Assembly: GCA_963813155.1 (NCBI GenBank)
Contig: CAWEYG010000002.1
Coordinates: 256,001-320,000 of the forward strand
Length of the DNA stretch: 64,000 bases
Direction of reading: 5' to 3'
From: an uncultured Acidobacteriota bacterium
GTDB taxonomy: Bacteria > Acidobacteriota > Thermoanaerobaculia > UBA5066 > DATFVB01
The notes under the pieces are model-generated. The model was not told the DNA's origin. It saw only the letters and a program-made list of their open reading frames with translations, and did no database searches. Every line of letters starts with the position of its first letter. Position 1 is the first letter of the stretch. The translations under genes and the position numbers were made by a program. Positions 1 to 64,000 of this stretch are shown here, in pieces.

Positions 1-184
1 GCAAGCAGAAGCGCGACAGCGAGGCGGCCGGGTCCTGTCCGGTGCCACCTTCCGGCTGTGCGTGGAGCCTTCAGCGGCTCTCGAGAAGACATCCGAATTC
101 CGCTCCTCCGCGCAGACGGAAGGTATCCGGCCCCGGCCACCCGGCCGCCCCGCATCGCTCGAACCTCAGGGGCTCTATCTCCCG

Positions 185-601
185 TCAGAGGAGCTCGCTC
201 TCCGCGAAGAAGAAAGAAACCTCGCGCGCGGCGTTTTCCGGGGAGTCGGAGCCGTGGATCGCGTTTCGCTCGATGTCGGTCCCGTAGAGGTTCCGAATCG
301 TCCCGGGATCCGCCTTCTTCGAGTCCGTCGCGCCCATCACCTTCCGGAGATGCGCGACCGCCTCCGAGCGCTCCAGCGCCAGGACCCACACGGGCCCTTC
401 GGTCATGAAAGACACGAGGGCCTGGTAGAACGGCCGGTCCTTGTGCACTTCGTAGAAGGCCAGCGCGAGAGCGGTCGAGAGCCGGACTTTCTTTCCGCCG
501 ACGAGGCGGAACCCCTCTTTCTCGAGGTGAGCGAGGATCGAGCCGACTTTGCCGGCTTTCACGGAATCGGGTTTCAGGATCGTGAGCGTTCGTTGCGACA
601 A
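185..601 (-). CDS. ndk: Nucleoside diphosphate kinase
   Basis: RTLTILKPD N-terminus, GTIRNLYG and NAIHGSDS catalytic His motif; TTG start. Confidence 0.97.
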   Translation of the reverse strand: MSQRTLTILKPDSVKAGKVGSILAHLEKEGFRLVGGKKVRLSTALALAFYEVHKDRPFYQALVSFMTEGPVWVLALERSEAVAHLRKVMGATDSKKADPGTIRNLYGTDIERNAIHGSDSPENAAREVSFFFAESELL

Positions 602-625
602 GTTCGAATCTCCTTTTCCTTTTTC

Positions 626-1528
626 CTAACCTAACCGCTTTTTCATCGCGCTGCCCAGCTCCGCCGGGCTCTGGACCACCGTGATTCCCGCTTCGGTCAG
701 CGCTTTCATCTTGTCGGCGGCCGTGCCCCTCCCGCCCGAAATGATCGCCCCGGCGTGCCCCATCCGCCGGCCGGGCGGGGCCGTCTGGCCCGCGATGAAC
801 GCGACGACCGGCTTCTCGCGCAGGTTCCCCGCGATCCAGCACGCGGCTTCCTCCTCCGCCATCCCGCCGATTTCGCCGATCAGGATCACCCCTTCGGTCC
901 CGGGATCGTCGCGAAACGCCTGGAGGACGTCGATGAAGTTCGTGCCGTTGACGGGATCTCCGCCGATCCCGACGCACGTCGACTGGCCGAGGCCGAGCTG
1001 CGTGAGCTGGTAGACCGCCTCGTACGTCAGCGTTCCGGAACGCGAAATGACCCCGACGGCTCCCGGCTTGTGGATGCGCCCCGGCATGATCCCGATCTTG
1101 CACTCGCCGGGAGTGATGATGCCGGGGCAATTCGGGCCGATCAACCGGACGGCCTTGGCTCCGCCGGCCGGCGCGCGCGTCGCGAGATCCAGCAGGTAGG
1201 CCTTCACGCGGATCATGTCGTTGACGGGGATTCCTTCGGTGATGCAGACGATGAGGCCCACTCCGGCATCGGCCGCCTCGAGAATCGCGTCCGCGGCGAA
1301 CGGCGGCGGAACGAAGATCATCGAGGCGTTCGCGCCCGTCTCCCGGACGGCGTCGGACACCGTGTTGAAAACGGGAATTCCCTCGTGGAGCGTTCCGCCC
1401 TTCCCGGGCGTCACTCCGGCGACGACCTGCGTGCCGTACTCGCGGCAGGCGAGCGCATGGAAGCTCCCCTCCCGTCCCGTCAGCCCCTGAACGAGAAGGC
1501 GCGTCTGTTTCCCGGCCCAGATCGCCAT
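626..1528 (-). CDS. sucD: Succinyl-CoA synthetase alpha subunit
   Basis: [31 protein letters not shown] motifs; ATG overlaps sucC stop (TGATG). Confidence 0.97.
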
Positions 1529-2694
1529 CAGGCCGCCGCTCCGACGGCCAGGCAGACCTTTTTCGCCGCGTCTCCCAGGTCTTCCGCCGGCGTGATCTTG
1601 AGGCCCGATTCCCGAAGGATCTTCTTGCCCTCGTCCACGTTCGTGCCCTCGAGCCGCACGACGACCGGAATCTGCAGGCCCATTTCCGTGACGGCCGCGA
1701 CGACGCCTTTCGCGATGATGTCGCACCGCATGATGCCGCCGAAGATGTTGATGAGCACGGCCTTGACGTTTTTGTCGGAAAGGATGATGCGAAACGCGTT
1801 CTTGACCTGCTCCTCGGACGCGCCGCCGCCGACGTCGAGGAAATTCGCCGGCTCGCCCCCGTGCAGCTTGATGATGTCCATCGTCGCCATGGCGAGGCCC
1901 GCGCCGTTGACCATGCAGCCGACGTTCCCGTCGAGCTTGATGTAGTTGAGGCCGAACTTCGAGGCCTCCACTTCGAGAGGATCTTCCTCGGTGATGTCGC
2001 GCATCTCCTTGATCTCGGGATGGCGGAAGAGCGCGTTGTCGTCGAAGTTCATCTTTGCGTCGAGCGCGAGGATCTCCCCCGACTTCGTCACGACGAGCGG
2101 GTTGATCTCCGCGAGCGACGCGTCAGTTTCTGTATACGCCCGAAAGAGAGCCGGCAGAAAATCGAGCGCCTTCCGGTAGGCCGGACCCTCGAGCCCGAGG
2201 GCGAACGCAAGGCGCCGCGCCTGGAACGGAAGCATCCCGAGCGCCGGCACGAGCGTCTCCCGGAGGATCGCCGACGGGTCTTTCGCGGCGACCTCCTCGA
2301 TCTCCATGCCCCCCGAGCGCGAAATCATGGCGACCGGCTTCGCAGCGCCGCGGTCGAGCGTGATTCCGAGGTAGAGCTCGCGGGCGATGTCGAGCGCCTC
2401 TTCGACGAGGACCTTCCGAACCACGCGCCCCTCGGGGCCGGTCTGGTGCGTGACGAGGGTCATTCCGAGGATCGACTTTGCGGTCTCGTACGCCTCGTCG
2501 GGGTTTTTCGCGAGCTTGACGCCGCCGCCCTTGCCGCGCCCTCCGGCGTGGATCTGGGCCTTCACGACGCAGCGTCCGCCGAACTGTTTCGCGATCTCGC
2601 GCGCCTCGGCGGGGTTGTCGGTCACTTCGCCGCGCGGAATCGCGACGCCGAACTTCTGCAGGAGCAGCTTGGCCTGGTACTCGTGGACTTTCAT
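1528..2694 (-). CDS. sucC: Succinyl-CoA synthetase beta subunit
   Basis: [48 protein letters not shown]. Confidence 0.98.
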
Positions 2695-2744
2695 CGCGCT
2701 TCGTTCACCAAACGCGCCATTCTAGCAGGCAACTTCTTCGAGCA

Positions 2745-3058
2745 CCCGCGCGCCGGCCCGATCGCGGCAGGCCCAGCGCCGCTCGGCAAGTCTCTTCGAC
2801 CCTCGGCCGCAGTTCGCTTTCCCTCGGGATCTCAGAGCCGGCCTGCGCCGGCGCGTTAGCCCCAGCCGCTCTCGGACCTTCGCTCGCGGAACTCGGCACT
2901 CCGGTGCGAGCCGAAGGACGGCGGCGACGGACGGCGGGGCCCGTTTGTGCGCGGTCCGCATGTCGTAGCCCGAGTCCGCTGGGCGACAGCGCGCAACCGG
3001 GGTACGTCCGGAGCGCAAGCAGGGCGCTGAGGCTAGCCGCGACTCGGGCCGAGCGAAG
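2745..3058. repeat. Highly self-complementary intergenic element (MITE-like or structured RNA)
   Basis: Nested inverted repeats cgcgccggc/gccggcgcg, gcaggcc/ggcctgc, cttcgctcg/cgagcgaag, gcccgagtc/gactcgggc; no credible ORF. Confidence 0.45.
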
Positions 3059-3059
3059 T

Positions 3060-3812
3060 TCACTTCCCGAATATGTTCTTGAGCGCCTGCATCGTCGTCG
3101 CGCGGTAGATCGCCGCGATCGACGTCGTCAGCGGAATCGACTTCGGGCAGACGCGCACGCAGTTCTGCGCGTTGCCGCAGTCGTTGATGCCTCCCTCTCC
3201 CATGACCGCCTCGAGCCGCTCGGCGGCGTTCATCTTTCCCGTCGGGTGCGAGTTGAACAGGGCGACCTGCGAAATCGCGGCGGCGCCGATGAAGTCGGAA
3301 CGGTCGTTGACCTGCGGACAGACGTCGAGGCAGTTGCCGCACGTGATGCACTGCGACAGGTGGTACGCGACTTCCCGCTCCGCCTCCGCCATGCGGGGGC
3401 CGGGCCCCAGGTCGTGCGTTCCGTCGATCGGGATCCACGCCTGAACGCGCTTGAGCGCGTCGAACATCCGGGACCGGTCGACCGCGAGGTCCCGCACGAC
3501 GGGGAATTTCGCGAGCGGTTCGATGACGATCGGCTGCTCCAGCGAGTCGACGAGCGCCGTGCAGCCCATCCGCGAAACGCCGTTGATCCGCATCGCGCAC
3601 GATCCGCACACCTCTTCGAGGCAGGCCGAGTCGTAGCAGACCGGCGAGGACTTCTTCCCGCCGCTGTCGACGGGGTTGCGCGCGTACGCCATCAGGCAGG
3701 CGAGCACGTTCATCATCGGAACGTGCGGAATCTCGAACTCCTCCCAGTACGACGGGGAATTCGGGGCGTCCTGGCGCTTCACGCGGACCCGGATCGTCTT
3801 TGCTTCAGGCAA
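3060..3812 (-). CDS. sdhB: Succinate dehydrogenase iron-sulfur subunit
   Basis: CLEEVCGSC 2Fe-2S motif, CITCGNCLDVCP and CGNAQNCVRVCPK clusters. Confidence 0.96.
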   Translation of the reverse strand: MPEAKTIRVRVKRQDAPNSPSYWEEFEIPHVPMMNVLACLMAYARNPVDSGGKKSSPVCYDSACLEEVCGSCAMRINGVSRMGCTALVDSLEQPIVIEPLAKFPVVRDLAVDRSRMFDALKRVQAWIPIDGTHDLGPGPRMAEAEREVAYHLSQCITCGNCLDVCPQVNDRSDFIGAAAISQVALFNSHPTGKMNAAERLEAVMGEGGINDCGNAQNCVRVCPKSIPLTTSIAAIYRATTMQALKNIFGK

Positions 3813-3813
3813 T

Positions 3814-5652
3814 TCAGTACTTCCTCGCCCGGGGCGTGATCTCGCCCGAATCGACGGGCCGGTACGAAATCTTCGGGCCGTCCGCCGAGTATTCGGCGAT
3901 CGTCGTTTTCAGGAAGTTCGCGTCGTCGCGCGGAAGGGCGTTCTCCCCCTCGAGCGGAAGCCCGAGATCCTTGACCTTGAAGTGGGCGCCGCGGGACTCG
4001 TTGCGGAGCAGCGCTCCCTTCGTGATGACGCGCGCGAGGTGAAGCATGTTCGTGAGCTGGTTCAAGAACGCGATCTCGCGGTTCGCGAACGTCGACGAAT
4101 CCGTCAGCTCGCAGTTCTTCCAGCGTTCCCCGAGCTCTTCGATCTTGTCGAGCGTCTGCTGGAGCTTTCCGTTCTCCCGCACCACGGTCACATTATCGGT
4201 CATCGTCTCGCCGAGCTCGTCGGAGAGCACGTGCGGGTTCTCTTTCCCCTTCATCCGCGCGAGCCCCGCAAACGTCTCCTGCCATTTCCTGCGGCCCGCT
4301 TCCAGCGCCGCTCCCGCGTCGGGGAGCTTCGAGGAGACTTCCCGCGCGTGGCGAACCATCGCGGGGCCGCCGATCCGGCCGGAGTAGATGCAGGACAGCA
4401 ACGAGTTGGCTCCAAGTCGATTCGCCCCGTGGTACGCGAAATCGACTTCGCCCGCGGCGTAGAGGCCGGGGATGTTCGTCGCCTGGTTCTTCGCCGACCC
4501 CTCGACGATGCCGCCGGACTTTTCGTCCTTCTCGAACGACGTCCAGAGACCTCCCATCGAGTAGTGCATACCCGGGAAGACCTTCATCGGCTCGCGCCGC
4601 GGGTCGACGCCGACGAACTTTTCGTAGATCTCCAGGATCCCGCCGAGCTTGCGGTCGATGTCGGCCTTCGGGAGGTGCGTGAGGTCGAGGTAGACCTCGC
4701 GCTTCCCGTCGATGCCCTTTCCGTCGAGGCAGATCTTGAAGATCTCCCGCGTCGCGATGTCGCGCGGGACGAGGTTTCCGTACGCGGGAAACTTCTCTTC
4801 GAGGAAGTACCAGCGGTCCGACTCGGGGATCGAGGTCGCCTCGCGCCGGTCGCCGACCGTGCGCGGCACCCACATCCGCCCGCCTTCGCCGCGGGCGGAT
4901 TCGGACATCAGGCGCAGCTTGTCCTGGCCCGGGATGCTCGTCGGGTGGACCTGGATGAACTCGCCGTTCGCGTACCAGGCGCCCTCCGCGTAGCAGGCGC
5001 CGGCCGCGGAGCCCGTGTTGATGACCGAATTCGTGGATTTGCCGAACACGATCCCGGGACCGCCCGTCGCCATCATCACGGCGGAAGCCGGGAACGCCTC
5101 GATCTTCATCGATTCCCAGTCGAGAGCGACGATCCCGCGGCAGTTGCCCGAGTCGTCGCGCACGAGGCCGAGAAACTCCCAGTACTCGTACTTGCGCACG
5201 AGGCCGCCCGCCTCGTGACGCCGCACCTGCTCGTCCAGCGCGTACAGCAGCTGCTGTCCCGTCGTCGCGCCCGCGTACGCCGTGCGATGATGTTTCGTCC
5301 CGCCGAACCGGCGAAAATCGAGCAGACCTTCCGGCGTCCGGTTGAACATCACGCCCATCCGGTCGAGCAGGTTGATCACCTGCGGCGCCGCGTAGCACAT
5401 GCCCTTGACGGGAGGCTGGTCGGCCAGGAAATCTCCGCCGTAGATCGTGTCGTCGAAGTGGATCTGGGGCGAGTCGCCCTCCCCCTTCGTGTTCACGGCG
5501 CCGTTGATGCCGCCCTGCGCGCACACGGAGTGGGACCGTTTCACGGGGACGATCGAGAAGAGATCGACGGGGACGCCCGCCTCCGCCGACTTGATCGCGG
5601 TCATCAGCCCCGCGAGGCCTCCGCCGACGATGACGAGCCGCTCGCTACCCAC
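3814..5652 (-). CDS. sdhA: Succinate dehydrogenase flavoprotein subunit
   Basis: GGGLAG FAD motif, RSHSVCAQGG covalent FAD His, HGANRLGANSL, ESRGAH; GTG start with GGAG upstream. Confidence 0.97.
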   Translation of the reverse strand: MGSERLVIVGGGLAGLMTAIKSAEAGVPVDLFSIVPVKRSHSVCAQGGINGAVNTKGEGDSPQIHFDDTIYGGDFLADQPPVKGMCYAAPQVINLLDRMGVMFNRTPEGLLDFRRFGGTKHHRTAYAGATTGQQLLYALDEQVRRHEAGGLVRKYEYWEFLGLVRDDSGNCRGIVALDWESMKIEAFPASAVMMATGGPGIVFGKSTNSVINTGSAAGACYAEGAWYANGEFIQVHPTSIPGQDKLRLMSESARGEGGRMWVPRTVGDRREATSIPESDRWYFLEEKFPAYGNLVPRDIATREIFKICLDGKGIDGKREVYLDLTHLPKADIDRKLGGILEIYEKFVGVDPRREPMKVFPGMHYSMGGLWTSFEKDEKSGGIVEGSAKNQATNIPGLYAAGEVDFAYHGANRLGANSLLSCIYSGRIGGPAMVRHAREVSSKLPDAGAALEAGRRKWQETFAGLARMKGKENPHVLSDELGETMTDNVTVVRENGKLQQTLDKIEELGERWKNCELTDSSTFANREIAFLNQLTNMLHLARVITKGALLRNESRGAHFKVKDLGLPLEGENALPRDDANFLKTTIAEYSADGPKISYRPVDSGEITPRARKY

Positions 5653-5664
5653 GACACGCACTCC

Positions 5665-5764
5665 CCCTCTCCCCTTGCGGGAGAGGGCCGGGGTGAGGGG
5701 TGGCGACCGTGGGCACCCTCACCCGGCGCGCGTACGCGCCACCCTCTCCCATCGAGGGAGAGGG
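5665..5764. repeat. REP-like palindromic doublet
   Basis: ccctctcccc-ttgc-gggagaggg-ccggggtgagggg followed by inverted ccctcaccc...ccctctccc-atcga-gggagaggg. Confidence 0.85.
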
Positions 5765-5780
5765 AATTCGGAGGTCGGCT

Positions 5781-6399
5781 CTATGTGAACGCAAAGATCG
5801 CCCTCACTCCGATGTAGCTGAGCACGACAAACACCGCGACCGAGACGTACTCCAGCCATTTCTGCGAGCGCGGGGACACCGTGATGCCCCAGACGATGCA
5901 GAAAGACCAGATGCCGTTCGCGAGGTGAAACGTGGCGGACAGGATGCCGAGGATCGTGAACGCGAGAAGCCACCGGTTCGCGACGATGCCCGCGACCTGC
6001 GCGTAGAGGTTCAGCTCTTCGTGGTTCACGACGTGGACGAAGCGGGTCGTCCAGAGGTGGAACAAGGATGTACGCGAAGAGGATCACGCCCGACACCCTC
6101 TGCAGGTTGTACATCCAGTTGCGGACGTAGGACTTCTGGTTCGGCGCGGCCGTCGCGGTGATGAAGAGCCCGTAGATGCCGTGGAAGAAGATGGGAACGC
6201 CGATGACGGCGATCTCGATCGCGAGCGAAAACGGCATCACCTGGAGCTTGTGGGCGACCTCGTTGTAGTGATCCGCGCCCTTCAGGGCCGCATAGTTTTC
6301 GTACAGGTGAAACGCGAGGAACCCGCCGATCGGGACGATGCCCGCCAGCGAGTGCAGCCGGTGAAGCCAGAAGTTGCGTTCGTCGCGGGGGGCTAGCAC
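5781..6399 (-). CDS. sdhC: Succinate dehydrogenase cytochrome b558 subunit (one frameshift near 6065, probably an assembly error)
   Basis: RLHSLAGIVP, FHLYEN, LQRVSG in one frame, then FHLWTTR and FHLANGIWSF in the next; Bacillus-type single anchor. Confidence 0.9.
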
Positions 6400-6403
6400 G
6401 ACA

Positions 6404-6506
6404 ACCTCACCCCGGCCTCACGGCCACCCCTCTCCATGTGGAGAGGGGAAGCGATCCCCACTCCTGCACCCCCTCTCCAACTGGAGAGGGGGATGGGGGG
6501 TGAGGT
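6404..6506. repeat. REP-like palindromic doublet
   Basis: cctcaccc...cccctctcc-atgt-ggagagggg and ccccctctcc-aact-ggagaggggg...ggtgagg. Confidence 0.8.
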
Positions 6507-7432
6507 CACACCTTCAGCAGGTCGCACAGCTCTTTCACCGCGTCCGCCGACTTCTTCAATCCCGCCTTTTCCTCGGCGGTCAGCTCGATCTGGATCACTT
6601 CCTCCGCGCCGCGCCTTCCGAGCTTCACCGGCACGCCGATGAAAAGGTCGCGGTAGCCGTACTCGCCGTTGAGGCTCACGGCGCACGGCAGGATCTTCTT
6701 CTTGTCCCGCAGGATCGCGTCGACCATCTCGACGACGGCGGAAGAAGGCGCGTAATAGGCCGAGCCGGTTTTGAGGTAGTTGACGATCTCGGCGCCGCCG
6801 TTTCGCGTGCGATCGACGATCTGGGCGACCTTCTCGGGGGACAGGAGCTCCGTGATCGGGATGCCCGCGACCGTCGAGTAGCGCGGCAGCGGCACCATCG
6901 TGTCGCCGTGGCCGCCCAGGACGAACGCGTGCGTGTTCTCGACGGAGACGTTCAGCGCCTCCGCGATGAACCAGCGCATGCGGGCGGAATCGAGGATCCC
7001 CGCCATGCCGATCACCCTCTCGCGGGGAAGCTTCGTGACGCGCTTGACGACTTCGCACATCGCGTCGAGCGGGTTCGAGACGACGATGAAGATCGCCTCG
7101 CGCGAATGCCGGAAGGCTTCCCGGCACACGGCTCCGACGATCTCCGTGTTCTTGTGGAGAAGGTCGTCGCGCGACATGCCGGGCTTGCGGGCGAGGCCGG
7201 CCGTGATGACGACGACGTCGGACCCGGCGCTCGCCTCGTACGTGTTCGAGCCGGAGATCATCGCGCCGAACTTCTCGACCGGCGCGGACTCCATCATGTC
7301 GAGCGCTTTGCCCTGCGGCAGGCCCTCGACGACGTCGATGAGGCAGACGTCGGCGATCTCCCGCTCGACGAGGCGCTGGGCGGCCGTGGCGCCCACGTTT
7401 CCCCCGCCGATGACGGTGACCTTGTGCTGCAT
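6506..7432 (-). CDS. mdh: Malate dehydrogenase (LDH-like)
   Basis: [37 protein letters not shown]. Confidence 0.96.
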
Positions 7433-7484
7433 GCGAATCGGAATCTTATCGCAAGAGAAATTTTTCACAAGCGGGGAGCAGATG

Positions 7485-7554
7485 CCCCTCTCCTGGTGCT
7501 CACGCACCACCCTCTCCCTTGAGGGAGAGGGCAAGCGAAGCGCGGGAGAGGGGG
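7485..7554. repeat. REP-like palindrome; left direct repeat of DUF559 cassette
   Basis: 7485-7525 matches 7947-7987 at 37/41 nt; 7525-7554 is nearly the reverse complement of 20842-20871. Confidence 0.85.
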
Positions 7555-7570
7555 AACCCTGGCTACGCCG

Positions 7571-7927
7571 TCACGTTGAGAGAGCGTGAACGATTCTCTG
7601 GCAGACGCCTTCGGGATTCTTCACGAGCTCGTTGTTCCAGAACCGAAGAATTCGAATGCCCTGACTGGCCAGATATTGAGTTCGTTGATCGTCATAGGCG
7701 CGCTGATCGTCGAGAGCATGCCCTCCGCCGTCGAGCTCGATCGCCACTTTCGCTTCGAAACAGTAGAAATCCAGGATGTAGGGCCCCACTGGCTGCTGGC
7801 GCCGAAACTTGAATCCCGCAAGGTGTTTCCTGCGAAGGAAGTTCCAAAGTTTTTGCTCGGCTTCCGTCGGCGCCCTGCGCATCGATTTGGCGTGAATTCG
7901 AGTGGACCTGGCGACGCGAGGCATCAT
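7571..7927 (-). CDS. DUF559 / Vsr-like endonuclease domain protein
   Basis: AKSMRR.PTEAEQKLW, KFRRQQPVGPYILDFYC, AIELDGGGH, D..RT.YL...G.RILRFWN signature. Confidence 0.92.
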   Translation of the reverse strand: MMPRVARSTRIHAKSMRRAPTEAEQKLWNFLRRKHLAGFKFRRQQPVGPYILDFYCFEAKVAIELDGGGHALDDQRAYDDQRTQYLASQGIRILRFWNNELVKNPEGVCQRIVHALST

Positions 7928-7946
7928 GAAGACTTTATCGCGACGC

Positions 7947-8047
7947 CCCCTCTCCCGGTGCTCACGCATCCCCCTCTCCCTCGAGGGCAGCCTTAAGAAG
8001 ACGCGTAAACGCGGGAGGGAAGAGCGCCGCAGGCTAGAGAGAGGGGG
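7947..8047. repeat. REP-like element; right direct repeat of DUF559 cassette
   Basis: cccctctcccggtgctcacgcatccccctctccctcgaggg, closing with gagagagggggg-like arm. Confidence 0.75.
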
Positions 8048-8070
8048 ACGACCCGCCGACCGGGGGGCCC

Positions 8071-8100
8071 AAAAGGAACGGCGCCCGGTGAGGGCGCCGC
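8071..8100 (-). terminator. Intrinsic terminator downstream of the pilY1 operon
   Basis: Stem cggcgccc/gggcgccg followed by ttcctttt on the minus strand. Confidence 0.55.
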
Positions 8101-8201
8101 TGCTTCGTCCGAAGAATCAACCGATGCCTAACCGCTTACCGGTCTCCCAAATCGAGCAATCGCGCACATGAGACCGCGAGCGAAGCGATGCCACCACACT
8201 T

Positions 8202-8249
8202 CCCTCGCCCCTCGGGAGAGGGTGGCGGGCAACGCCCGCCGGGTGAGGG
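8202..8249. repeat. REP-like palindrome
   Basis: Reverse complement ccctcacccggcgggcgttgcccgccaccctctccc closely matches 5716-5750. Confidence 0.8.
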
Positions 8250-8276
8250 CGTCACGCAATCTCGAAATCATCGCCT

Positions 8277-11200
8277 CTACTGCTCCTTCCAGGACTTGAT
8301 CTTCACCGGAGTCGCATTGATCGACTGAAGCGTATCGAAGTTGACGGTATCACCGATGGAAATCGCCCTCATGCCCGATACGCCCTGTCCGGCACTCAGC
8401 GTCGTACCGTCCGACCGCTGGAAAGGGAAATGGGTACCGGCCGCGGTGTAGTAGTACACAACCGGGTCGCTCAGCAACTCGGTGTTGTTCCCATAGGCAC
8501 TCGGGAGAACCGGGTTGTTGCTCGAATTGACGACGTCGCTGACCCCAGTGGACGAGTTGAGAATCCACGCGAAAGCGCTCCCCTTCAGCTGACAGGCGCC
8601 AGCTACGTCAGGCAAATGAAGAAAGGTATTGAAAAAGAGAGTGTTGTTATTGTACACGCTCGTCGTATTGACGATTTGGGCGCCGGCCGTTCCAACCGGG
8701 AGCTGAAAATAGAACCCGTTCTTCTGCAGGCACGTGTTCGCACTTGAACACGAGGTCGTGTTTGTCGGACTCGTCAGATCGAGGTCGCCCGTGCCCCCAT
8801 AGACGTTTTCAAATAGCGGAAGCGTCGATTTCACAGGGGGATCGACAAGAACAACGTACGAGTTCGCCCGCGTGTCGGTCAAGATCGGCATGTTGTCCCG
8901 ATCTCCCGTGCCGAATGCGATCGCAAGCTTCGGAACGCCGGTCGACGTGGCGCCAATAATATAAACCGCCGGCGCCTGGAAAATTGGTTGCCGGACGAGC
9001 CCCGGAAACTGGGTCGTCAACAATGCGCTGGTCGAAGAGCTGTATTGATCGAAAAAGAGGGCGGGATTCCAGCTGGTGTCGGAATCTGAAATCCGCGCGT
9101 TTACCGTGTCGAACTGAGCTGGTGTCTCGAGCGCAACCTTCCAGAGTCTGCCCTGAGTGTCGCCAATATAGATCCGGTCGACATACCCGTCCAGATTGTA
9201 ATCAACGACAGCAGGCTCCGACGGAACTGCCGCCGGAAGGTTACCGGCCGAGGACGCGGAGCTCGTACCGGTGCTCCAGTTGCCGAGATTCCGCTTGTAG
9301 ATCACCTTTCCCGTCTCGACATCGATCATGTAAAGAAAATTGCCGGTTTGCCCACCGTTGTTCGTATTCGCGATTCCCGTCCCCGCGTTCTGATAACCAC
9401 CGCCGACAATCGCGACAAAGAAGTCTCGGAACACCGCAGTGCTCGTGTTGCAATTCGAAGTGCAGGTCTTGACCCGGCCGATGATGGGTCGCGACCAGGT
9501 CATTCCCATGTCCTGGGTATTGGCTTCCGTGGAAGCAGCCGTCTCCGTCGGGACCTGGGTAGCCGTCAACGAGCTCGGCTGATTCTGGTCGCCGATCTCC
9601 CAGAGAACCATGGGGTAGCTGTAAGTGCAACCGCTCGGGGCGGCGCCGAGCGTACCGCTGCCCGGAGCATTCACGAGACATTCCGGCGCTCCAACGAATC
9701 CGGATGTAGCGGTCGAGCTTTCGTGATTCGCCTTGTCGGGGTCCGTCACATCCAAAGCGAAGATCGTTCCGCCATTTCCGGAATTTCCGGTGGAAACGGT
9801 TATTCCGCCCTCGCGCTCAACCCCCACGACGACCGTCCGCCAATTGTGCGTTGCATCGGTTGAGACGGAGGTCGGAGGAACGACGCCGGTCGGAGTTCCG
9901 CCGACGTTGGCAAGATTGATGTAGACATCATCGACTTCGCTCGAGCCATCCAGCGTGTAGTCCTGCGTCGTCGTGTGAGTCAGCACGTCGAACTTTCGGA
10001 GAGCAGCGCGCGGGACGTAGGCAAAGATCTCTCGCCCGGAGCCCAGGTCGTTTTCGTTGGGGAATGCGAGAGTCTGGCTCCCCCCCGAGGTGAACGTCGA
10101 GGTGTCGCCGTTGTAGACGCCGATGTCGAAAGCGTGGAAGGTTCCGTCGTTGGCGCCGGCGAAAAGAACCTTCCGCCGGTATCGATGCGCGGCCTTGAAG
10201 TCGGCGTACGAGTGACCGTAGTTCGAGTAAAGGCCGGGAGTCGAAGCATTCGCGTCGAGCGTGAAAAGGTAGTCCGGGTCGTTTGGATAGGACGCGACCG
10301 CGGGATTCGAATGAAAGATGTCTCCCATCACGTCGGTGCCGTAACACGGAGTCGCGGTATTGACGATCGTGTTCCCGGAGGAGTCCTTGGTCGAAGCCAG
10401 AGAAGCGCACGTTGTGTTCGTCGCGCTGAATCCAATCAATTTCAGCGCTTCGACGACCGGATCCCGGTTGCCACGGAAGAAGGAGAAGTCATTCTGTGTC
10501 GCCTGATCGAGCGAGCTCTCCCCCGACAACGGCGCGCCTGTCGTGGCTCCGACCGCGAGGTAGCTTGACGAGGATTGGACGAAACTCCACCAGGACGGCA
10601 GCGTCGAAGGGGGACTCGGCGGCGTATAGGGCTCCGTCGTCGCATTCCCGCCGCTTCCCGTGGGAAGCTGAATGATGCATTCGACGTGATTTGTGGACGG
10701 GCAATTCGCATCTCCCGGTTTGAGGCTGAAGAAGATGCTCCGGCCAACCTGACCCGTCGCCTGGTCGTGAACCGAGTCACTCCAAGCTGTCCCCGCGGAA
10801 AGGACCTGCGTCGGGTCGGTAAGGCTGGAGACGCCGAGGATTCCAAAGCTTCCCGAAAAGTCGCTCGGCTTGTTTCCCGCATCCCAGATCAGACTCCCCG
10901 ATGCGGGAGACGTGCCCGTCGCATAGGTCCATGTGGTCTGAAGAGGGAAGCCATTCGAGTCGAGCTGAATCTTCCCGGTCGTCGGATCCAGGAAATACGC
11001 CCGCAGGTGCCCCGACCAGAGAGAATGGTTGTCGTGAGGGTTGAAGACGGACAGGTAAGCAATACCTTCCGAGCTGGCGGACACCGACGGAATCGTCGCG
11101 GTCGCGAAATCGCGCGTCGCTGTATTCAGCTGCCCCAAAATCGATTTCAAGTCTGCCTGCAAGCCATCGGAATCGGTTGCTTCGAAGTAGCCCTGCTGAC

Positions 11201-13109
11201 TAAGAACCCCTTTCGAGTCGTACTGCTGGGCGTTCGTGTAATAGGCGATGCATTGGCCCAGGTTCCCCGAGCTGCCGTCCGGGAGGGTGCACTTTCCGTT
11301 CGTGGGAGCGCTCGGATACGAAAATCCAACGACGTAGACGGGAATTTTCATGTTGGTCAACGGAATGAGGGGATCCGAGCCGCCGGAGGGCGGAAAATTG
11401 AACTGAGGGTTTGAATTGCTCAGACTGTCGAGGATGAGAATAATGGCATTGGTCCGACAGGTCGACGGGTCGTCCCACCGCTTGCCGGCGCAGAACCCGT
11501 CAACCGTGTGCGTGTTGCTGGTGCTGCAGCTACTCGCACCGTTGAAATACGTGCCTGCGTCGCTCAACATCTTGTAGAGCGGAAGGCCGCTGCCAACCGC
11601 GTAGGCGGGGGTGATCGAGGGAATGATTTCCGCAGTTTTGCTCTCGGTCGGAGCGAAACTGGAATTGATTCTGTACGAATCGGTTTGCACGAGACCGTCG
11701 ACCAGCTTATCGCAGTAGTTCGTGCAATTTCCTGTCGCGCAACCGACATCCGTGGATGCGTCGAAGATCGGAAAATAGTCGTGCTCCGCATTCGCGACCG
11801 AGCCCTGATAGTTGACCGTATTGTCGAGAACAGCGGACGCCGGGCGCATCGCGCGGAGAATGCACGGCGTCGAGGTTTGAGTATACGACTGCTGCACGTT
11901 GTTCGTGCCGGTCGGCAGCGCGATGTTCGGGCCCGGGGTAAATGGGCTGTATCCGCGCGCCACCATCACCGACGGCAAGGGGGCCGAAGCCGAGTGAAAC
12001 AACCACCCGCCCGAGTCGGCGTTCTGGTTCATGTCGCTGAAGTTGGTCCAGCCCATCGGCTCGTGGGCATACGGATTCGAGTTGGACGATCCATACACGG
12101 TCGGATACGCGCAGGTGGCATCGTCGTCTTCGCAAGCGTTCGTCGGGACGATGTACGTGATCGAGTTCGTGGTACCGACCTGCGTTGCGATGCTCGGCCG
12201 CCGTGATGTCGCAGGGAGCCGACGCGTCTTCTTGCATAGCCAGAGCTGGGTCGAGACGACGAGACTGCCGCCATCGAAAGTCCCGGTGGTGCAGTTCGTC
12301 TGGCACTTCTGGATTCGGTACGGATTTTTCGAGTCCTTCTGCGAAGGACTGGACGAGGAATAGGAGGAGGACGAAAACGTCACGGACTTCTCGTAATTCG
12401 GATTATTGGCGTCCAGTACGAGCGTCGGGGTCGTTCCGTCGGAGCCGAGATAGGGCTGGTGGTAGCCGTCGGTCGTGACGCTGTAGGACGTATCAGAGGG
12501 GTCCCACTGCATGTAGGTTTCCGACCCGACATTCGCTCGGAGTTCCGGTCGTCTTGAGGATTTGATATTTCGTCGAGCCGTAGGTAACCTGGTAGGTGCT
12601 GCTGGTTACGGACCCGAGTGGCGGCCCGAAGTTGAGGTACGTTCCCGCCGGTTGGATGACCCAGTTCGCCGTTCCAGCAAAATTCTCGGCGGTCGTCGAT
12701 ACCAGGGTGTATCGCTTCACAGCGCTGGTATTTTGGAAGTTCTGTCGACCCAAGCGAGAACGTCGTGGCTCCCCAGTTGAAGCTCGTGTTGCTGTGAATC
12801 GTCTGCCGCAGCACCTTCTTGACGATTCCGATCTTCGAGCTCGCGCCATCACCCATTCCGTCGAACGCGCGCCCGTAGGGGTTCGTGCCGGAGCCCGTCG
12901 GGCAGGGGAGACTGTTCGGCTGTGTCTGCCCCGAGAAACAATCCGCCATCGTGTTCGTGTTGCCGACGACGACGAGCACGTTCGGGGGAGCAGCGATCTT
13001 CGTGTAAAGCAGCGCCCGGTCGTCCCCGTTCGCAGCCCCGGGGAGTTGCCCCAGGAGTGCTGCGACGAGCATCAACCGAAGAATCGGGAAAGCGGTTCAG
13101 TTTCGACAT
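8277..13109 (-). CDS. pilY1: PilY1/PilC-like type IV pilus tip adhesin, ~1600 aa (frameshifts near 13090, 12750 and 12520)
   Basis: AAGGAG then MSKLNRF signal peptide; beta-propeller motifs MGDIFHSNP, GANDGTFHAFD, GREIFAYVP, MGMTWSRP; Ca loop DYNLDGYVD; C-terminal IKSWKEQ; last gene of minor pilin operon. Confidence 0.88.
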
Positions 13110-13140
13110 GTTCCAGGCTCCTTCTCGTGGCGCGTTCGAA

Positions 13141-13656
13141 CTAGGGCGGCTGAGGAACGGGCCCGATGACAAATTCCACCGCGAGCGATTTCGTCGAATT
13201 CAACGAAGAATCGTTCGCGGTCGAAGTAAAGTGATACCCCACGTTGTAGAACTGTGGCCGCCCCTTCTGCGGCGTCAGTGCCTGAAGAGACGTCTGGTTG
13301 AACGGCGACACCTGGACCGTAACGGGTTTTGTCGTGGTGCTGTTGACCATGTTTTCCGGGACGGCAAAACAGAAATAGTTCGTAAATGTGTCACTCCCGA
13401 CCTTGACCTTGCACGAGCCTGTGGTTTGGAGAGAGCGGCTCTGAGCGATCGCGTACTGCACGCCCGAGTCGGCGGCGTAGAACAAGCGATTCGTCGTGGT
13501 TTCGACGCCGGCAATCTGCAGCTCCGTCGTCGTCGTGAAGACCAGAGCAAGGCCAAAGATGGTCAGAATGAAAATTGCAATGATCGCAAGCAACAGGGCC
13601 GCCCCGCGCTCGCCCGCTCGCTTCCTGAAATGAGTGTCTCGTCGCACGTCTCTCAC
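13141..13656 (-). CDS. pilX: PilX-like minor pilin
   Basis: ERG|AALLLAII prepilin-like N-terminus lacking Glu5, LFYAADSGV motif. Confidence 0.8.
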   Translation of the reverse strand: MRDVRRDTHFRKRAGERGAALLLAIIAIFILTIFGLALVFTTTTELQIAGVETTTNRLFYAADSGVQYAIAQSRSLQTTGSCKVKVGSDTFTNYFCFAVPENMVNSTTTKPVTVQVSPFNQTSLQALTPQKGRPQFYNVGYHFTSTANDSSLNSTKSLAVEFVIGPVPQPP

Positions 13657-13664
13657 GTCTCTCT

Positions 13665-15207
13665 TTATTGAATCTGAAGATTTCGGAGGTTGACCCGAAC
13701 CGTCGCCACCCTGCGGTGAAACCTCAGAGCTGTCTGCTGGGGCGACGGAAACTGCACCGGGCTCGCGGCGCTGTCCATCGTGGGCCAACCGAGGTAACCC
13801 GGCCCCTGATACTTCGTGTCGGGATTCGTTCCCTTTGCAACAATTGTGATTTCCAGCGCTTTAAGTTGGGTCAAGTCGCTCGTTCGATCAAACGTTCCCG
13901 ATTCCAGGCTCGCCCGAAACGTTCCAGATCCACTCGTCCTTGTCGATACCCGAAGTGTCTTCCGACGGGTCCGCGTTCGGAGGCGTTGTCGATTTCGACT
14001 TGGTCACGATCGTGGCAAAAGTCGCGTTGGTCGTAATCGAGATCGACTGGTCCGAGGCGTACGGATACGGCCCCGCCGTTGGATCCGTGTAAACCGGCGC
14101 GGGACTCGCAAACGAGCCCGTGTTTCGAATTGCGTCATAAAAGTCCATGCCATAAGCGACTTGAAGATCCTCGATATCGTCCGTGATCGGCGTGACCGTC
14201 GTCGAGCCGGACGTCCAGGGCGTCGTTCCGGAAGGTGGGGGATCGGCCACCGAGAGCACTGGATGGCACGGCCCCGGAGATGTCTGCTGGTTCGCCGTCG
14301 TGCAGGTTCCGCCGGCGGAGCCGTCGTCGATGAAGTAGATACGATCGTCCAGGAAACCGCCACGAATCGGTGTTGCAAATGAGCTGAGGAACGCCCCTCC
14401 CGGGTTAAGAGAGGAGGCGTACGGATAGTCTGCGGCGCTCGTGTCAAGGGTCAGCGAAGCCGAGGAACCCGATGTTCCGATCGTTCCCGTCGTCGTAATC
14501 GCTGTTACGACGCCCACCGCAACAACACCCTGGACGTTGGTCATGTAAAACATCCTTGGTAGAGAAGCCTGAGTGCTCGCCAGGTTCGAAGCGCTGAACA
14601 ACGAGAGGTCATTGGTGACGTAGGGCGTGCATGGCGAGCCCGAAGCGGCGGCAAGATCGGAGTTCGTCGAACATTGCGGGATCTGAAGGGTTCCGGTCGA
14701 AGAGGTCCAGGGAGCGCCCGAAAGATCGTAGAGGGGAGTCGTGATTACACCGCGAATGTGGATCACGTCGGTCCCGGCTCGAATGTGGTGAGGGGTCGTG
14801 CCTGCCGACCCGATGGCATTGGTGGTTACGGTCCCGATGTTGACGTTGTTGACAGACGTCGAGCTCGCGAGCGCAGTCGGGATGGTCGTCGTCTCCAAAC
14901 TGAGCGCTACCGGCAATTGTCGAGAGGTCGCAAGATTGAGAGCGGTGTCGGGATTTGCCGGAAGACCGCCGGCCGCAGCCATCCGAATCTCGCGAACAAT
15001 CTGATAGGCCGCCGAACGAGCACTCTCCTGCGCATCCGAGACGGCATTCTCCGCCTTCGTCATCTGATTACTCTTGTCGAACACAGCCGCCATTCCGATC
15101 ACGATGATCACCATCACAAAGAGCGAGACCAGAAGCTCGACGAGAGAAAATCCCTCGGTGACGAAGGTTCTGCGGACCCGGCCATCGGCGAGATGTCGTC
15201 TGCCCAT
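13665..15207 (-). CDS. pilW: PilW-like minor pilin (frameshift near 13890)
   Basis: EG|FSLVELLV, AQESARSA...REIRMA, IEDLQVAYGMD; C-terminal RVNLRNL in the next frame. Confidence 0.82.
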
Positions 15208-15210
15208 GGT

Positions 15211-15822
15211 CTAAGGAACCTTATACGCCGCGAGGCGTATCTGCTTCCCGGGAACTGTGCCGCTGAAGATACCTGACGTCGACAAAGGTGAGCCCTGATT
15301 CTTCCTCGCGGACACGGCGTAGACGGTAATCACCTTGTAACCTATTGCTCCGGTATTGGGAGACGTCCAATACGAGTCGGTAACCGCGCTTGCAGCACTG
15401 GGCAGAGAGACAGCTACGGGCGAGACCGTCAGATCCGTTCCCGCCGGCATGGCCGACGGCGGAAAGTCCTGAACGGTATACACCATCTGATACGGGAAGG
15501 AGACGGTTTTTCCGTTCACGACCTGAGTCACGGAAAGTTGGTTGGTGTAAATTTGCCCCGGCGGCGAGCCCGAAAGAAACGTGATCGTGGCGCCGTCGGG
15601 CACTGCAAGACGCGCGTCATAAAAGCCGTATTGCAGGACCTGCTCAAGCTCTTGCCGCGCGAGCGAATTGACCTCCGTGTAGTCCCAGCCGACAGCGTTA
15701 CTGATCATACTCAGCGTAAAAAGCGGAGCGATCGCGAGCAATACGATTGCAAGCAAGGCGACCGCAAACAAAACCTCAAGAAGACTGAACCCACTGGGAG
15801 TTGTTCTTGCGTTCCTTTGCAT
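15211..15822 (-). CDS. pilV: PilV-like minor pilin
   Basis: SG|FSLLEVLFAVALL class III signal; position between fimT-like and pilW-like genes. Confidence 0.78.
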   Translation of the reverse strand: MQRNARTTPSGFSLLEVLFAVALLAIVLLAIAPLFTLSMISNAVGWDYTEVNSLARQELEQVLQYGFYDARLAVPDGATITFLSGSPPGQIYTNQLSVTQVVNGKTVSFPYQMVYTVQDFPPSAMPAGTDLTVSPVAVSLPSAASAVTDSYWTSPNTGAIGYKVITVYAVSARKNQGSPLSTSGIFSGTVPGKQIRLAAYKVP

Positions 15823-15826
15823 CGCA

Positions 15827-16445
15827 TCAATACCATTTCCACGGAGGACTGACGTACGTCGTCACCCCACTCACGATGAGTTGTTTCGTAATCGCGACCT
15901 TCCCGCTCGCAGCCGCCGGCACACCGACCTGAAGAACATTTCCGCTCGTGTCCGAGACGAATGCCGCCTTGGTCGTGCTTACCGGTGTCGTGGACATCGA
16001 GCCCGAATTCGCAAAAATATAGTCGATGGTTTGCGATGTCGTTCCAGGGGTCGCTTTCCCGTAATCGTCGATCCTAAGGGTCACCTGGCTCGCCGCCGGA
16101 GGGAACGGATAGCTTCCCAGAAGTTGGTCGGTTGCCGAACCGTCGTAGCTTCCGTTCCCGTTTGTGTCGAGGAACATGACCGGATTTCGATAGGAGGTCT
16201 TCCCGGTGTTCGTTGAAACCTCGACAAACACGTTGCTCCCCCGCTTGACGGCCTCAATGCGGGCGCGGATGAGTATGAAATCGACACCCCTCGCGACCGA
16301 ATCCAACCGCGCCCGGCGCGAAATCGCGCCGAAGTACGGCAACGCGATCGCAAGGATGCTCGCGATGATCGCGATCACCACGATGATCTCGGTCAGGGTA
16401 AATCCATCTCCCTTCGGTTCTTCGGCGTCGGTTGTCGTACAGCAT
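15827..16445 (-). CDS. FimT/GspH-like minor pilin (5' end probably frameshifted)
   Basis: G|FTLTEIIVVIAIIASILAIALP, ARIEAVKRG, FLDTNGNGSYD; first gene of operon. Confidence 0.78.
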
Positions 16446-16462
16446 CGCCAGACCTCGCATGT

Positions 16463-16478
16463 AGCACGCCCGGTGCCC
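16463..16478 (-). promoter_or_regulatory. Candidate sigma54 -24/-12 promoter of the minor pilin operon
   Basis: GGGCACCGGGCGTGCT = GG-N10-GC, ~18 nt upstream of the fimT-like start. Confidence 0.55.
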
Positions 16479-16604
16479 GATTCGAGGAGGCGCTATCTCA
16501 GAGCTTTCTTATTTGTTTCCTGTTGTTTGGGCGGTTCACGTTGGCGAGCCACCGGAAATCGACCGTTCAACTCCTAGCCGGCGACGTGTTCGATTTTTAT
16601 CCAC

Positions 16605-18511
16605 TCAGGCTTTCAGGTCCGGCAGCTCGATCGTGAAGATCGTCCCAGTATCCGACTCAGCCGAAAACGAGATCTCTCCGCCGTGCTGGTGGACGACCTG
16701 GCGGCAGAGAGCAAGCCCCATCCCGGTGCCTCCCGAACGGCCCGAGACGAACGGATCGAAGATCCTCGTGCCGAGCTTCGGGTCGATGCCGTCCCCGTCG
16801 TCCTCGACGCGGATCACGACACCCGCCGCCGTTCGGTCGCCGGAGAGCTTCACGGTCACGGCGCGTTCCGCGGAAAACGCGGAATTCTCGACGAGGTTCG
16901 TCAGGACGCTCCGGAGGCCTTCCTCGTCCGCCTCGGGAAGCGTGAGGCCCGCGGCGCAGGAGACTTCGATCGTTCTTCAATTTCTCCGGGAAGGAGGCCG
17001 TCCCCCAGTCGGCGCACGCACGCAGCAGCGGCTCGACCGGGCACGGGAACGGGCGCCGCGCGCGGCGCTCGCTGCAGAGCGAGCATCTCCTCCATCATCC
17101 GGGAAAGACGAGCACCCTCTTTGCGGACGATCTCGAAGTACGGACCGAACCGCGCGTCGGCGCCGAGCTCCCCTTCGAGGGCGGCGAGCGTCGACGTGAT
17201 CCCGAACAGCGGATTGCGCACTTCGTGCGCGACGCCCGCGAGCAGCTCCGCCGTCGCGGCGCGGCGTTCCGTCTCGCGGAGGCGGGACTGGACTCGGACG
17301 GACTTATTCGCGCATGCGAACAAAGGCGCGACCGAGCGCACCGATTTCGTCGTCGGCGGGACGGCGTCCTCGCCGGCGCTGTTCGGGGAACTGCGAAAAG
17401 GACCGGGCCTGCGCCTCCAGCTCCTTCAGACGGCCGTGTCAACCCCCGTCCGACCGCCCACGCGAGGAGAATGGTCAGGAGCAGGATCTCGTTCCGATGA
17501 CCGCCACTCGAATTGAGAAGCTGACGAACGACGCCCGCGTCGGGAGGGGCAAGCGTGACGATTCGCCATCCGTCCTCGAGAGCAAGCGACGTCGCGACGC
17601 GCGTGACGCCTCTTCGCAGGGACGATCGAGTCGTTTCCGAGTTTCCCGAGCCGCTCCCTCGATTCTCGGACGCGAGAATTTTCGCGTCGGCGCCCGATGG
17701 ATGCTCGGGCAACGTCGCGACCTTCCGGCCGAAGTAGTCGAGCACGGCGATCGTCCCCGGCTGCGTTCGCGGGACCGTGTCGTCGAGGATCTTGCGCCAT
17801 CGCGCCGCGTCGCGCGCACCGCCGGCCTCGGCCCGGGCGGCGATCGCTCGAAGGCACGCCTCGCGGTCTCTTCGCTCCTCGCTTCGGAGAACTTCTCCGC
17901 CCACGTCATCGCGAGCTGGCCGAAGAGGCCGAACACGATGAACGCGATCCGCCAGGCAGCAGATCAACAATTTCTGCCAGACCGGAAACGCCGTCGTCGG
18001 AGGCGGCACGGCCCCTGCGCGAATCGCGCTGCGGCAAGGGCCGGACGGTCGCCGACTGAAGAAGGAAATACGAGACAGGATGCCGAAAAGGACTCCCGCC
18101 ACGAAACCGAGCGATCTCGAGCTTCGCGGCCTCGAGAGCGGGCGCTCCCGCTCGGAATCCGAAGACCGAACCGCGCCGAAAGAAGAAGAACACCGCTGAG
18201 CGGCCATGCCCGACCGACGGCGGCGTTGCGCGGGTACGCGAGGAGGCGATCGAGAAGTTCCGTCTCCTGCATGACCGCGAGGGATGCTTCGTCGGCGAGA
18301 CGGTGGACCCAGTACGCGGGCAGGAAGACGACCGGCAGCAGCGCGAGAGCGGGCAGCTGCGAGAACAGGAACGACCGGAGATAGCGCGCCTGTTCCGGTT
18401 CGAGCAGCCAGATCTGCCGGGAATTCCACAGGAAGCGAGCAGCGGCCAGAGACCCAGCGGCGGCCACCCTGGACGTCAGCCCGACCCGAAGGGAAAGCCG
18501 GCGCGGATCAA
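16605..18511 (-). CDS. Membrane sensor histidine kinase, PilS-like context (several frameshifts; start uncertain)
   Basis: H-box LAGVAHEVRNPL, N-box LTNLVENS, VEDDGDG, GTGMGLAL; hydrophobic N-terminal segments. Confidence 0.8.
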
Positions 18512-18555
18512 GCGGCTCCTTGCCGCTCGCAGTCAGGTCGGACGGTCCTCCGCCG

Positions 18556-18839
18556 CTACCGAATGCCGGCGACCGCGCGCGGCGCAGGAGCACCTCGAAG
18601 GAGGCCTTCCGAGCTCAAGTCCTCATCGACGTCAGGCCAGTGGATTCCGTACCCGGCACCGACGATCGCCAGTTTTTCCTCTGCTCGGGAGTCGCGTCCA
18701 GGAGCCGCGGGTACCAGACGAGAGGAACCGTGATCGTGCGGCCGTCGATAAGGTCGACGCTCAGAGTGTCTTCCGTGAAGTGAACGTCCCGGATCGCTTC
18801 GCCGGCTCTAGGTTCCGAAGTACTCATCACCGAGGTCAT
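18556..18839 (-). CDS. DUF2442 domain protein (frameshift near 18670)
   Basis: LSVDLIDGRTITVPLVWYPRLLDATPEQRKNW, then GAGYGIHWPDVDEDLSSEGLL in the adjacent frame. Confidence 0.85.
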
Positions 18840-18918
18840 GACTCACGAAGTATATTCGATACGCGCCGCTCGAGAGTACCGTCGGCATCGCTGCAGCTTA
18901 ACAAAAACGTCCTTGTCT

Positions 18919-20313
18919 TCAGCGATCGAAGGACTCCTCCTCGACCTTGATCTTCGCGTACAGCGTCGCCCGCGTGATGCCGAGGATCTCCGCGGCGGCG
19001 GACTTGTTGCCGCCCGTGAGCCTCAGCACCTGCGCGACGTACTCGCGCTCTTTCTGCTCGAGCGTCGGGAGCGGCCCCTGCGCGGCGTCCTGCGGAACGC
19101 CGAGAAGCCGCGTGACCTCCACGGAATCGATCGAGTCGTCGCCGGAGAGAATCGAGACGCGCTCCGCGAAATTGCGGACTTCCCGCACGTTGCCCGGCCA
19201 CGAATACGCCGTGAGCATTCGCTGCGCCCCCGGCGAGAAGTTCCGCGGCGCCCGGCCGGCCTTCGTATCGAACTCGGCGAGGAACTCGCGAGCGAGGAGC
19301 GGCGCGTCGGAAGCCCGCTCCCGCAGCGGCGGGAGCCGGAGCTGCAGGACGTTCAGGCGGAAGTACAGGTCCTGCCGGAATCGCCCGGCGGCGACCTCGT
19401 CCTGCAGGTTGCGGTTGCTCGCCACGAGGACGCGGCAGTCGACTTCGCGCTCCGCGATTCCGCCGACGCGGTGGAACCGCTTCTCTTCGATCGCCTTGAG
19501 GAGGCGGGGCTGCAGCGAGAGGTCGATCTCGGCCACCTCGTCGAGAAAGAGCGTGCCCCGGTGGGCGAGCTCGAAGAGCCCCGGCTTGGCCGAAGCGGCG
19601 CCGGTGAAGGAGCCCTTCTCGTGGCCGAACAGCTCCGATTCCATGAGGTCGCGGGAGAGTCCCGCGCAATTCACGTTGACGAACGGCGCGTTCGCCCGGG
19701 GGCTCCACTGGTGGATCTGCCTCGCGAGCACGCCCTTCCCGGTGCCGCTCTCGCCCGTCAGGACGACGAGCGCGCCCGACTTCGCGACGCGCCGGGCCTG
19801 CTCGAGCAGGTCGAGAACGCTCGGGGAGCTGCCCCAGAAGAGCTCCGCGCCGGACTTCTCCACCTCCCGGCGGAGCGCGCGATTTTCGGCCTCCAGCCGG
19901 ATCGAGTCGGAGATCCGCTCGAGCACCCGGAAAAGGTGCTCTGGAGCGACGGGCTTCGTGAAGAAGTTCTCCGCCCCGTTCTTGACGGCCTCGACGGCCG
20001 TCTCGATCGACCCGAAACCGGTCATCATCACGACACGCGCGTCCGGACGCGCAGAGCGGATCCGGGCGAGCCCCGAGAGGCCGTCCGAGTCCGGGAGTTT
20101 CAGATCGAGCAGCACGGCATCCGGCCGGAATCGCTCCAGCGAGGCGAGGGCCTCCGCGAGGCTCGCGGCGCCGTCGGAGAGGGCGCCGCGCTGGTCCAGG
20201 AGTTTGCGCAGCCCGAATCGAATCGAATCCTCGTCGTCGACGACCAGGACGCGCAGGCCCGCAAGTTCGGAGTCGGAAGAACGGTCGATCAGGGGTGAAA
20301 TTATAGTCCTCAC
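18919..20313 (-). CDS. Sigma54-dependent response regulator (NtrC/PilR/AtoC family); start uncertain
   Basis: Receiver VLVVDDE/LLDLKLP, AAA+ GESGTGKG, ESELFGHEKGSFTGA, FRQDLYFRLNV, WPGNVRE, Fis HTH GNKSAAAEILGITRATLY. Confidence 0.93.
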   Translation of the reverse strand: MRTIISPLIDRSSDSELAGLRVLVVDDEDSIRFGLRKLLDQRGALSDGAASLAEALASLERFRPDAVLLDLKLPDSDGLSGLARIRSARPDARVVMMTGFGSIETAVEAVKNGAENFFTKPVAPEHLFRVLERISDSIRLEAENRALRREVEKSGAELFWGSSPSVLDLLEQARRVAKSGALVVLTGESGTGKGVLARQIHQWSPRANAPFVNVNCAGLSRDLMESELFGHEKGSFTGAASAKPGLFELAHRGTLFLDEVAEIDLSLQPRLLKAIEEKRFHRVGGIAEREVDCRVLVASNRNLQDEVAAGRFRQDLYFRLNVLQLRLPPLRERASDAPLLAREFLAEFDTKAGRAPRNFSPGAQRMLTAYSWPGNVREVRNFAERVSILSGDDSIDSVEVTRLLGVPQDAAQGPLPTLEQKEREYVAQVLRLTGGNKSAAAEILGITRATLYAKIKVEEESFDR

Positions 20314-20390
20314 GCCTCCTCTCCCGCGCTTCGCTGCCACTAGGCTCGCCTCGAGGGAGAGGGTGGAGCGCCGAAGGCGCGGAGGGTGAG
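20310..20390. repeat. REP-like element; left direct repeat of the four-helix-bundle cassette
   Basis: 20357-20390 is identical to 20889-20922 (34 nt: gagagggtggagcgccgaaggcgcggagggtgag). Confidence 0.9.
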
Positions 20391-20461
20391 CGGACGGCAT
20401 CGAAGCGCAGGTGCGCCTTGGGCGGGGGAGAAGACCACGTTCGGATTAGAATCGGTCCCCC

Positions 20462-20806
20462 ATGCCTCACCCCTCTTACAAAGACCATCCGCTGTGGAAA
20501 GAAGCGATCGACCTCGTCACGGAAGCCTATGCGCTCGCCGAGAAGGCCCGGGGCGCCGCGCCCCTCGTTTCGCGCCACCTGCGCAAGGCGGCCGTCGCGG
20601 TGCCGGCGAACATCGCCGAGTCTCTCGACGTGGAACGCGGCGACAAGCGCCACGAGAGTCACCTGCGCGCGCGGGGAGCCCTCGCGGAAATCGAGCGCCA
20701 GACGCAGAAGCTGCCGGAGGAGCTCTCCGTGGAGGGCGATTTGCTGGCGGAACGGGCGAGGGGTTTGTTCTGGAAAATGGGTCGAGGGAAGAAAAGTGAG
20801 GAGTAA
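20462..20806 (+). CDS. Four helix bundle protein (23S IVP / Avd-like family)
   Basis: SYKDHPLWKEAIDLV..AY, LRKAAVAVPANIAE, ARGALAE signature. Confidence 0.85.
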   Translation: MPHPSYKDHPLWKEAIDLVTEAYALAEKARGAAPLVSRHLRKAAVAVPANIAESLDVERGDKRHESHLRARGALAEIERQTQKLPEELSVEGDLLAERARGLFWKMGRGKKSEE

Positions 20807-20841
20807 GTCGTGAGGAGTATCTGCGCCCAGGATCGTCGGCT

Positions 20842-20926
20842 CCCCCTCACCCGCGCTTCGCTTGCCCTCTCGCCCCTGCGAGGCGCCTGAGAGGGTGGAG
20901 CGCCGAAGGCGCGGAGGGTGAGGGGG
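20842..20926. repeat. REP-like element; right direct repeat of the four-helix-bundle cassette
   Basis: ccccctcaccc...ccctctc...gagaggg...gggtgaggggg nested palindrome. Confidence 0.9.
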
Positions 20927-20931
20927 CACCG

Positions 20932-21276
20932 GTGAAAAGCGGGAAGCTCCTCGTCGCGGGGATGATCCTCTTAATCGCGATCGGCATCGCGTTTTTCGCG
21001 TCGAGGCCGAAGCCGCAGGTCGCGCTCTCGTCGAACCCCGCGGTCAACCAGAACGCGGCGCACGTCCTGCCGGGACGGACGTACGAGCAACGGGCGAAGA
21101 TCGATCCCGGCCTGACGCAGGCGCAGGTCGCCGCCGCGCTCGGCGAGCCCTCCGAGTCTTCGGAGAGCCGCGGGGACGTCGTCTCCGCCCGGTGGAACTA
21201 CCTGTACAAGGACGGGAATCTCGCCGTGCGGCTCCGCGCCGGGCGCGTCACCGAGATCGAGACGACGTTCTACTGA
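20932..21276 (+). CDS. Small membrane-anchored protein with SmpA/BamE-like domain
   Basis: N-terminal TM helix; GLTQAQVAAALGEP...WNY pattern. Confidence 0.6.
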   Translation: MKSGKLLVAGMILLIAIGIAFFASRPKPQVALSSNPAVNQNAAHVLPGRTYEQRAKIDPGLTQAQVAAALGEPSESSESRGDVVSARWNYLYKDGNLAVRLRAGRVTEIETTFY

Positions 21277-21284
21277 GAATTCCG

Positions 21285-21387
21285 CCTCTCCCCTAGTGGG
21301 AGAGGCCGCCGCAAAGCGGCGGGTGAGGGGGCGGGCCCCCCACGCGAGCCACCCCTCACCCCGACCCTCTCCCACAAGGGGAGAGGG
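21285..21387. repeat. REP-like palindromic doublet
   Basis: 21352-21387 matches the reverse complement of 5665-5700 at 34/36 nt. Confidence 0.88.
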
Positions 21388-21399
21388 TGAATATGGCCC

Positions 21400-22630
<1,231 letters not shown>

Positions 22631-22667
22631 CTGCCTGCCTCCAATTCGCGTCGAAAAAAACATTATC

Positions 22668-23181
22668 ATGGGCACCGTGACCCGGCCTGAAACGAAAGCA
22701 TCAAAGGCTCCGCTCGTCGGAATCGTCATGGGGAGCAAGTCCGACTGGGAGACGATGCGGGCGGCCGACGACATCCTCACGCAGCTCGGCGTCGCCCACG
22801 AAGTGCCGGGTCGTCTCGGCGCACCGCACGCCGAAATGGATGGCGGAGTACGCCTCGACCGCCGAGTCGCGCGGCCTCGAGCGTGATCATCGCCGGCGCG
22901 GGCGGCGCCGCGCACCTGCCCGGCATGATCGCGTCTCAGACCGCGCTGCCGGTGCTCGGCGTGCCGGTGGAGAGCCACGCGCTGCACGGCCTCGATTCGC
23001 TCCTCTCGATCGTGCAGATGCCGGGCGGCGTGCCGGTCGCGCACGCTTCGCCATCGGCAAGGCGGGCGCGACCAACGCGGCGCTCTCGCCGTTCCGTCCT
23101 GGCCGCGGACGCGCCGAAGCTGCGAGAAGAAGCTCGCCGCTTCCGGGACGCCCAGACGCGCCGGGTCCGGAAGGAGAGGCT

Positions 23182-23185
<4 letters not shown>
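22668..23185 (+). CDS. purE: N5-CAIR mutase (frameshifted)
   Basis: [42 protein letters not shown]. Confidence 0.9.
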
Positions 23186-24339
<1,154 letters not shown>

Positions 24340-24343
<4 letters not shown>

Positions 24344-24720
24344 CCGAGCGCCGCGAACCCTCGATCCGCGTGGTCCTGATGCCGAAGGACACGAATGCCC
24401 ACGGCACGATCTTCGGCGGCGTCATTCTTTCTTACATCGACCAGGCGGGGGCCGTCGAGGCGAAGCAGCACGGCGCGGACCAGATCGTGACGATCGCCAT
24501 GCGCGAGGTGGTGTTCCACGAGCCCGTCTACGTCGGCGACCTCGTTTCTTTCTACACGCGGCTGATCCGGCTCGGGAACACGTCCATCACGGTCGCGGTC
24601 GAGGTCGTCGCGACGCGCGGGGACGACGTGTCCCGGCACGTCAAAGTCACCGAGGCCGAAGTGACGTTCGTGAACCTGGGCCCGGACCGCAAGCCGAAGC
24701 CGATCCCGCAGAACAAGTAG
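24340..24720 (+). CDS. Acyl-CoA thioesterase (YciA hotdog family)
   Basis: MPKDTNAHGTIFGGVILSYID, FHEPVYVGD; ATGA overlap with purK. Confidence 0.92.
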
Positions 24721-24729
24721 GCCGAATCA

Positions 24730-25012
24730 CCGTGCACTCGAGCGGTCCGCTCGCAACACCTTCTCGTCGCGGGCGCGAAACTCGCCGTGTTTTGATGGCC
24801 TCGCCATCCGCGGTTCCCGACTGCGGCTCGGCCATATCCGGTCGCTCAGACAACGACGCCCGACTCCTCGAAGGGTCGCTCGCGGACCTCGAGTCCTGCG
24901 GGTGGCGCGGGGGGAGACCCCTTTGCCGCTCGCGGCGCGAAGTCGTAGCAAAGTCCTCAAACCCGCAGCGAGCGGAAAAGCGGGTCGAGCCCCGTGACAG
25001 GACCCGCTCCCT
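24730..25012. repeat. Structured intergenic element between convergent genes
   Basis: Nested inverted repeats actcgag..gtccgc/gcggacctcgagt, cgggcg/cgcccg, atggcc/ggccat, ctgcgggt/acccgcag, ccgctcgc/gcgagcgg. Confidence 0.5.
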
Positions 25013-25030
25013 GGTGGCCTGCCCGGCTCT

Positions 25031-25513
25031 CTACAGCTTCGCGGCCATCTCCGGCGAGAGGAGGTAGATCAGCTTTCCCGGCGGAGAGGCGTGCGAGCCC
25101 GCGAACTTGATCCGGGCCAGCGAGGCTTTCCGCATCGGGATCGAGCCTCCGTCGCGCCCGGAAACGCACAACGACAAGAGCTCGCCCAGGTGAGGCTGAT
25201 GGCCGACGAGCAGCACGTCCCCCGGCTGCCGGCCCGAGATTTCGTCGAGCACGCGGGCGACGGGCGCCTCGGACAGGAGCGAGGAGGTTTCCCGAATCTC
25301 CGCGTTCGGAAATTCCTTCGCGGCGAAGGACGCGGTTTCCGCGGCCCGCGCCATCGGGCTGTGCCAGATCGCCTCGATCTTTTCGAGGCGGGCGAGCAGC
25401 GCCGCAACGGCCTTCGCCGAATCCCTGCCCTTTCGCGTCAGCACACGGTCTTCGTCCTTGCCCGACGAAGACCGGTCTTCGGCTTCGGCATGGCGGAACA
25501 GGAAGAGGTTCAC
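25031..25513 (-). CDS. sixA: Phosphohistidine phosphatase SixA
   Basis: LFRHAEAE, D.DRVLT.KG, HSPMARA.ETA, LLVGHQPHL. Confidence 0.88.
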   Translation of the reverse strand: MNLFLFRHAEAEDRSSSGKDEDRVLTRKGRDSAKAVAALLARLEKIEAIWHSPMARAAETASFAAKEFPNAEIRETSSLLSEAPVARVLDEISGRQPGDVLLVGHQPHLGELLSLCVSGRDGGSIPMRKASLARIKFAGSHASPPGKLIYLLSPEMAAKL

Positions 25514-25524
25514 GGCGCGCCGCC

Positions 25525-26455
25525 TCAGTTGGGCGGCGGAGGCGGAGTCTCCTCGTGCACGCTCGGGACGTACGGGATGTGGTTGTCGTCGGGCGGCGAC
25601 GTCGGCGAGTTCGCGGCCGGGGCCGCATAGCCCTGGACGCGGAGTGTACGTCGGCGGCGCGGGCGCTGCGGCGGGAGGCGCGGCCGGCGCGGGCGCGGGC
25701 GCCGTCGCAGCGGCCTCCGCCGAATGCTTCGCCATGACCGACGCGGCTTCTCCCGACTTCTCCGCCTTCGCCGTCGTGACGGCCGAAGACCACTTCGGCA
25801 CGAAGCGAAGCGAGGCCGCCCGCGCGGGCATCGCGAGGGTCGCGGTGAACGTCGTGACGGAGCCGGCTTCGAGAGTTCCCGCGGCGACGTTCGCGCTCGT
25901 CGAGGCGAGCGTCTTGCCCTTGTCGTCTTTTCCCATCACGAGCATCGAGATCCCGTCCGCCGAAGCGGAGCCGGCATTTCGCAAATTTCCCTTGACCGAC
26001 AGCGAACCGTTCTCCGCCTTCTGTTCCCAATCGACGACCTCGACGCGGGCGTCTCCGTCGCCGGCTTCCTTCGTCCCCTCGTCCGCCGCGACGTACGGAT
26101 GCGAGACCTCGTCGTCGCCGACCTTGAGCCGGGCTTTCGGCGCGTTCTTCTGGGCGCGCGCCGCGTCCGCGGGGGAAACGACCGGCTCCGCGGCATCGTC
26201 GCTCTTCTTCGCGACGCTGCGGGCGCGCGCGGCCTGCGTCGCGGCGCGGTCGATTTCCGCCGCGGCGACCGAGAGAACGGTGCCGTCCTTCAACGTCAAG
26301 ACGGCCTGCGAGCCGCGAACGACGTACGGTTTCGAAAGCTCGAGAGTCTTGCCGCCCCGCAGGACGATGAGCTCGGAAGCCGTGGCGGCCGAGCCGACGG
26401 CGAGAAGAGCTGCGATGCCGAGCGCGAAGATCCGGATCGAAAGGACTCTGGTCAT
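25525..26455 (-). CDS. Secreted protein with FxLYD-like Ig domain and Pro-rich tail (frameshift near 25630)
   Basis: Signal peptide; VKGNLRN...DDKGKTL...LEAGS..TF pattern; restored tail ends ...ETPPPPPN-stop at 25525. Confidence 0.6.
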
Positions 26456-26508
26456 GGTTACCCCCGGTCAAAAATTTTACACCCGTTTCCATGCGATACT
26501 CTCCCGCG

Positions 26509-28998
26509 ATGCTCAACCGGCTGCGGAGCACCCTGTCGGCCGAAGATCGACTCCTGCTGGACCGCGTCCGAGAAAAACAGTGGAAATCCTCCGCCGAGCG
26601 GGACGACCTGCTTCGCCAGGTCTCCGCGGTGAAGGGCCTCTCCTCCGACGACATCTCGGGTCTCCTGATCGAAGCCGACCCCGCCGTCCGGTCGGCCGGG
26701 CTCGCGATTCTCGAGTCGCTGCCGAAGGACTCGGCCGGCGCGTCTCTCCTGTTCACGCTCACGAAGCAGCCGGAGGCGGCCCAGAAGAAGACTTTCGAGA
26801 TGTACGTCGCGACGGCGGGAGGCGAGATCACGCCCGACCGCTTCGCCGAGCTCGTCGCGGATCGTCGGCCCCAGGTCGTGACGGCCGCGATCGATTGGGT
26901 CCACGAGCACCCGAATCCGAAATACCTGGCCATGCTTTCGCTGCCGCTCTCCTCGGGGGCGCAGATTCCGCTTCGCCGAAAAGCCCTCCAGGTGATCGAA
27001 CAAATCGGCACGCCGCTCGCGGCGAAGACCGCCGCGGTGGCCGCCGAGGACGAGGACGAAGAGGTCCGGTTCCGCGCGATCGGGCTCGTCGCGAAATTCG
27101 CCGGCGAGGAGTTTCTGCCGCTCCTCCTGAAAGCCGCCGCAGACCCCTCGGCGCGCATCCAGCAGATCGCGGCCCAGGGGGCCCGTCCGCTGCTCTCGAG
27201 CGGCAGCTCGTCCTGGCCGACGCACGTGATCCCCCTGCTCGCGGACACGAACGCCCGCGTGCGCGAAAACGCGATCCAGCTGCTCAAGCCGCAGGACCCG
27301 GCCTTGATCGCCGCCGCTTTCGCCGCGTCGTTCTCGAACGTTTTTGGCCCTCTCCGCGAGCGGGGCATCGTCGCCTTCCAGGGCCTCGGAGACCGCTTTC
27401 TCCTCGCGCTCGCGGCGATCGCCGACGATCCTCACGCGGACAGGGCTGTCGCCGCCTTCGCCGCGACCCTCGCCGTCTCCGTCCGGTCGGAGAAAATCGT
27501 CCCGCTCTGCATCCGCCTCCTGAAAGAGCACGACTGGTGGCTGCGGCACCGGGCGTCCGAGGCGCTCTCGGAAATCAAGGACGAGCGCGGACTGGCGCCG
27601 CTGATCGAGATGCTCGGCGATCGGGAGTCGGACCTGACGGCCGCGGCGGCCCTCGGGTCCTGGGGCACGCCGAAGGCGCTCCCCGGCCTGCTCGAAGCGT
27701 ACAAGAAGGGCGCGATCGACCTTCGGCTCGAAATTCTCGAAGCGTTCTCGAAGATCCCGGACGCCCGCGTGCCGGCGCTGCTCCAGAACATCGTCGGCGT
27801 CGATCCCGAGCCCGTCGTTCGGGAAAAGGCGGCCAAGCTTCTCCGGGTGCGCCAGGGACTGGGCGGCGAGGGCGACGACGCGCCGGCGGCCCAGAAGCCG
27901 TCTCCCGTGGATTTCCGGAGCCTTCCGGAGATCGGCCTCGCCGACCTCCTTCGGCACGCGCGCGCCGTGGACGCATCGGACCTGCATTTCGCCGTCAACG
28001 CGATTCCCCACCTGCGGATTCGCGGGGAAATGACGCCGCTGCCGATCGCTCCGTTGACCGAGGAAGCGACCGAGCGGATGATCTTTCCCATCCTCTCCGA
28101 CGCGCAGCGCGCCCAGCTGATCGAGGAGAGGAGCTTCGATTTCTGCTATAAGGCGGGTCCGCTGGGCCGGTTCCGCACGAATTTCTTCTTTCAGCGAAAG
28201 GGCCTCGACGCGGTCTTCCGCCTCATCCCGACGCACGTCCCGACGGTCGAAGACCTCGGGCTTCCCGAATCGCTCTGGGAGCTGACCGAATACTCGCAGG
28301 GCCTCGTGCTCGTGACGGGCCCTTCGGGCTGCGGAAAGACGACGACCCTCGCGGCCTTCATCGACCGGATCAACCGGAAGGAGGCCTCCCACATCATCAC
28401 GGTCGAAGACCCGATCGAGTACGTCCATCTCAACCGCGTGTCGCTCGTCAACCAGAGGGAAGTCGGGACCCACACCGAGTCGTTCGCGAAGGCGCTTCGC
28501 CAGTCGCTGCGCGAAGACCCCGACGTGATCATGGTCGGAGAGATGCGGGACCTCGAGACGATCTCGCTCGCGATCACCGCGTCGGAAACGGGGCACCTCG
28601 TCTTCGGAACGCTGCACACCGCGACCGCGGCGGGCACGATCGACCGCGTGATCGACGCCTTCCCCGCCGGCCAGCAGGGTCATGTCCGCCAGATGCTCGC
28701 GGATTCTCTCAAGGGCGTGATCGCGCAGACGCTTCTTCCCCGCCGCGACGGCAGGGGCCGCGTCGCCGCCTTCGAGATCCTTCGCAACACCCCGAACCTC
28801 GCCGGCCTGATCCGCGAGGCGAAGGGCCATCAGATTCCGTCCGCGATCCAGACGGGATCCGCCTCGGGAATGCAGACCCTGGACGCCGCGATGTTGAAGC
28901 TCGTGCAGGACGGAATCGCGGACCCCCGCGCGGCGTACGACCGCGCGAGCCGCAAGGAAGCGTTCGAGCCGTTCCTGGGACCGGAGGCCGTCGGGTGA
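26509..28998 (+). CDS. HEAT-repeat / PilT-family retraction ATPase fusion
   Basis: ~450 aa of HEAT-like repeats (EADPAVRSAG, DEDEEVRFRA, DTNARVRENA, DWWLRHRASEAL), then ASDLHF, GPSGCGKTT, TVEDPIE, LREDPDVIMVGEMRD, TGHLVFGTLHT. Confidence 0.92.
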   Translation: MLNRLRSTLSAEDRLLLDRVREKQWKSSAERDDLLRQVSAVKGLSSDDISGLLIEADPAVRSAGLAILESLPKDSAGASLLFTLTKQPEAAQKKTFEMYVATAGGEITPDRFAELVADRRPQVVTAAIDWVHEHPNPKYLAMLSLPLSSGAQIPLRRKALQVIEQIGTPLAAKTAAVAAEDEDEEVRFRAIGLVAKFAGEEFLPLLLKAAADPSARIQQIAAQGARPLLSSGSSSWPTHVIPLLADTNARVRENAIQLLKPQDPALIAAAFAASFSNVFGPLRERGIVAFQGLGDRFLLALAAIADDPHADRAVAAFAATLAVSVRSEKIVPLCIRLLKEHDWWLRHRASEALSEIKDERGLAPLIEMLGDRESDLTAAAALGSWGTPKALPGLLEAYKKGAIDLRLEILEAFSKIPDARVPALLQNIVGVDPEPVVREKAAKLLRVRQGLGGEGDDAPAAQKPSPVDFRSLPEIGLADLLRHARAVDASDLHFAVNAIPHLRIRGEMTPLPIAPLTEEATERMIFPILSDAQRAQLIEERSFDFCYKAGPLGRFRTNFFFQRKGLDAVFRLIPTHVPTVEDLGLPESLWELTEYSQGLVLVTGPSGCGKTTTLAAFIDRINRKEASHIITVEDPIEYVHLNRVSLVNQREVGTHTESFAKALRQSLREDPDVIMVGEMRDLETISLAITASETGHLVFGTLHTATAAGTIDRVIDAFPAGQQGHVRQMLADSLKGVIAQTLLPRRDGRGRVAAFEILRNTPNLAGLIREAKGHQIPSAIQTGSASGMQTLDAAMLKLVQDGIADPRAAYDRASRKEAFEPFLGPEAVG

Positions 28999-30104
28999 GC
29001 GACCGAAACGTCAACCAGATCGACCGTTTCCTGTCGATTCTCGTCAAGCGGGGCGGCTCCGACCTGCACATGCCGGTGGGCTCGCCCCCGATCATCCGCA
29101 TCGAAGGGGAAATGGACCGCATCCGCTATCGAAACCTCGGCGAGGGAGATTTTTACAACATGCTCTCGGCGATCACGCCTCCCGAGCTCTGGGAGAGATT
29201 TCAGGCGACGGGCGACGTCGATTTCGCTTACCAGATGGGCAACGAAGCCCGTTTCCGCGCGAACCTCTTCAAACAGGAACACGGCTCCGCCGCGCTCTTC
29301 CGGCTGATTCCGCCGAAAGTTCCAACGGTCGAAGAGCTCGGACTTCCTCCCGCGATCGCGAATCTCGCTTTCAATTCGCGGGGACTCGTTCTCGTCACCG
29401 GACCGACGGGCTCGGGAAAGTCGACGACCCTCGCGGCGATCCTCGACCGGATGAACAAGAAGCTCAATCGCCACATCGTGACGATCGAAGACCCCGTCGA
29501 GTTCGTCTACGTCAACGACAAGGCGGTCTTCACCCAGCGGGAGATCGGTTCCGACGTCTCCGATTTCGCGAGCGGCGTGAAGGCCGCGCTGCGGGAAGAC
29601 CCCGACGCGCTGCTCGTCGGCGAGATGCGCGACCTCGAGACGATCCGGATGGCGCTGACGGCCGCCGAAACCGGCCTGCTCGTCTTCGCCACCCTGCACA
29701 CGAACTCCGCGGCGAAAGTCATCGACCGCGTCATCAACGCCTTTCCGAACGAGGAGCAGGATCAGATCCGGGTCGTCCTCTCGGAATCCCTCAAGGCCGT
29801 CATCGCCCAGCAGCTCCTGAGGAAGACGGGCGGCGGCAGGATCGCGGCATTCGAGGTACTGCTCGGGTCTTCCGCCCTCTCGAACTCGATCCGAGAGGGC
29901 AAGACCTCGCTCATCAACGCCCAGATTCAGACGGGCCGGAGCCGCGGGATGATCTCGATGGACCAGTCGCTCCAGGAGCTCGTCAGGGCCGGATTCGTGA
30001 CGCACGAACAGGCGCTCGAACGCGCGCTCGACAAGGAGACGTTCAAGGCCTTCCTGACGGGCGTCAAGACGCGCTCTCCCGCCGCTGTTCCGCCGACCGC
30101 CTAG
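28995..30104 (+). CDS. pilT: Type IV pilus retraction ATPase
   Basis: [41 protein letters not shown]; GTGA overlap with upstream fusion gene. Confidence 0.93.
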
Positions 30105-31573
30105 CGCGGGCGGAGCCGCCGGATTCCTTCCGCCCCGAAATCCTCGGCGAAATGGTGGGACTCCAGGAACGCCGGGAGCAGCCGGCCCGGCGTCTCGAGC
30201 GGAGTCCCGCTCCCCCTCAAAACGATCGTCTCGGGATGGTCGCGCAGGATTCGCACCTGTTCTTCCTCGAGGCCGCCGACGAGGTAGTGCACCCAGAGGT
30301 CGGGATTGGAGTACAGCCCTCCCGGAGGAACGCGCCGGGAGCGGATGAAAAGATTCTGATCGACGCCGTAAAGAAAGAGCGGCGCAGAAGGCAACCCGGC
30401 GAGCCGCGCGAGCGCGTCGTCGTCCTCCTTCGAGCTCCAGAAGCTCATTTCTCCCGCCGACGTGTCGGTCGCGAGAAACGCGCCGTTCAGCACGATCGAA
30501 AGGCCGACGGCGATCGCGGGCGCCAGTTGTGGGAGGCTCGAAGCCGCCCGCGAGCTTCGGTCCCTCTGAGCCTTCCACTCCCCGAGGGAAAGCGGACTGC
30601 GGCGCGAGGGTCGAGGACGGATTAGGCGAACCCGGGCCTTCCGGAGCACATAGCCTCCCCTGCAGCCACCGCGAGGAGCGGGACGGCCGCGACGAGATGA
30701 ACCATCTCGAAATGCGGAAACGCGAGCAGCGCGAAGCCGGCGGCCAGACCCGCGAGGAGAAGTGCGCCGTCGCGATCGCCGCTGCGCCGGAACGCGAGCG
30801 CGATCAAGGCGGCGAGCGGAAGGATGCCGGCCAGAACGATTTCCGCCTGCTCGGGCTGAATTCCCAGCAGACGTCCGCCCCCGGTAGAAGAGGATCGGCA
30901 CCCCGAGCGTCCAGCGCAGGAAGTCGCGCCCGGCTCCAGCCGCCAGAAAGAACAGGAAGAAGGCGGACGGAATCGCGGCGGCCCGCATCACGAACGACGC
31001 GAGAAGGCGGCGTCTCCGGAACGCGACCCACGCGGAGGCGAAGAGAAACGCGAAGAGGGCCGGCTGCTTGATCGAGAGCGCGGCACCGAACATCCAGCCG
31101 GCAAAACGAATGTCCCGCGTCCTCTCCCCGGAGGAGCGCCGAAAAAATCGGAATGGCGAGGGCGGCCAGGAAAACTTCCGGATAGATCGCGTTCCCGTCC
31201 CAGGCGAAGTACAGGAGCACGAACAGAAGCCCCGCGCATCCGTGGGCCAGGGCGCTCCATCCGCGGGCTCTGGCCGTGCCGGCGCAGAGCGAAAAGGACC
31301 GCGGCGACGGGAAGGAGGCCGAGAAGCCGAAGACTTCCGCCGGTGAACCCGATCGTCCGGGAAACGCCGGCGAGAAACGCGATCGAAAGGGGCGAGTGGA
31401 CGACTTTGATGTCGCGGTACAGCAACCAGCCCCGCCCGCACAGGTACGAGGGAACGAGGACCTCGGGCCAGGCCCGGAATCGGATTCGAAGGCTCAGGAC
31501 GGACGCGACCGCGAAGAAGAAGATCGAAAACGCCCACTCCGGCGATCCGCTCGCGCCTCGGGCGGGCCCTCAC
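30101..31573 (-). CDS. Multi-pass GT-C type membrane glycosyltransferase (frameshifted)
   Basis: [14 protein letters not shown] loop, YPE, IKQP motif, many TM segments across frames; GTGA overlap with pilD stop. Confidence 0.6.
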
Positions 31574-32338
31574 ACGATGAATCCCCGGTACCACTCCCAG
31601 ACCGGCCGCGCCCAGAAATACGCCGCGATTCCGGCGAGGCCGAGAAAGACGCCAAACGGCAATCGCGTTTTCCAGTCGCCGCCCCGAAACATCATCGCGA
31701 CTCCCACGACGCTTCCCGAGAGCGAGGCGAACAGGACGGTGAAGAGAACGCCCGCCGGACCCGTGAACGCCCCGATCGCTCCGAGCATCTTCACGTCGCC
31801 CAGGCCCATGCCCTCGCGACGGGTCAGCTTTTCGTACGCGAACGCGACCGCCCAGAGAACGCCCGCTCCCGCCGCGAGCCCGAGCACGGACGAGCGCCAC
31901 GGGAGCCTCCCCGAAAAGAAGGAAAACGCGACGCCGGCCGCCGCCAGCGGGAAGGGTGATCGCATCCGGAAGAATCTGGAAGTCGAAATCGATGAAGATG
32001 AGCACGAGACAGGCGGAAAAGAAAACGGCCGCCGCCGCGAAATCGACGCCCGACGCCGCGTTCCGCGCCGCGAACGTCCAGAGAATCGCGTTCGCGAGCT
32101 CGATCGCCGGGTACCTCGCGGAAATCGGCGCGCGGCAATCGCGGCACTTTCCGGCGAGCAGGGCCCACGACAGAACCGGAACGTTGTCCCGCGCCCGGAT
32201 CGGAGCGCCGCAGGCGGGACACCGCGAACCGGGAAAGACGATCGACCTCCCCCGCGGGATCCGGTGAATGCACACGTTCAGGAAGCTCCCCACGAGCAGG
32301 CCCGAGATCGCCGCGAAGAGGACGAAAATCGGGCTCAT
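31570..32338 (-). CDS. pilD: Prepilin peptidase / N-methyltransferase (frameshift near 31960)
   Basis: [51 protein letters not shown]. Confidence 0.93.
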
Positions 32339-34480
32339 CGGGATTCCGTCGTCGCGCTCGCGAAACGACGCCGACCGACGAGGACGAGGAGCACGAGCCC
32401 GGAGCAGGCCGCCCCGGCGTAGAACGGCCACGGCCGATACACCCAGAGGACCCTGTGGTCGCCCCCGGGGACGAGCACGGCGGAAAAGACTCCGTTCGCC
32501 TTTTCGATCTCCGTCGGTCGCCCGTCGATCGACGCGCGCCACCACGGATCCCACGACATCGGGAGATAGAGCCAGGCGTCGCGCGACAGCGTGACGGAAT
32601 ACTCGATGCGTTCGGGAGTCCGGGCGAGCGTCGAGGCGAGCGCGACGTTGCCCGGCGGGAGCCGCGCTCCGGCTTCGATGGACAGGCGGCGGCCCGAGCT
32701 CACGGTGAGCACGCGGCGGAAATCGACGCCGCCGGAGGCGATTTCCTTCAAGGCGGCGAGCGAGTCGCCTTCGGCCCGGTCTCGAAAGAAAAACGTCGCT
32801 CCGGCCAGCGGGTCGGGAACCAGAACGCGGGCCATCTTCTCCCCGCGCGGAAAGCGGACTTCGCCGCAGCCGGAGATCGCCGCCAGCGGCAGGAAGTCCT
32901 TCAGGCCCGTCAAGGACTGCATGAAGACCTGCTGCGAGCGGTTCGGCAGGGCGGCCGCCGTTCGCGCCTTCGCGATGCCGAAGGGAAGGTTCGAGTATCC
33001 GGACAGGGAATCGACCTGCCGGCGCACCCTTCCCGTTTCGTCCGGCAGGGCGCGGCTGGCCCATCCCGAAAGAATCTCGTCCTCCGACGTCAGGACCTTT
33101 CCGCGCGGGGGCAGCGGCTTTCCGAGAAGAGCCGCGAGATCCGCCGTTCGCGACAACGGCAGCGCCGAAGCGGCGAGATGCGCGGCTGCGAACAGCGACG
33201 CGATCGCCGCGAAAAATCCTCTCCGCGCCGGAGAACGGTCCCAGGCGACGAGCGCGAGACCGATGCCGAGCCCCGCGACCGTCGCGCGCCCGGCGGGATC
33301 CGGGCCCGCGAGAAAAATCCCCAGTCCGGCCGAGGCGAGCGCGAGAACACCGGCGAAGACTCTCGTCCGGCCGGAAATCGCGAACCGAAGACCCTCGAGC
33401 CCTTCCGCCGCGAGAAGCGCGACAACGAACAGGGTCAGCGCGAAGAGTTTCGACGGGTACCGGAACGGGCCTTCCAGCGGCAGCATCGCGGCCCCGAGGG
33501 CTCCGGCGGCGAGGGCCGCCCAGACACGCCGTTCCCGCGTTCGCTCCGGCAGCGCGAACGCCGCCAGGCCGAGCAGCGCGATCGGCAGAGAAACGTAGAT
33601 CGTCTGGAGGTACCCGGCTCCCGCGGGCAGCCAGGGCCAATTCGAAAGCGACGGGGCGGTCACGCTCCCCGCGACCTGTCGAATCGTCATCTGGCCGGGC
33701 CACACCGACGATCGGCGCCGCGCGTGAACGAGGGTATCCAGAACGGGAAGAACCTGGACGGCGGCGAGAACGGCGCCGGACCCCGCGGCCCATGCGAAGA
33801 GCCCCCAGCGGCGCCGGCGCACCCGGCCGGTCTCGAGCTGCTCGACGGTCTTCGCGCTTCCATTCGAACAGAAAGATCACGGCCGAAAGAACCAGACCGA
33901 ACAGGGCCATCTCGGGGCTTCCCGCGAGCACGGCGGCCGCGAGGGAAAACGCGAAAGCCGCGCGCTGCCGGCGGGTCGTCAGGCCCAGTTGCGCCGCCCA
34001 GGCCATCGCCGGGATCCACGCGAACCCCGCGAAGTGATTCCAAAGAGCGGACATCGAGACGGCGCCCCCGGACAGGGCGTAGACCGCGCTTCCCAGGACT
34101 GCCGACGGCCGACTCAGGGCGCGGGCCCGAAGGAACCCGAGAAAGCAGAGATCCGCGACGAGGAAATGAAAGAGCAGAAAGGCTCCCGTGGCAACGGCCG
34201 CGTTCCGCGCGAGAAACAGCCAGGCGGGCGGATAGAAGATCTCGTTCTGGCCGTCTCCGATCCACGACTCGCCGTTGCCGGAAAGCGGATTCCAGAGCGG
34301 GAGCGAACCCGCGCGCAAGCGCGCCGCCGTGTAGACGTGCGAGGGAAAGAAAAAGTCGCTCTGATCCCGAAACGTCGGCACCCGGTCGCGGCGGAACGCG
34401 CCCCAGACGAAGCACAGAGCGAGAAGCGCCGGCGCGAGCGAGGCCGCTGCCCCCAACGACCATTTCCGGGAAGGTTGCAC
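32335..34480 (-). CDS. YfhO-family GT-C membrane protein (frameshift near 33830)
   Basis: [23 protein letters not shown]...FYP, FRYPSK, C-terminal W.ASIDG..ANG.F.AV.VP.G.H.V...Y. Confidence 0.8.
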
Positions 34481-34520
34481 GAACGGATTCTAAGGTCGAA
34501 CCATCCTATACTCGCCGGGA

Positions 34521-36188
34521 ATGTTCGCGAGGACGGTCGTCCGGAGGTTTCTCTTCCACGCGGCCGTCTTCCTCGTCGCGTGGCCGCTCGCCTCGACGGT
34601 CGCCGCGACTCTCGACTTGAAATCCCAGCCGATGACGTCGCGGCTGCCGTGGCTCGCCACTTTCGGCATGCTGTGCCGGGCGCAACCGCTCCTCCTGAGC
34701 GAGTGGCTTTTCGTCGGGTTTCTCGGTGCGATCGCGTCGACGGCTCTGTTCTCCGTTCTGTCGTGGCGCCCGGAGCCGGACACGCCCGCGCTCGTGACCA
34801 GCATGGAGCCGGTTCTCCTGATGGCGGCTGCCGTCGCCGGCGTCGCGACCGAGTTTCCCGCCGTTCTCGCGCACCCGTTTCTTCGGAGCCTTCGGCCCGT
34901 CCCGGTTCGGCTGGCCATCGCGATCCTCGTCGTGCTGTCGGCGGCGCTGTTCGCGCTCCTGGGCGCACGACTCGCCGGGCCGCGAAGGAGTGTCGTCTGG
35001 CTCGTGGCCGGCCTGTCGACCGTCGCCCTCGCCGCCGCTCTTTCGCGGACACCGGCCGGCCGGCGGTCCGGAAATCCCGCCCGGCAATCGATTGCCTTGC
35101 TGGGCATCGACTCGCTTTCGCAGAGCGACGATCTCGGGCCGATGCGCCGCCTCGCGGGAGATCACGGGGGAAGCTTCTTCACGAGCGCGGTGACGACCGG
35201 AGTCGTGACGAATGCCGTCTGGGGCTCCGTCCTTCAGCATCGACCCATTCGCGAAACCGGGACGTGGACGATTTTTCTGACGGCAGACTGGAGATCCGTG
35301 CCCTACAACCTCGTCCGGGAGGCTCATCGCGCCGGCTGGACGACAGTCTCGTACTTCTCAGACCAGTTCACGTCCTATATCGGGGACGACGCCGGCTTCG
35401 ACGTCGACCGAAGCGGGCCAAAGGGCTGGCTTCAGCTCGCGACCACGACACTCAAACAGAACAGCGTTTTTCTCGCCGCCGCTCTCCCGCGGCTTCCGGA
35501 GCTCCCCGGCGCCCGCACGCCCCGGAACCAGTCGGGAACGTTCGCGTTCGACGTCGACGCCGAGCTCGACGATTTCTTCCGCTGCCCGGCGGCGGCCGGA
35601 AAATGCTTTTCCGCGGGGCACCTCGATTACCTCCACCAGCCGCTCTACCCCCGGTTCGACGAGCTGACGCCCGCGCAGCGCGGGATCGTTCTCGCGTCGC
35701 CCGTCAGCGCGGTCGAAGACCTGAGCTTCGACTGGCGTTATCCGGCGATCGAGGGCGACGCGCTCGGCCTGTACGGATGGAAGGTGCGACACGTTCAGGA
35801 GGTCGTCCGGCGCGCCGTCGAGCGCTCCCGATTCCTCGCGCCGGGCGCCGGCAACCGGCTCGTCGTCTTTTCGGATCATGGAAGCCGAAAAGATCTGACC
35901 GCGCAGAATCTCGGCAACCCGATGTATTGGAACGTCCTGCTCGCGACATTCGGCTCGCCCGCGCGGGAACCGGCCCTGCCGATCTCGCTCCTCGAGATTC
36001 CCCGGCTCCTCGGGTTCCCGGATGCGACACGTCCCCTGCCGGATTCGCCGGCCGTCGACTACGCCGACGTGGACGAAAAAGACGTCCCGATGCTGACGCC
36101 CTACTTCTCCAGCGACGGGCGCATCTTCCTCAGCCCGAGCGCGCTTGCCCGGATCCGGCCGCGAATGGAGACGTTTCGGCCCTACTAG
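34521..36188 (+). CDS. Membrane-anchored sulfatase/alkaline-phosphatase-fold transferase
   Basis: ~5 N-terminal TM helices, LLGIDSL, YLHQPLYP, VVFSDHG. Confidence 0.7.
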   Translation: MFARTVVRRFLFHAAVFLVAWPLASTVAATLDLKSQPMTSRLPWLATFGMLCRAQPLLLSEWLFVGFLGAIASTALFSVLSWRPEPDTPALVTSMEPVLLMAAAVAGVATEFPAVLAHPFLRSLRPVPVRLAIAILVVLSAALFALLGARLAGPRRSVVWLVAGLSTVALAAALSRTPAGRRSGNPARQSIALLGIDSLSQSDDLGPMRRLAGDHGGSFFTSAVTTGVVTNAVWGSVLQHRPIRETGTWTIFLTADWRSVPYNLVREAHRAGWTTVSYFSDQFTSYIGDDAGFDVDRSGPKGWLQLATTTLKQNSVFLAAALPRLPELPGARTPRNQSGTFAFDVDAELDDFFRCPAAAGKCFSAGHLDYLHQPLYPRFDELTPAQRGIVLASPVSAVEDLSFDWRYPAIEGDALGLYGWKVRHVQEVVRRAVERSRFLAPGAGNRLVVFSDHGSRKDLTAQNLGNPMYWNVLLATFGSPAREPALPISLLEIPRLLGFPDATRPLPDSPAVDYADVDEKDVPMLTPYFSSDGRIFLSPSALARIRPRMETFRPY

Positions 36189-36194
36189 TTCTGT

Positions 36195-36695
36195 CTAGTT
36201 CTGTGGTCCGTCCGGGTACTGCACGAAGCTTCCGTTCGAATAGATGATGTCGTTGTTGAAATTCGTCGTCGTGCCGCACCTGATGGAGGACGGGTCTCCG
36301 TCGGAAATTCCGTCCCGTCCGAACGAGCTGATGTTGTACTCGAAACTCTGATTGTCGACCCCGTAGTGCAGGAAATTTCTCCAACCGTCGGTGAACGGCG
36401 GCTGGATGTACGTGGGCCGAAGAAAAGTGAACGAGTCCGAGCTCAGGGTCACGTTCGCGGAGGGAACGGTCGACGGACACGCCGCCGTCGGGTACGTGCT
36501 GTTGTCCGCGTTGTACGTCTCGACCGCGGTCGCGAGCGTGCGAATGTCCGCCATTGTGCGCTTCTGCTTGCCCCTCTGAAGCGCGTTCAGCAGATTCGGA
36601 ATCGCGATCGCCGCGAGAATCCCGATGATCGCAATGACAACCAGGAGCTCGATCAGTGTGAAGCCTCTTGCGAGGCGATTTCGCCCAAGAGCCAT
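36195..36695 (-). CDS. Type IV pilin (GspG-like), second copy
   Basis: RG|FTLIELLVVIAIIGILAAIAIP, DGW, SFGRDG; strong GGAGG SD. Confidence 0.92.
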   Translation of the reverse strand: MALGRNRLARGFTLIELLVVIAIIGILAAIAIPNLLNALQRGKQKRTMADIRTLATAVETYNADNSTYPTAACPSTVPSANVTLSSDSFTFLRPTYIQPPFTDGWRNFLHYGVDNQSFEYNISSFGRDGISDGDPSSIRCGTTTNFNNDIIYSNGSFVQYPDGPQN

Positions 36696-36746
36696 GATTC
36701 TCCTCCTCCCTAAGACCAACATTCCGACATCCCGGGAGAATCATTC

Positions 36747-36762
36747 TGCAATCCATGGACCA
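36747..36762 (-). promoter_or_regulatory. Candidate sigma54 promoter of second pilin
   Basis: TGGTCCATGGATTGCA = TGG-N8-TTGCA. Confidence 0.65.
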
Positions 36763-36874
36763 AGAATCTGAATCCAAGTATCTGCAAAACAATGAGTTCC
36801 AGCACGCAGAAAACGGGGAACTGACAAGTCTTTGCAGTCGAGGACAGAGACGGCACTTTGAAGACGAATCGGAC

Positions 36875-36904
36875 AAAAAAAAGGCCGGCCTCTCGGCCGG
36901 CCCC
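36875..36904 (-). terminator. Intrinsic terminator after first pilin
   Basis: ggccggcc-gaga-ggccggcc followed by T8 on the minus strand. Confidence 0.85.
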
Positions 36905-36922
36905 TTTCAAGCTCGTCGCAGA

Positions 36923-37438
36923 TCAGTGCTGGGGACCGTCCGGATACGCGATGAACGTGCCGTTGGAGTAGACGATGTCCGCGTTGAAGTCCGTCGTCGT
37001 TCCGCAATTCGACCCGTCGGAGGACGGCGCCGAAGGGCCCGCCGCTCCGTCCCGGCCCTGGACTCGATCGTGTACGACTGGCCAAGGGCGCGGCCGCGCC
37101 GTACAGAAGGGGCTTCTGCCAGCCGTCCTGGAACGGGGGCTGAGCAATGTAGGTCGGCTTCAAAAGCGTGAACGATCCGGACTCGACGGCCGTTGCGGCA
37201 GCGGGAACGTCGGGCAGGTCGTCGCCGTCGGGTACTGGTTGTTGTCGACGTTGTACGACTCGATCGCGATCGCCAGATTTCGAATGTCTGACATCGTGCG
37301 CTTCTGCTTGCCGCGCTGAAGAGCGTTGAGAAGATTCGGGATCGCAATGGCGGCCAGAATGCCGATGATCGCGATCACGATGAGCAGCTCGATCAGCGTA
37401 AATCCAGCTGCTCTCTTTCGAAGACGGTTCAAATTCAT
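36923..37438 (-). CDS. pilA: Type IV pilin, probable major pilin (frameshifts near 37200-37070)
   Basis: AG|FTLIELLIVIAIIGILAAIAIP; TAAGGAGG SD, own promoter and strong terminator; paralogous to 36195-36695. Confidence 0.8.
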
Positions 37439-37468
37439 ACTTCCTCCTTACGAAGCTACCTCTGCATT

Positions 37469-37484
37469 AGCAAGTTCCAGACCA
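37469..37484 (-). promoter_or_regulatory. Candidate sigma54 promoter of pilA
   Basis: TGGTCTGGAACTTGCT = TGG-N8-TTGC; IHF-like TTTCAATCAGTTA at ~37510-37522. Confidence 0.65.
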
Positions 37485-37555
37485 TCTCAAAACGAAAAAG
37501 CACGTTGTTTTTCAATCAGTTACAGCATCGAAAGTGAACCTGGCGACGATTTTTG

Positions 37556-39003
37556 TCAACGACTCGACGGCCGAGGTCGATTTTCTGTCAATTCCTGCGC
37601 CTCCTCGAAAAGCACTTCTCGCATGACGTTCAGACCTCTCGTGTAGAACGGCAGAAAGATCCGCTCGTCGTTTCCGTGACGCCTCGCCGCATCGAGCGGA
37701 TCGATCTGAAACGGCGTGAATCCGTAAGCCGCGACGCCCCGCTTTCGAAATTCGACGGAAGTCGTCCCGGAAAAAGAGTTCACGAGCGGGATCATCGGCA
37801 GCCCGGGGGAGACGGCCTCGAGGACCCGTCGGATCGCCTCCGTGTCCGGGGTCGGATAGGGGGAGGCGATCCCGGCCGGTCCGCACAGCGCGAGGCTCAC
37901 GCGAGCACCGCGCGTTTCGAATCCGCTCGATGAGCCGGTCGAAATACGGTTTCGGGTCGACGCCGAGCGGGAGCGAGACCATCGCGACGCTGCCAAACTT
38001 GTAGCCGCCGGAAAACTCCGGCAGAAGTTTCGCTTCGAACGGGGGCTGTTGCCACGCCCCGCCCGTCACGAGGCTCAGGTTCTGGTACGGAATCCATTTC
38101 GCGACTTCCGGCAGCTTCAGCAGCTCCGGGTGCCGAAACGCGTTCGCGAAGAACGGCGGCCGAAACTCCGACACCGCGTCGAAATACATGTTGAGCGCCG
38201 GCGCCGGCGGCACGTAAAGGCCGAGGCTCTCGAACGCCGGCTCGGGCCGGAGCGCCGCCGGGTCATCGGCCCCGAGGATCGCGTACGCCATCCCTCCCTG
38301 CGCGATCTCGATTCCGACGTAGCGCGGCGTGCCGGCGACGACTTCTTCGTAGCCCTCCTTCGTTCAGGACCAGCTCGACGCCCGAGAGAACGTCCGGCCG
38401 GTGCTCGTAGATCCAGGAAACACCGTCGGTGCCGCCGAGCTCCTCTCCGCACTCCGCGAGGAAGATGACGTCCCGACCGGGCACGAGGCCGGAGCGGAAG
38501 AGATCCCTGTAGGCGAGGAGCTGCGAGATCGCGATCGACTTCATGTCGTACGACCCGCGGCCATAGAGGTAGCTTTTCTCGATCGTTCCCCCGAACGGCG
38601 GCTTCGTCCAGAGCGACGAAGCCACGGGAACGACGTCGATGTGGTTGAGGAGAAGAATCGCCCTTCCCTCCGAGCGGCCCCGGATCCGCGAGTACAGATT
38701 GCAGCGATCCTTTTCGGGACAGATCAATTCCGAGGGAATGCCCTCGCAGTCGAGAAATGCCTTGAGAAATTCCGCTCCCGGCCTCTCGCGCCCCGGCGGG
38801 TTCCTCGTGTCGACGCGAACATAATCCCGCAGCAACCGAATCGATTCCTCCTCGAGCCAGCGAGCGGGCGTCCTCGCGATCTCCGGCTGCCACTCGGGCA
38901 ACTTCAGAGACTGCGCCGGGGATTCGACTCTCCGGCACGAGACCGCGAACAGGGAAAGGACGGCAACCGAAGCGGTGGCGATGATCTTCGAAATGTTGTT
39001 CAT
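37556..39003 (-). CDS. M20/M25/M40 family metallohydrolase, probable lipoprotein (frameshifts)
   Basis: AVSC lipobox-like, NPPGRE, LLNHIDVVP, YGRGSYDMK, GEE, HGNDER. Confidence 0.85.
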
Positions 39004-41330
39004 GCCGTTTTCGCCTCCCGGCAGAGAAAAAGGAGAAGGACCCCGCCCGCGATCGAGATCGCGGGCCCCGCGAGTCCGCCCGGCAGCTGCTCGCGGATCG
39101 AAACTTCATGAGAGCCGGCCGGGATCGCGATCGAGCTCAGGCAGAGGTCCGCCGGATCCACGGACACGGGGCTCCCGTCCACGGTCGCCGAACGAAACGG
39201 GAAGGGGGACCTGGGAAAGACGAGCCGGGACGGGCCCGGCGTCCGGGTCCGAGCGACGATGGAGTCCGGACCGTTGTGCTGGATCGCGAGAGATCCGCCC
39301 GAGAGGTCCGACTCCGCCGACCGGCCCGTTTCGACGACGGTCTCGGTGCGGAAGTCGACGCTCCGGCCGTGGATCCGCTCGTACGCGGCGCCGACACCCT
39401 CCACCTCGATCACTCTTCTCGCGAACCGAAAATTCGGAAGCGCGGAAGGGTTCAGCACGACCCACTCCTGGCCAATCGCTTTTGCGGCCGCCGGGAAGGC
39501 GATCGGGATTCTTCCGCGCTCGACGATCGCGGCCCGCGCCGAGTAGGCGCCCAGAAAGTCCCGGACTCCCGGCCATGTTCCGGAGTCGCGATAGATCTCC
39601 CTTCGAACGAGCTCGACCCGGTAGAAATCCGACACATCGTAGTCCTGATTCAAGGAGTAGAACGTCCCGAACGCGGCTCCGACGTCGCTCCGCAGAGAGT
39701 CCTGGGCTCTCTGAACTCCCGATCGACCCGAGTCTCCGGAGCTCAGGTAGTACTCCTCGAGGGGCAGGAACCCGAATCGGCCGTACCCCTGAAGCCGCGC
39801 GACCGCGCGAGCGGCCGGGGGAGGCGTGAAGATGGTCGCGTCGGAAGACGTTCCGACCGAGCGCCACCGCAACACGGCGAGGTCGGCGACCGAGAAGACG
39901 AAGATCGCGCCGAGCGCGAGCCCGCGGCGGAACGAAGACCAGACGATCATCAGGCCAAGCGCCGCCCAGAGGCCGGCGGATTCGATCAGCATCCGCGGCA
40001 GCTCGCGGGCGCCGGAGGCGCCATTCCGGAGAGTGGCCGACCAGTGCCGATCGATGAACGCGGCGAGCTCGGCCGGTCTCGAAATCGCGGCGAGGCCGGC
40101 CGCAGCCAGCAGAAGCGCGACCGCAAAGGCTCCGGCCGCGAAGCGGGACCGCTCCCCCGATCGAAGCGAGTCGAACGCGAGCCCCCCCAGGAGCGCGATC
40201 CCGAGCGTCGCCCCGGCCATGAGCTTTTCCGGATATCGGAGGGGAATCGGAGAGGATGCCGAGAGCCAGCTCTCCGGCAGAAAAGAGCCGGCCGCCGAAA
40301 CCGCGAAGGAAAACGCCGTGATGCCGTACACGAACAGCCGGCGGCCGCGGGGAGGGCGAAAGAACAGGAGAGCCGCTGCCGCGAGAACGCCGGGAAACAG
40401 AGTCTGAAAGAATCCGGCAGTCTTGTTGCTCCAGAGCGATTCTCCCCACACGTGGGGGGACGAAGCGGCATTGCCGAACGGAAACGGAAGGACCATCTCC
40501 AGGAGACGCCACGGCGACACCGACCACGTGACCGCCGCGCGCAGCGGAAAACGTCCGAGCGCGCGAACCGTGTGGGGAACGAAGAGAAGCGCGGGAACGA
40601 TCTGGATTCCGGCGAGCAGAAATCCCGGAAGAGAGGCCAGAAACAGAGCTCCGACCCGCCGGAGACCCTCCGAGCTTCGCGACTCCTGCAGGACGAGGAG
40701 GATCGCGCCGACGAAGGCGAGACCCGCGGTGAAAACGTCTCCCACGAGGAGATCGACGCCCCAGATCGCCGCGAAGAGAGCCGCGCTTCGGCCCGTCTTC
40801 CGGTCCGCGAACCGGGCGGCCGCCCAGAGGATCCAGGGGAGCAGGGCCAGGCCCGGAAGAAAATCCGGGTAGACGATTTCCGAAAGTGCGGGGCCGCTTC
40901 CCGCATAGAGCGCGCCCGTGAGCATCGCCGAAGTCGAAGAAATGCCGAAGAGGCGCGCCAGAAAGAAGGCCCCGACGCCCGCGAGCCAGAGGTGAAACAC
41001 CGGAAAGAGCTTGAACGAAACCCGGAACGGCAGCGCCGCCATCGCGATTCGCACCGGATAGAAGACGCCGGTGTTGGGGTTTGCCGCCAGCGGCCTGCCG
41101 AAGGAGACCTCGGGCAGGATCAGCGGAATTCTCCCCTGCTGCCAGGAATCGTGGACGGCTTTTTCGATCGGAAGGAAGAACGGCACCATGTCCCGGCTCG
41201 CGAAGGTTTTCCGGACCAGCAGCGGATCCGCGAACAGCGCGAGCAACACTCCCGCGAAACCGAGGGAGAACCAGAGCCCGGACCGCCGTTGGAGGAATTC
41301 CCCTCGATTCTCGCCGGAGAGCGCAAACAT
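39000..41330 (-). CDS. YfhO-family GT-C membrane protein
   Basis: SRDMVPFFLP, GRIPL...GRPLAANP...FYP, LRYPEK, C-terminal ATVDG...IPAGSHEV. Confidence 0.8.
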   Translation of the reverse strand: MFALSGENRGEFLQRRSGLWFSLGFAGVLLALFADPLLVRKTFASRDMVPFFLPIEKAVHDSWQQGRIPLILPEVSFGRPLAANPNTGVFYPVRIAMAALPFRVSFKLFPVFHLWLAGVGAFFLARLFGISSTSAMLTGALYAGSGPALSEIVYPDFLPGLALLPWILWAAARFADRKTGRSAALFAAIWGVDLLVGDVFTAGLAFVGAILLVLQESRSSEGLRRVGALFLASLPGFLLAGIQIVPALLFVPHTVRALGRFPLRAAVTWSVSPWRLLEMVLPFPFGNAASSPHVWGESLWSNKTAGFFQTLFPGVLAAAALLFFRPPRGRRLFVYGITAFSFAVSAAGSFLPESWLSASSPIPLRYPEKLMAGATLGIALLGGLAFDSLRSGERSRFAAGAFAVALLLAAAGLAAISRPAELAAFIDRHWSATLRNGASGARELPRMLIESAGLWAALGLMIVWSSFRRGLALGAIFVFSVADLAVLRWRSVGTSSDATIFTPPPAARAVARLQGYGRFGFLPLEEYYLSSGDSGRSGVQRAQDSLRSDVGAAFGTFYSLNQDYDVSDFYRVELVRREIYRDSGTWPGVRDFLGAYSARAAIVERGRIPIAFPAAAKAIGQEWVVLNPSALPNFRFARRVIEVEGVGAAYERIHGRSVDFRTETVVETGRSAESDLSGGSLAIQHNGPDSIVARTRTPGPSRLVFPRSPFPFRSATVDGSPVSVDPADLCLSSIAIPAGSHEVSIREQLPGGLAGPAISIAGGVLLLFLCREAKTA

Positions 41331-41361
41331 GCTGGCGCCGATGATAATAGAGGACCGAGAG

Positions 41362-42771
41362 ATGGCCACGAAACTCGATCGCCCGGCGGCGGCCCTCGCG
41401 GGCGGGATTCTCGTCCTTCGGGCGATCTCGCTCGCCCGGCGGCCGCTGTGGTTCGACGAGATCTTCACGCAATGGATCGCGCGGAAGTCTCCCTCTCGAA
41501 TCGTCGAGAGCCTTCGTCTCGACTCGGGACCGCCGCTCTTCTACTTCCTCGCCCACCCTCTCGTTCGCGCGGGAGAGCTCCTTCGGTTCGATCCGGCGGC
41601 GCGGATTCTCTCCTTCCTGGCGATCGGTCTCCTCTTCGCCGCGATCCGGCCGCGATATTCGGGCGGACCGAGGTTCGCGGTCCTGCTCGCGGCGTCTCCC
41701 CTGATGTTCTTCTACTCCGGAGAGGCCCGGCAGTACGCGCTTCTCGCCGCCGTCTCCTTCGTCCTGTTCCTCGCGGCCCTGCGCGCGCGCGACGAGTGGA
41801 CGCCCCGGCTCTGCGCGGCGCTTGCGGCCGCCGCCCTTCCCTGGATCCACTACCTCGGCGTCTTCGTCGTCGCCGGGTCCGTGATCCTTTGCCTGGCCCG
41901 GAAGAGACGCGTCGGCGCGATACTTCAAGTCGCCGGAGCGAGCCTGTTTCTGGTCTGGGCTCCGATCGCCCGGGCCCAGCCGCCGCTTTCGCTCTCCTGG
42001 AACGTCTCCGCGGCTTCTTCCGTGCGCGTCTTCGCGGCGTTCGGATTCTGGGGGGATTCGCTTCCGTATTTTTCCGGCTGGCGGACGCCCGCGGCCTGGG
42101 CCGGAATCGCCCTGGGGGTCGCCCTTCTCCTGACCGCCGCCGCGAACGCACGGAAGTCCCGCGCGGTCCGCGACGCGCTCGCGTTCTCGATCCTTCCCCT
42201 GCTCCTCGTCCTTCTCGCAAGCCGGGTCCGCCCCGTTTACTTTCCCGGCCGGACGGAAATGGCGACTCTCCCCGTCGCACTGTGGGCCCTCGCGCGGGCT
42301 TCGCGCCGCTCGCGCGCGGTCAACGTTCTGACGCTCGCCGCCGCGATCGGAGGCTTCGCGGTGATCGCGGGATCTTTTCTTCGACCGGCGGGCCCGTTTC
42401 CGTACTCGGAAACGGCGAAATTCCTGGCGGCACGCTGCCGGCCCGGCGACGTCGTCGTCGCGGCCGACGCGAACTACCTGCCCCTGCGGCTCGAAAAGGA
42501 TCGGGCAGCGCTCGCCGCGCCGCTTGTCGGGCTGCCGCTCGAACTGGAGTCGCACCCGGGTTGGTTCGAGCCGATCGATCCTTCGAAAATCGACGGCGAG
42601 GCGGCCCGGCTGAGGCACCGGATCGCCGCCGTGCCGCCCGGCGGCCGCGTCGAGCTCGCGATTCCGCCGGACCCCGCCCTGCGCGATCTGGCCCAACGAA
42701 GCCTGGAGAGCGGAGCGAGACGAGTTCTTCGCCCGCCGGCGGGCTACGCGATCCTCGAAGTCGATCGCTGA
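41362..42771 (+). CDS. ArnT/PMT-like GT-C membrane glycosyltransferase
   Basis: [29 protein letters not shown] motifs. Confidence 0.8.
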
Positions 42772-44189
42772 CCCGGCGCCGCTTCGGCCGGTGAGGACGG
42801 CTTTCGCCCGATCGCCAGAAGCGACATCCCGTACGACGGGGGATTCCCGGTCTCGGCCTCGAGGAAAGGCTTGAGAAGAGCGAAGAGTCGGAGCTGGCCC
42901 TTCGGCAGCACGCGGCGCCGGAGAATCCGCGAGTTCAAGTACCAGCCGAAGACCCCGGGCCGGTTCAGGAACCTCACGTCTTCGATCTGAAATCCGGCCT
43001 GTTGCAGTTTGGACTCCAGCTCCGGCCGCGAATATCGGCGAAAGTGGTGCAGCTCCCGATCCAGCGTGCCGTAGAGCCGGGGCATCGCCGGGACGAGCAG
43101 GATCAGCCGGCCGCCCGGCCGCAGGACCTCCTGGATCTGCGAAAGGGTGGTGCGGTCGTCTTCGATGTGCTCGAGGACGTTCGAGCAGATCGTGGTGTCC
43201 AGGCGCTCGCCGAGAAGGTCTTCGATCTCGGGCGGGTCGAGGGGAAACTTGAGCGAGCCGACCCGCACCCCCGGGTGGTCGCGAAACGTGTTGCGCAGGG
43301 TCTCGCACGCGACGGGATCCAGGTCGGTCGCGATCACGCGCTCGCGGTCGGCGAAGTATTTCGTTAAATTTCCGAACCCCGAGCCGATCTCCAGGATCCG
43401 TGCTCCCAGGTGCTCGCGGAAGAATCCATAGAGCCACCGGTTGTAGAAGTCGAGCTTCGCCATCCGCGCGAGAGTGACGTGTCCGACGTTGCGGGGGTCT
43501 TCGACTTCCCGAAAACGGAATTTCAGCATCGTCCAGACGGCCGAGACGGCGTCGCGAAACCCGATCTTCTTTCCCTCCTCGTAGGTCCGGCCGTAATAGG
43601 AAATCGGGACCTCGTACACGCGATAGCCCCGGCGGGCGATTTTCGCGGTGATTTCGGGCTCCATGCCGAAGCGGGGGGATTCGAGGCGGATCGACTGGAT
43701 GACTTCCCGGCGGAAAACCTTGTAACAGGTCTCCATGTCGGTCAGGTTCAGATTTGTGAGCATGTTCGAAAGAAACGTGAGGAACCGGTTGCCGACGGTG
43801 TGCCAGAAATACAGGACTCGCCGCTCTCCTCCGCCGAGAAACCTCGAGCCGTACACGACGTCGGCGCGTCCCGTCTCGATCGGATGGATCAGCCGGGGAT
43901 AGTCGGCCGGGTCGTATTCGAGGTCGGCGTCCTGGATCAGCACGAGATCGCCCTTCGCCTCGAGGAACCCGCGAGCGATCGCCGTTCCCTTCCCGCCGTT
44001 CTGCTCCTGGAAGAAAACGCGCACGCCGTCGCGGCCCTCCAGCTCCTTCAGGATCTCTCGCGTGCCGTCGGTGGACCCGTCGTCGATGATGAGGATCTCC
44101 TTGTCGATCGGGACCGCGACGACGCGCGAGACGATCTCGCGGATCGTCGCCGCTTCGTTGTAAGCCGGGATCACGACGGAGAGCTTCAC
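42744..44189 (-). CDS. GT2 (polyprenol-phosphate glycosyltransferase-like) fused to class I SAM methyltransferase
   Basis: [33 protein letters not shown], then [28 protein letters not shown]. Confidence 0.9.
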
Positions 44190-44219
44190 GCGCGGAGAAT
44201 ATCTCAGAGATAATCGGCC

Positions 44220-46215
44220 ATGCTGTTCGCCGCGCCCCGCCGCGGATTCTGGATCGGCCTGGGCGCCGTCGTTCTCCTCGCCCTCGCCGTGCGGCTGACG
44301 GCCGAGAAGAGCCTGCGGGAGACCGCGCCGGCCCGATTCGTCTCCCCCGATTGCCTCTACCACATGCGCCGGGCTCGATTCGCCGTGGCCCACTTTCCCC
44401 GGATTCTCTTCTTCGACCCGACGATCGACTATCCCTCCGGAGCCGTCTCGATCTGGCCGCCCCTTTTCGATCTCGCGCTCGCGCTTCCGGCACGGGCGCT
44501 CATCGGACCGGCCGCATCGCGCCTCCAGATCGAACGACTCGCTTCCCTGGTTCCCCCGGTTCTCGGGGCGCTCGCCGTCGCCGCGGCGGCTCTCCTCGCC
44601 GGAAGAATCCGGCGGGGCTACGCCCTTCCGGCGGCCGCCTTCGTCGCGCTGTGCGGCGCCCACGTCCAGTACTCGCAATACGGCCACACGGATCAGCACG
44701 TCGCGGAATCTCTCACGAGCCTCGTCGCGATCGCCCTGTTCGTCCGGGCGCGCGAGAAACCCGGCATCGCGCGCGAAGCCCTCGCCGCGGCGGGTCTCGC
44801 CGCCGCCGTGCTGACGTGGCAGGGCGCGATCTGCTGGGCCGCCATGATCGCCGCCGTTCTCGCCTTCGACGCGTTTCGCGCGCGGAGCTCGAGCGTTGCC
44901 CGCGCCGCGGCGATCGTCCTCGGAGGGTCGGCCGCCGTCACGGGCGCGGGCGTCGCATTCTGGCTCGCCGGCGACTCGCTGCCTTTCACGTTCATCTCGT
45001 TCGGCTGGTTTCATCCGGCGTTTCTCCTCGCCCTCGCGACGTGCACGATCGCGATCTCCATCGCCGCGGACGCGCTTCGCCGCAGGGCCGGAAGCCGCGC
45101 GGCCCTGCTCGCAAGGGTGGCGGCCGTTCTCGCCGGTGCCCTTGTTCTGGGCAGCCGCGCGGGCGACCTCCTCCGGGGGCTTCTGGGCGGCATCGGTCAC
45201 GTGACGATCCAAAGCAGCGCGAGAATGGCGAGGGGCGGCTACACCTCCACTCCGCGCGAGTTCCTCCAACAGGTGTTCGAAGCGCGCCCGTTGCTGGCTG
45301 ACGGACTCCGTCTTCCCGTCGACGCTCTCTCGATCGCGTTTTTTCTGATTCCGGTCCCCCTCTTCATCTGGGTTGCCCGCGCCTTGGCGAGGCCCGCGGC
45401 GGGAAATGCACGGGGCCCTGGCGGGATGGGGAAGCTCTGACCCTCTTTCTCGCGCTCGCGCAGCGATTGAACATCTATTACGCCGCGCCGCTCGCCGCGA
45501 TCGCCGCGCTCGAGACGGGCCGCCAGGCGGCGGTGCGGCTCCGGTTCCGCCTCCGTCGCCGCGGGACCAGCCGGAAAGATCTGGCCGGCCGCGGCCGCGG
45601 GTGCGCTCGCGCTGGCCGTCGCGGCGACGCTTCTCCCGGGACTGCGCCGGCAGATCGCAACGCGATACGAGCCCGGAGACGATCTCATCCGGACGCTCGA
45701 CGAGGCGCGCTCCCGGCTCCCGCACGCCGTGGACATCTACGACTCCCGCTTCCTGCCGCCGCGCCGCCCGGTGCCGGAGCTCGCCGGCGCGGAAGCCTTT
45801 CTCGCTCCCTGGTCGCTCGGCCATTTCGTGACCTATTACGCCGAGATGCCCGTCGTCGCGGACAATTTCGGATACGGCTTCACCGACTCGATCCGCTTCT
45901 TCCTCTCGGAGGACGAGGAAGAGGCGGCCGCCCTCGCCCGGTCGCGGCGGGTCCGGTGGATCCTGGCGACGGACCTGCTGCCGAAAATGAACGACTACGC
46001 GAAAGTCGCCGGCCGCGCCCCCTCGGTCGAGCTCACGCCGGCGGGACCGCGGCTGACTCCCGCTTACTTTCGCACCCTGCAGCACCGCCTCTACGACGAG
46101 GACGGAGCGCGGCGCCGAACCCCTCGCGCACTTCCGGCTCGTCTATGCGTCCCGGACCGGCATCCGCCGTTTCGGGCGATTTCTCGCCCAATGGAAGATC
46201 TTCGAATTTCGATGA
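44220..46215 (+). CDS. STT3/AglB-like oligosaccharyltransferase (frameshifts near 45430, 45600 and 46110)
   Basis: [18 protein letters not shown]....[42 protein letters not shown]-terminal HFRLVYAS...KIFE. Confidence 0.8.
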
Positions 46216-47848
46216 CTCGGAGCGCTTTCAGGGTTACGGGAGCGCGATCGAGCGCGATCCGGAGCTCGCGAATGTCGTCCGGGCTCCGCGCCTCCGAGGC
46301 GAGCTTGCGCAACTCCAGGCGGTGCGGATCGAGCGAGGTAAAGCTCTCGAGCAATCGAGCGCGCAGGACGCGCTCCGAAAACCTGCCCTCCGGCGGCCGG
46401 CCGACGAACAGGAGCGCGAAAAGGAGCGCTCCCCCCGAGACGGCGAGCGCGACTCGAACGGAGTCGCGAAACGCCGGCCAGAGAGCGGCAGCCGCGGCAG
46501 CGAGCGTCACCGCCGCGCCGACCGCCAGGTTCGCGGGCCCCGAACCCAGCAGCGAAGGAGCGATCCATCCCCGGGAAAGCCAGAACGCCGAATAGAAGCG
46601 AAGTCCCGCGTCCGGCTCGTGGGGAAGAAACCAGAACGTCGCGGTGGAGAAGAGGAACAATAGCGCGGAGTAGACCACCGCCGCGGCCGCGATCCAGGTC
46701 CAGAGCCCCGGCGGCTCCCCGGCCTCCCGAGGCTCCCCGAGCGCCGCAAGCGGCCAGAACGCGAGCAGAACCGCCGGAACGAGGTACCGCGAACCGAGCG
46801 CCCATCCTCCATGCCAGTTTTCGTATCCGGTCATGACGACGAAGAAGAGGGCCGACGCCCCGAGACCGACCGCGGCGGCGCGGGAGCGTCCCGCGGGGCG
46901 CATCAGCGCGATCGGAAGCAGCAGCAGGATCGGGGACTCGAACACCAGGCCGCGGCTCTCGGAGAAAAGGTATCGAAGCGCGATACCGGCGTTCGGCGCG
47001 AGAAACCCGAAAAAGGCGTGGGACAGCGTCGTGTGCGCGCGGTACCACTCGTAGCCGTACGACAGTTTCCAGGGGCTGCCGAAGCAGGACGCGTTGTAAA
47101 CGCCGAGAAGAGCCGCGGGAGGAACTCCTCCGGCGGCGAATGCCGCGGCGCGCTTCCAGCTCCTCCGCGCGGCGCCGACGAGCAGGACGGCGACGACGAC
47201 GAAGACGGGGAACTCCGAGATCACGGCCCAGCCCGCGAGCAGGCCCGCGAGCGCCGCGCGCCCGTGCGAGCCCGGCTCCTCGTCGAGAAGCTCGAAGGCG
47301 ATGTAGAGGAGCGCGGCCGACCACGCGTGGGAAAAGAACGAGCGCGCGTAGACGATCAGCGGCGTTCCGAACGCGGCGGCGAAAAGGACGAGCGCCCCGG
47401 TCCGTCCGCCCGGCGAGATTTTTCTCGTTCTTCGCCCGAACAGCGCGAGCGCGATGATCACGGACAGGGAAACCGTCGAGAGCCGAAGCAAATAGAGCAT
47501 CAGCTGCATGTTGGAACGGTCCGCGGGGCCGAGAAAGATCCGGAACAGGAGGTAGAACGGAAGAGCCGCGAAGGAGAGACCGGGAGCTTTGTTGGAATAG
47601 ACATGACCGTTGAAATCCGCCCGGTCTTCGTGGGTCCCGAACTTCGCGAGCTCCTGATCGATCGCGAAAGTCCCGCGATCCGCCATCGACACCACGAGGT
47701 CGAATCGACTAAACTCGTTCGGACTCTGTGAAAACTCGCCGCCCCCGCGGGGCGGAAACAGGTTGACGAAGAAGACCGTGACGAGCAGAAAGGCCCCGAG
47801 CACGACCCGCGAGGCTCGCTCGTCCGCAGTTCCCCTCCAGCGCGTCAT
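46091..47848 (-). CDS. GT-C type multi-pass membrane protein (3' end uncertain)
   Basis: PNEFSRF...[35 protein letters not shown]. Confidence 0.7.
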
Positions 47849-47875
47849 GGAGCTCATCTTCTCAAGATTTCGAGC

Positions 47876-48628
47876 ATGACGATACCCGAGACGCCGCGCG
47901 GCCGGAAGGTCGTCGTCGTCATGCCGGCCTACAACGCCGAGCGAACGCTCGAACGCACGCTCGCCGACATTCCGCATGAATGGGTCGACGAGATCATCCT
48001 CGTCGACGACGCCTCTCGCGACGGCACCGTCGCGCTGGCCCGAAAGCTCGGGCTGCGGGTCGTCGTCCACGACCGGAATCGGGGCTACGGCGCGAACCAG
48101 AAAACGTGTTATCGCGAGGCGCTGGCCGCGGGCGCCGACGTCGTCGTGATGATCCACCCCGATCACCAGTACGACCCGCGGGTTCTCCCGGACCTCGTTC
48201 GACCCATCCTCGCGGAGGAATCGGACGCCGTGTTCGGAAGCCGGATGCTCGGCGGTCGAACGCTCGAGGGGGGAATGCCCCGGTGGAAGTACTACGCCAA
48301 CGTTTTCCTGACGGCCTGCGCGAACGTCGCGTTTCTTCGATATTTCACGGAGATCCACAGCGGCCTGCGCGCCTACTCGAGCCGCTACCTTCGCTCCATT
48401 GCGCTCGAGAAAAATTCGAACGATTTCATCTTCGACACCGAGATCATCGCGCAGGGAGTCGCCCGACATATGCGGTTTCGCGAGATTCCGATCGAGACGC
48501 GCTACTTCGACGAGGCCTCGCAGATCAACTTCCGCCGCTCCCTCCGATACGGGCTCTCGATCCTCTGGGTGCTGTTCAAGTTCAAGCTCAACTCCTGGGG
48601 AATCTGGCGAAGCGCGATCTTTCGGTGA
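47876..48628 (+). CDS. GT2 polyprenol-phosphate glycosyltransferase (DPM synthase-like)
   Basis: VVMPAYNAE, VDDASRDGT, NRGYGANQKTCY, HPDHQYDP, FGSR. Confidence 0.9.
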   Translation: MTIPETPRGRKVVVVMPAYNAERTLERTLADIPHEWVDEIILVDDASRDGTVALARKLGLRVVVHDRNRGYGANQKTCYREALAAGADVVVMIHPDHQYDPRVLPDLVRPILAEESDAVFGSRMLGGRTLEGGMPRWKYYANVFLTACANVAFLRYFTEIHSGLRAYSSRYLRSIALEKNSNDFIFDTEIIAQGVARHMRFREIPIETRYFDEASQINFRRSLRYGLSILWVLFKFKLNSWGIWRSAIFR

Positions 48629-51027
48629 ACCGCTCGCGCTGGCTCCCGTTTCTGGCGATCGGCGCTTTTCTCTCCCCGCTTCTGCCCGAGCTCGCCGGCG
48701 CCCGGCTGCTCGCGTTTCGGGATGCGTTCATCACGCACTTTCCGATTCAAACCTTCAGCCTCGCGCTGGAGCGTTCGGGCCAGGTTCCTTTTCTCAACCT
48801 CGGCGCCTCCAACGTCGAGCCGCTCCTCGCGAACCCGAATACCGTCACGCTCTACCCGACTCACGTCCTGTTTCACCTGTTCCCCCCCGCCGCCGCGTTC
48901 AACCTGCATCTCCTGCTGCACGTCGTGTGGGCGTTCTTCGGAGCGGCGGCGCTGAGCCGACGGCTCGGTTCGGGAAGGCGCGCGGCGTGGATCGGAGGCG
49001 CGGCGTACGCGTTCTCGGGGCCGTTCCTCTCGTACGGAGCGGCGTTCGCAAATGCCGCGGCCGCGGCCGCCTGGGCTCCGTGGGCGATCTCCGAGGCCCT
49101 GCGCCTCGGCCGCGCGATTCGCGCCGGCCAGGCGGCGCGCTCCGGCAAGGCCGCGCTCGCGGTCGGAATCGCCCTCGGTCTCCAGATCCTCGCGGGCGAA
49201 CCGGCGGTCTCGGCCTGGACCGGCGTCGCCGTCGTGGCCTGCTCCCTCGCCGCCTCCCGGGGCTCGATTCTCCGCCTGGCGGGCGCCGGCCTCGCGGCGG
49301 GCGCGACGGCCGCCGCGCTCGCGGCCCCGCAGGTCCTCTCGACCGCGGCCGCGATCCCGTACTCGTTTCGGGGAGAGCACCTCTTCTCGCGAGCCCAGTT
49401 CGACGCGGCCGCGAACCTGCCGCTTCGGGCGCTCGAATCGCTTTTTCCCCTCGTGTTCGGCGAGCCCCGCCCGCTGATTTCCGGCGCGTTCTGGGGATAC
49501 CGCGCGTTCGATTCTCTGCAGCCCTACCTCTATTCGATGAATTTCGGGCTCGCCGGCGCGATTCTGGTCGTCTCGGCGCTGGCAAGCCGGTCGTTCCGCT
49601 CGTCGCGGACAGTGCTCGCGCTGTTCGCGGCGGCTGCGCTTTTCGGCTTGCTGAGCTTCGGCTTCCGGACGCCGCTGTTCGAGATTCTCTACGCCATGAA
49701 GCCGCTGCGGCACTTCCGGTACCCGGTCAAATTCGCGATTCCGGCGGTGCTGTTCGGATCCGTGCTCGTTTCTCTCGCGACCCGAGAGGCGATCGACGCG
49801 GAAAGAGCTCCGCGGACGCTGCGATACGTCTCGGCCGCAGTGGCGGCGGCGCTGGCCGCGACATTCGGCGCAATCGCCCTCGCACCGCAGATCCTGACTC
49901 GCGTTCTCCAATCGCAGCTTTCCGGGCTTGCCGCGCCTCCCGAGGCGATCCTGTCCGGCGTGGCCCGAACGCTCCGGCGCGATTGCCTCTTCGGGCTCGC
50001 GGCGCTCGTCGTGCTCCTCCTCGCGGCTTCGGCGCAGCGCCGGGCCTGGCGGGCGGGCGGTTTTCTCGCTGCCACCCTGCTCTGTCTCCTTCCGTCCGGA
50101 TCGCGGCTCTTCGTCTCCGTTCCGACGTCCCCATACCTGGCCCGGCCTCCGCTCGCGGACCTCGTCGCCGGCCGAGGCCGGTTATGGGTAGCTCCGATTT
50201 CGGAGTTCGCGGTCGCGAAATTCGGAACGTCGCATCGGTTTCCGAACGACGACGTCTCCGACCTGATCGTCGCCGGCCGCCAGGAGATCTGGCCCCTGAC
50301 CGCGCTTCCGGACGGAGCCGCGTATGCGTTCGACGCCGATCCCGACGGCTCGTACGGGTTTCTGGACCGCGCCATGAGGGAGGCGCTCTCCTCCGCGGGC
50401 GCCGAAGCCCGCAGCCGGATCCTGAGAAACGCGTCCGTGGCCTTCTACCTCTCGGCGAAGCCCGAACCGTTGCCCGGGTACATTCCGTTCGCCCGCCAGC
50501 AGGTCTTCGGACGAACGCTGTTTCTCTTTCAGGCCCTGGATCCCGTTCCGGCCGTCCGATGCGCCGAGCGCGTCTTCTCCCGATCGTCGCTCTCGGGGGC
50601 GATCGAGCTCGTCGAGTCCCCGCGGTTCGATCCGGCCCGCGACGCCATTCTCCGGGGGTCCGACCGCGACCCGCCCGCTGCTTCGGCCGCGGCGCAAGGA
50701 GTCTCGGCGATCCGTCTCAACGCGAGCGGGCTCTCGGCCGAAGTCGACGCTTCCGCCTCGGGAGTCGTCGTGTTCGCGGCGACGTATTTCCGCTACTGGC
50801 GCGCCGCTGTCGACGGAGTTCGCGCGGACGTCGAGATCGCCAACGGCGAGTTCTCCGGCGTCCGCGTCCCGCCGGGACGCCACCGGGTCGAGCTCTTCTA
50901 CGACGCCCGGCCGTTCCTCGCGGGGAGTCTCGGGTCGGCGGCGTTTCTCGCCGTCTCTCTCATCCTCGCCCCGGTGTTCGCGTTTCGAGCGCGGAAGCGA
51001 CGGTCCCTGCCCTCCCCGGCAGCGTGA
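48625..51027 (+). CDS. YfhO-family GT-C membrane protein
   Basis: FRDAFITHFP, GQVPF...PLLANP...LYP, FRYPVKF, WRAAVDG...ANG.F.GV.VPPGRHRV...Y. Confidence 0.8.
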   Translation: MNRSRWLPFLAIGAFLSPLLPELAGARLLAFRDAFITHFPIQTFSLALERSGQVPFLNLGASNVEPLLANPNTVTLYPTHVLFHLFPPAAAFNLHLLLHVVWAFFGAAALSRRLGSGRRAAWIGGAAYAFSGPFLSYGAAFANAAAAAAWAPWAISEALRLGRAIRAGQAARSGKAALAVGIALGLQILAGEPAVSAWTGVAVVACSLAASRGSILRLAGAGLAAGATAAALAAPQVLSTAAAIPYSFRGEHLFSRAQFDAAANLPLRALESLFPLVFGEPRPLISGAFWGYRAFDSLQPYLYSMNFGLAGAILVVSALASRSFRSSRTVLALFAAAALFGLLSFGFRTPLFEILYAMKPLRHFRYPVKFAIPAVLFGSVLVSLATREAIDAERAPRTLRYVSAAVAAALAATFGAIALAPQILTRVLQSQLSGLAAPPEAILSGVARTLRRDCLFGLAALVVLLLAASAQRRAWRAGGFLAATLLCLLPSGSRLFVSVPTSPYLARPPLADLVAGRGRLWVAPISEFAVAKFGTSHRFPNDDVSDLIVAGRQEIWPLTALPDGAAYAFDADPDGSYGFLDRAMREALSSAGAEARSRILRNASVAFYLSAKPEPLPGYIPFARQQVFGRTLFLFQALDPVPAVRCAERVFSRSSLSGAIELVESPRFDPARDAILRGSDRDPPAASAAAQGVSAIRLNASGLSAEVDASASGVVVFAATYFRYWRAAVDGVRADVEIANGEFSGVRVPPGRHRVELFYDARPFLAGSLGSAAFLAVSLILAPVFAFRARKRRSLPSPAA

Positions 51028-51874
51028 TCCTTCCGATCGGCCGCTCTGGCAAGTCCTCTTTCGAGCGGGCTTCCCGGCCGAAGACCTCGAGCGGAACGAA
51101 GTCCGCGCCTCGTTCGCGCCAGGCGGCGAGCAGCCGGCCGAACCACTCGAGGTAGGGTCCCCCTTCGACCTCCGAGTGGATCGTGTGAACGGCCCCGTCG
51201 CGAGCCAGACCGCCGTAGAACGACAGCAAGGAATCGGCCGAGCGGGAGCGCGGATCGCCGATCGTCTCGTCGAGGGTAGGCAGGGTCGTGGGAATCTCCG
51301 GAATCCCCGATGCGACGCCGCCGAAGACGGGGCGGAATGGCGCGCCCTCCCGCGTGTCGGACGTGTACAGGAGGGGATACGTCTCGCGGACGGCGAGGTA
51401 GTCGTCGGACACGGTCCATCCGGCGCACGCGGACGAAGCGGCCGGCCGTCCGAAGATCGACTTGAAGGTCTCCATCGCCCGCCCGTATTCCCGGGCGATC
51501 CTGTCCGGAGGCCAGCGGGCGAGCCCGTCGTGCCACGAAACGTGGTCCCAGGCATGAACGCCGACTTCGTGCCCCGCCGCGCCCGCCGAACGGATCTGAT
51601 CTCGCGCGAAGCGGGAAATCTCCGGAGCCGGGAGGAGCGTCCCCGAAAGCATCGTGCGCACCGGGTAGAGCGACGGAGCCCGCGAGCGAAGCATTTTCCG
51701 GAGAAAGCCGCGCCGCGTGAACACCCGCAGGGCCGCGCGGCCCGACCGATCCGGCCCCAGGGAAAAGAAGAACGTCGCTCGAATCCGATGCTCGTCGAAC
51801 AGGCGCATCAGCCGCGGCACGCCGTCGCGCGTGCCGATCGCCGTGTCGCAGTCGACCTTCAAAGCGATCCGCAT
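50960..51874 (-). CDS. arnD: Undecaprenyl-phosphate-Ara4FN deformylase
   Basis: IALKVDCDT..GTRDGVPRL, ATFFFSLGPDRSGR, HAWDH..W, IPTTLPTLDE, HTIHSEVEG. Confidence 0.88.
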   Translation of the reverse strand: MRIALKVDCDTAIGTRDGVPRLMRLFDEHRIRATFFFSLGPDRSGRAALRVFTRRGFLRKMLRSRAPSLYPVRTMLSGTLLPAPEISRFARDQIRSAGAAGHEVGVHAWDHVSWHDGLARWPPDRIAREYGRAMETFKSIFGRPAASSACAGWTVSDDYLAVRETYPLLYTSDTREGAPFRPVFGGVASGIPEIPTTLPTLDETIGDPRSRSADSLLSFYGGLARDGAVHTIHSEVEGGPYLEWFGRLLAAWRERGADFVPLEVFGREARSKEDLPERPIGRITLPGRAGTVASALETRTPGRG

Positions 51875-51900
51875 CGTCGAAGGCAGGATATCCTCGCATC

Positions 51901-54175
51901 GTGTTCGGAAAGAAGAAATCGGCGGAGCCGTCGACGATCGGCCGTTACCGGGTCCGCCGCCGAATCGGCGAGGGCGGCATGGGAATCGTCTACGCCGCGG
52001 AAGACGAGCGCCTCGGCCGAAACGTCGCGATCAAGAAGCTGCATCGCGAGAGCCAGGATCCGAGCGCCCGCGAGCGGCTCTGGCGGGAGGCGCGCGCCGC
52101 CGCGAGCGTCAACCACCCCAACATCTGCCAGGTCTACGAGATCGCCGAGGAGGAAGGCGAGCCCTACATCGTCATGGAGCTGCTCGAGGGGGAATCGCTC
52201 GGGACGAGGATGACGGCCGGCGCGCTGCCCCTGGCCGAATCGGTTTCCATCCTCCTGGAGGTTCTCAACGGACTCGAAGCTCTTCACCGCGCGGGCTTCC
52301 TGCACCGCGACCTGAAGCCGTCGAACATTCATCTGACCCGCAACGGCGTGAAGCTCCTCGATTTCGGGCTCGCCCGGCGGCACGCCGGCTCGTCGGACGG
52401 AGCGGGCATCTCGGCCGTCGATCTCACGGCGACCGGAATCCTCGTCGGAACGCCCCGATACATGTCCCCGGAGCAGGCGCGGAGCGAGCCCGTCGGCGCG
52501 CGGAACCGACATTTTCGCCGCCGGCGCGATTCTCTTCGAAATGATCTCCGGAAAGCCCGCCTTCGGCGGACGAACGCCGGTGGAGGTTTTCCAATCGATC
52601 CTGAACGAGCAGCCCCCGGCTCTCGGAGGGTCGCCGACGATCGTCGCCGTCGACCAGGTGATTCGCAGGGCGCTGGCGAAGAAGAGCGCGGATCGCCACC
52701 CGTCCGCCGCCGCGATGGCCGACGCGCTCCGGGCCGCCCTGCTCGCGGAAGAGTCGACACCGTCGAACGTCGTCGTGGCGCGCCCCATGACGCGGCTGAT
52801 CGTGCTTCCGTTCCGAATCCTTCGCAGCGATCCGGAGACCGATTTTCTTTCCTTCAGCCTTCCGGACGCGATCAGCTCCTCGCTCTCCGGCTTGAGCACT
52901 CTCGTCGTCCGTTCGAGCCTGGCCGCGGCGCGCTACGCCGGCGCGCCCGACCTGAAGACGATCGCGGCCGAGATGGACGTCGACGTCGTCCTGACGGGAT
53001 CGCTCCTGAGAGCCGGCGACCGCCTGCGCGTGACCGTGCAGCTCGTGGAAGCGCCGGGAGGCGCAGTCCGATGGTCGCAGACCTCGGAAGTCGCCCTCGA
53101 CGACATCTTCCGGCTGCAGGACGGGATCGTGCGCGAGACGCTGCAGTCCCTCGCGCTGCCGCTGACCTCGCGGGAGCGCAATCTTCTCGGCAACGACATT
53201 CCCGCGACGGCGCGCGCGTACGAGTTCTATCTGCGGGCCAACCAGCTCGCCAACGACACGGCGAACTGGCGGCTGGCGGGCGACCTCTACCGCGAGTGCC
53301 TGCGGGAAGACTCCGACTACGCGCCGGCGTGGGCGCGCCTCGGAAGGATTCTCCGGCTCCTCGCGAAATTCTTTCCCCAGGAGCACGGTCGCCTGCTTCC
53401 GGAAGCCGAGCAGGCGTTCGAACGAGCCCTCGCGCTCAATCCGGACCTTTCCCTCGCGCACAACTACTTTTCGCAGTTCGAGGTGGAAGAGGGCCGGCCG
53501 GCCGACGCGTTGAAGCGGCTTCTGACGAGGGCGGCCCCGGGGAGCAGCGATCCCGAGATCTACACGGGACTCGTGCACGTCCTGCGCTACTGCGGGTTTC
53601 TCGAAGCCTCGGTCGCCGCGGACGCGTGCGCGCGCCGGCTCGACCCGGCCGTGCGGACGAGCGTCGGGTTCACCTACTTCATGCTCGGCGAGAACGAGAA
53701 GGCGCTCTCGTTCGACACCGGCCTCGTTCAGTTTCCCAAGCTCTTCGCTCTCGTCGCCCTCGGCCGAATTCCGGAAGCGCTCGCCGGCTATCGCGAAGTC
53801 GTCGATCGGGTGGACGGCGTCGGCCAATTGCTTTGCCGGACTCAGATCGCGGCGCTGGAGGGAAACCGGGACCTGTGCCGGGAGTTGCTCGCGCAGTCGC
53901 GGGAGGTCTCCTTCCGCGATCCGGAGGGCCGCTATCTCCTCGCGCGAACGTACGCGTTCGTGGGGGAAGAAGAGCCCGCTCTCGAGATTCTGGGCGGCGT
54001 CGTCGACACGGGGTTTTTCTGCGTGCCGGCGTTCATGAAAGACGCCTGGCTCGACCCGGTGCGCGCGAACCCGAAATTCGCGGAGATCGTCCACCGCGCC
54101 GAAGCTCTCCAGCGCGCGGCCGCGGTTGTCTATTCCGAATCGCACGGCGAGCGACTGCTCGGGCCCGCGAGGTAG
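51901..54175 (+). CDS. Ser/Thr protein kinase with TolB-N-like and TPR domains (frameshift near 52500)
   Basis: GEGGMG, VAIK, HRDLKPSN, DFGLA, GTPRYMSPEQ, then VLPF...D.I...L and TPR helices. Confidence 0.9.
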
Positions 54176-54300
54176 GGCCGTGGCTCCGGCCCCTAGATCC
54201 GATCCTTCTTTTCCCGAAGCTTTCAGACTCGAATGCCTGTCCCCTTTTCCCGGGACCCGCGATAGGAAGCGTGGGGGTATGATTTTCGCGATGCTCTTCC

Positions 54301-54392
54301 GCCTAACGCAGATCGTCCTAGTCCGACACCCCGGCGGCCCTCTTTCCTCTATCGGGGGACACCCCCTTGCGTCTAATCACATGTTCGGCGGC
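54301..54392 (+). mobile_element. Degenerate attC-like site
   Basis: GCCTAAC at 54301-54307 ... gtctaatcacat-GTTCGGC at 54383, with ATG 13 nt after the GTT start. Confidence 0.4.
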
Positions 54393-54395
54393 TAA

Positions 54396-54945
54396 ATGAA
54401 GGTTCTCGCCGTCGTTTCGGCTGTGACTTTCTTGGCAGGTCAAATCATGGCCCAGGAGGCGGCCTCGTCACATAAGGTTTGCTGGCCGTTACATTTTGCC
54501 GGGTTGACCGTTGGCTTTACCACCGATTCTGAAATGCGGCGTCTCCTAGGCGACGGCCTTTTCCGAAAGGACGAGGGTGACTCAGGCGGGCGCGTCTTCA
54601 TCGACAAGGGTCGGAAAGCCACGCTTCATGCCCGATGCTATACCGATAAGGTGATCGGGGACCTCACCCTCTCCGTCGGCGTAGATCCCGGGCTCTCGAG
54701 GACTGAGCAAAGAAAGGCAGTTAGTCCCCACTTCGACCACGTGAAGGGTTTGGCAACTGGCATGCCCTTAACCTTGGAACCACTAAGGCAGAGGTTCTTA
54801 AGAATCTCGGTCCGCCCGAGAATGGCAACGAGACCAATGAATGGCGATACACACGGAATGTTCTTGCGAGATCGAGAATGGCTTTACGATTACTTTTGCT
54901 AAGGACCACATTGTACGGATATACCTTGAAGCGCCATCAGGTTAA
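54396..54945 (+). CDS. Hypothetical secreted protein, cassette-like (probably frameshifted; restored end TAA at 54945)
   Basis: Signal peptide; AT-richer than host; alternative frame gives ...CSCEIENGFTITFAKDHIVRIYLEAPSG-stop. Confidence 0.55.
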
Positions 54946-55002
54946 GCCGCACAACATAGAGTTAGAGTTGTGATCCGGCTGGCCTATGCTCCTGCTTAGA
55001 TG

Positions 55003-55025
55003 ATGACAATGTATTACAATGTCAT
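55003..55025. promoter_or_regulatory. Palindromic operator / promoter of TA operon
   Basis: atgacaatgtattacaatgtcat near-perfect inverted repeat containing TACAAT, ~15 nt upstream of the antitoxin ATG. Confidence 0.65.
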
Positions 55026-55039
55026 ACAGAGGTGAAACC

Positions 55040-55261
55040 ATGGCGAAGGCGATTTCCGTGCGCCTGTCCGATCGAGATCTGAAATCGGTCGAAAAACTCG
55101 CGAAAGCGAACGAACGGTCGCGCTCCTACATCATTCAAAAAGCCGTCGAAACCTACGTAGCCGAAGAAGGAGACTACCGCCTCGCCCTCGATCGGCTTCG
55201 CGATGCGAAGGATGAGGTCATCAGTTCGCGCGAGCTCAGGCGCCGACTCAAAGCTCGATAG
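55040..55261 (+). CDS. Ribbon-helix-helix (RelB/CopG-like) antitoxin
   Basis: AISVRLS...LAK...RSRSYIIQKAV; GAGGTG SD. Confidence 0.85.
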   Translation: MAKAISVRLSDRDLKSVEKLAKANERSRSYIIQKAVETYVAEEGDYRLALDRLRDAKDEVISSRELRRRLKAR

Positions 55262-55267
55262 CGCCCG

Positions 55268-55531
55268 GTGAAGATCGCATACAAGGCTTCGGTCGAGAGC
55301 GATCTCAAGGGCCTGGACAAGCAGTCCGCTCTCCGAATTCTCGGGCAACTCGAGAAAAAGCTCACAACCGGACATCGTTCCCGAATGGCGATGAGAGGCG
55401 AGTTCGCCGGGCTCTATCGCCTCCGTTTCGGAAAGTACCGAGTGATCTATATTCCCGCGGGAGACGGGTTTCTCATCCTCCGCGTCGGGCATCGCAAAGA
55501 CGTATATCGGAAAGGGCCGCCGGCTCGTTGA
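55268..55531 (+). CDS. RelE/ParE family toxin
   Basis: DLKGLD, LYRLRFGKYRVIY, VGHRKDVY. Confidence 0.88.
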   Translation: MKIAYKASVESDLKGLDKQSALRILGQLEKKLTTGHRSRMAMRGEFAGLYRLRFGKYRVIYIPAGDGFLILRVGHRKDVYRKGPPAR

Positions 55532-55537
55532 CGGATC

Positions 55538-56566
55538 CTACGGAACCGCCGGCTTTCTTCCCGTCAGGTAGAAGTCGAGCGTCAGCTTGAGCGCGGTGTC
55601 GAAGTCGATCTTCGGCTCCCAGCCGAGAATCTCCTTCGCGCGGCGAATCGAGGGGACGCGCGTCGCGATGTCCTGGTAGCCGGGACCGTAGTAGTCGGCC
55701 GCGCTCACCTCGATGATCTCCGCCTTTTTCCCGATCTCTTCGTAGCCCGGATACGTCGTCACGGCCGCCTTCAGCTTTTCGGCGAGCTCGCGGATGGAGA
55801 TGTCGCTCGCGGGGTTGCCGAGGTTGAAGATCCCGCCGTTCGCCTTCTCTTCGTTTCCGATGATGCGCATCAGGCCTTCGATGCCGTCGCTGATGTAGGT
55901 GAACGATCGTCTCTGCGAGCCGCCGTCGACCAACTTGATCGGCTCGCCGTACAGGATGTTGTGGAGAAACTGCGTGAGCACGCGCGACGAACCCTCTTTC
56001 GGGGAGTCCACGTTGTCGAGGTTCGGGCCGAACCAGTTGAACGGCCGAAACAGCGTGAACCGAAGGCCGTGACCCGAGCCGTAGGCCCAGATCACCCGGT
56101 CGAGCAGCTGCTTGCTGCACGAGTAGATCCACCGCTGTTTCTGGATCGGTCCGTACACGAAATTCGAGCTCTCCTCGTCGAACTCGGCGTCGGGACACAT
56201 CCCGTAGACCTCGGAAGTCGACGGAAACACGACGCGCTTCTTGTACCGCACCGCCTGCTTGATGATCCGGAGGTTCTCTTCGAAGTCGAGCTCGAACACG
56301 GCGATCGGCTGCTTGACGTAGGTGGCCGGCGTCGCGATCGCGACGAGCGGAAGCACGACGTCGCATTTCTTGACGTGGTACTCGATCCATTCCTTGTTGA
56401 TCGCGATGTCGCCCTCGAGGAATTGAAACCGCCGGTCGGCGAGAAACGGCTCGATCTTGTCGCTCGACATGTCGAGCCCGTAGACCTGCCAGTCGGTCGT
56501 CGTCAGGATGCGTTCCGTCAACGCGTTCCCGATGAACCCGTTGACGCCCAGAATCAGGACTTTCAT
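55538..56566 (-). CDS. arnA: UDP-glucuronate oxidase/decarboxylase (ArnA C-terminal domain, stand-alone)
   Basis: LILGVNGFIG, EWIEYHVKKCDVVLPLVAIATP, STSEVYG, RWIYSCSKQLLDRVI, RPFNW.GP. Confidence 0.93.
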   Translation of the reverse strand: MKVLILGVNGFIGNALTERILTTTDWQVYGLDMSSDKIEPFLADRRFQFLEGDIAINKEWIEYHVKKCDVVLPLVAIATPATYVKQPIAVFELDFEENLRIIKQAVRYKKRVVFPSTSEVYGMCPDAEFDEESSNFVYGPIQKQRWIYSCSKQLLDRVIWAYGSGHGLRFTLFRPFNWFGPNLDNVDSPKEGSSRVLTQFLHNILYGEPIKLVDGGSQRRSFTYISDGIEGLMRIIGNEEKANGGIFNLGNPASDISIRELAEKLKAAVTTYPGYEEIGKKAEIIEVSAADYYGPGYQDIATRVPSIRRAKEILGWEPKIDFDTALKLTLDFYLTGRKPAVP

Positions 56567-56571
56567 TTCTT

Positions 56572-57514
56572 TCAGCTGCCCGCCTTCGGGTCGGGAGAAT
56601 ACACCGAATGCGCGCGGATCCACTGGGCCGCCGTCATTTCGGGACCTCCCTCCGGCTGCAGGACGATCACCTCGATGAAGCGGTCGTCTCCGCAGCAGAC
56701 GAAGAGGCGGTTCTCCTGGACGAACGGCTGGCCCGGGTACGCATCGTGCGCGGCGAGGCCCGGCAGCAGCGTTTTCCAGATCCACGTCTTCTCCGGGAGC
56801 GCGTCCGTGAACGCGCCCGGGAAAGGATGCGTCACCGCCCGGACGAGATCGTGGACGCGTTTGGCGGACTGGCTCCAGTCGATCTTTCCGTCTTCCGGAG
56901 TTCGACGTCCCCGCGAAAACGCCTGCGACGGGTCCTGCGGACGCCGCGGGGCCGTCCCGGCCTTCAGCGCGGGAAACTGGCGCGCCAGAACCTTGACCGC
57001 GGCGGCGACGACTTTTTTCTGGACTTCGATCGCCGTTTCATCGGGGCCGATCGACACGGCTTCGGACATCGACGATGTCGCCCGCGTCGGCGCTCCCGGT
57101 CATGTGGTGGAGCGTCGCGCCCGTCTCGGTCGCGCCTTCCAGGACCGCCCAGTTCACCGGCGCCCGTCCTCGATATTTCGGCAAGAGGGCACCGTGCATG
57201 TTGAACGCCCCCAGCCGCGGAAGGTGGAGAATCTCGCGGGGAAGAATCTCCCGATAGTAGAAGGAGAAGATCAGATCGGGACGCAAGGCCGCGACCTTCC
57301 GAAGCTCGCCCGGATCTTTCCAATCGACGTCCGGGAACGCGGGCACGCCGTGCTCCTGGCAGAGGCGCACGACCGAAGGAGGCCAGGCCGCGGGCGGAAC
57401 CGGATCCGAGTAGGTGTAGCAGCCCACGACGTGCTCTCCGCTGTCGAGCAGATACCGGAGGCACTCGTGCCCGACGTCGGAATACGCGAAAACGAGGATT
57501 CTCGTGTCGCTCAT
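56572..57514 (-). CDS. UDP-Ara4N formyltransferase (ArnA N-terminal domain, stand-alone; frameshift near 57065)
   Basis: VFAYSDVG, FSFYYR, NMHGALLPKYRGRAPVNWA, DAGDI, RRTPEDGKIDW, RAVTHPFPGAF. Confidence 0.88.
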
Positions 57515-58497
57515 GCGGGACCGCCCGCGGCGGCGCTCTTCCCCGGGGTCTCTTCCGGCGAGCTCAATCCCGCGCTTCCGTGGATTCGGCGAATGGAGAA
57601 ACGGGGCCGGCGTCGCACTTCCTGGTAGATCCTGCCGATGTATTCGCCGACGATTCCGAGGCCGGCGAGGACGACGCCCAGCACCGTGAAGAGGATCGCA
57701 AAGAGGGTGAAGACCCCTTCCACCTCCGCGCCGACGATCAGGCGTCGAATCCCGAGGAAAATGCCGAACCCGATGCCGCCGGCGGCAACGACGAACCCGA
57801 ACAGCGTGAAGATCTGGAGGGGCACGACCGAGAAGCCCGTCATCAGGTCGAAGTTCAGGCGGACGAGCCGGTAGAGCGAGTACTTCGAGACGCCGGCCGC
57901 GCGCTCCGCGTGCTCCACGTCGACCTCGGTCGGCCGGCGCGCAAACGACTGCGCGAGCGCGGGAATGAACGTCGCGTTCTCCTCGCAGGCGTTGATCTCT
58001 TCCACGACGTCCCGCGAGTACGCCCGCAGCATGCAGCCGTAGTCGGAAAGCTTCATTCCCGTGATCGCGCCGGTCACGCGATTGACCATCCGCGAGGCGG
58101 CCTTTCGAAAGAAGGAATCGTGACGGTCGCGGCGAACTCCGCCGACGACGTCGTGCCCCTCGTCGATCCTCGCAAGGAGCTTCGGAATCTCTTCCGGCGG
58201 GTTCTGAAGGTCGGCGTCAAGCGTCACGACGACGTCGCCCCGGGACTGCTGAAACGCGGCCAGGATCGCGGGATGCTGGCCGAAGTTCCGAGCGAGCTCG
58301 AGCACCCGAACGGTTCCCGCGTGGGCCTCCGCGAAGGCCTTCAGGATCGCGAGAGATCCGTCGCGGCTGCCGTCGTCGACGAAGAGGACTTCGTAGCGGC
58401 GGCCGGTCGAATCGAGCACGGGCAGGAGCCGCGGGAGCAGCGCCGGGAGATTCTCCTCTTCGTTGTAGACGGGAATCACGACGGAGATCGATTTCAT
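57511..58497 (-). CDS. arnC: Undecaprenyl-phosphate Ara4FN transferase
   Basis: VIPVYNEE, RNFGQH.A, LDADLQNPPEEIP, DYGCMLRAY, two C-terminal TMs, GEYIGRIY. Confidence 0.9.
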   Translation of the reverse strand: MKSISVVIPVYNEEENLPALLPRLLPVLDSTGRRYEVLFVDDGSRDGSLAILKAFAEAHAGTVRVLELARNFGQHPAILAAFQQSRGDVVVTLDADLQNPPEEIPKLLARIDEGHDVVGGVRRDRHDSFFRKAASRMVNRVTGAITGMKLSDYGCMLRAYSRDVVEEINACEENATFIPALAQSFARRPTEVDVEHAERAAGVSKYSLYRLVRLNFDLMTGFSVVPLQIFTLFGFVVAAGGIGFGIFLGIRRLIVGAEVEGVFTLFAILFTVLGVVLAGLGIVGEYIGRIYQEVRRRPRFSIRRIHGSAGLSSPEETPGKSAAAGGPA

Positions 58498-58554
58498 GGC
58501 TGCGGCGTCAATCGTAACGCAAGTGCCGGTCGGAGTAAGATTCGCGAGCCGAAA

Positions 58555-60090
58555 ATGACTCGCCGCTGGATTCTCCCCGCCGTTTTCGCGTGCCTCGGCG
58601 CCTCCGGCGCCGTCCGCGCGGCGGCGGACTCCGTCTCGGCCGCGCGATCCTACCGTGCCTCGCACGAGACGGAGATCGTCCGCGAGCTCGCGAATCTCCT
58701 CCAGATTCCCAACCGAGCGTCCGATGCCCCGAACATCGAGAAGAATGCCGCCGCCGTGTCGGCGCTCTACCGCAAACGGGGGTTTTCCGTGCGGCTGCTC
58801 GGCGTGGAAGGAGCTCCCCCGGTAGTTTTCGCTTCGAAGGATTTTCCCGGTGCGAAAAAGACGGTGACCTTCTATGCGCACTACGACGGCCAGCCGGTCG
58901 ATCCGAAGCAGTGGAGCGGCGATCCCTTCCGCGCGATCCTTCGGGACCGGCCTCTCGAAGAGGGCGGGCGCGAGATCGCGTGGCCGGGTCCGGGTTCTCC
59001 CTGGAACCCCGAGTGGAGGCTCTACGGACGCTCCGCGGGGGACGACAAGGCGCCCATCGTCGGGTTCCTCGCCGCGCTCGACGCGCTTCGGGAGGCGGGA
59101 ATTCGCCCTTCCGTCAACCTTCGATTCTTCTTCGAGGGCGAGGAGGAGGCGGGATCCCCCCACCTGCGGCGAGATCCTGTCGAAATACGCGGCCGAATTC
59201 CGGACGGACGGATGGATTCTTTGCGACGGCCCCGTCCACCAGAGCCGCCGGCCCCAGCTGTTCTTCGGCGCGCGCGGCGTGACGGGCCTGGAATTGACGG
59301 TCTACGGTCCGAACCGCGGCCTGCACAGCGGCCACTATGGCAACTGGGCGCCGAACCCGATTGTCCGGTTGACGCACCTTCTCGATGCGATGCGCGGCGA
59401 AGACGGGAGGATTCTCATCCCCGGCTTCGAGAGCGACGTTCGGCCGCTATCCGAGCGCCGAGAAGAGCGCGATTGCGGCCGTTCCGTCAGTCGAGAAGGA
59501 TCTCGAAAGGGAGTTCGGGTTTTCCGAACCGGAATCCCGAGACTCGCTCGTCGCGGTCATTCATCGACCCGCCCTGAACGTCCGCGGGATTTCGGCCGGA
59601 CAGGTCGGAGCTCAGGCCGCGAACGTCATCCTGCCGGAAGCGACGGCCTCGATCGACTTTCGCCTCGTGCCGGACGAGACGCCGGAAAGCGTCCGGGCGA
59701 GAGTCGAGGCGTTCGTCGAGAGCCTCGGATATTTCGTCGTTCGCGCGGCTCCCGACGCCGCCACCCGGGCGGCGCACGCGAAGATCGCGAAGCTCGATTG
59801 GGAAGCCGGATATCCTCCGGCGCGAACGTCGATGGACCTGCCCTTTTCCGAAAGCCGTGATCGCCGCGGCAGAGCGCGCGGCGGGACGGGAAGTCGTCAA
59901 GATGCCGTCGCTCGGCGGCAGCATCCCGATGTACCTCTTCCAGAATTTCCAGAACGGGGGGCCGACGCCGGTCGTCGGGGTGCCGGTCGCGAACCACGAT
60001 GACAACCAGCATTCGGCCAACGAGAACCTGCGAATCCGCAACCTCTGGGACGCGATCGAGCTCTACGCGGCGCTTTTTACGGGACTCTAG
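58555..60090 (+). CDS. Secreted M20/M25/M40 peptidase (frameshifts)
   Basis: Signal peptide, YAHYDGQP, YGRSAGDDK, EGEEEAGS, LHSGHYG, NQHSANENLR. Confidence 0.87.
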
Positions 60091-61373
60091 GACCTCACCC
60101 CCGGGGGGTGAGGGTTCTGCCACTTCTCCGGAATCGGATTTCCCGCGCGCTCGCTGTCCCACGCCACCGAAGCGATCCACCACCGCGTTCCGTCGAAGTA
60201 GAGATCGATGGAGTTGACGCCCCGCGCGAACACCGGGCCGTCCTTCGTCCTTCGGGACTCGTACGTCGAAAAGACGTGAGCGAGGTTGCCGAACCGTTCG
60301 ACGGACCGGTGGATCTCCGTCTCGAAGAACCCGTCCCGGACCATCGCGTCGTTGGACCGCTCAACGTACTCGGCATGGTCCATCACGAGCGCGTACGGCT
60401 TCGAGCCGGTGACTCCGGTCGCGATCTGGCGCGCGCCCGGCAGGTAGAGCGTGCGGTCGCGGTCCCACTGGCGCGGCTCACCCGCTTCGCCGGAGATGAC
60501 GTCGTAGAAGGCCGCCAGAATTCCGTCGAGAGTCTCGACGTCGCGCGGGTCCCCCGGCTCGGCGCCGGGAAGAAGCCCCCCGCGGAGTTTCTGAAGCTCC
60601 TCCTCGAGCTGTCTTTGCTTCGTGACGTCGCGGAAGCTCCAGACTCGGCCCACGATCTGGTCCCCGATTTTCTGGGGACGCGAATAGCGCTCGAAGACGC
60701 GCCCATCGACGAACGTCAACCAGTCGTAACTCTGCCCGTCGGGCTCGCCGTAGATCTGCCGGACCTTCTTCAGGAACCGATCCGGATGCTTCAATTGCGG
60801 GAGAATGTGCTCGCGCAGCCGTTCGGCGTCGAGGGACAGCACGATGTCCTGAGGGATTCCCCACATCTCGACCGTCTTGCGGTTGAAATCGACGAGATTC
60901 CCCTCCAGATCGACGATCAGGATTCCGTCCGCCGTCGCGTCGAGCGCCGCCCGAAGCCGCGACGCGGCCCGGGAGAGCTCCTTCCCGGTACGCACGAGAT
61001 CGGTGATGTCGCGAAAGCTCCACACGCGGCCGGCGCTGCGGCCGCCGAGCCTCCGCGGCTTCGACCGCCTTTCGAACCAGCGGCCGTCCTTGAACTCCAG
61101 GGTGTCGAAGCTGTCGGAATCCGGCGCCGAGTAGAGCTCCATCACCTTCGTGACGAAGCTTCCGGGGTCCTTCAACTGGTCGAGCACGAACGCGACGGCC
61201 TGGTCGTCGTTGCGGCTCTCGGCAATGGCCGGAGGGATTTTCCACATCTCGATGAACTGCTGGTTGAACGTGACGATCTTTCCGTCGCCGTCGGTCACGA
61301 GAATTCCGTCGGCCGTCGCGTCGAGCGTGGCGTTCAGCAGAGAGCTGAGCTCTTCCAGGGAATTGTCGGGCAG
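60087..61373 (-). CDS. Tandem PAS domains fused to an NTF2-like domain
   Basis: Two repeats LDATADGIL..D..G....N....MW.IP...GRVWSFRD.T, then YDVISG...WDR...RGVNSI.L...RWWI; CTG start after GGAGG. Confidence 0.75.
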   Translation of the reverse strand: MPDNSLEELSSLLNATLDATADGILVTDGDGKIVTFNQQFIEMWKIPPAIAESRNDDQAVAFVLDQLKDPGSFVTKVMELYSAPDSDSFDTLEFKDGRWFERRSKPRRLGGRSAGRVWSFRDITDLVRTGKELSRAASRLRAALDATADGILIVDLEGNLVDFNRKTVEMWGIPQDIVLSLDAERLREHILPQLKHPDRFLKKVRQIYGEPDGQSYDWLTFVDGRVFERYSRPQKIGDQIVGRVWSFRDVTKQRQLEEELQKLRGGLLPGAEPGDPRDVETLDGILAAFYDVISGEAGEPRQWDRDRTLYLPGARQIATGVTGSKPYALVMDHAEYVERSNDAMVRDGFFETEIHRSVERFGNLAHVFSTYESRRTKDGPVFARGVNSIDLYFDGTRWWIASVAWDSERAGNPIPEKWQNPHPPGVRS

Positions 61374-61410
61374 GAGAACGCCTCCAGGGGAGAATCCTAT
61401 CCCGGAGACG

Positions 61411-61436
61411 AAAAGGCCGCCCGCGAGGGCGGCCTT
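61411..61436 (-). terminator. Intrinsic terminator
   Basis: aaggccgccc-tcgc-gggcggcctttt on the minus strand. Confidence 0.65.
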
Positions 61437-61463
61437 CCAGGGAAAATCGAGTTGATCGACGCG

Positions 61464-62018
61464 TCAGACCGGAGGCGGCGGCGGAACCTCTTCCGGCGGA
61501 GTCGCCGTCGAAGTCGCCGGGGCGGGCGTCGTGGTCGGGATCGGAGCCGGAGCCACGGGAGCCGTGATCGGCACGGGCGCCAGCTGAGGAGGAGCGACCG
61601 CCGGAGCGGGCGACGAAGGCACGGGCGTCTCGGTCACGATCGTCCGGCCATGCGAGGGGGCCTTCTTCTTCACGGCCGGCCGGCGCTCGGAAACCGCGGG
61701 AGCCGTTTCGACGGCGGACTTCTCCGCTGTCGGAGCAGCGGCAGGCGCTTCGGGCGCCGACAGGACGGCTGCGGGCGCCGCGGCATTCGCCGTGGCATCT
61801 ACCGGGGGAGGAACCGACTGCGCGGCCTGCGACGTCGTTGAAGTCTCGGTCGTGACGCCGCTGGTGTTGGGCTGACTCTTCTGCATCGCGACCGCGAGCG
61901 CGACGAGGCCCGCGAAAACCAGGAGGACAATGAGAAAAATCTTGGCTCGCTTCGTCCCGGAGTGGTCCGGCTCTTCCCGGGCATCGGCGAAGAGCGAGTG
62001 ATCATAAGTCTGGTCCAT
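61464..62018 (-). CDS. Single-TM Pro/Ala/Thr-rich protein
   Basis: GGAGG SD, one TM helix, low-complexity extracytoplasmic tail. Confidence 0.6.
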   Translation of the reverse strand: MDQTYDHSLFADAREEPDHSGTKRAKIFLIVLLVFAGLVALAVAMQKSQPNTSGVTTETSTTSQAAQSVPPPVDATANAAAPAAVLSAPEAPAAAPTAEKSAVETAPAVSERRPAVKKKAPSHGRTIVTETPVPSSPAPAVAPPQLAPVPITAPVAPAPIPTTTPAPATSTATPPEEVPPPPPV

Positions 62019-62067
62019 TTCGACCTCCGCCGGGAGAAATTGCAAGAACGGGGCCAGAACCGTCGAA

Positions 62068-63513
62068 TCAGGAACTTCGCGAGGCGAACGCTTCGGTTGC
62101 CGCGGCGCGAATGTCCTCGATCGCTTCACGCATCCGGTCGAGGTGCGTGCGGAACGAGATCACGCAGATTCGGACGACGAACTTTCCGTTGACGGTCGTG
62201 CCGGTGAGGTACACGCGCTTCTTCGCGTTGACGCGGCCGAGAAAATCTCGATTGAGGAGGTTCGCCTCCTCCTCGCCGGCCCCGGGCCGGGAAATCCGGA
62301 ACGCCACGATGGAGAGCTGCGGCTCCGCGACGATCTCGACGCCCGGAATCTTCTTCAGCTCCGCGCACGCCCAGCTCGCGAGCTCGAGCTTTTCCGCGAG
62401 CGCGTGGCGAAACGCGCCGAGTCCATGCATCTTCACCGGCAGCCAGACCCGCAGTCCCCGCCAGTCCCGGGAAAGCTCCGGGGACAGCTCGCAGAAGTCG
62501 ACGAACTCTTCCTCTTTCTGCATCGCGGGCAGGTACTCCGCGCCGACCGCATGCGCGCGCTTGAGAGCGGCGCCGTCGCGAACCAGGAGCGAGCCCGTTC
62601 CGTACGGAAGGAAAAGGCCCTTGTGCGGGTCGAGCACGATGGAATCCGCGCGCCCGATCCCCCGCAACGCCCGGCGGCCCTCTTCCGCCAGGAGAAAGAA
62701 ACCGCCGTACGCGCCGTCCACGTGGAACCAGACCTTTTCGCGCCCGCACAGATCGGCCAGGGCGTCGAGATCGTCCACCGCCCCGGTGTTCGTCGTTCCC
62801 GCGCTCCCGACGACGAGAAAGGGCGAGAAACCGGACGCGCGATCGCGGGCGATCGACTTGCCCAGCTCGTCGAGCCGGATGCGGAACGAATCGTCTGACG
62901 GAATCTCGCGGACGTTGGCCTCGGGAAAACCCGCGAGGATCGCGGCCTTCCGAACCGAATGGTGGGTCTGGTCGGACGTGTAGATCGTGCCCTGAAGAAA
63001 GTTCTCCGGAAGCCGCGCGCGGCGCGCGGTCACGATCGCGGAGAAATTCGCGAGCGAGCCGCCGCTCGTCAGGATCCCGCGCGCCGACGGCGGATAGCCG
63101 ACGATCTCGCAGAACCAGGACACGACGTTCGCTTCGATTTGCGCCAGACCGGGGGCCGCGGCCCAGACGCCGACGTAGCGGTTCGTGCAGTCGGCGATCA
63201 GGTCCGCGACGGCCGACTGGAGGAGCCCTCCGCCCGGGATGTAGGCCAGGTAACCGGGGCCGGCGGTGTTGAAGCTCGTCGGGATGACCCTGTCGAACAA
63301 CAGGTCGAACAGCTCTTTCGGGGCCGTTCCGGACTCGGGCGCCGCGCGCTCCATCAGGGATCGCGCGAGCTCCGGCCCGGCCTCGGTATTCCACGAGGGC
63401 TGCTGCGGGAGGGAATCGACGTGCGTCGCGATCCGGGCGAGCGCATCCTCGACGAGCCGTCTCAGGCCGGCGGAGGAGAGCTCCAGGTCGCGGTGGGCGG
63501 CGGGCTCGCGCAT
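62068..63513 (-). CDS. Group II PLP-dependent amino acid decarboxylase
   Basis: TSGGSLAN, HHSV.KA, GTTNTGAVD, HVDGAYGG, DSIVLDPHK PLP lysine. Confidence 0.92.
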   Translation of the reverse strand: MREPAAHRDLELSSAGLRRLVEDALARIATHVDSLPQQPSWNTEAGPELARSLMERAAPESGTAPKELFDLLFDRVIPTSFNTAGPGYLAYIPGGGLLQSAVADLIADCTNRYVGVWAAAPGLAQIEANVVSWFCEIVGYPPSARGILTSGGSLANFSAIVTARRARLPENFLQGTIYTSDQTHHSVRKAAILAGFPEANVREIPSDDSFRIRLDELGKSIARDRASGFSPFLVVGSAGTTNTGAVDDLDALADLCGREKVWFHVDGAYGGFFLLAEEGRRALRGIGRADSIVLDPHKGLFLPYGTGSLLVRDGAALKRAHAVGAEYLPAMQKEEEFVDFCELSPELSRDWRGLRVWLPVKMHGLGAFRHALAEKLELASWACAELKKIPGVEIVAEPQLSIVAFRISRPGAGEEEANLLNRDFLGRVNAKKRVYLTGTTVNGKFVVRICVISFRTHLDRMREAIEDIRAAATEAFASRSS

Positions 63514-63612
63514 CCGCGCGATCTTATCGCGAGCCTTCGGCCGGCCGACCGAGGCTGCTACGGGTTCACGACCCGGCTCATCGCCGCGACGCCGAGGCCG
63601 GCTTCACCAGCT

Positions 63613-63999
63613 CTACGGGAGTTGCTCTCCTTGAACGAGCGTTTGATGGCCGGCGACGTCGCAGAGAGGTTCGACGGCGATTATTGCTGCCACGACATCG
63701 AACGGCTCGTCACCAACCAGCCGGGCGGTCACGGGGCCGACAAGCCCGGCAAGCGTTGGCTCGGCGAAGACATCAGCGATTATGGCGTTCGATCTCGGGG
63801 CAACGGTGTAGCTCTTTGTGACGGTTCCGGACCCGGTCATGTCAGTGAAGGATGCCACCACGGTCAAGGTTCCGGTACTCGGATTGACGAGATAGAGGTT
63901 GTCCCGATATCGGCCAGGTGACGCTGTGAGCCAGGCAAGATCGACGGCGGTCCCGGGGGAACAGTAATCGGGTACGCCGTGGAGGAGTGCGCCGGCAAG
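63613..63999 (-). CDS. 3' part of hypothetical (probably secreted) protein, truncated by window edge
   Basis: Open frame from the edge with beta-rich RYRDNLYLVNPS...KSYTVAP segment. Confidence 0.5.
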   Translation of the reverse strand, partial: LAGALLHGVPDYCSPGTAVDLAWLTASPGRYRDNLYLVNPSTGTLTVVASFTDMTGSGTVTKSYTVAPRSNAIIADVFAEPTLAGLVGPVTARLVGDEPFDVVAAIIAVEPLCDVAGHQTLVQGEQLP

Positions 64000-64000
64000 C

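Follow-up and report, generated by a model that had tools for sequence, protein, structure and literature searches.

We found that a Thermoanaerobaculia-like soil acidobacterium carries an intact, single-copy gene for an AglB-type relative (STT3 superfamily, GT-C fold), in which alignments place the sequence PWSLG where related enzymes have WWDYG, a replacement that extends across the clade. We put at about 0.5 the probability that the product is an active periplasmic AglB-type transferase with a polyprenyl-phosphate sugar donor and an acceptor rule other than N-x-S/T; donor, acceptor class and sequon are what we infer. In the window (the whole 64,000-nucleotide stretch analysed), the reading frame is interrupted four times, and these frameshifts are consensus errors of the assembly.

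The gene and its assembly errors

The motif strings quoted in the initial annotation are all present on the plus strand where it had placed them, spread over three frames. The frame changes from 0 to 1 near 45386, from 1 to 2 near 45435, from 2 to 0 near 45569, and from 0 to 1 near 46109.

44220..46215, + strand: AglB/STT3-like (GT66-type) glycosyltransferase gene, 663 aa with four spurious single bases disregarded
44346-44363, + strand: PDCLYH
44454-44471, + strand: WPPLFD
44688-44699, + strand: TDQH
45855-45881, + strand: VADNFGYGF
46129-46152, + strand: HFRLVYAS
46192-46212, + strand: WKIFEFR, followed by the stop at 46213-46215
45385..45387, + strand: extra base 1 (in CCTTGGC), frame 0 to 1; absent from the contigs of soil runs X1-X4 and from G001 and G002
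45434..45437, + strand: extra base 2, frame 1 to 2; from comparison with G001/G002 and the contigs of X1-X4
45567..45570, + strand: extra base 3, frame 2 to 0; from the same comparison with G001/G002 and the contigs of X1-X4
46108..46110, + strand: extra base 4 (in GCGCGG), frame 0 to 1; absent from the contigs of X1-X3 and from G001 and G002

The encoded protein has a 13-TM-type N-terminal region and a short periplasmic core domain, and its gene is the only STT3-family member in the source genome (completeness 90.8%). The deposited sequence, with its four frame breaks, could be that of a decaying pseudogene, but extra bases 1-3 are missing from the contigs of all four soil runs and the fourth from those of three, with X4 having depth at that position without the deletion. 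Contig pieces from X1 differ from the window by 1-4 substitutions per 0.4-1 kb, one run being about 99.7% identical; X1 is possibly the window's own source sample and hence not fully independent, while X2-X4 belong to different studies. When the intact 663-aa orthologue of the same genus (G001; L004:694-2682:-) sets the register, the gene has 0 internal stops and 89.9% amino-acid identity, and beyond the first break (codons 389-663, against G001) dN/dS is 0.10. The assembly is prone to indels, since similar single-base breaks affect further genes of the window. We therefore reject the pseudogene reading, which is extremely improbable; as the initial annotation had supposed, the indels are artefacts. 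The frameshifts are assembly faults and should not be taken for biology.

Family, fold and catalytic residues

The proposed STT3 identity is borne out by the PF02516 profile, which scores 46.2 bits against the window's first 406 aa and 53.8 bits against the intact G001 orthologue (curated cut-off 24.5). The protein also matches NCBIfam TIGR04154, the archaeosortase-A-associated archaeal STT3 subfamily (E 8e-39); the intact orthologue reaches 184.9 bits, below the 450-bit cut-off, compared with 575.3 bits for P0150, a representative bearing WWDYG. In a single-sequence search of the PDB the N-terminal piece returned only chance matches to siroheme synthase (E 0.2), and a profile was required. 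A profile of 60 relatives matched Archaeoglobus fulgidus AglB-L (5GMY) at E 6e-105 and PglB at E 1e-8, the latter aligned over positions 388-524 only. An AlphaFold (AF2) model, made of the G001 orthologue rather than of the window's own broken sequence, has a pLDDT of 95.5 and a pTM of 0.94. Its top Foldseek match is A. fulgidus AglB (7E9S, E 6e-25, TM 0.78), followed by STT3 and then PglB (TM 0.62). The predicted fold combines a multi-span GT-C membrane domain with a periplasmic core domain of mixed alpha/beta structure and can be superposed on solved oligosaccharyltransferases. Both profile and model thus agree with the earlier suggestion that the protein is nearer to euryarchaeal AglB than to PglB.

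Among known systems, the archaeal N-oligosaccharyltransferase AglB-L of A. fulgidus (CAZy GT66; PDB 3WAJ/3WAK/5GMY/7E9S) is the best match in both sequence and fold. The two have in common the D47/D161-x-H163/E360-type residues, the Gly-His after the motif and an N-N-F-x-x-G stretch. They differ in the PWSLG that stands for WWDYG, in the bacterial host, in the score of about 185 bits against the 450-bit archaeal subfamily cut-off, and in an Arg near the phosphate site that is displaced by one residue (QRLN here, QNRF in AglB). The C-terminal domain resembles that of the short paralogues AglB-S1 and -S2 (C-terminal domain structures 3VU0/3VGP) in being a core unit only: the protein ends directly after the core, and a domain search of the intact orthologue found no AglB_L1 domain.

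Campylobacter PglB (3RCE, 5OGL, 6GXC) is likewise a single-subunit bacterial periplasmic enzyme and shares superfamily and fold (TM 0.55-0.62), but it is far more distant in sequence and has both WWDYG and an MI motif. Its donor is an undecaprenyl-pyrophosphate heptasaccharide, the product of the pgl operon; no operon of the pgl type was seen at the STT3-like locus. Two further GT-C enzymes, the C-mannosyltransferase DPY19 (7ZLG-7ZLI) and ArnT (5EZM/5F15), use monosaccharides on polyprenyl monophosphate as donors. DPY19 has an STT3-like fold (TM 0.57-0.62) and sets a precedent for use of the fold with non-N-x-S/T acceptors, while ArnT is a weak structural match (TM 0.31-0.39); neither has a family match at the sequence level, and their catalytic and acceptor motifs differ.

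The following positions align with functional residues of A. fulgidus AglB-L (AfAglB-L) or replace them.

44349..44351, + strand: Asp44, first catalytic acidic residue, aligned with D47
44691..44699, + strand: Asp158-Gln-His160, metal-site motif, aligned with D161-H162-H163
45279..45281, + strand: Glu354 in VFEARPL, aligned with E360 of the TIAE motif (TIAEVYP) in external loop 5
45807..45824, + strand: P529-W-S-L-G-H534 in place of WWDYG(H), from alignment with AfAglB and clade counts
45969..45998, + strand: candidate kinked-helix (DK-type) motif, 10 residues including T-D584-L-L-P-K588-M-N, near E613/K618 in a stretch where the alignment is unreliable

By alignment, the AglB catalytic centre is kept: Asp44, Asp158-x-His160, Glu354 on the flexible external loop, and an Arg adjoining the phosphate-binding position. 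The metal- and acceptor-activating residues of the two DXD-type motifs correspond to D44, D158 and H160, and E354 to the Glu of the TIXE/SVSE motif in external loop 5. Among 60 diverse relatives, D44, D158, E163, E354 and the W79-P-P...D84 stretch are each conserved in at least 90%; among 22 close ones, D44, H160 and E354 are invariant.

Replacement of the WWDYG motif

According to an excerpt of PMC3703281, the Trp-Trp-Asp of WWDYG forms the Ser/Thr pocket. PWSLG aligns residue by residue with the WWDYG of AfAglB-S1 and -S2 (3VGP, 3VU0), and the 60-relative profile sets it opposite W550-W551-D552-Y553-G554 of AfAglB-L, in keeping with the replacement first read from the window. Homologues share it, within what the initial annotation called a little-studied bacterial clade: 117 of 120 cluster representatives have [P/A]W[S/A/T/G]xGH and none of the 120 has WWD, with position 531 restricted to S/A/T/G. 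A tree of 115 representatives places the protein within an 18-row clade (support 99) in which 16 rows have PW[S/A/T]xG, and the nine WWDxG rows all belong to another clade, of 14 rows. Of the 31 genomes of the order, 29 have an orthologue, with an open frame of about 650-850 aa. On these alignments the replacement is clade-wide. No publication dealing with Acidobacteria or Thermoanaerobaculia homologues of STT3/AglB turned up in full-text searches.

The representative clusters total 1991, and the taxon-named clades among them are Thermoanaerobaculia and Myxococcota only. The Myxococcota proteins (the clade of P0194), annotated in MAGs as STT3 domain-containing, are also AglB-like, lie on the same side of the tree and match P-W-x-L-G-H in 115 of 120 cases, with WWD in 0/120. 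They differ in being longer (about 750-790 aa, with an AglB_L1 peripheral domain), in having D-H-H as metal motif, and in a hypervariable third motif position that takes almost any residue.

What is retained of the pocket region comprises the second Trp and the Gly-His, together with a small residue bearing a hydroxyl group (mostly Ser/Thr) and, at the DK position, Lys/Arg. Conservation of D584 reaches at least 90%, and the sequences examined have K or R at 588, in a stretch where the alignment is unreliable; the excerpt of PMC3703281 likewise describes the kinked-helix region as having no reliable alignment without structures. D-S-I-R-F-F (residues 555-560) was considered as the DK motif and dropped, because the same excerpt places the motif on the later kinked helix.

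Neighbourhood, donor and acceptor

The cluster to which the gene belongs encodes at least five to seven large, polytopic proteins of GT-C type, along with two to three polyprenyl-phosphate GT2s. Conservation was assessed in 79 related loci found with clade-specific patterns, all of them acidobacterial, which says nothing on other phyla.

41071..42771, + strand: polytopic membrane protein without family match, part of the cluster (38/79 loci)
42747..44213, - strand: fusion of an AglJ/ArnC-like polyprenyl-phosphate GT2 with a SAM methyltransferase domain, divergent, with 6 bp between it and the start of the STT3-like gene (72/79 loci have a homologue within 6 kb)
46235..47800, - strand: polytopic membrane protein of the LA_3751/LA_3752 putative glycosyltransferase family (GT-C), convergent neighbour (71/79 loci)
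47876..48628, + strand: second AglJ-like GT2, 250 aa (72/79 loci have a GT2 match, in most of them best to the GT2 part of the methyltransferase fusion)
48652..51027, + strand: YfhO-like large membrane protein of GT-C type (69/79 loci)
50963..52030, - strand: ArnD-like deformylase/deacetylase of polyprenyl-phosphate-linked sugar (NF011923, E 7e-69, 232 bits against a cut-off of 382; 23/79 loci)

The apparent 124-bp overlap of the convergent neighbour with the STT3-like gene arises from a fifth extra base near 46238. Both GT2s are nearest to AglJ, and after that to dolichyl-phosphate hexose transferase, ArnC or PpgS. The Arn-like genes of the neighbourhood (an ArnD-like deformylase, an ArnA-like decarboxylase/formyltransferase and an ArnC-like gene) speak for lipid A or polysaccharide modification over protein glycosylation; the conserved cluster also includes a separate PMT_2/ArnT-like protein (L022:3438-5345). 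A TPR/kinase neighbour occurs in one of the 79 loci, so there is no conserved TPR partner. Gene order lends no support to the link with pilins drawn in the initial annotation. The pilin genes are 7.5 kb off and outside the conserved cluster, and no pilin homologue was found within 6 kb in any of the 79 loci, a flank shorter than the 7.5 kb that separates the pilins from the gene in the window.

Since the AglB catalytic centre is kept, the donor is most likely a polyprenyl-phosphate-linked sugar or glycan. The enzyme would take a sugar or short glycan from the carrier at the periplasmic face, with the adjacent AglJ/ArnC-like GT2 enzymes charging the carrier. Throughout the clade, other residues stand in for two of the three that make up the WWD pocket (P-W-S/A/T). 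The acceptor rule would therefore differ from N-x-S/T, and acceptor specificity may be altered or relaxed. The acceptor would most probably still be a periplasmic or surface polypeptide, recognised otherwise than by the N-x-S/T sequon. Purifying selection on the small C-terminal core domain is strong.

The residues retained around the pocket mean that it could, in modified form, still read N-x-S/T, in which case the protein would be a conventional N-oligosaccharyltransferase with a pocket rebuilt from Trp530, Ser/Thr531 and the Lys/Arg of the kinked helix. We consider this unlikely. The conserved catalytic centre and entire core domain fit such an enzyme, as do the confinement of position 531 to S/A/T/G and a basic residue that aligns, read with the excerpt of PMC3703281, with K618 of AfAglB-L; a nearby pilin adds a weak indication, in that it has five N-x-S/T sites where shuffling gives 2.25 on average (P = 0.049). 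In that excerpt, however, the pocket is Trp-Trp-Asp, of which the protein lacks the Asp and the first Trp; moreover, 20 of the 117 members have Ala at 531 and three have Gly, which are incapable of hydrogen-bonding, and the sister Myxococcota clade tolerates almost any residue there.

The neighbourhood raises another explanation, that this GT-C transferase lies outside protein glycosylation and passes a monosaccharide from polyprenyl phosphate to a non-protein acceptor of the envelope (lipid A or LPS core, exopolysaccharide or a further glycolipid). The cluster would then be an Arn- or Gtr-like one for envelope modification, with several such enzymes. The many GT-C-type proteins, the GT2s and the ArnD-, ArnA- and ArnC-like genes would suit such a role, as would the lack of any soluble GT1/GT4 for oligosaccharide building adjoining the gene among the scanned ORFs, and the presence among the structural matches of DPY19, whose STT3-like fold serves a different acceptor. 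Yet the protein retains the OST-specific loop Glu (E354 with P357) and a complete AglB core under strong purifying selection, ArnD-like genes are found in just 23 of the 79 loci, and the Arn branch could use the separate PMT_2/ArnT-like protein. A non-protein acceptor seems unlikely to us, and a periplasmic AglB-type transferase with an acceptor rule other than N-x-S/T is the reading that we prefer.

The WWD pocket is regarded as a near-universal signature of protein N-glycosylating enzymes in all three domains. A large bacterial clade, order-wide and under purifying selection, has kept the catalytic machinery with the pocket rewritten. We suggest tentatively, at a little short of even odds, that the PWxLGH proteins of Thermoanaerobaculia and a larger radiation without WWD, in Myxococcota and elsewhere, form a functionally distinct STT3 branch that transfers sugars from polyprenyl monophosphate onto periplasmic or surface proteins by a new, non-N-x-S/T rule, or else onto a non-protein acceptor. 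If so, bacteria would in either case possess a glycosylation system of archaeal descent that has yet to be described. A new acceptor rule would broaden the known chemistry of protein and envelope glycosylation in abundant soil bacteria, help to explain how OST specificity evolved, and offer a possible source of enzymes for glycoengineering.

Integrity of the STT3-like gene

The STT3-like gene (window 44220..46215, +) contains all of the peptide strings quoted for it in the initial annotation, which we located on the plus strand by three-frame translation of 44100-46400 and motif look-up:

44346-44363 (+), PDCLYH, frame 0
44454-44471 (+), WPPLFD, frame 0
44688-44699 (+), TDQH, frame 0
45807-45824 (+), PWSLGH, frame 0 again
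45855-45881 (+), VADNFGYGF, frame 0 again
46129-46152 (+), HFRLVYAS, frame 1
46192-46212 (+), WKIFEFR, frame 1, stop directly after

Its longest plain ORF is just 406 aa (44220..45440), so the gene is broken in its deposited form. DNA alignment to G001, a same-genus genome whose orthologue shares 87.8% nucleotide identity, and to G002, a further relative's genome, placed four single extra bases at about 45386, 45437, 45569 and 46109, across which the reading path runs through frames 0, 1, 2, 0 and 1. Their sequence context is short G/C runs or GC repeats. We compared window 44200-46300 with contigs of four public soil-metagenome runs (X1-X4). X1, which is possibly the source sample of the window assembly and hence not independent, contained 80% of sampled words, in pieces with 1-4 substitutions per 0.4-1 kb relative to the window, and its contigs were without one base at 45386, 45434, 45570 and 46110. 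X2-X4 are more distant populations: the X2 contigs had the same omissions at all four sites, to within 1-3 bases, and X3 and X4, from other studies, had them at the first three sites, X3 at the fourth as well. A fifth extra base at 46238, outside the gene, was omitted in X1-X3, and because of it the downstream minus-strand gene runs over into the STT3-like gene. Translated in register with G001, the window gene had no internal stops and 89.9% protein identity (597/664 codons), and dN/dS between the two was 0.165 ahead of the first break and 0.101 beyond it, with G002 as the third row in orthologue extraction, DNA alignment and dN/dS comparison. Decay to a pseudogene, as the four breaks in the deposited sequence might suggest, is thus highly improbable given the X1-X4 contigs, the absence of stops and the dN/dS of 0.101; the frameshifts are assembly errors, and the population carries an intact gene encoding 663 aa.

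The G001 assembly is likewise indel-prone. In its locus, L017, the upstream GT-C, downstream GT-C and YfhO-like genes were matched in part and with broken frames; all three are whole in the window and have full-length matches in L038, a locus of another assembly. Other window genes, the split second pilin gene described below among them, are damaged in the same way: the formyltransferase part of the ArnA-like gene sits in a different frame. A Ser/Thr kinase-TPR gene (51901-54175, +) loses its frame mid kinase domain and resumes in a TPR-carrying ORF; it differs from G001 by one base at about 52500, in what looks like another assembly frameshift.

Family, fold and acceptor pocket

By sequence, fold and catalytic residues, the STT3-like protein is a member of the STT3/AglB/PglB superfamily, and public annotation already names these proteins "STT3 domain-containing protein". 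The Pfam STT3 model (PF02516, cut-off 24.5) scored 46.2 bits with the window gene pieces and 53.8 bits with the intact G001 orthologue. TIGR04154, the NCBIfam model of archaeal STT3, matched the pieces at E 8e-39 and 1e-9 and the orthologue at 184.9 bits, well short of its subfamily cut-off of 450, and an AglB_core-like match of the pieces reached 23.8 bits, under the cut-off of 27. For full-length AfAglB-L (5GMY), a profile from 60 diverse relatives (A1) gave E 6e-105, against 5e-32 for human STT3A and 1e-8 for PglB. From the same alignment, AlphaFold2 modelled the G001 orthologue with pLDDT 95.5 and pTM 0.94, for which Foldseek returned AfAglB (7E9S) at the top (TM 0.78), followed by eukaryotic STT3, PglB and the DPY19 C-mannosyltransferase. 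The initial annotation was therefore correct in placing the protein nearer to euryarchaeal AglB than to PglB. Like the AglB-S short paralogues, it ends directly after the core domain, without the AglB_L1 peripheral domain. Lombard 2016 describes only "a few bacterial homologues" nested in euryarchaeal AglB and invokes at least two transfers (PMC4973528). A full-text search of openly accessible papers found no literature on STT3 homologues of Acidobacteria/Thermoanaerobaculia or on WWD-less bacterial clades.

HMM alignment paired the following residues (663-aa register) with those of AfAglB-L:

D44, with D47
D158-Q-H160, with D161-H-H163
E354 (VFEARPL), with E360 (TIAEVYP)
P529-W530-S531-L-G533-H534, with W550-W551-D552-Y-G-H

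D44, D158, E163, E354, W79-P-P and D84 each occur in 90% or more of the 60 diverse relatives, and a set of 22 closer relatives shares D44, H160, E354, W530, G533 and H534 without exception. The Arg by the phosphate site is displaced by one position in this lineage (QRLN vs QNRF). The C-terminal piece matched solved A. fulgidus AglB-S core domains at E 1e-8 with PWSLG aligned under WWDYG, and together with the AfAglB-L alignment this confirms the replacement of the motif first noticed in the initial annotation. The pocket for the +2 Ser/Thr is described in PMC3703281 as Trp-Trp-Asp plus the second signature residue of the DK/MI motif, which in Archaeoglobus takes the variant form E613<insert>K618, carried by a kinked, hard-to-align helix. 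This E613/K618 stretch aligned, in a region that is hard to align, to T-D584-L-L-P-K588-M-N, where conservation of D584 is 90% or higher and the sequences inspected have K or R at position 588. D-S-I-R-F-F, tried as the DK motif, was withdrawn. As judged from these alignments, the Ser/Thr pocket has lost its first Trp and its Asp and kept the second Trp, and its basic residue is possibly retained as well. The protein is a conserved, intact AglB homologue with a complete catalytic centre and a rewritten WWD site. Since WWDYG is absent and the archaeal subfamily cut-off was not reached, we do not class it as an established N-oligosaccharyltransferase.

Distribution of the gene and its motif

Of the 31 genomes of the window's order, 29 had an orthologue, and of the two lacking it one is just 51% complete. 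Among 301 genomes sampled evenly across the phylum, each at least 80% complete, 21 had a match at E <= 1e-10; only the window's own order had strong ones (E below 1e-45), and other classes had weak, patchy paralogues. The unpublished genome G008 is one row in both tallies, and no conclusion hangs on it or on G002, also unpublished, alone. In the window's genome (90.8% complete), this is the sole STT3-family gene. All 79 related loci in a species-level genome collection, retrieved with clade-specific search patterns, bear Thermoanaerobaculia/Acidobacteriota titles.

Among orthologues from nine relatives' loci, six read PWSLGH and two PWALGH, and one locus was contig-cut ahead of the motif. A search of 5.8 billion proteins gave 266 matches at E <= 1e-3 among 8000 scored, the named ones coming from Thermoanaerobaculia or Acidobacteriota metagenome-assembled genomes. 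The motif pattern was matched by 117 of the 120 listed cluster representatives (PWSLGH 78, PWALGH 20, PWSMGH 8, PWTLGH 6, PWGLGH 3, PWSFGH 1, AWSLGH 1); the three misses were the 406-aa truncated product of the window itself plus two sequences outside the search expression, and WWD occurred nowhere in the 120. The motif is thus shared clade-wide, with S, A, T or G at the third position.

An exhaustive search of 1.84 billion representatives detected 1991 clusters at E <= 1e-3, 951 at 1e-10 and 67 at 1e-30. From the best 150 of the 1991, 119 were at least 550 aa, and 115 rows, the query included, remained once five with garbled motif columns (P0133, P0145, P0147, P0153 and P0246) had been excluded. 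These rows fell into WWDxG (9), xWDxG (25), PW[S/A/T]xG (22) and other (59) classes. In a FastTree phylogeny built without the motif columns, with midpoint rooting for drawing alone and many long branches flagged, the query's clade held 18 rows (support 99), 16 of them PW[S/A/T]xG; all nine WWDxG rows lay within a separate 14-row clade (support 100), and none in the query's 72-row tree half. A further search from P0194, a distant cluster representative of a Myxococcota-type clade, found 233 proteins at E <= 1e-20, the few source-named ones being "STT3 domain-containing protein" of Myxococcota or "Deltaproteobacteria bacterium". The pattern was matched in 115 of the 120 listed, nearly all as P-W-x-[LIV]-G-H, in which the third position accepts almost any residue; WWD was in none of these 120. 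This WWD-less sister clade and the tree suggest that the Thermoanaerobaculia motif is one state within a much wider WWD-less bacterial radiation.

Predicted glycosylation island and candidate acceptor

The STT3-like gene is tightly linked to AglJ-like GT2 genes, and its neighbours in the window are:

42747-44213 (-), GT2 fused to methyltransferase, divergent, 6 bp from the STT3-like gene start
46235-47800 (-), polytopic LA_3751/LA_3752-family putative glycosyltransferase, downstream, convergent
47876-48628 (+), second GT2, downstream
48652-51027 (+), YfhO-like membrane protein, downstream
50963-52030 (-), ArnD-like deformylase, downstream
55541-57100 (-), ArnA-like UDP-glucuronate decarboxylase/formyltransferase (decarboxylase 564 bits to NF008872, above cut-off)
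57514-59301 (-), ArnC-like transferase (residues 267-573, 373 bits vs cut-off 529)

Both GT2s matched AglJ best (E 1.6e-36 and 1e-24, under the equivalog cut-off) and then haloarchaeal dolichyl-phosphate hexose transferase, ArnC or PpgS, all of which load sugar onto polyprenyl phosphate. Within a 6 kb flank of the 79 related loci, some of them contig-cut, homologues were found of the GT2-methyltransferase (72), downstream GT-C (71), YfhO-like (69), upstream GT-C (38), ArnD-like (23) and kinase-TPR (1) genes. A typical locus, L022, runs GT-C, GT2-methyltransferase, PMT_2-like GT-C, GT2, STT3-like gene, GT-C, YfhO-like, ArnD-like, ArnA-like. The AglJ-like GT2s and conserved neighbours therefore identify the setting as a predicted periplasmic glycosylation island run on polyprenyl-monophosphate sugars. 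ArnD-, ArnA- and ArnC-like genes form an Arn-like set in the window, and in L022 the first two directly follow the STT3 cluster. Within 19 kb of the STT3-like gene, the window encodes six other large polytopic membrane proteins (two YfhO-like, one LA_3751-like, three with no family match): 32338-33876 (-), 34494-36185 (+), 39000-41468 (-), 41071-42771 (+), 46235-47800 (-) and 48652-51027 (+).

Upstream of the island are a T2SS/T4P ATPase (T2SSE) carrying fused HEAT repeats (26371-28995, +) and a prepilin peptidase (Peptidase_A24; 31573-32277, -). The window also has two tandem type IV pilin/pseudopilin-like genes with GFTLIELL N-termini (36195-36722 and 36741-37438, both -). The first has N_methyl and T2SSG matches and a marginal excess of N-x-S/T sites (5 vs shuffled mean 2.25, P = 0.049); the second is split over two frames (37160-37438 and 36741-37163). 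No pilin was found within 6 kb at any of the 79 loci, a flank too short for the window's 7.5 kb pilin distance. GC is reduced at 54200-55540 (0.58 vs about 0.67), where small adjacent ORFs at 55019-55261 and 55268-55531 (+) resemble by eye a ribbon-helix-helix antitoxin and a RelE/ParE-type toxin. An 8-kb stretch at 8000-16000 (GC 0.59 vs surrounding 0.65-0.70) is possibly an inserted element; from about 7474 to 17054, no alignment with the syntenic part of G001 was obtained.

We propose that polyprenyl phosphate receives a sugar from the adjacent GT2 at the inner face, that the fused methyltransferase domain may methylate this sugar, and that the lipid-linked sugar would then flip to the outer face. 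There, the AglB-like enzyme would perform the transfer with a divalent metal bound by D44, D158 and H160, and E354 of the mobile loop would clamp the substrates. The acceptor could have switched to a non-protein envelope molecule within an Arn- or Gtr-like system, which we consider doubtful; a conventional N-x-S/T oligosaccharyltransferase with a rebuilt pocket is somewhat more unlikely. We favour a polypeptide acceptor with a recognition rule other than N-x-S/T, at a probability of roughly 0.5, because the protein retains both the oligosaccharyltransferase-specific loop Glu and its entire core domain, which shows the tighter constraint (dN/dS 0.10).
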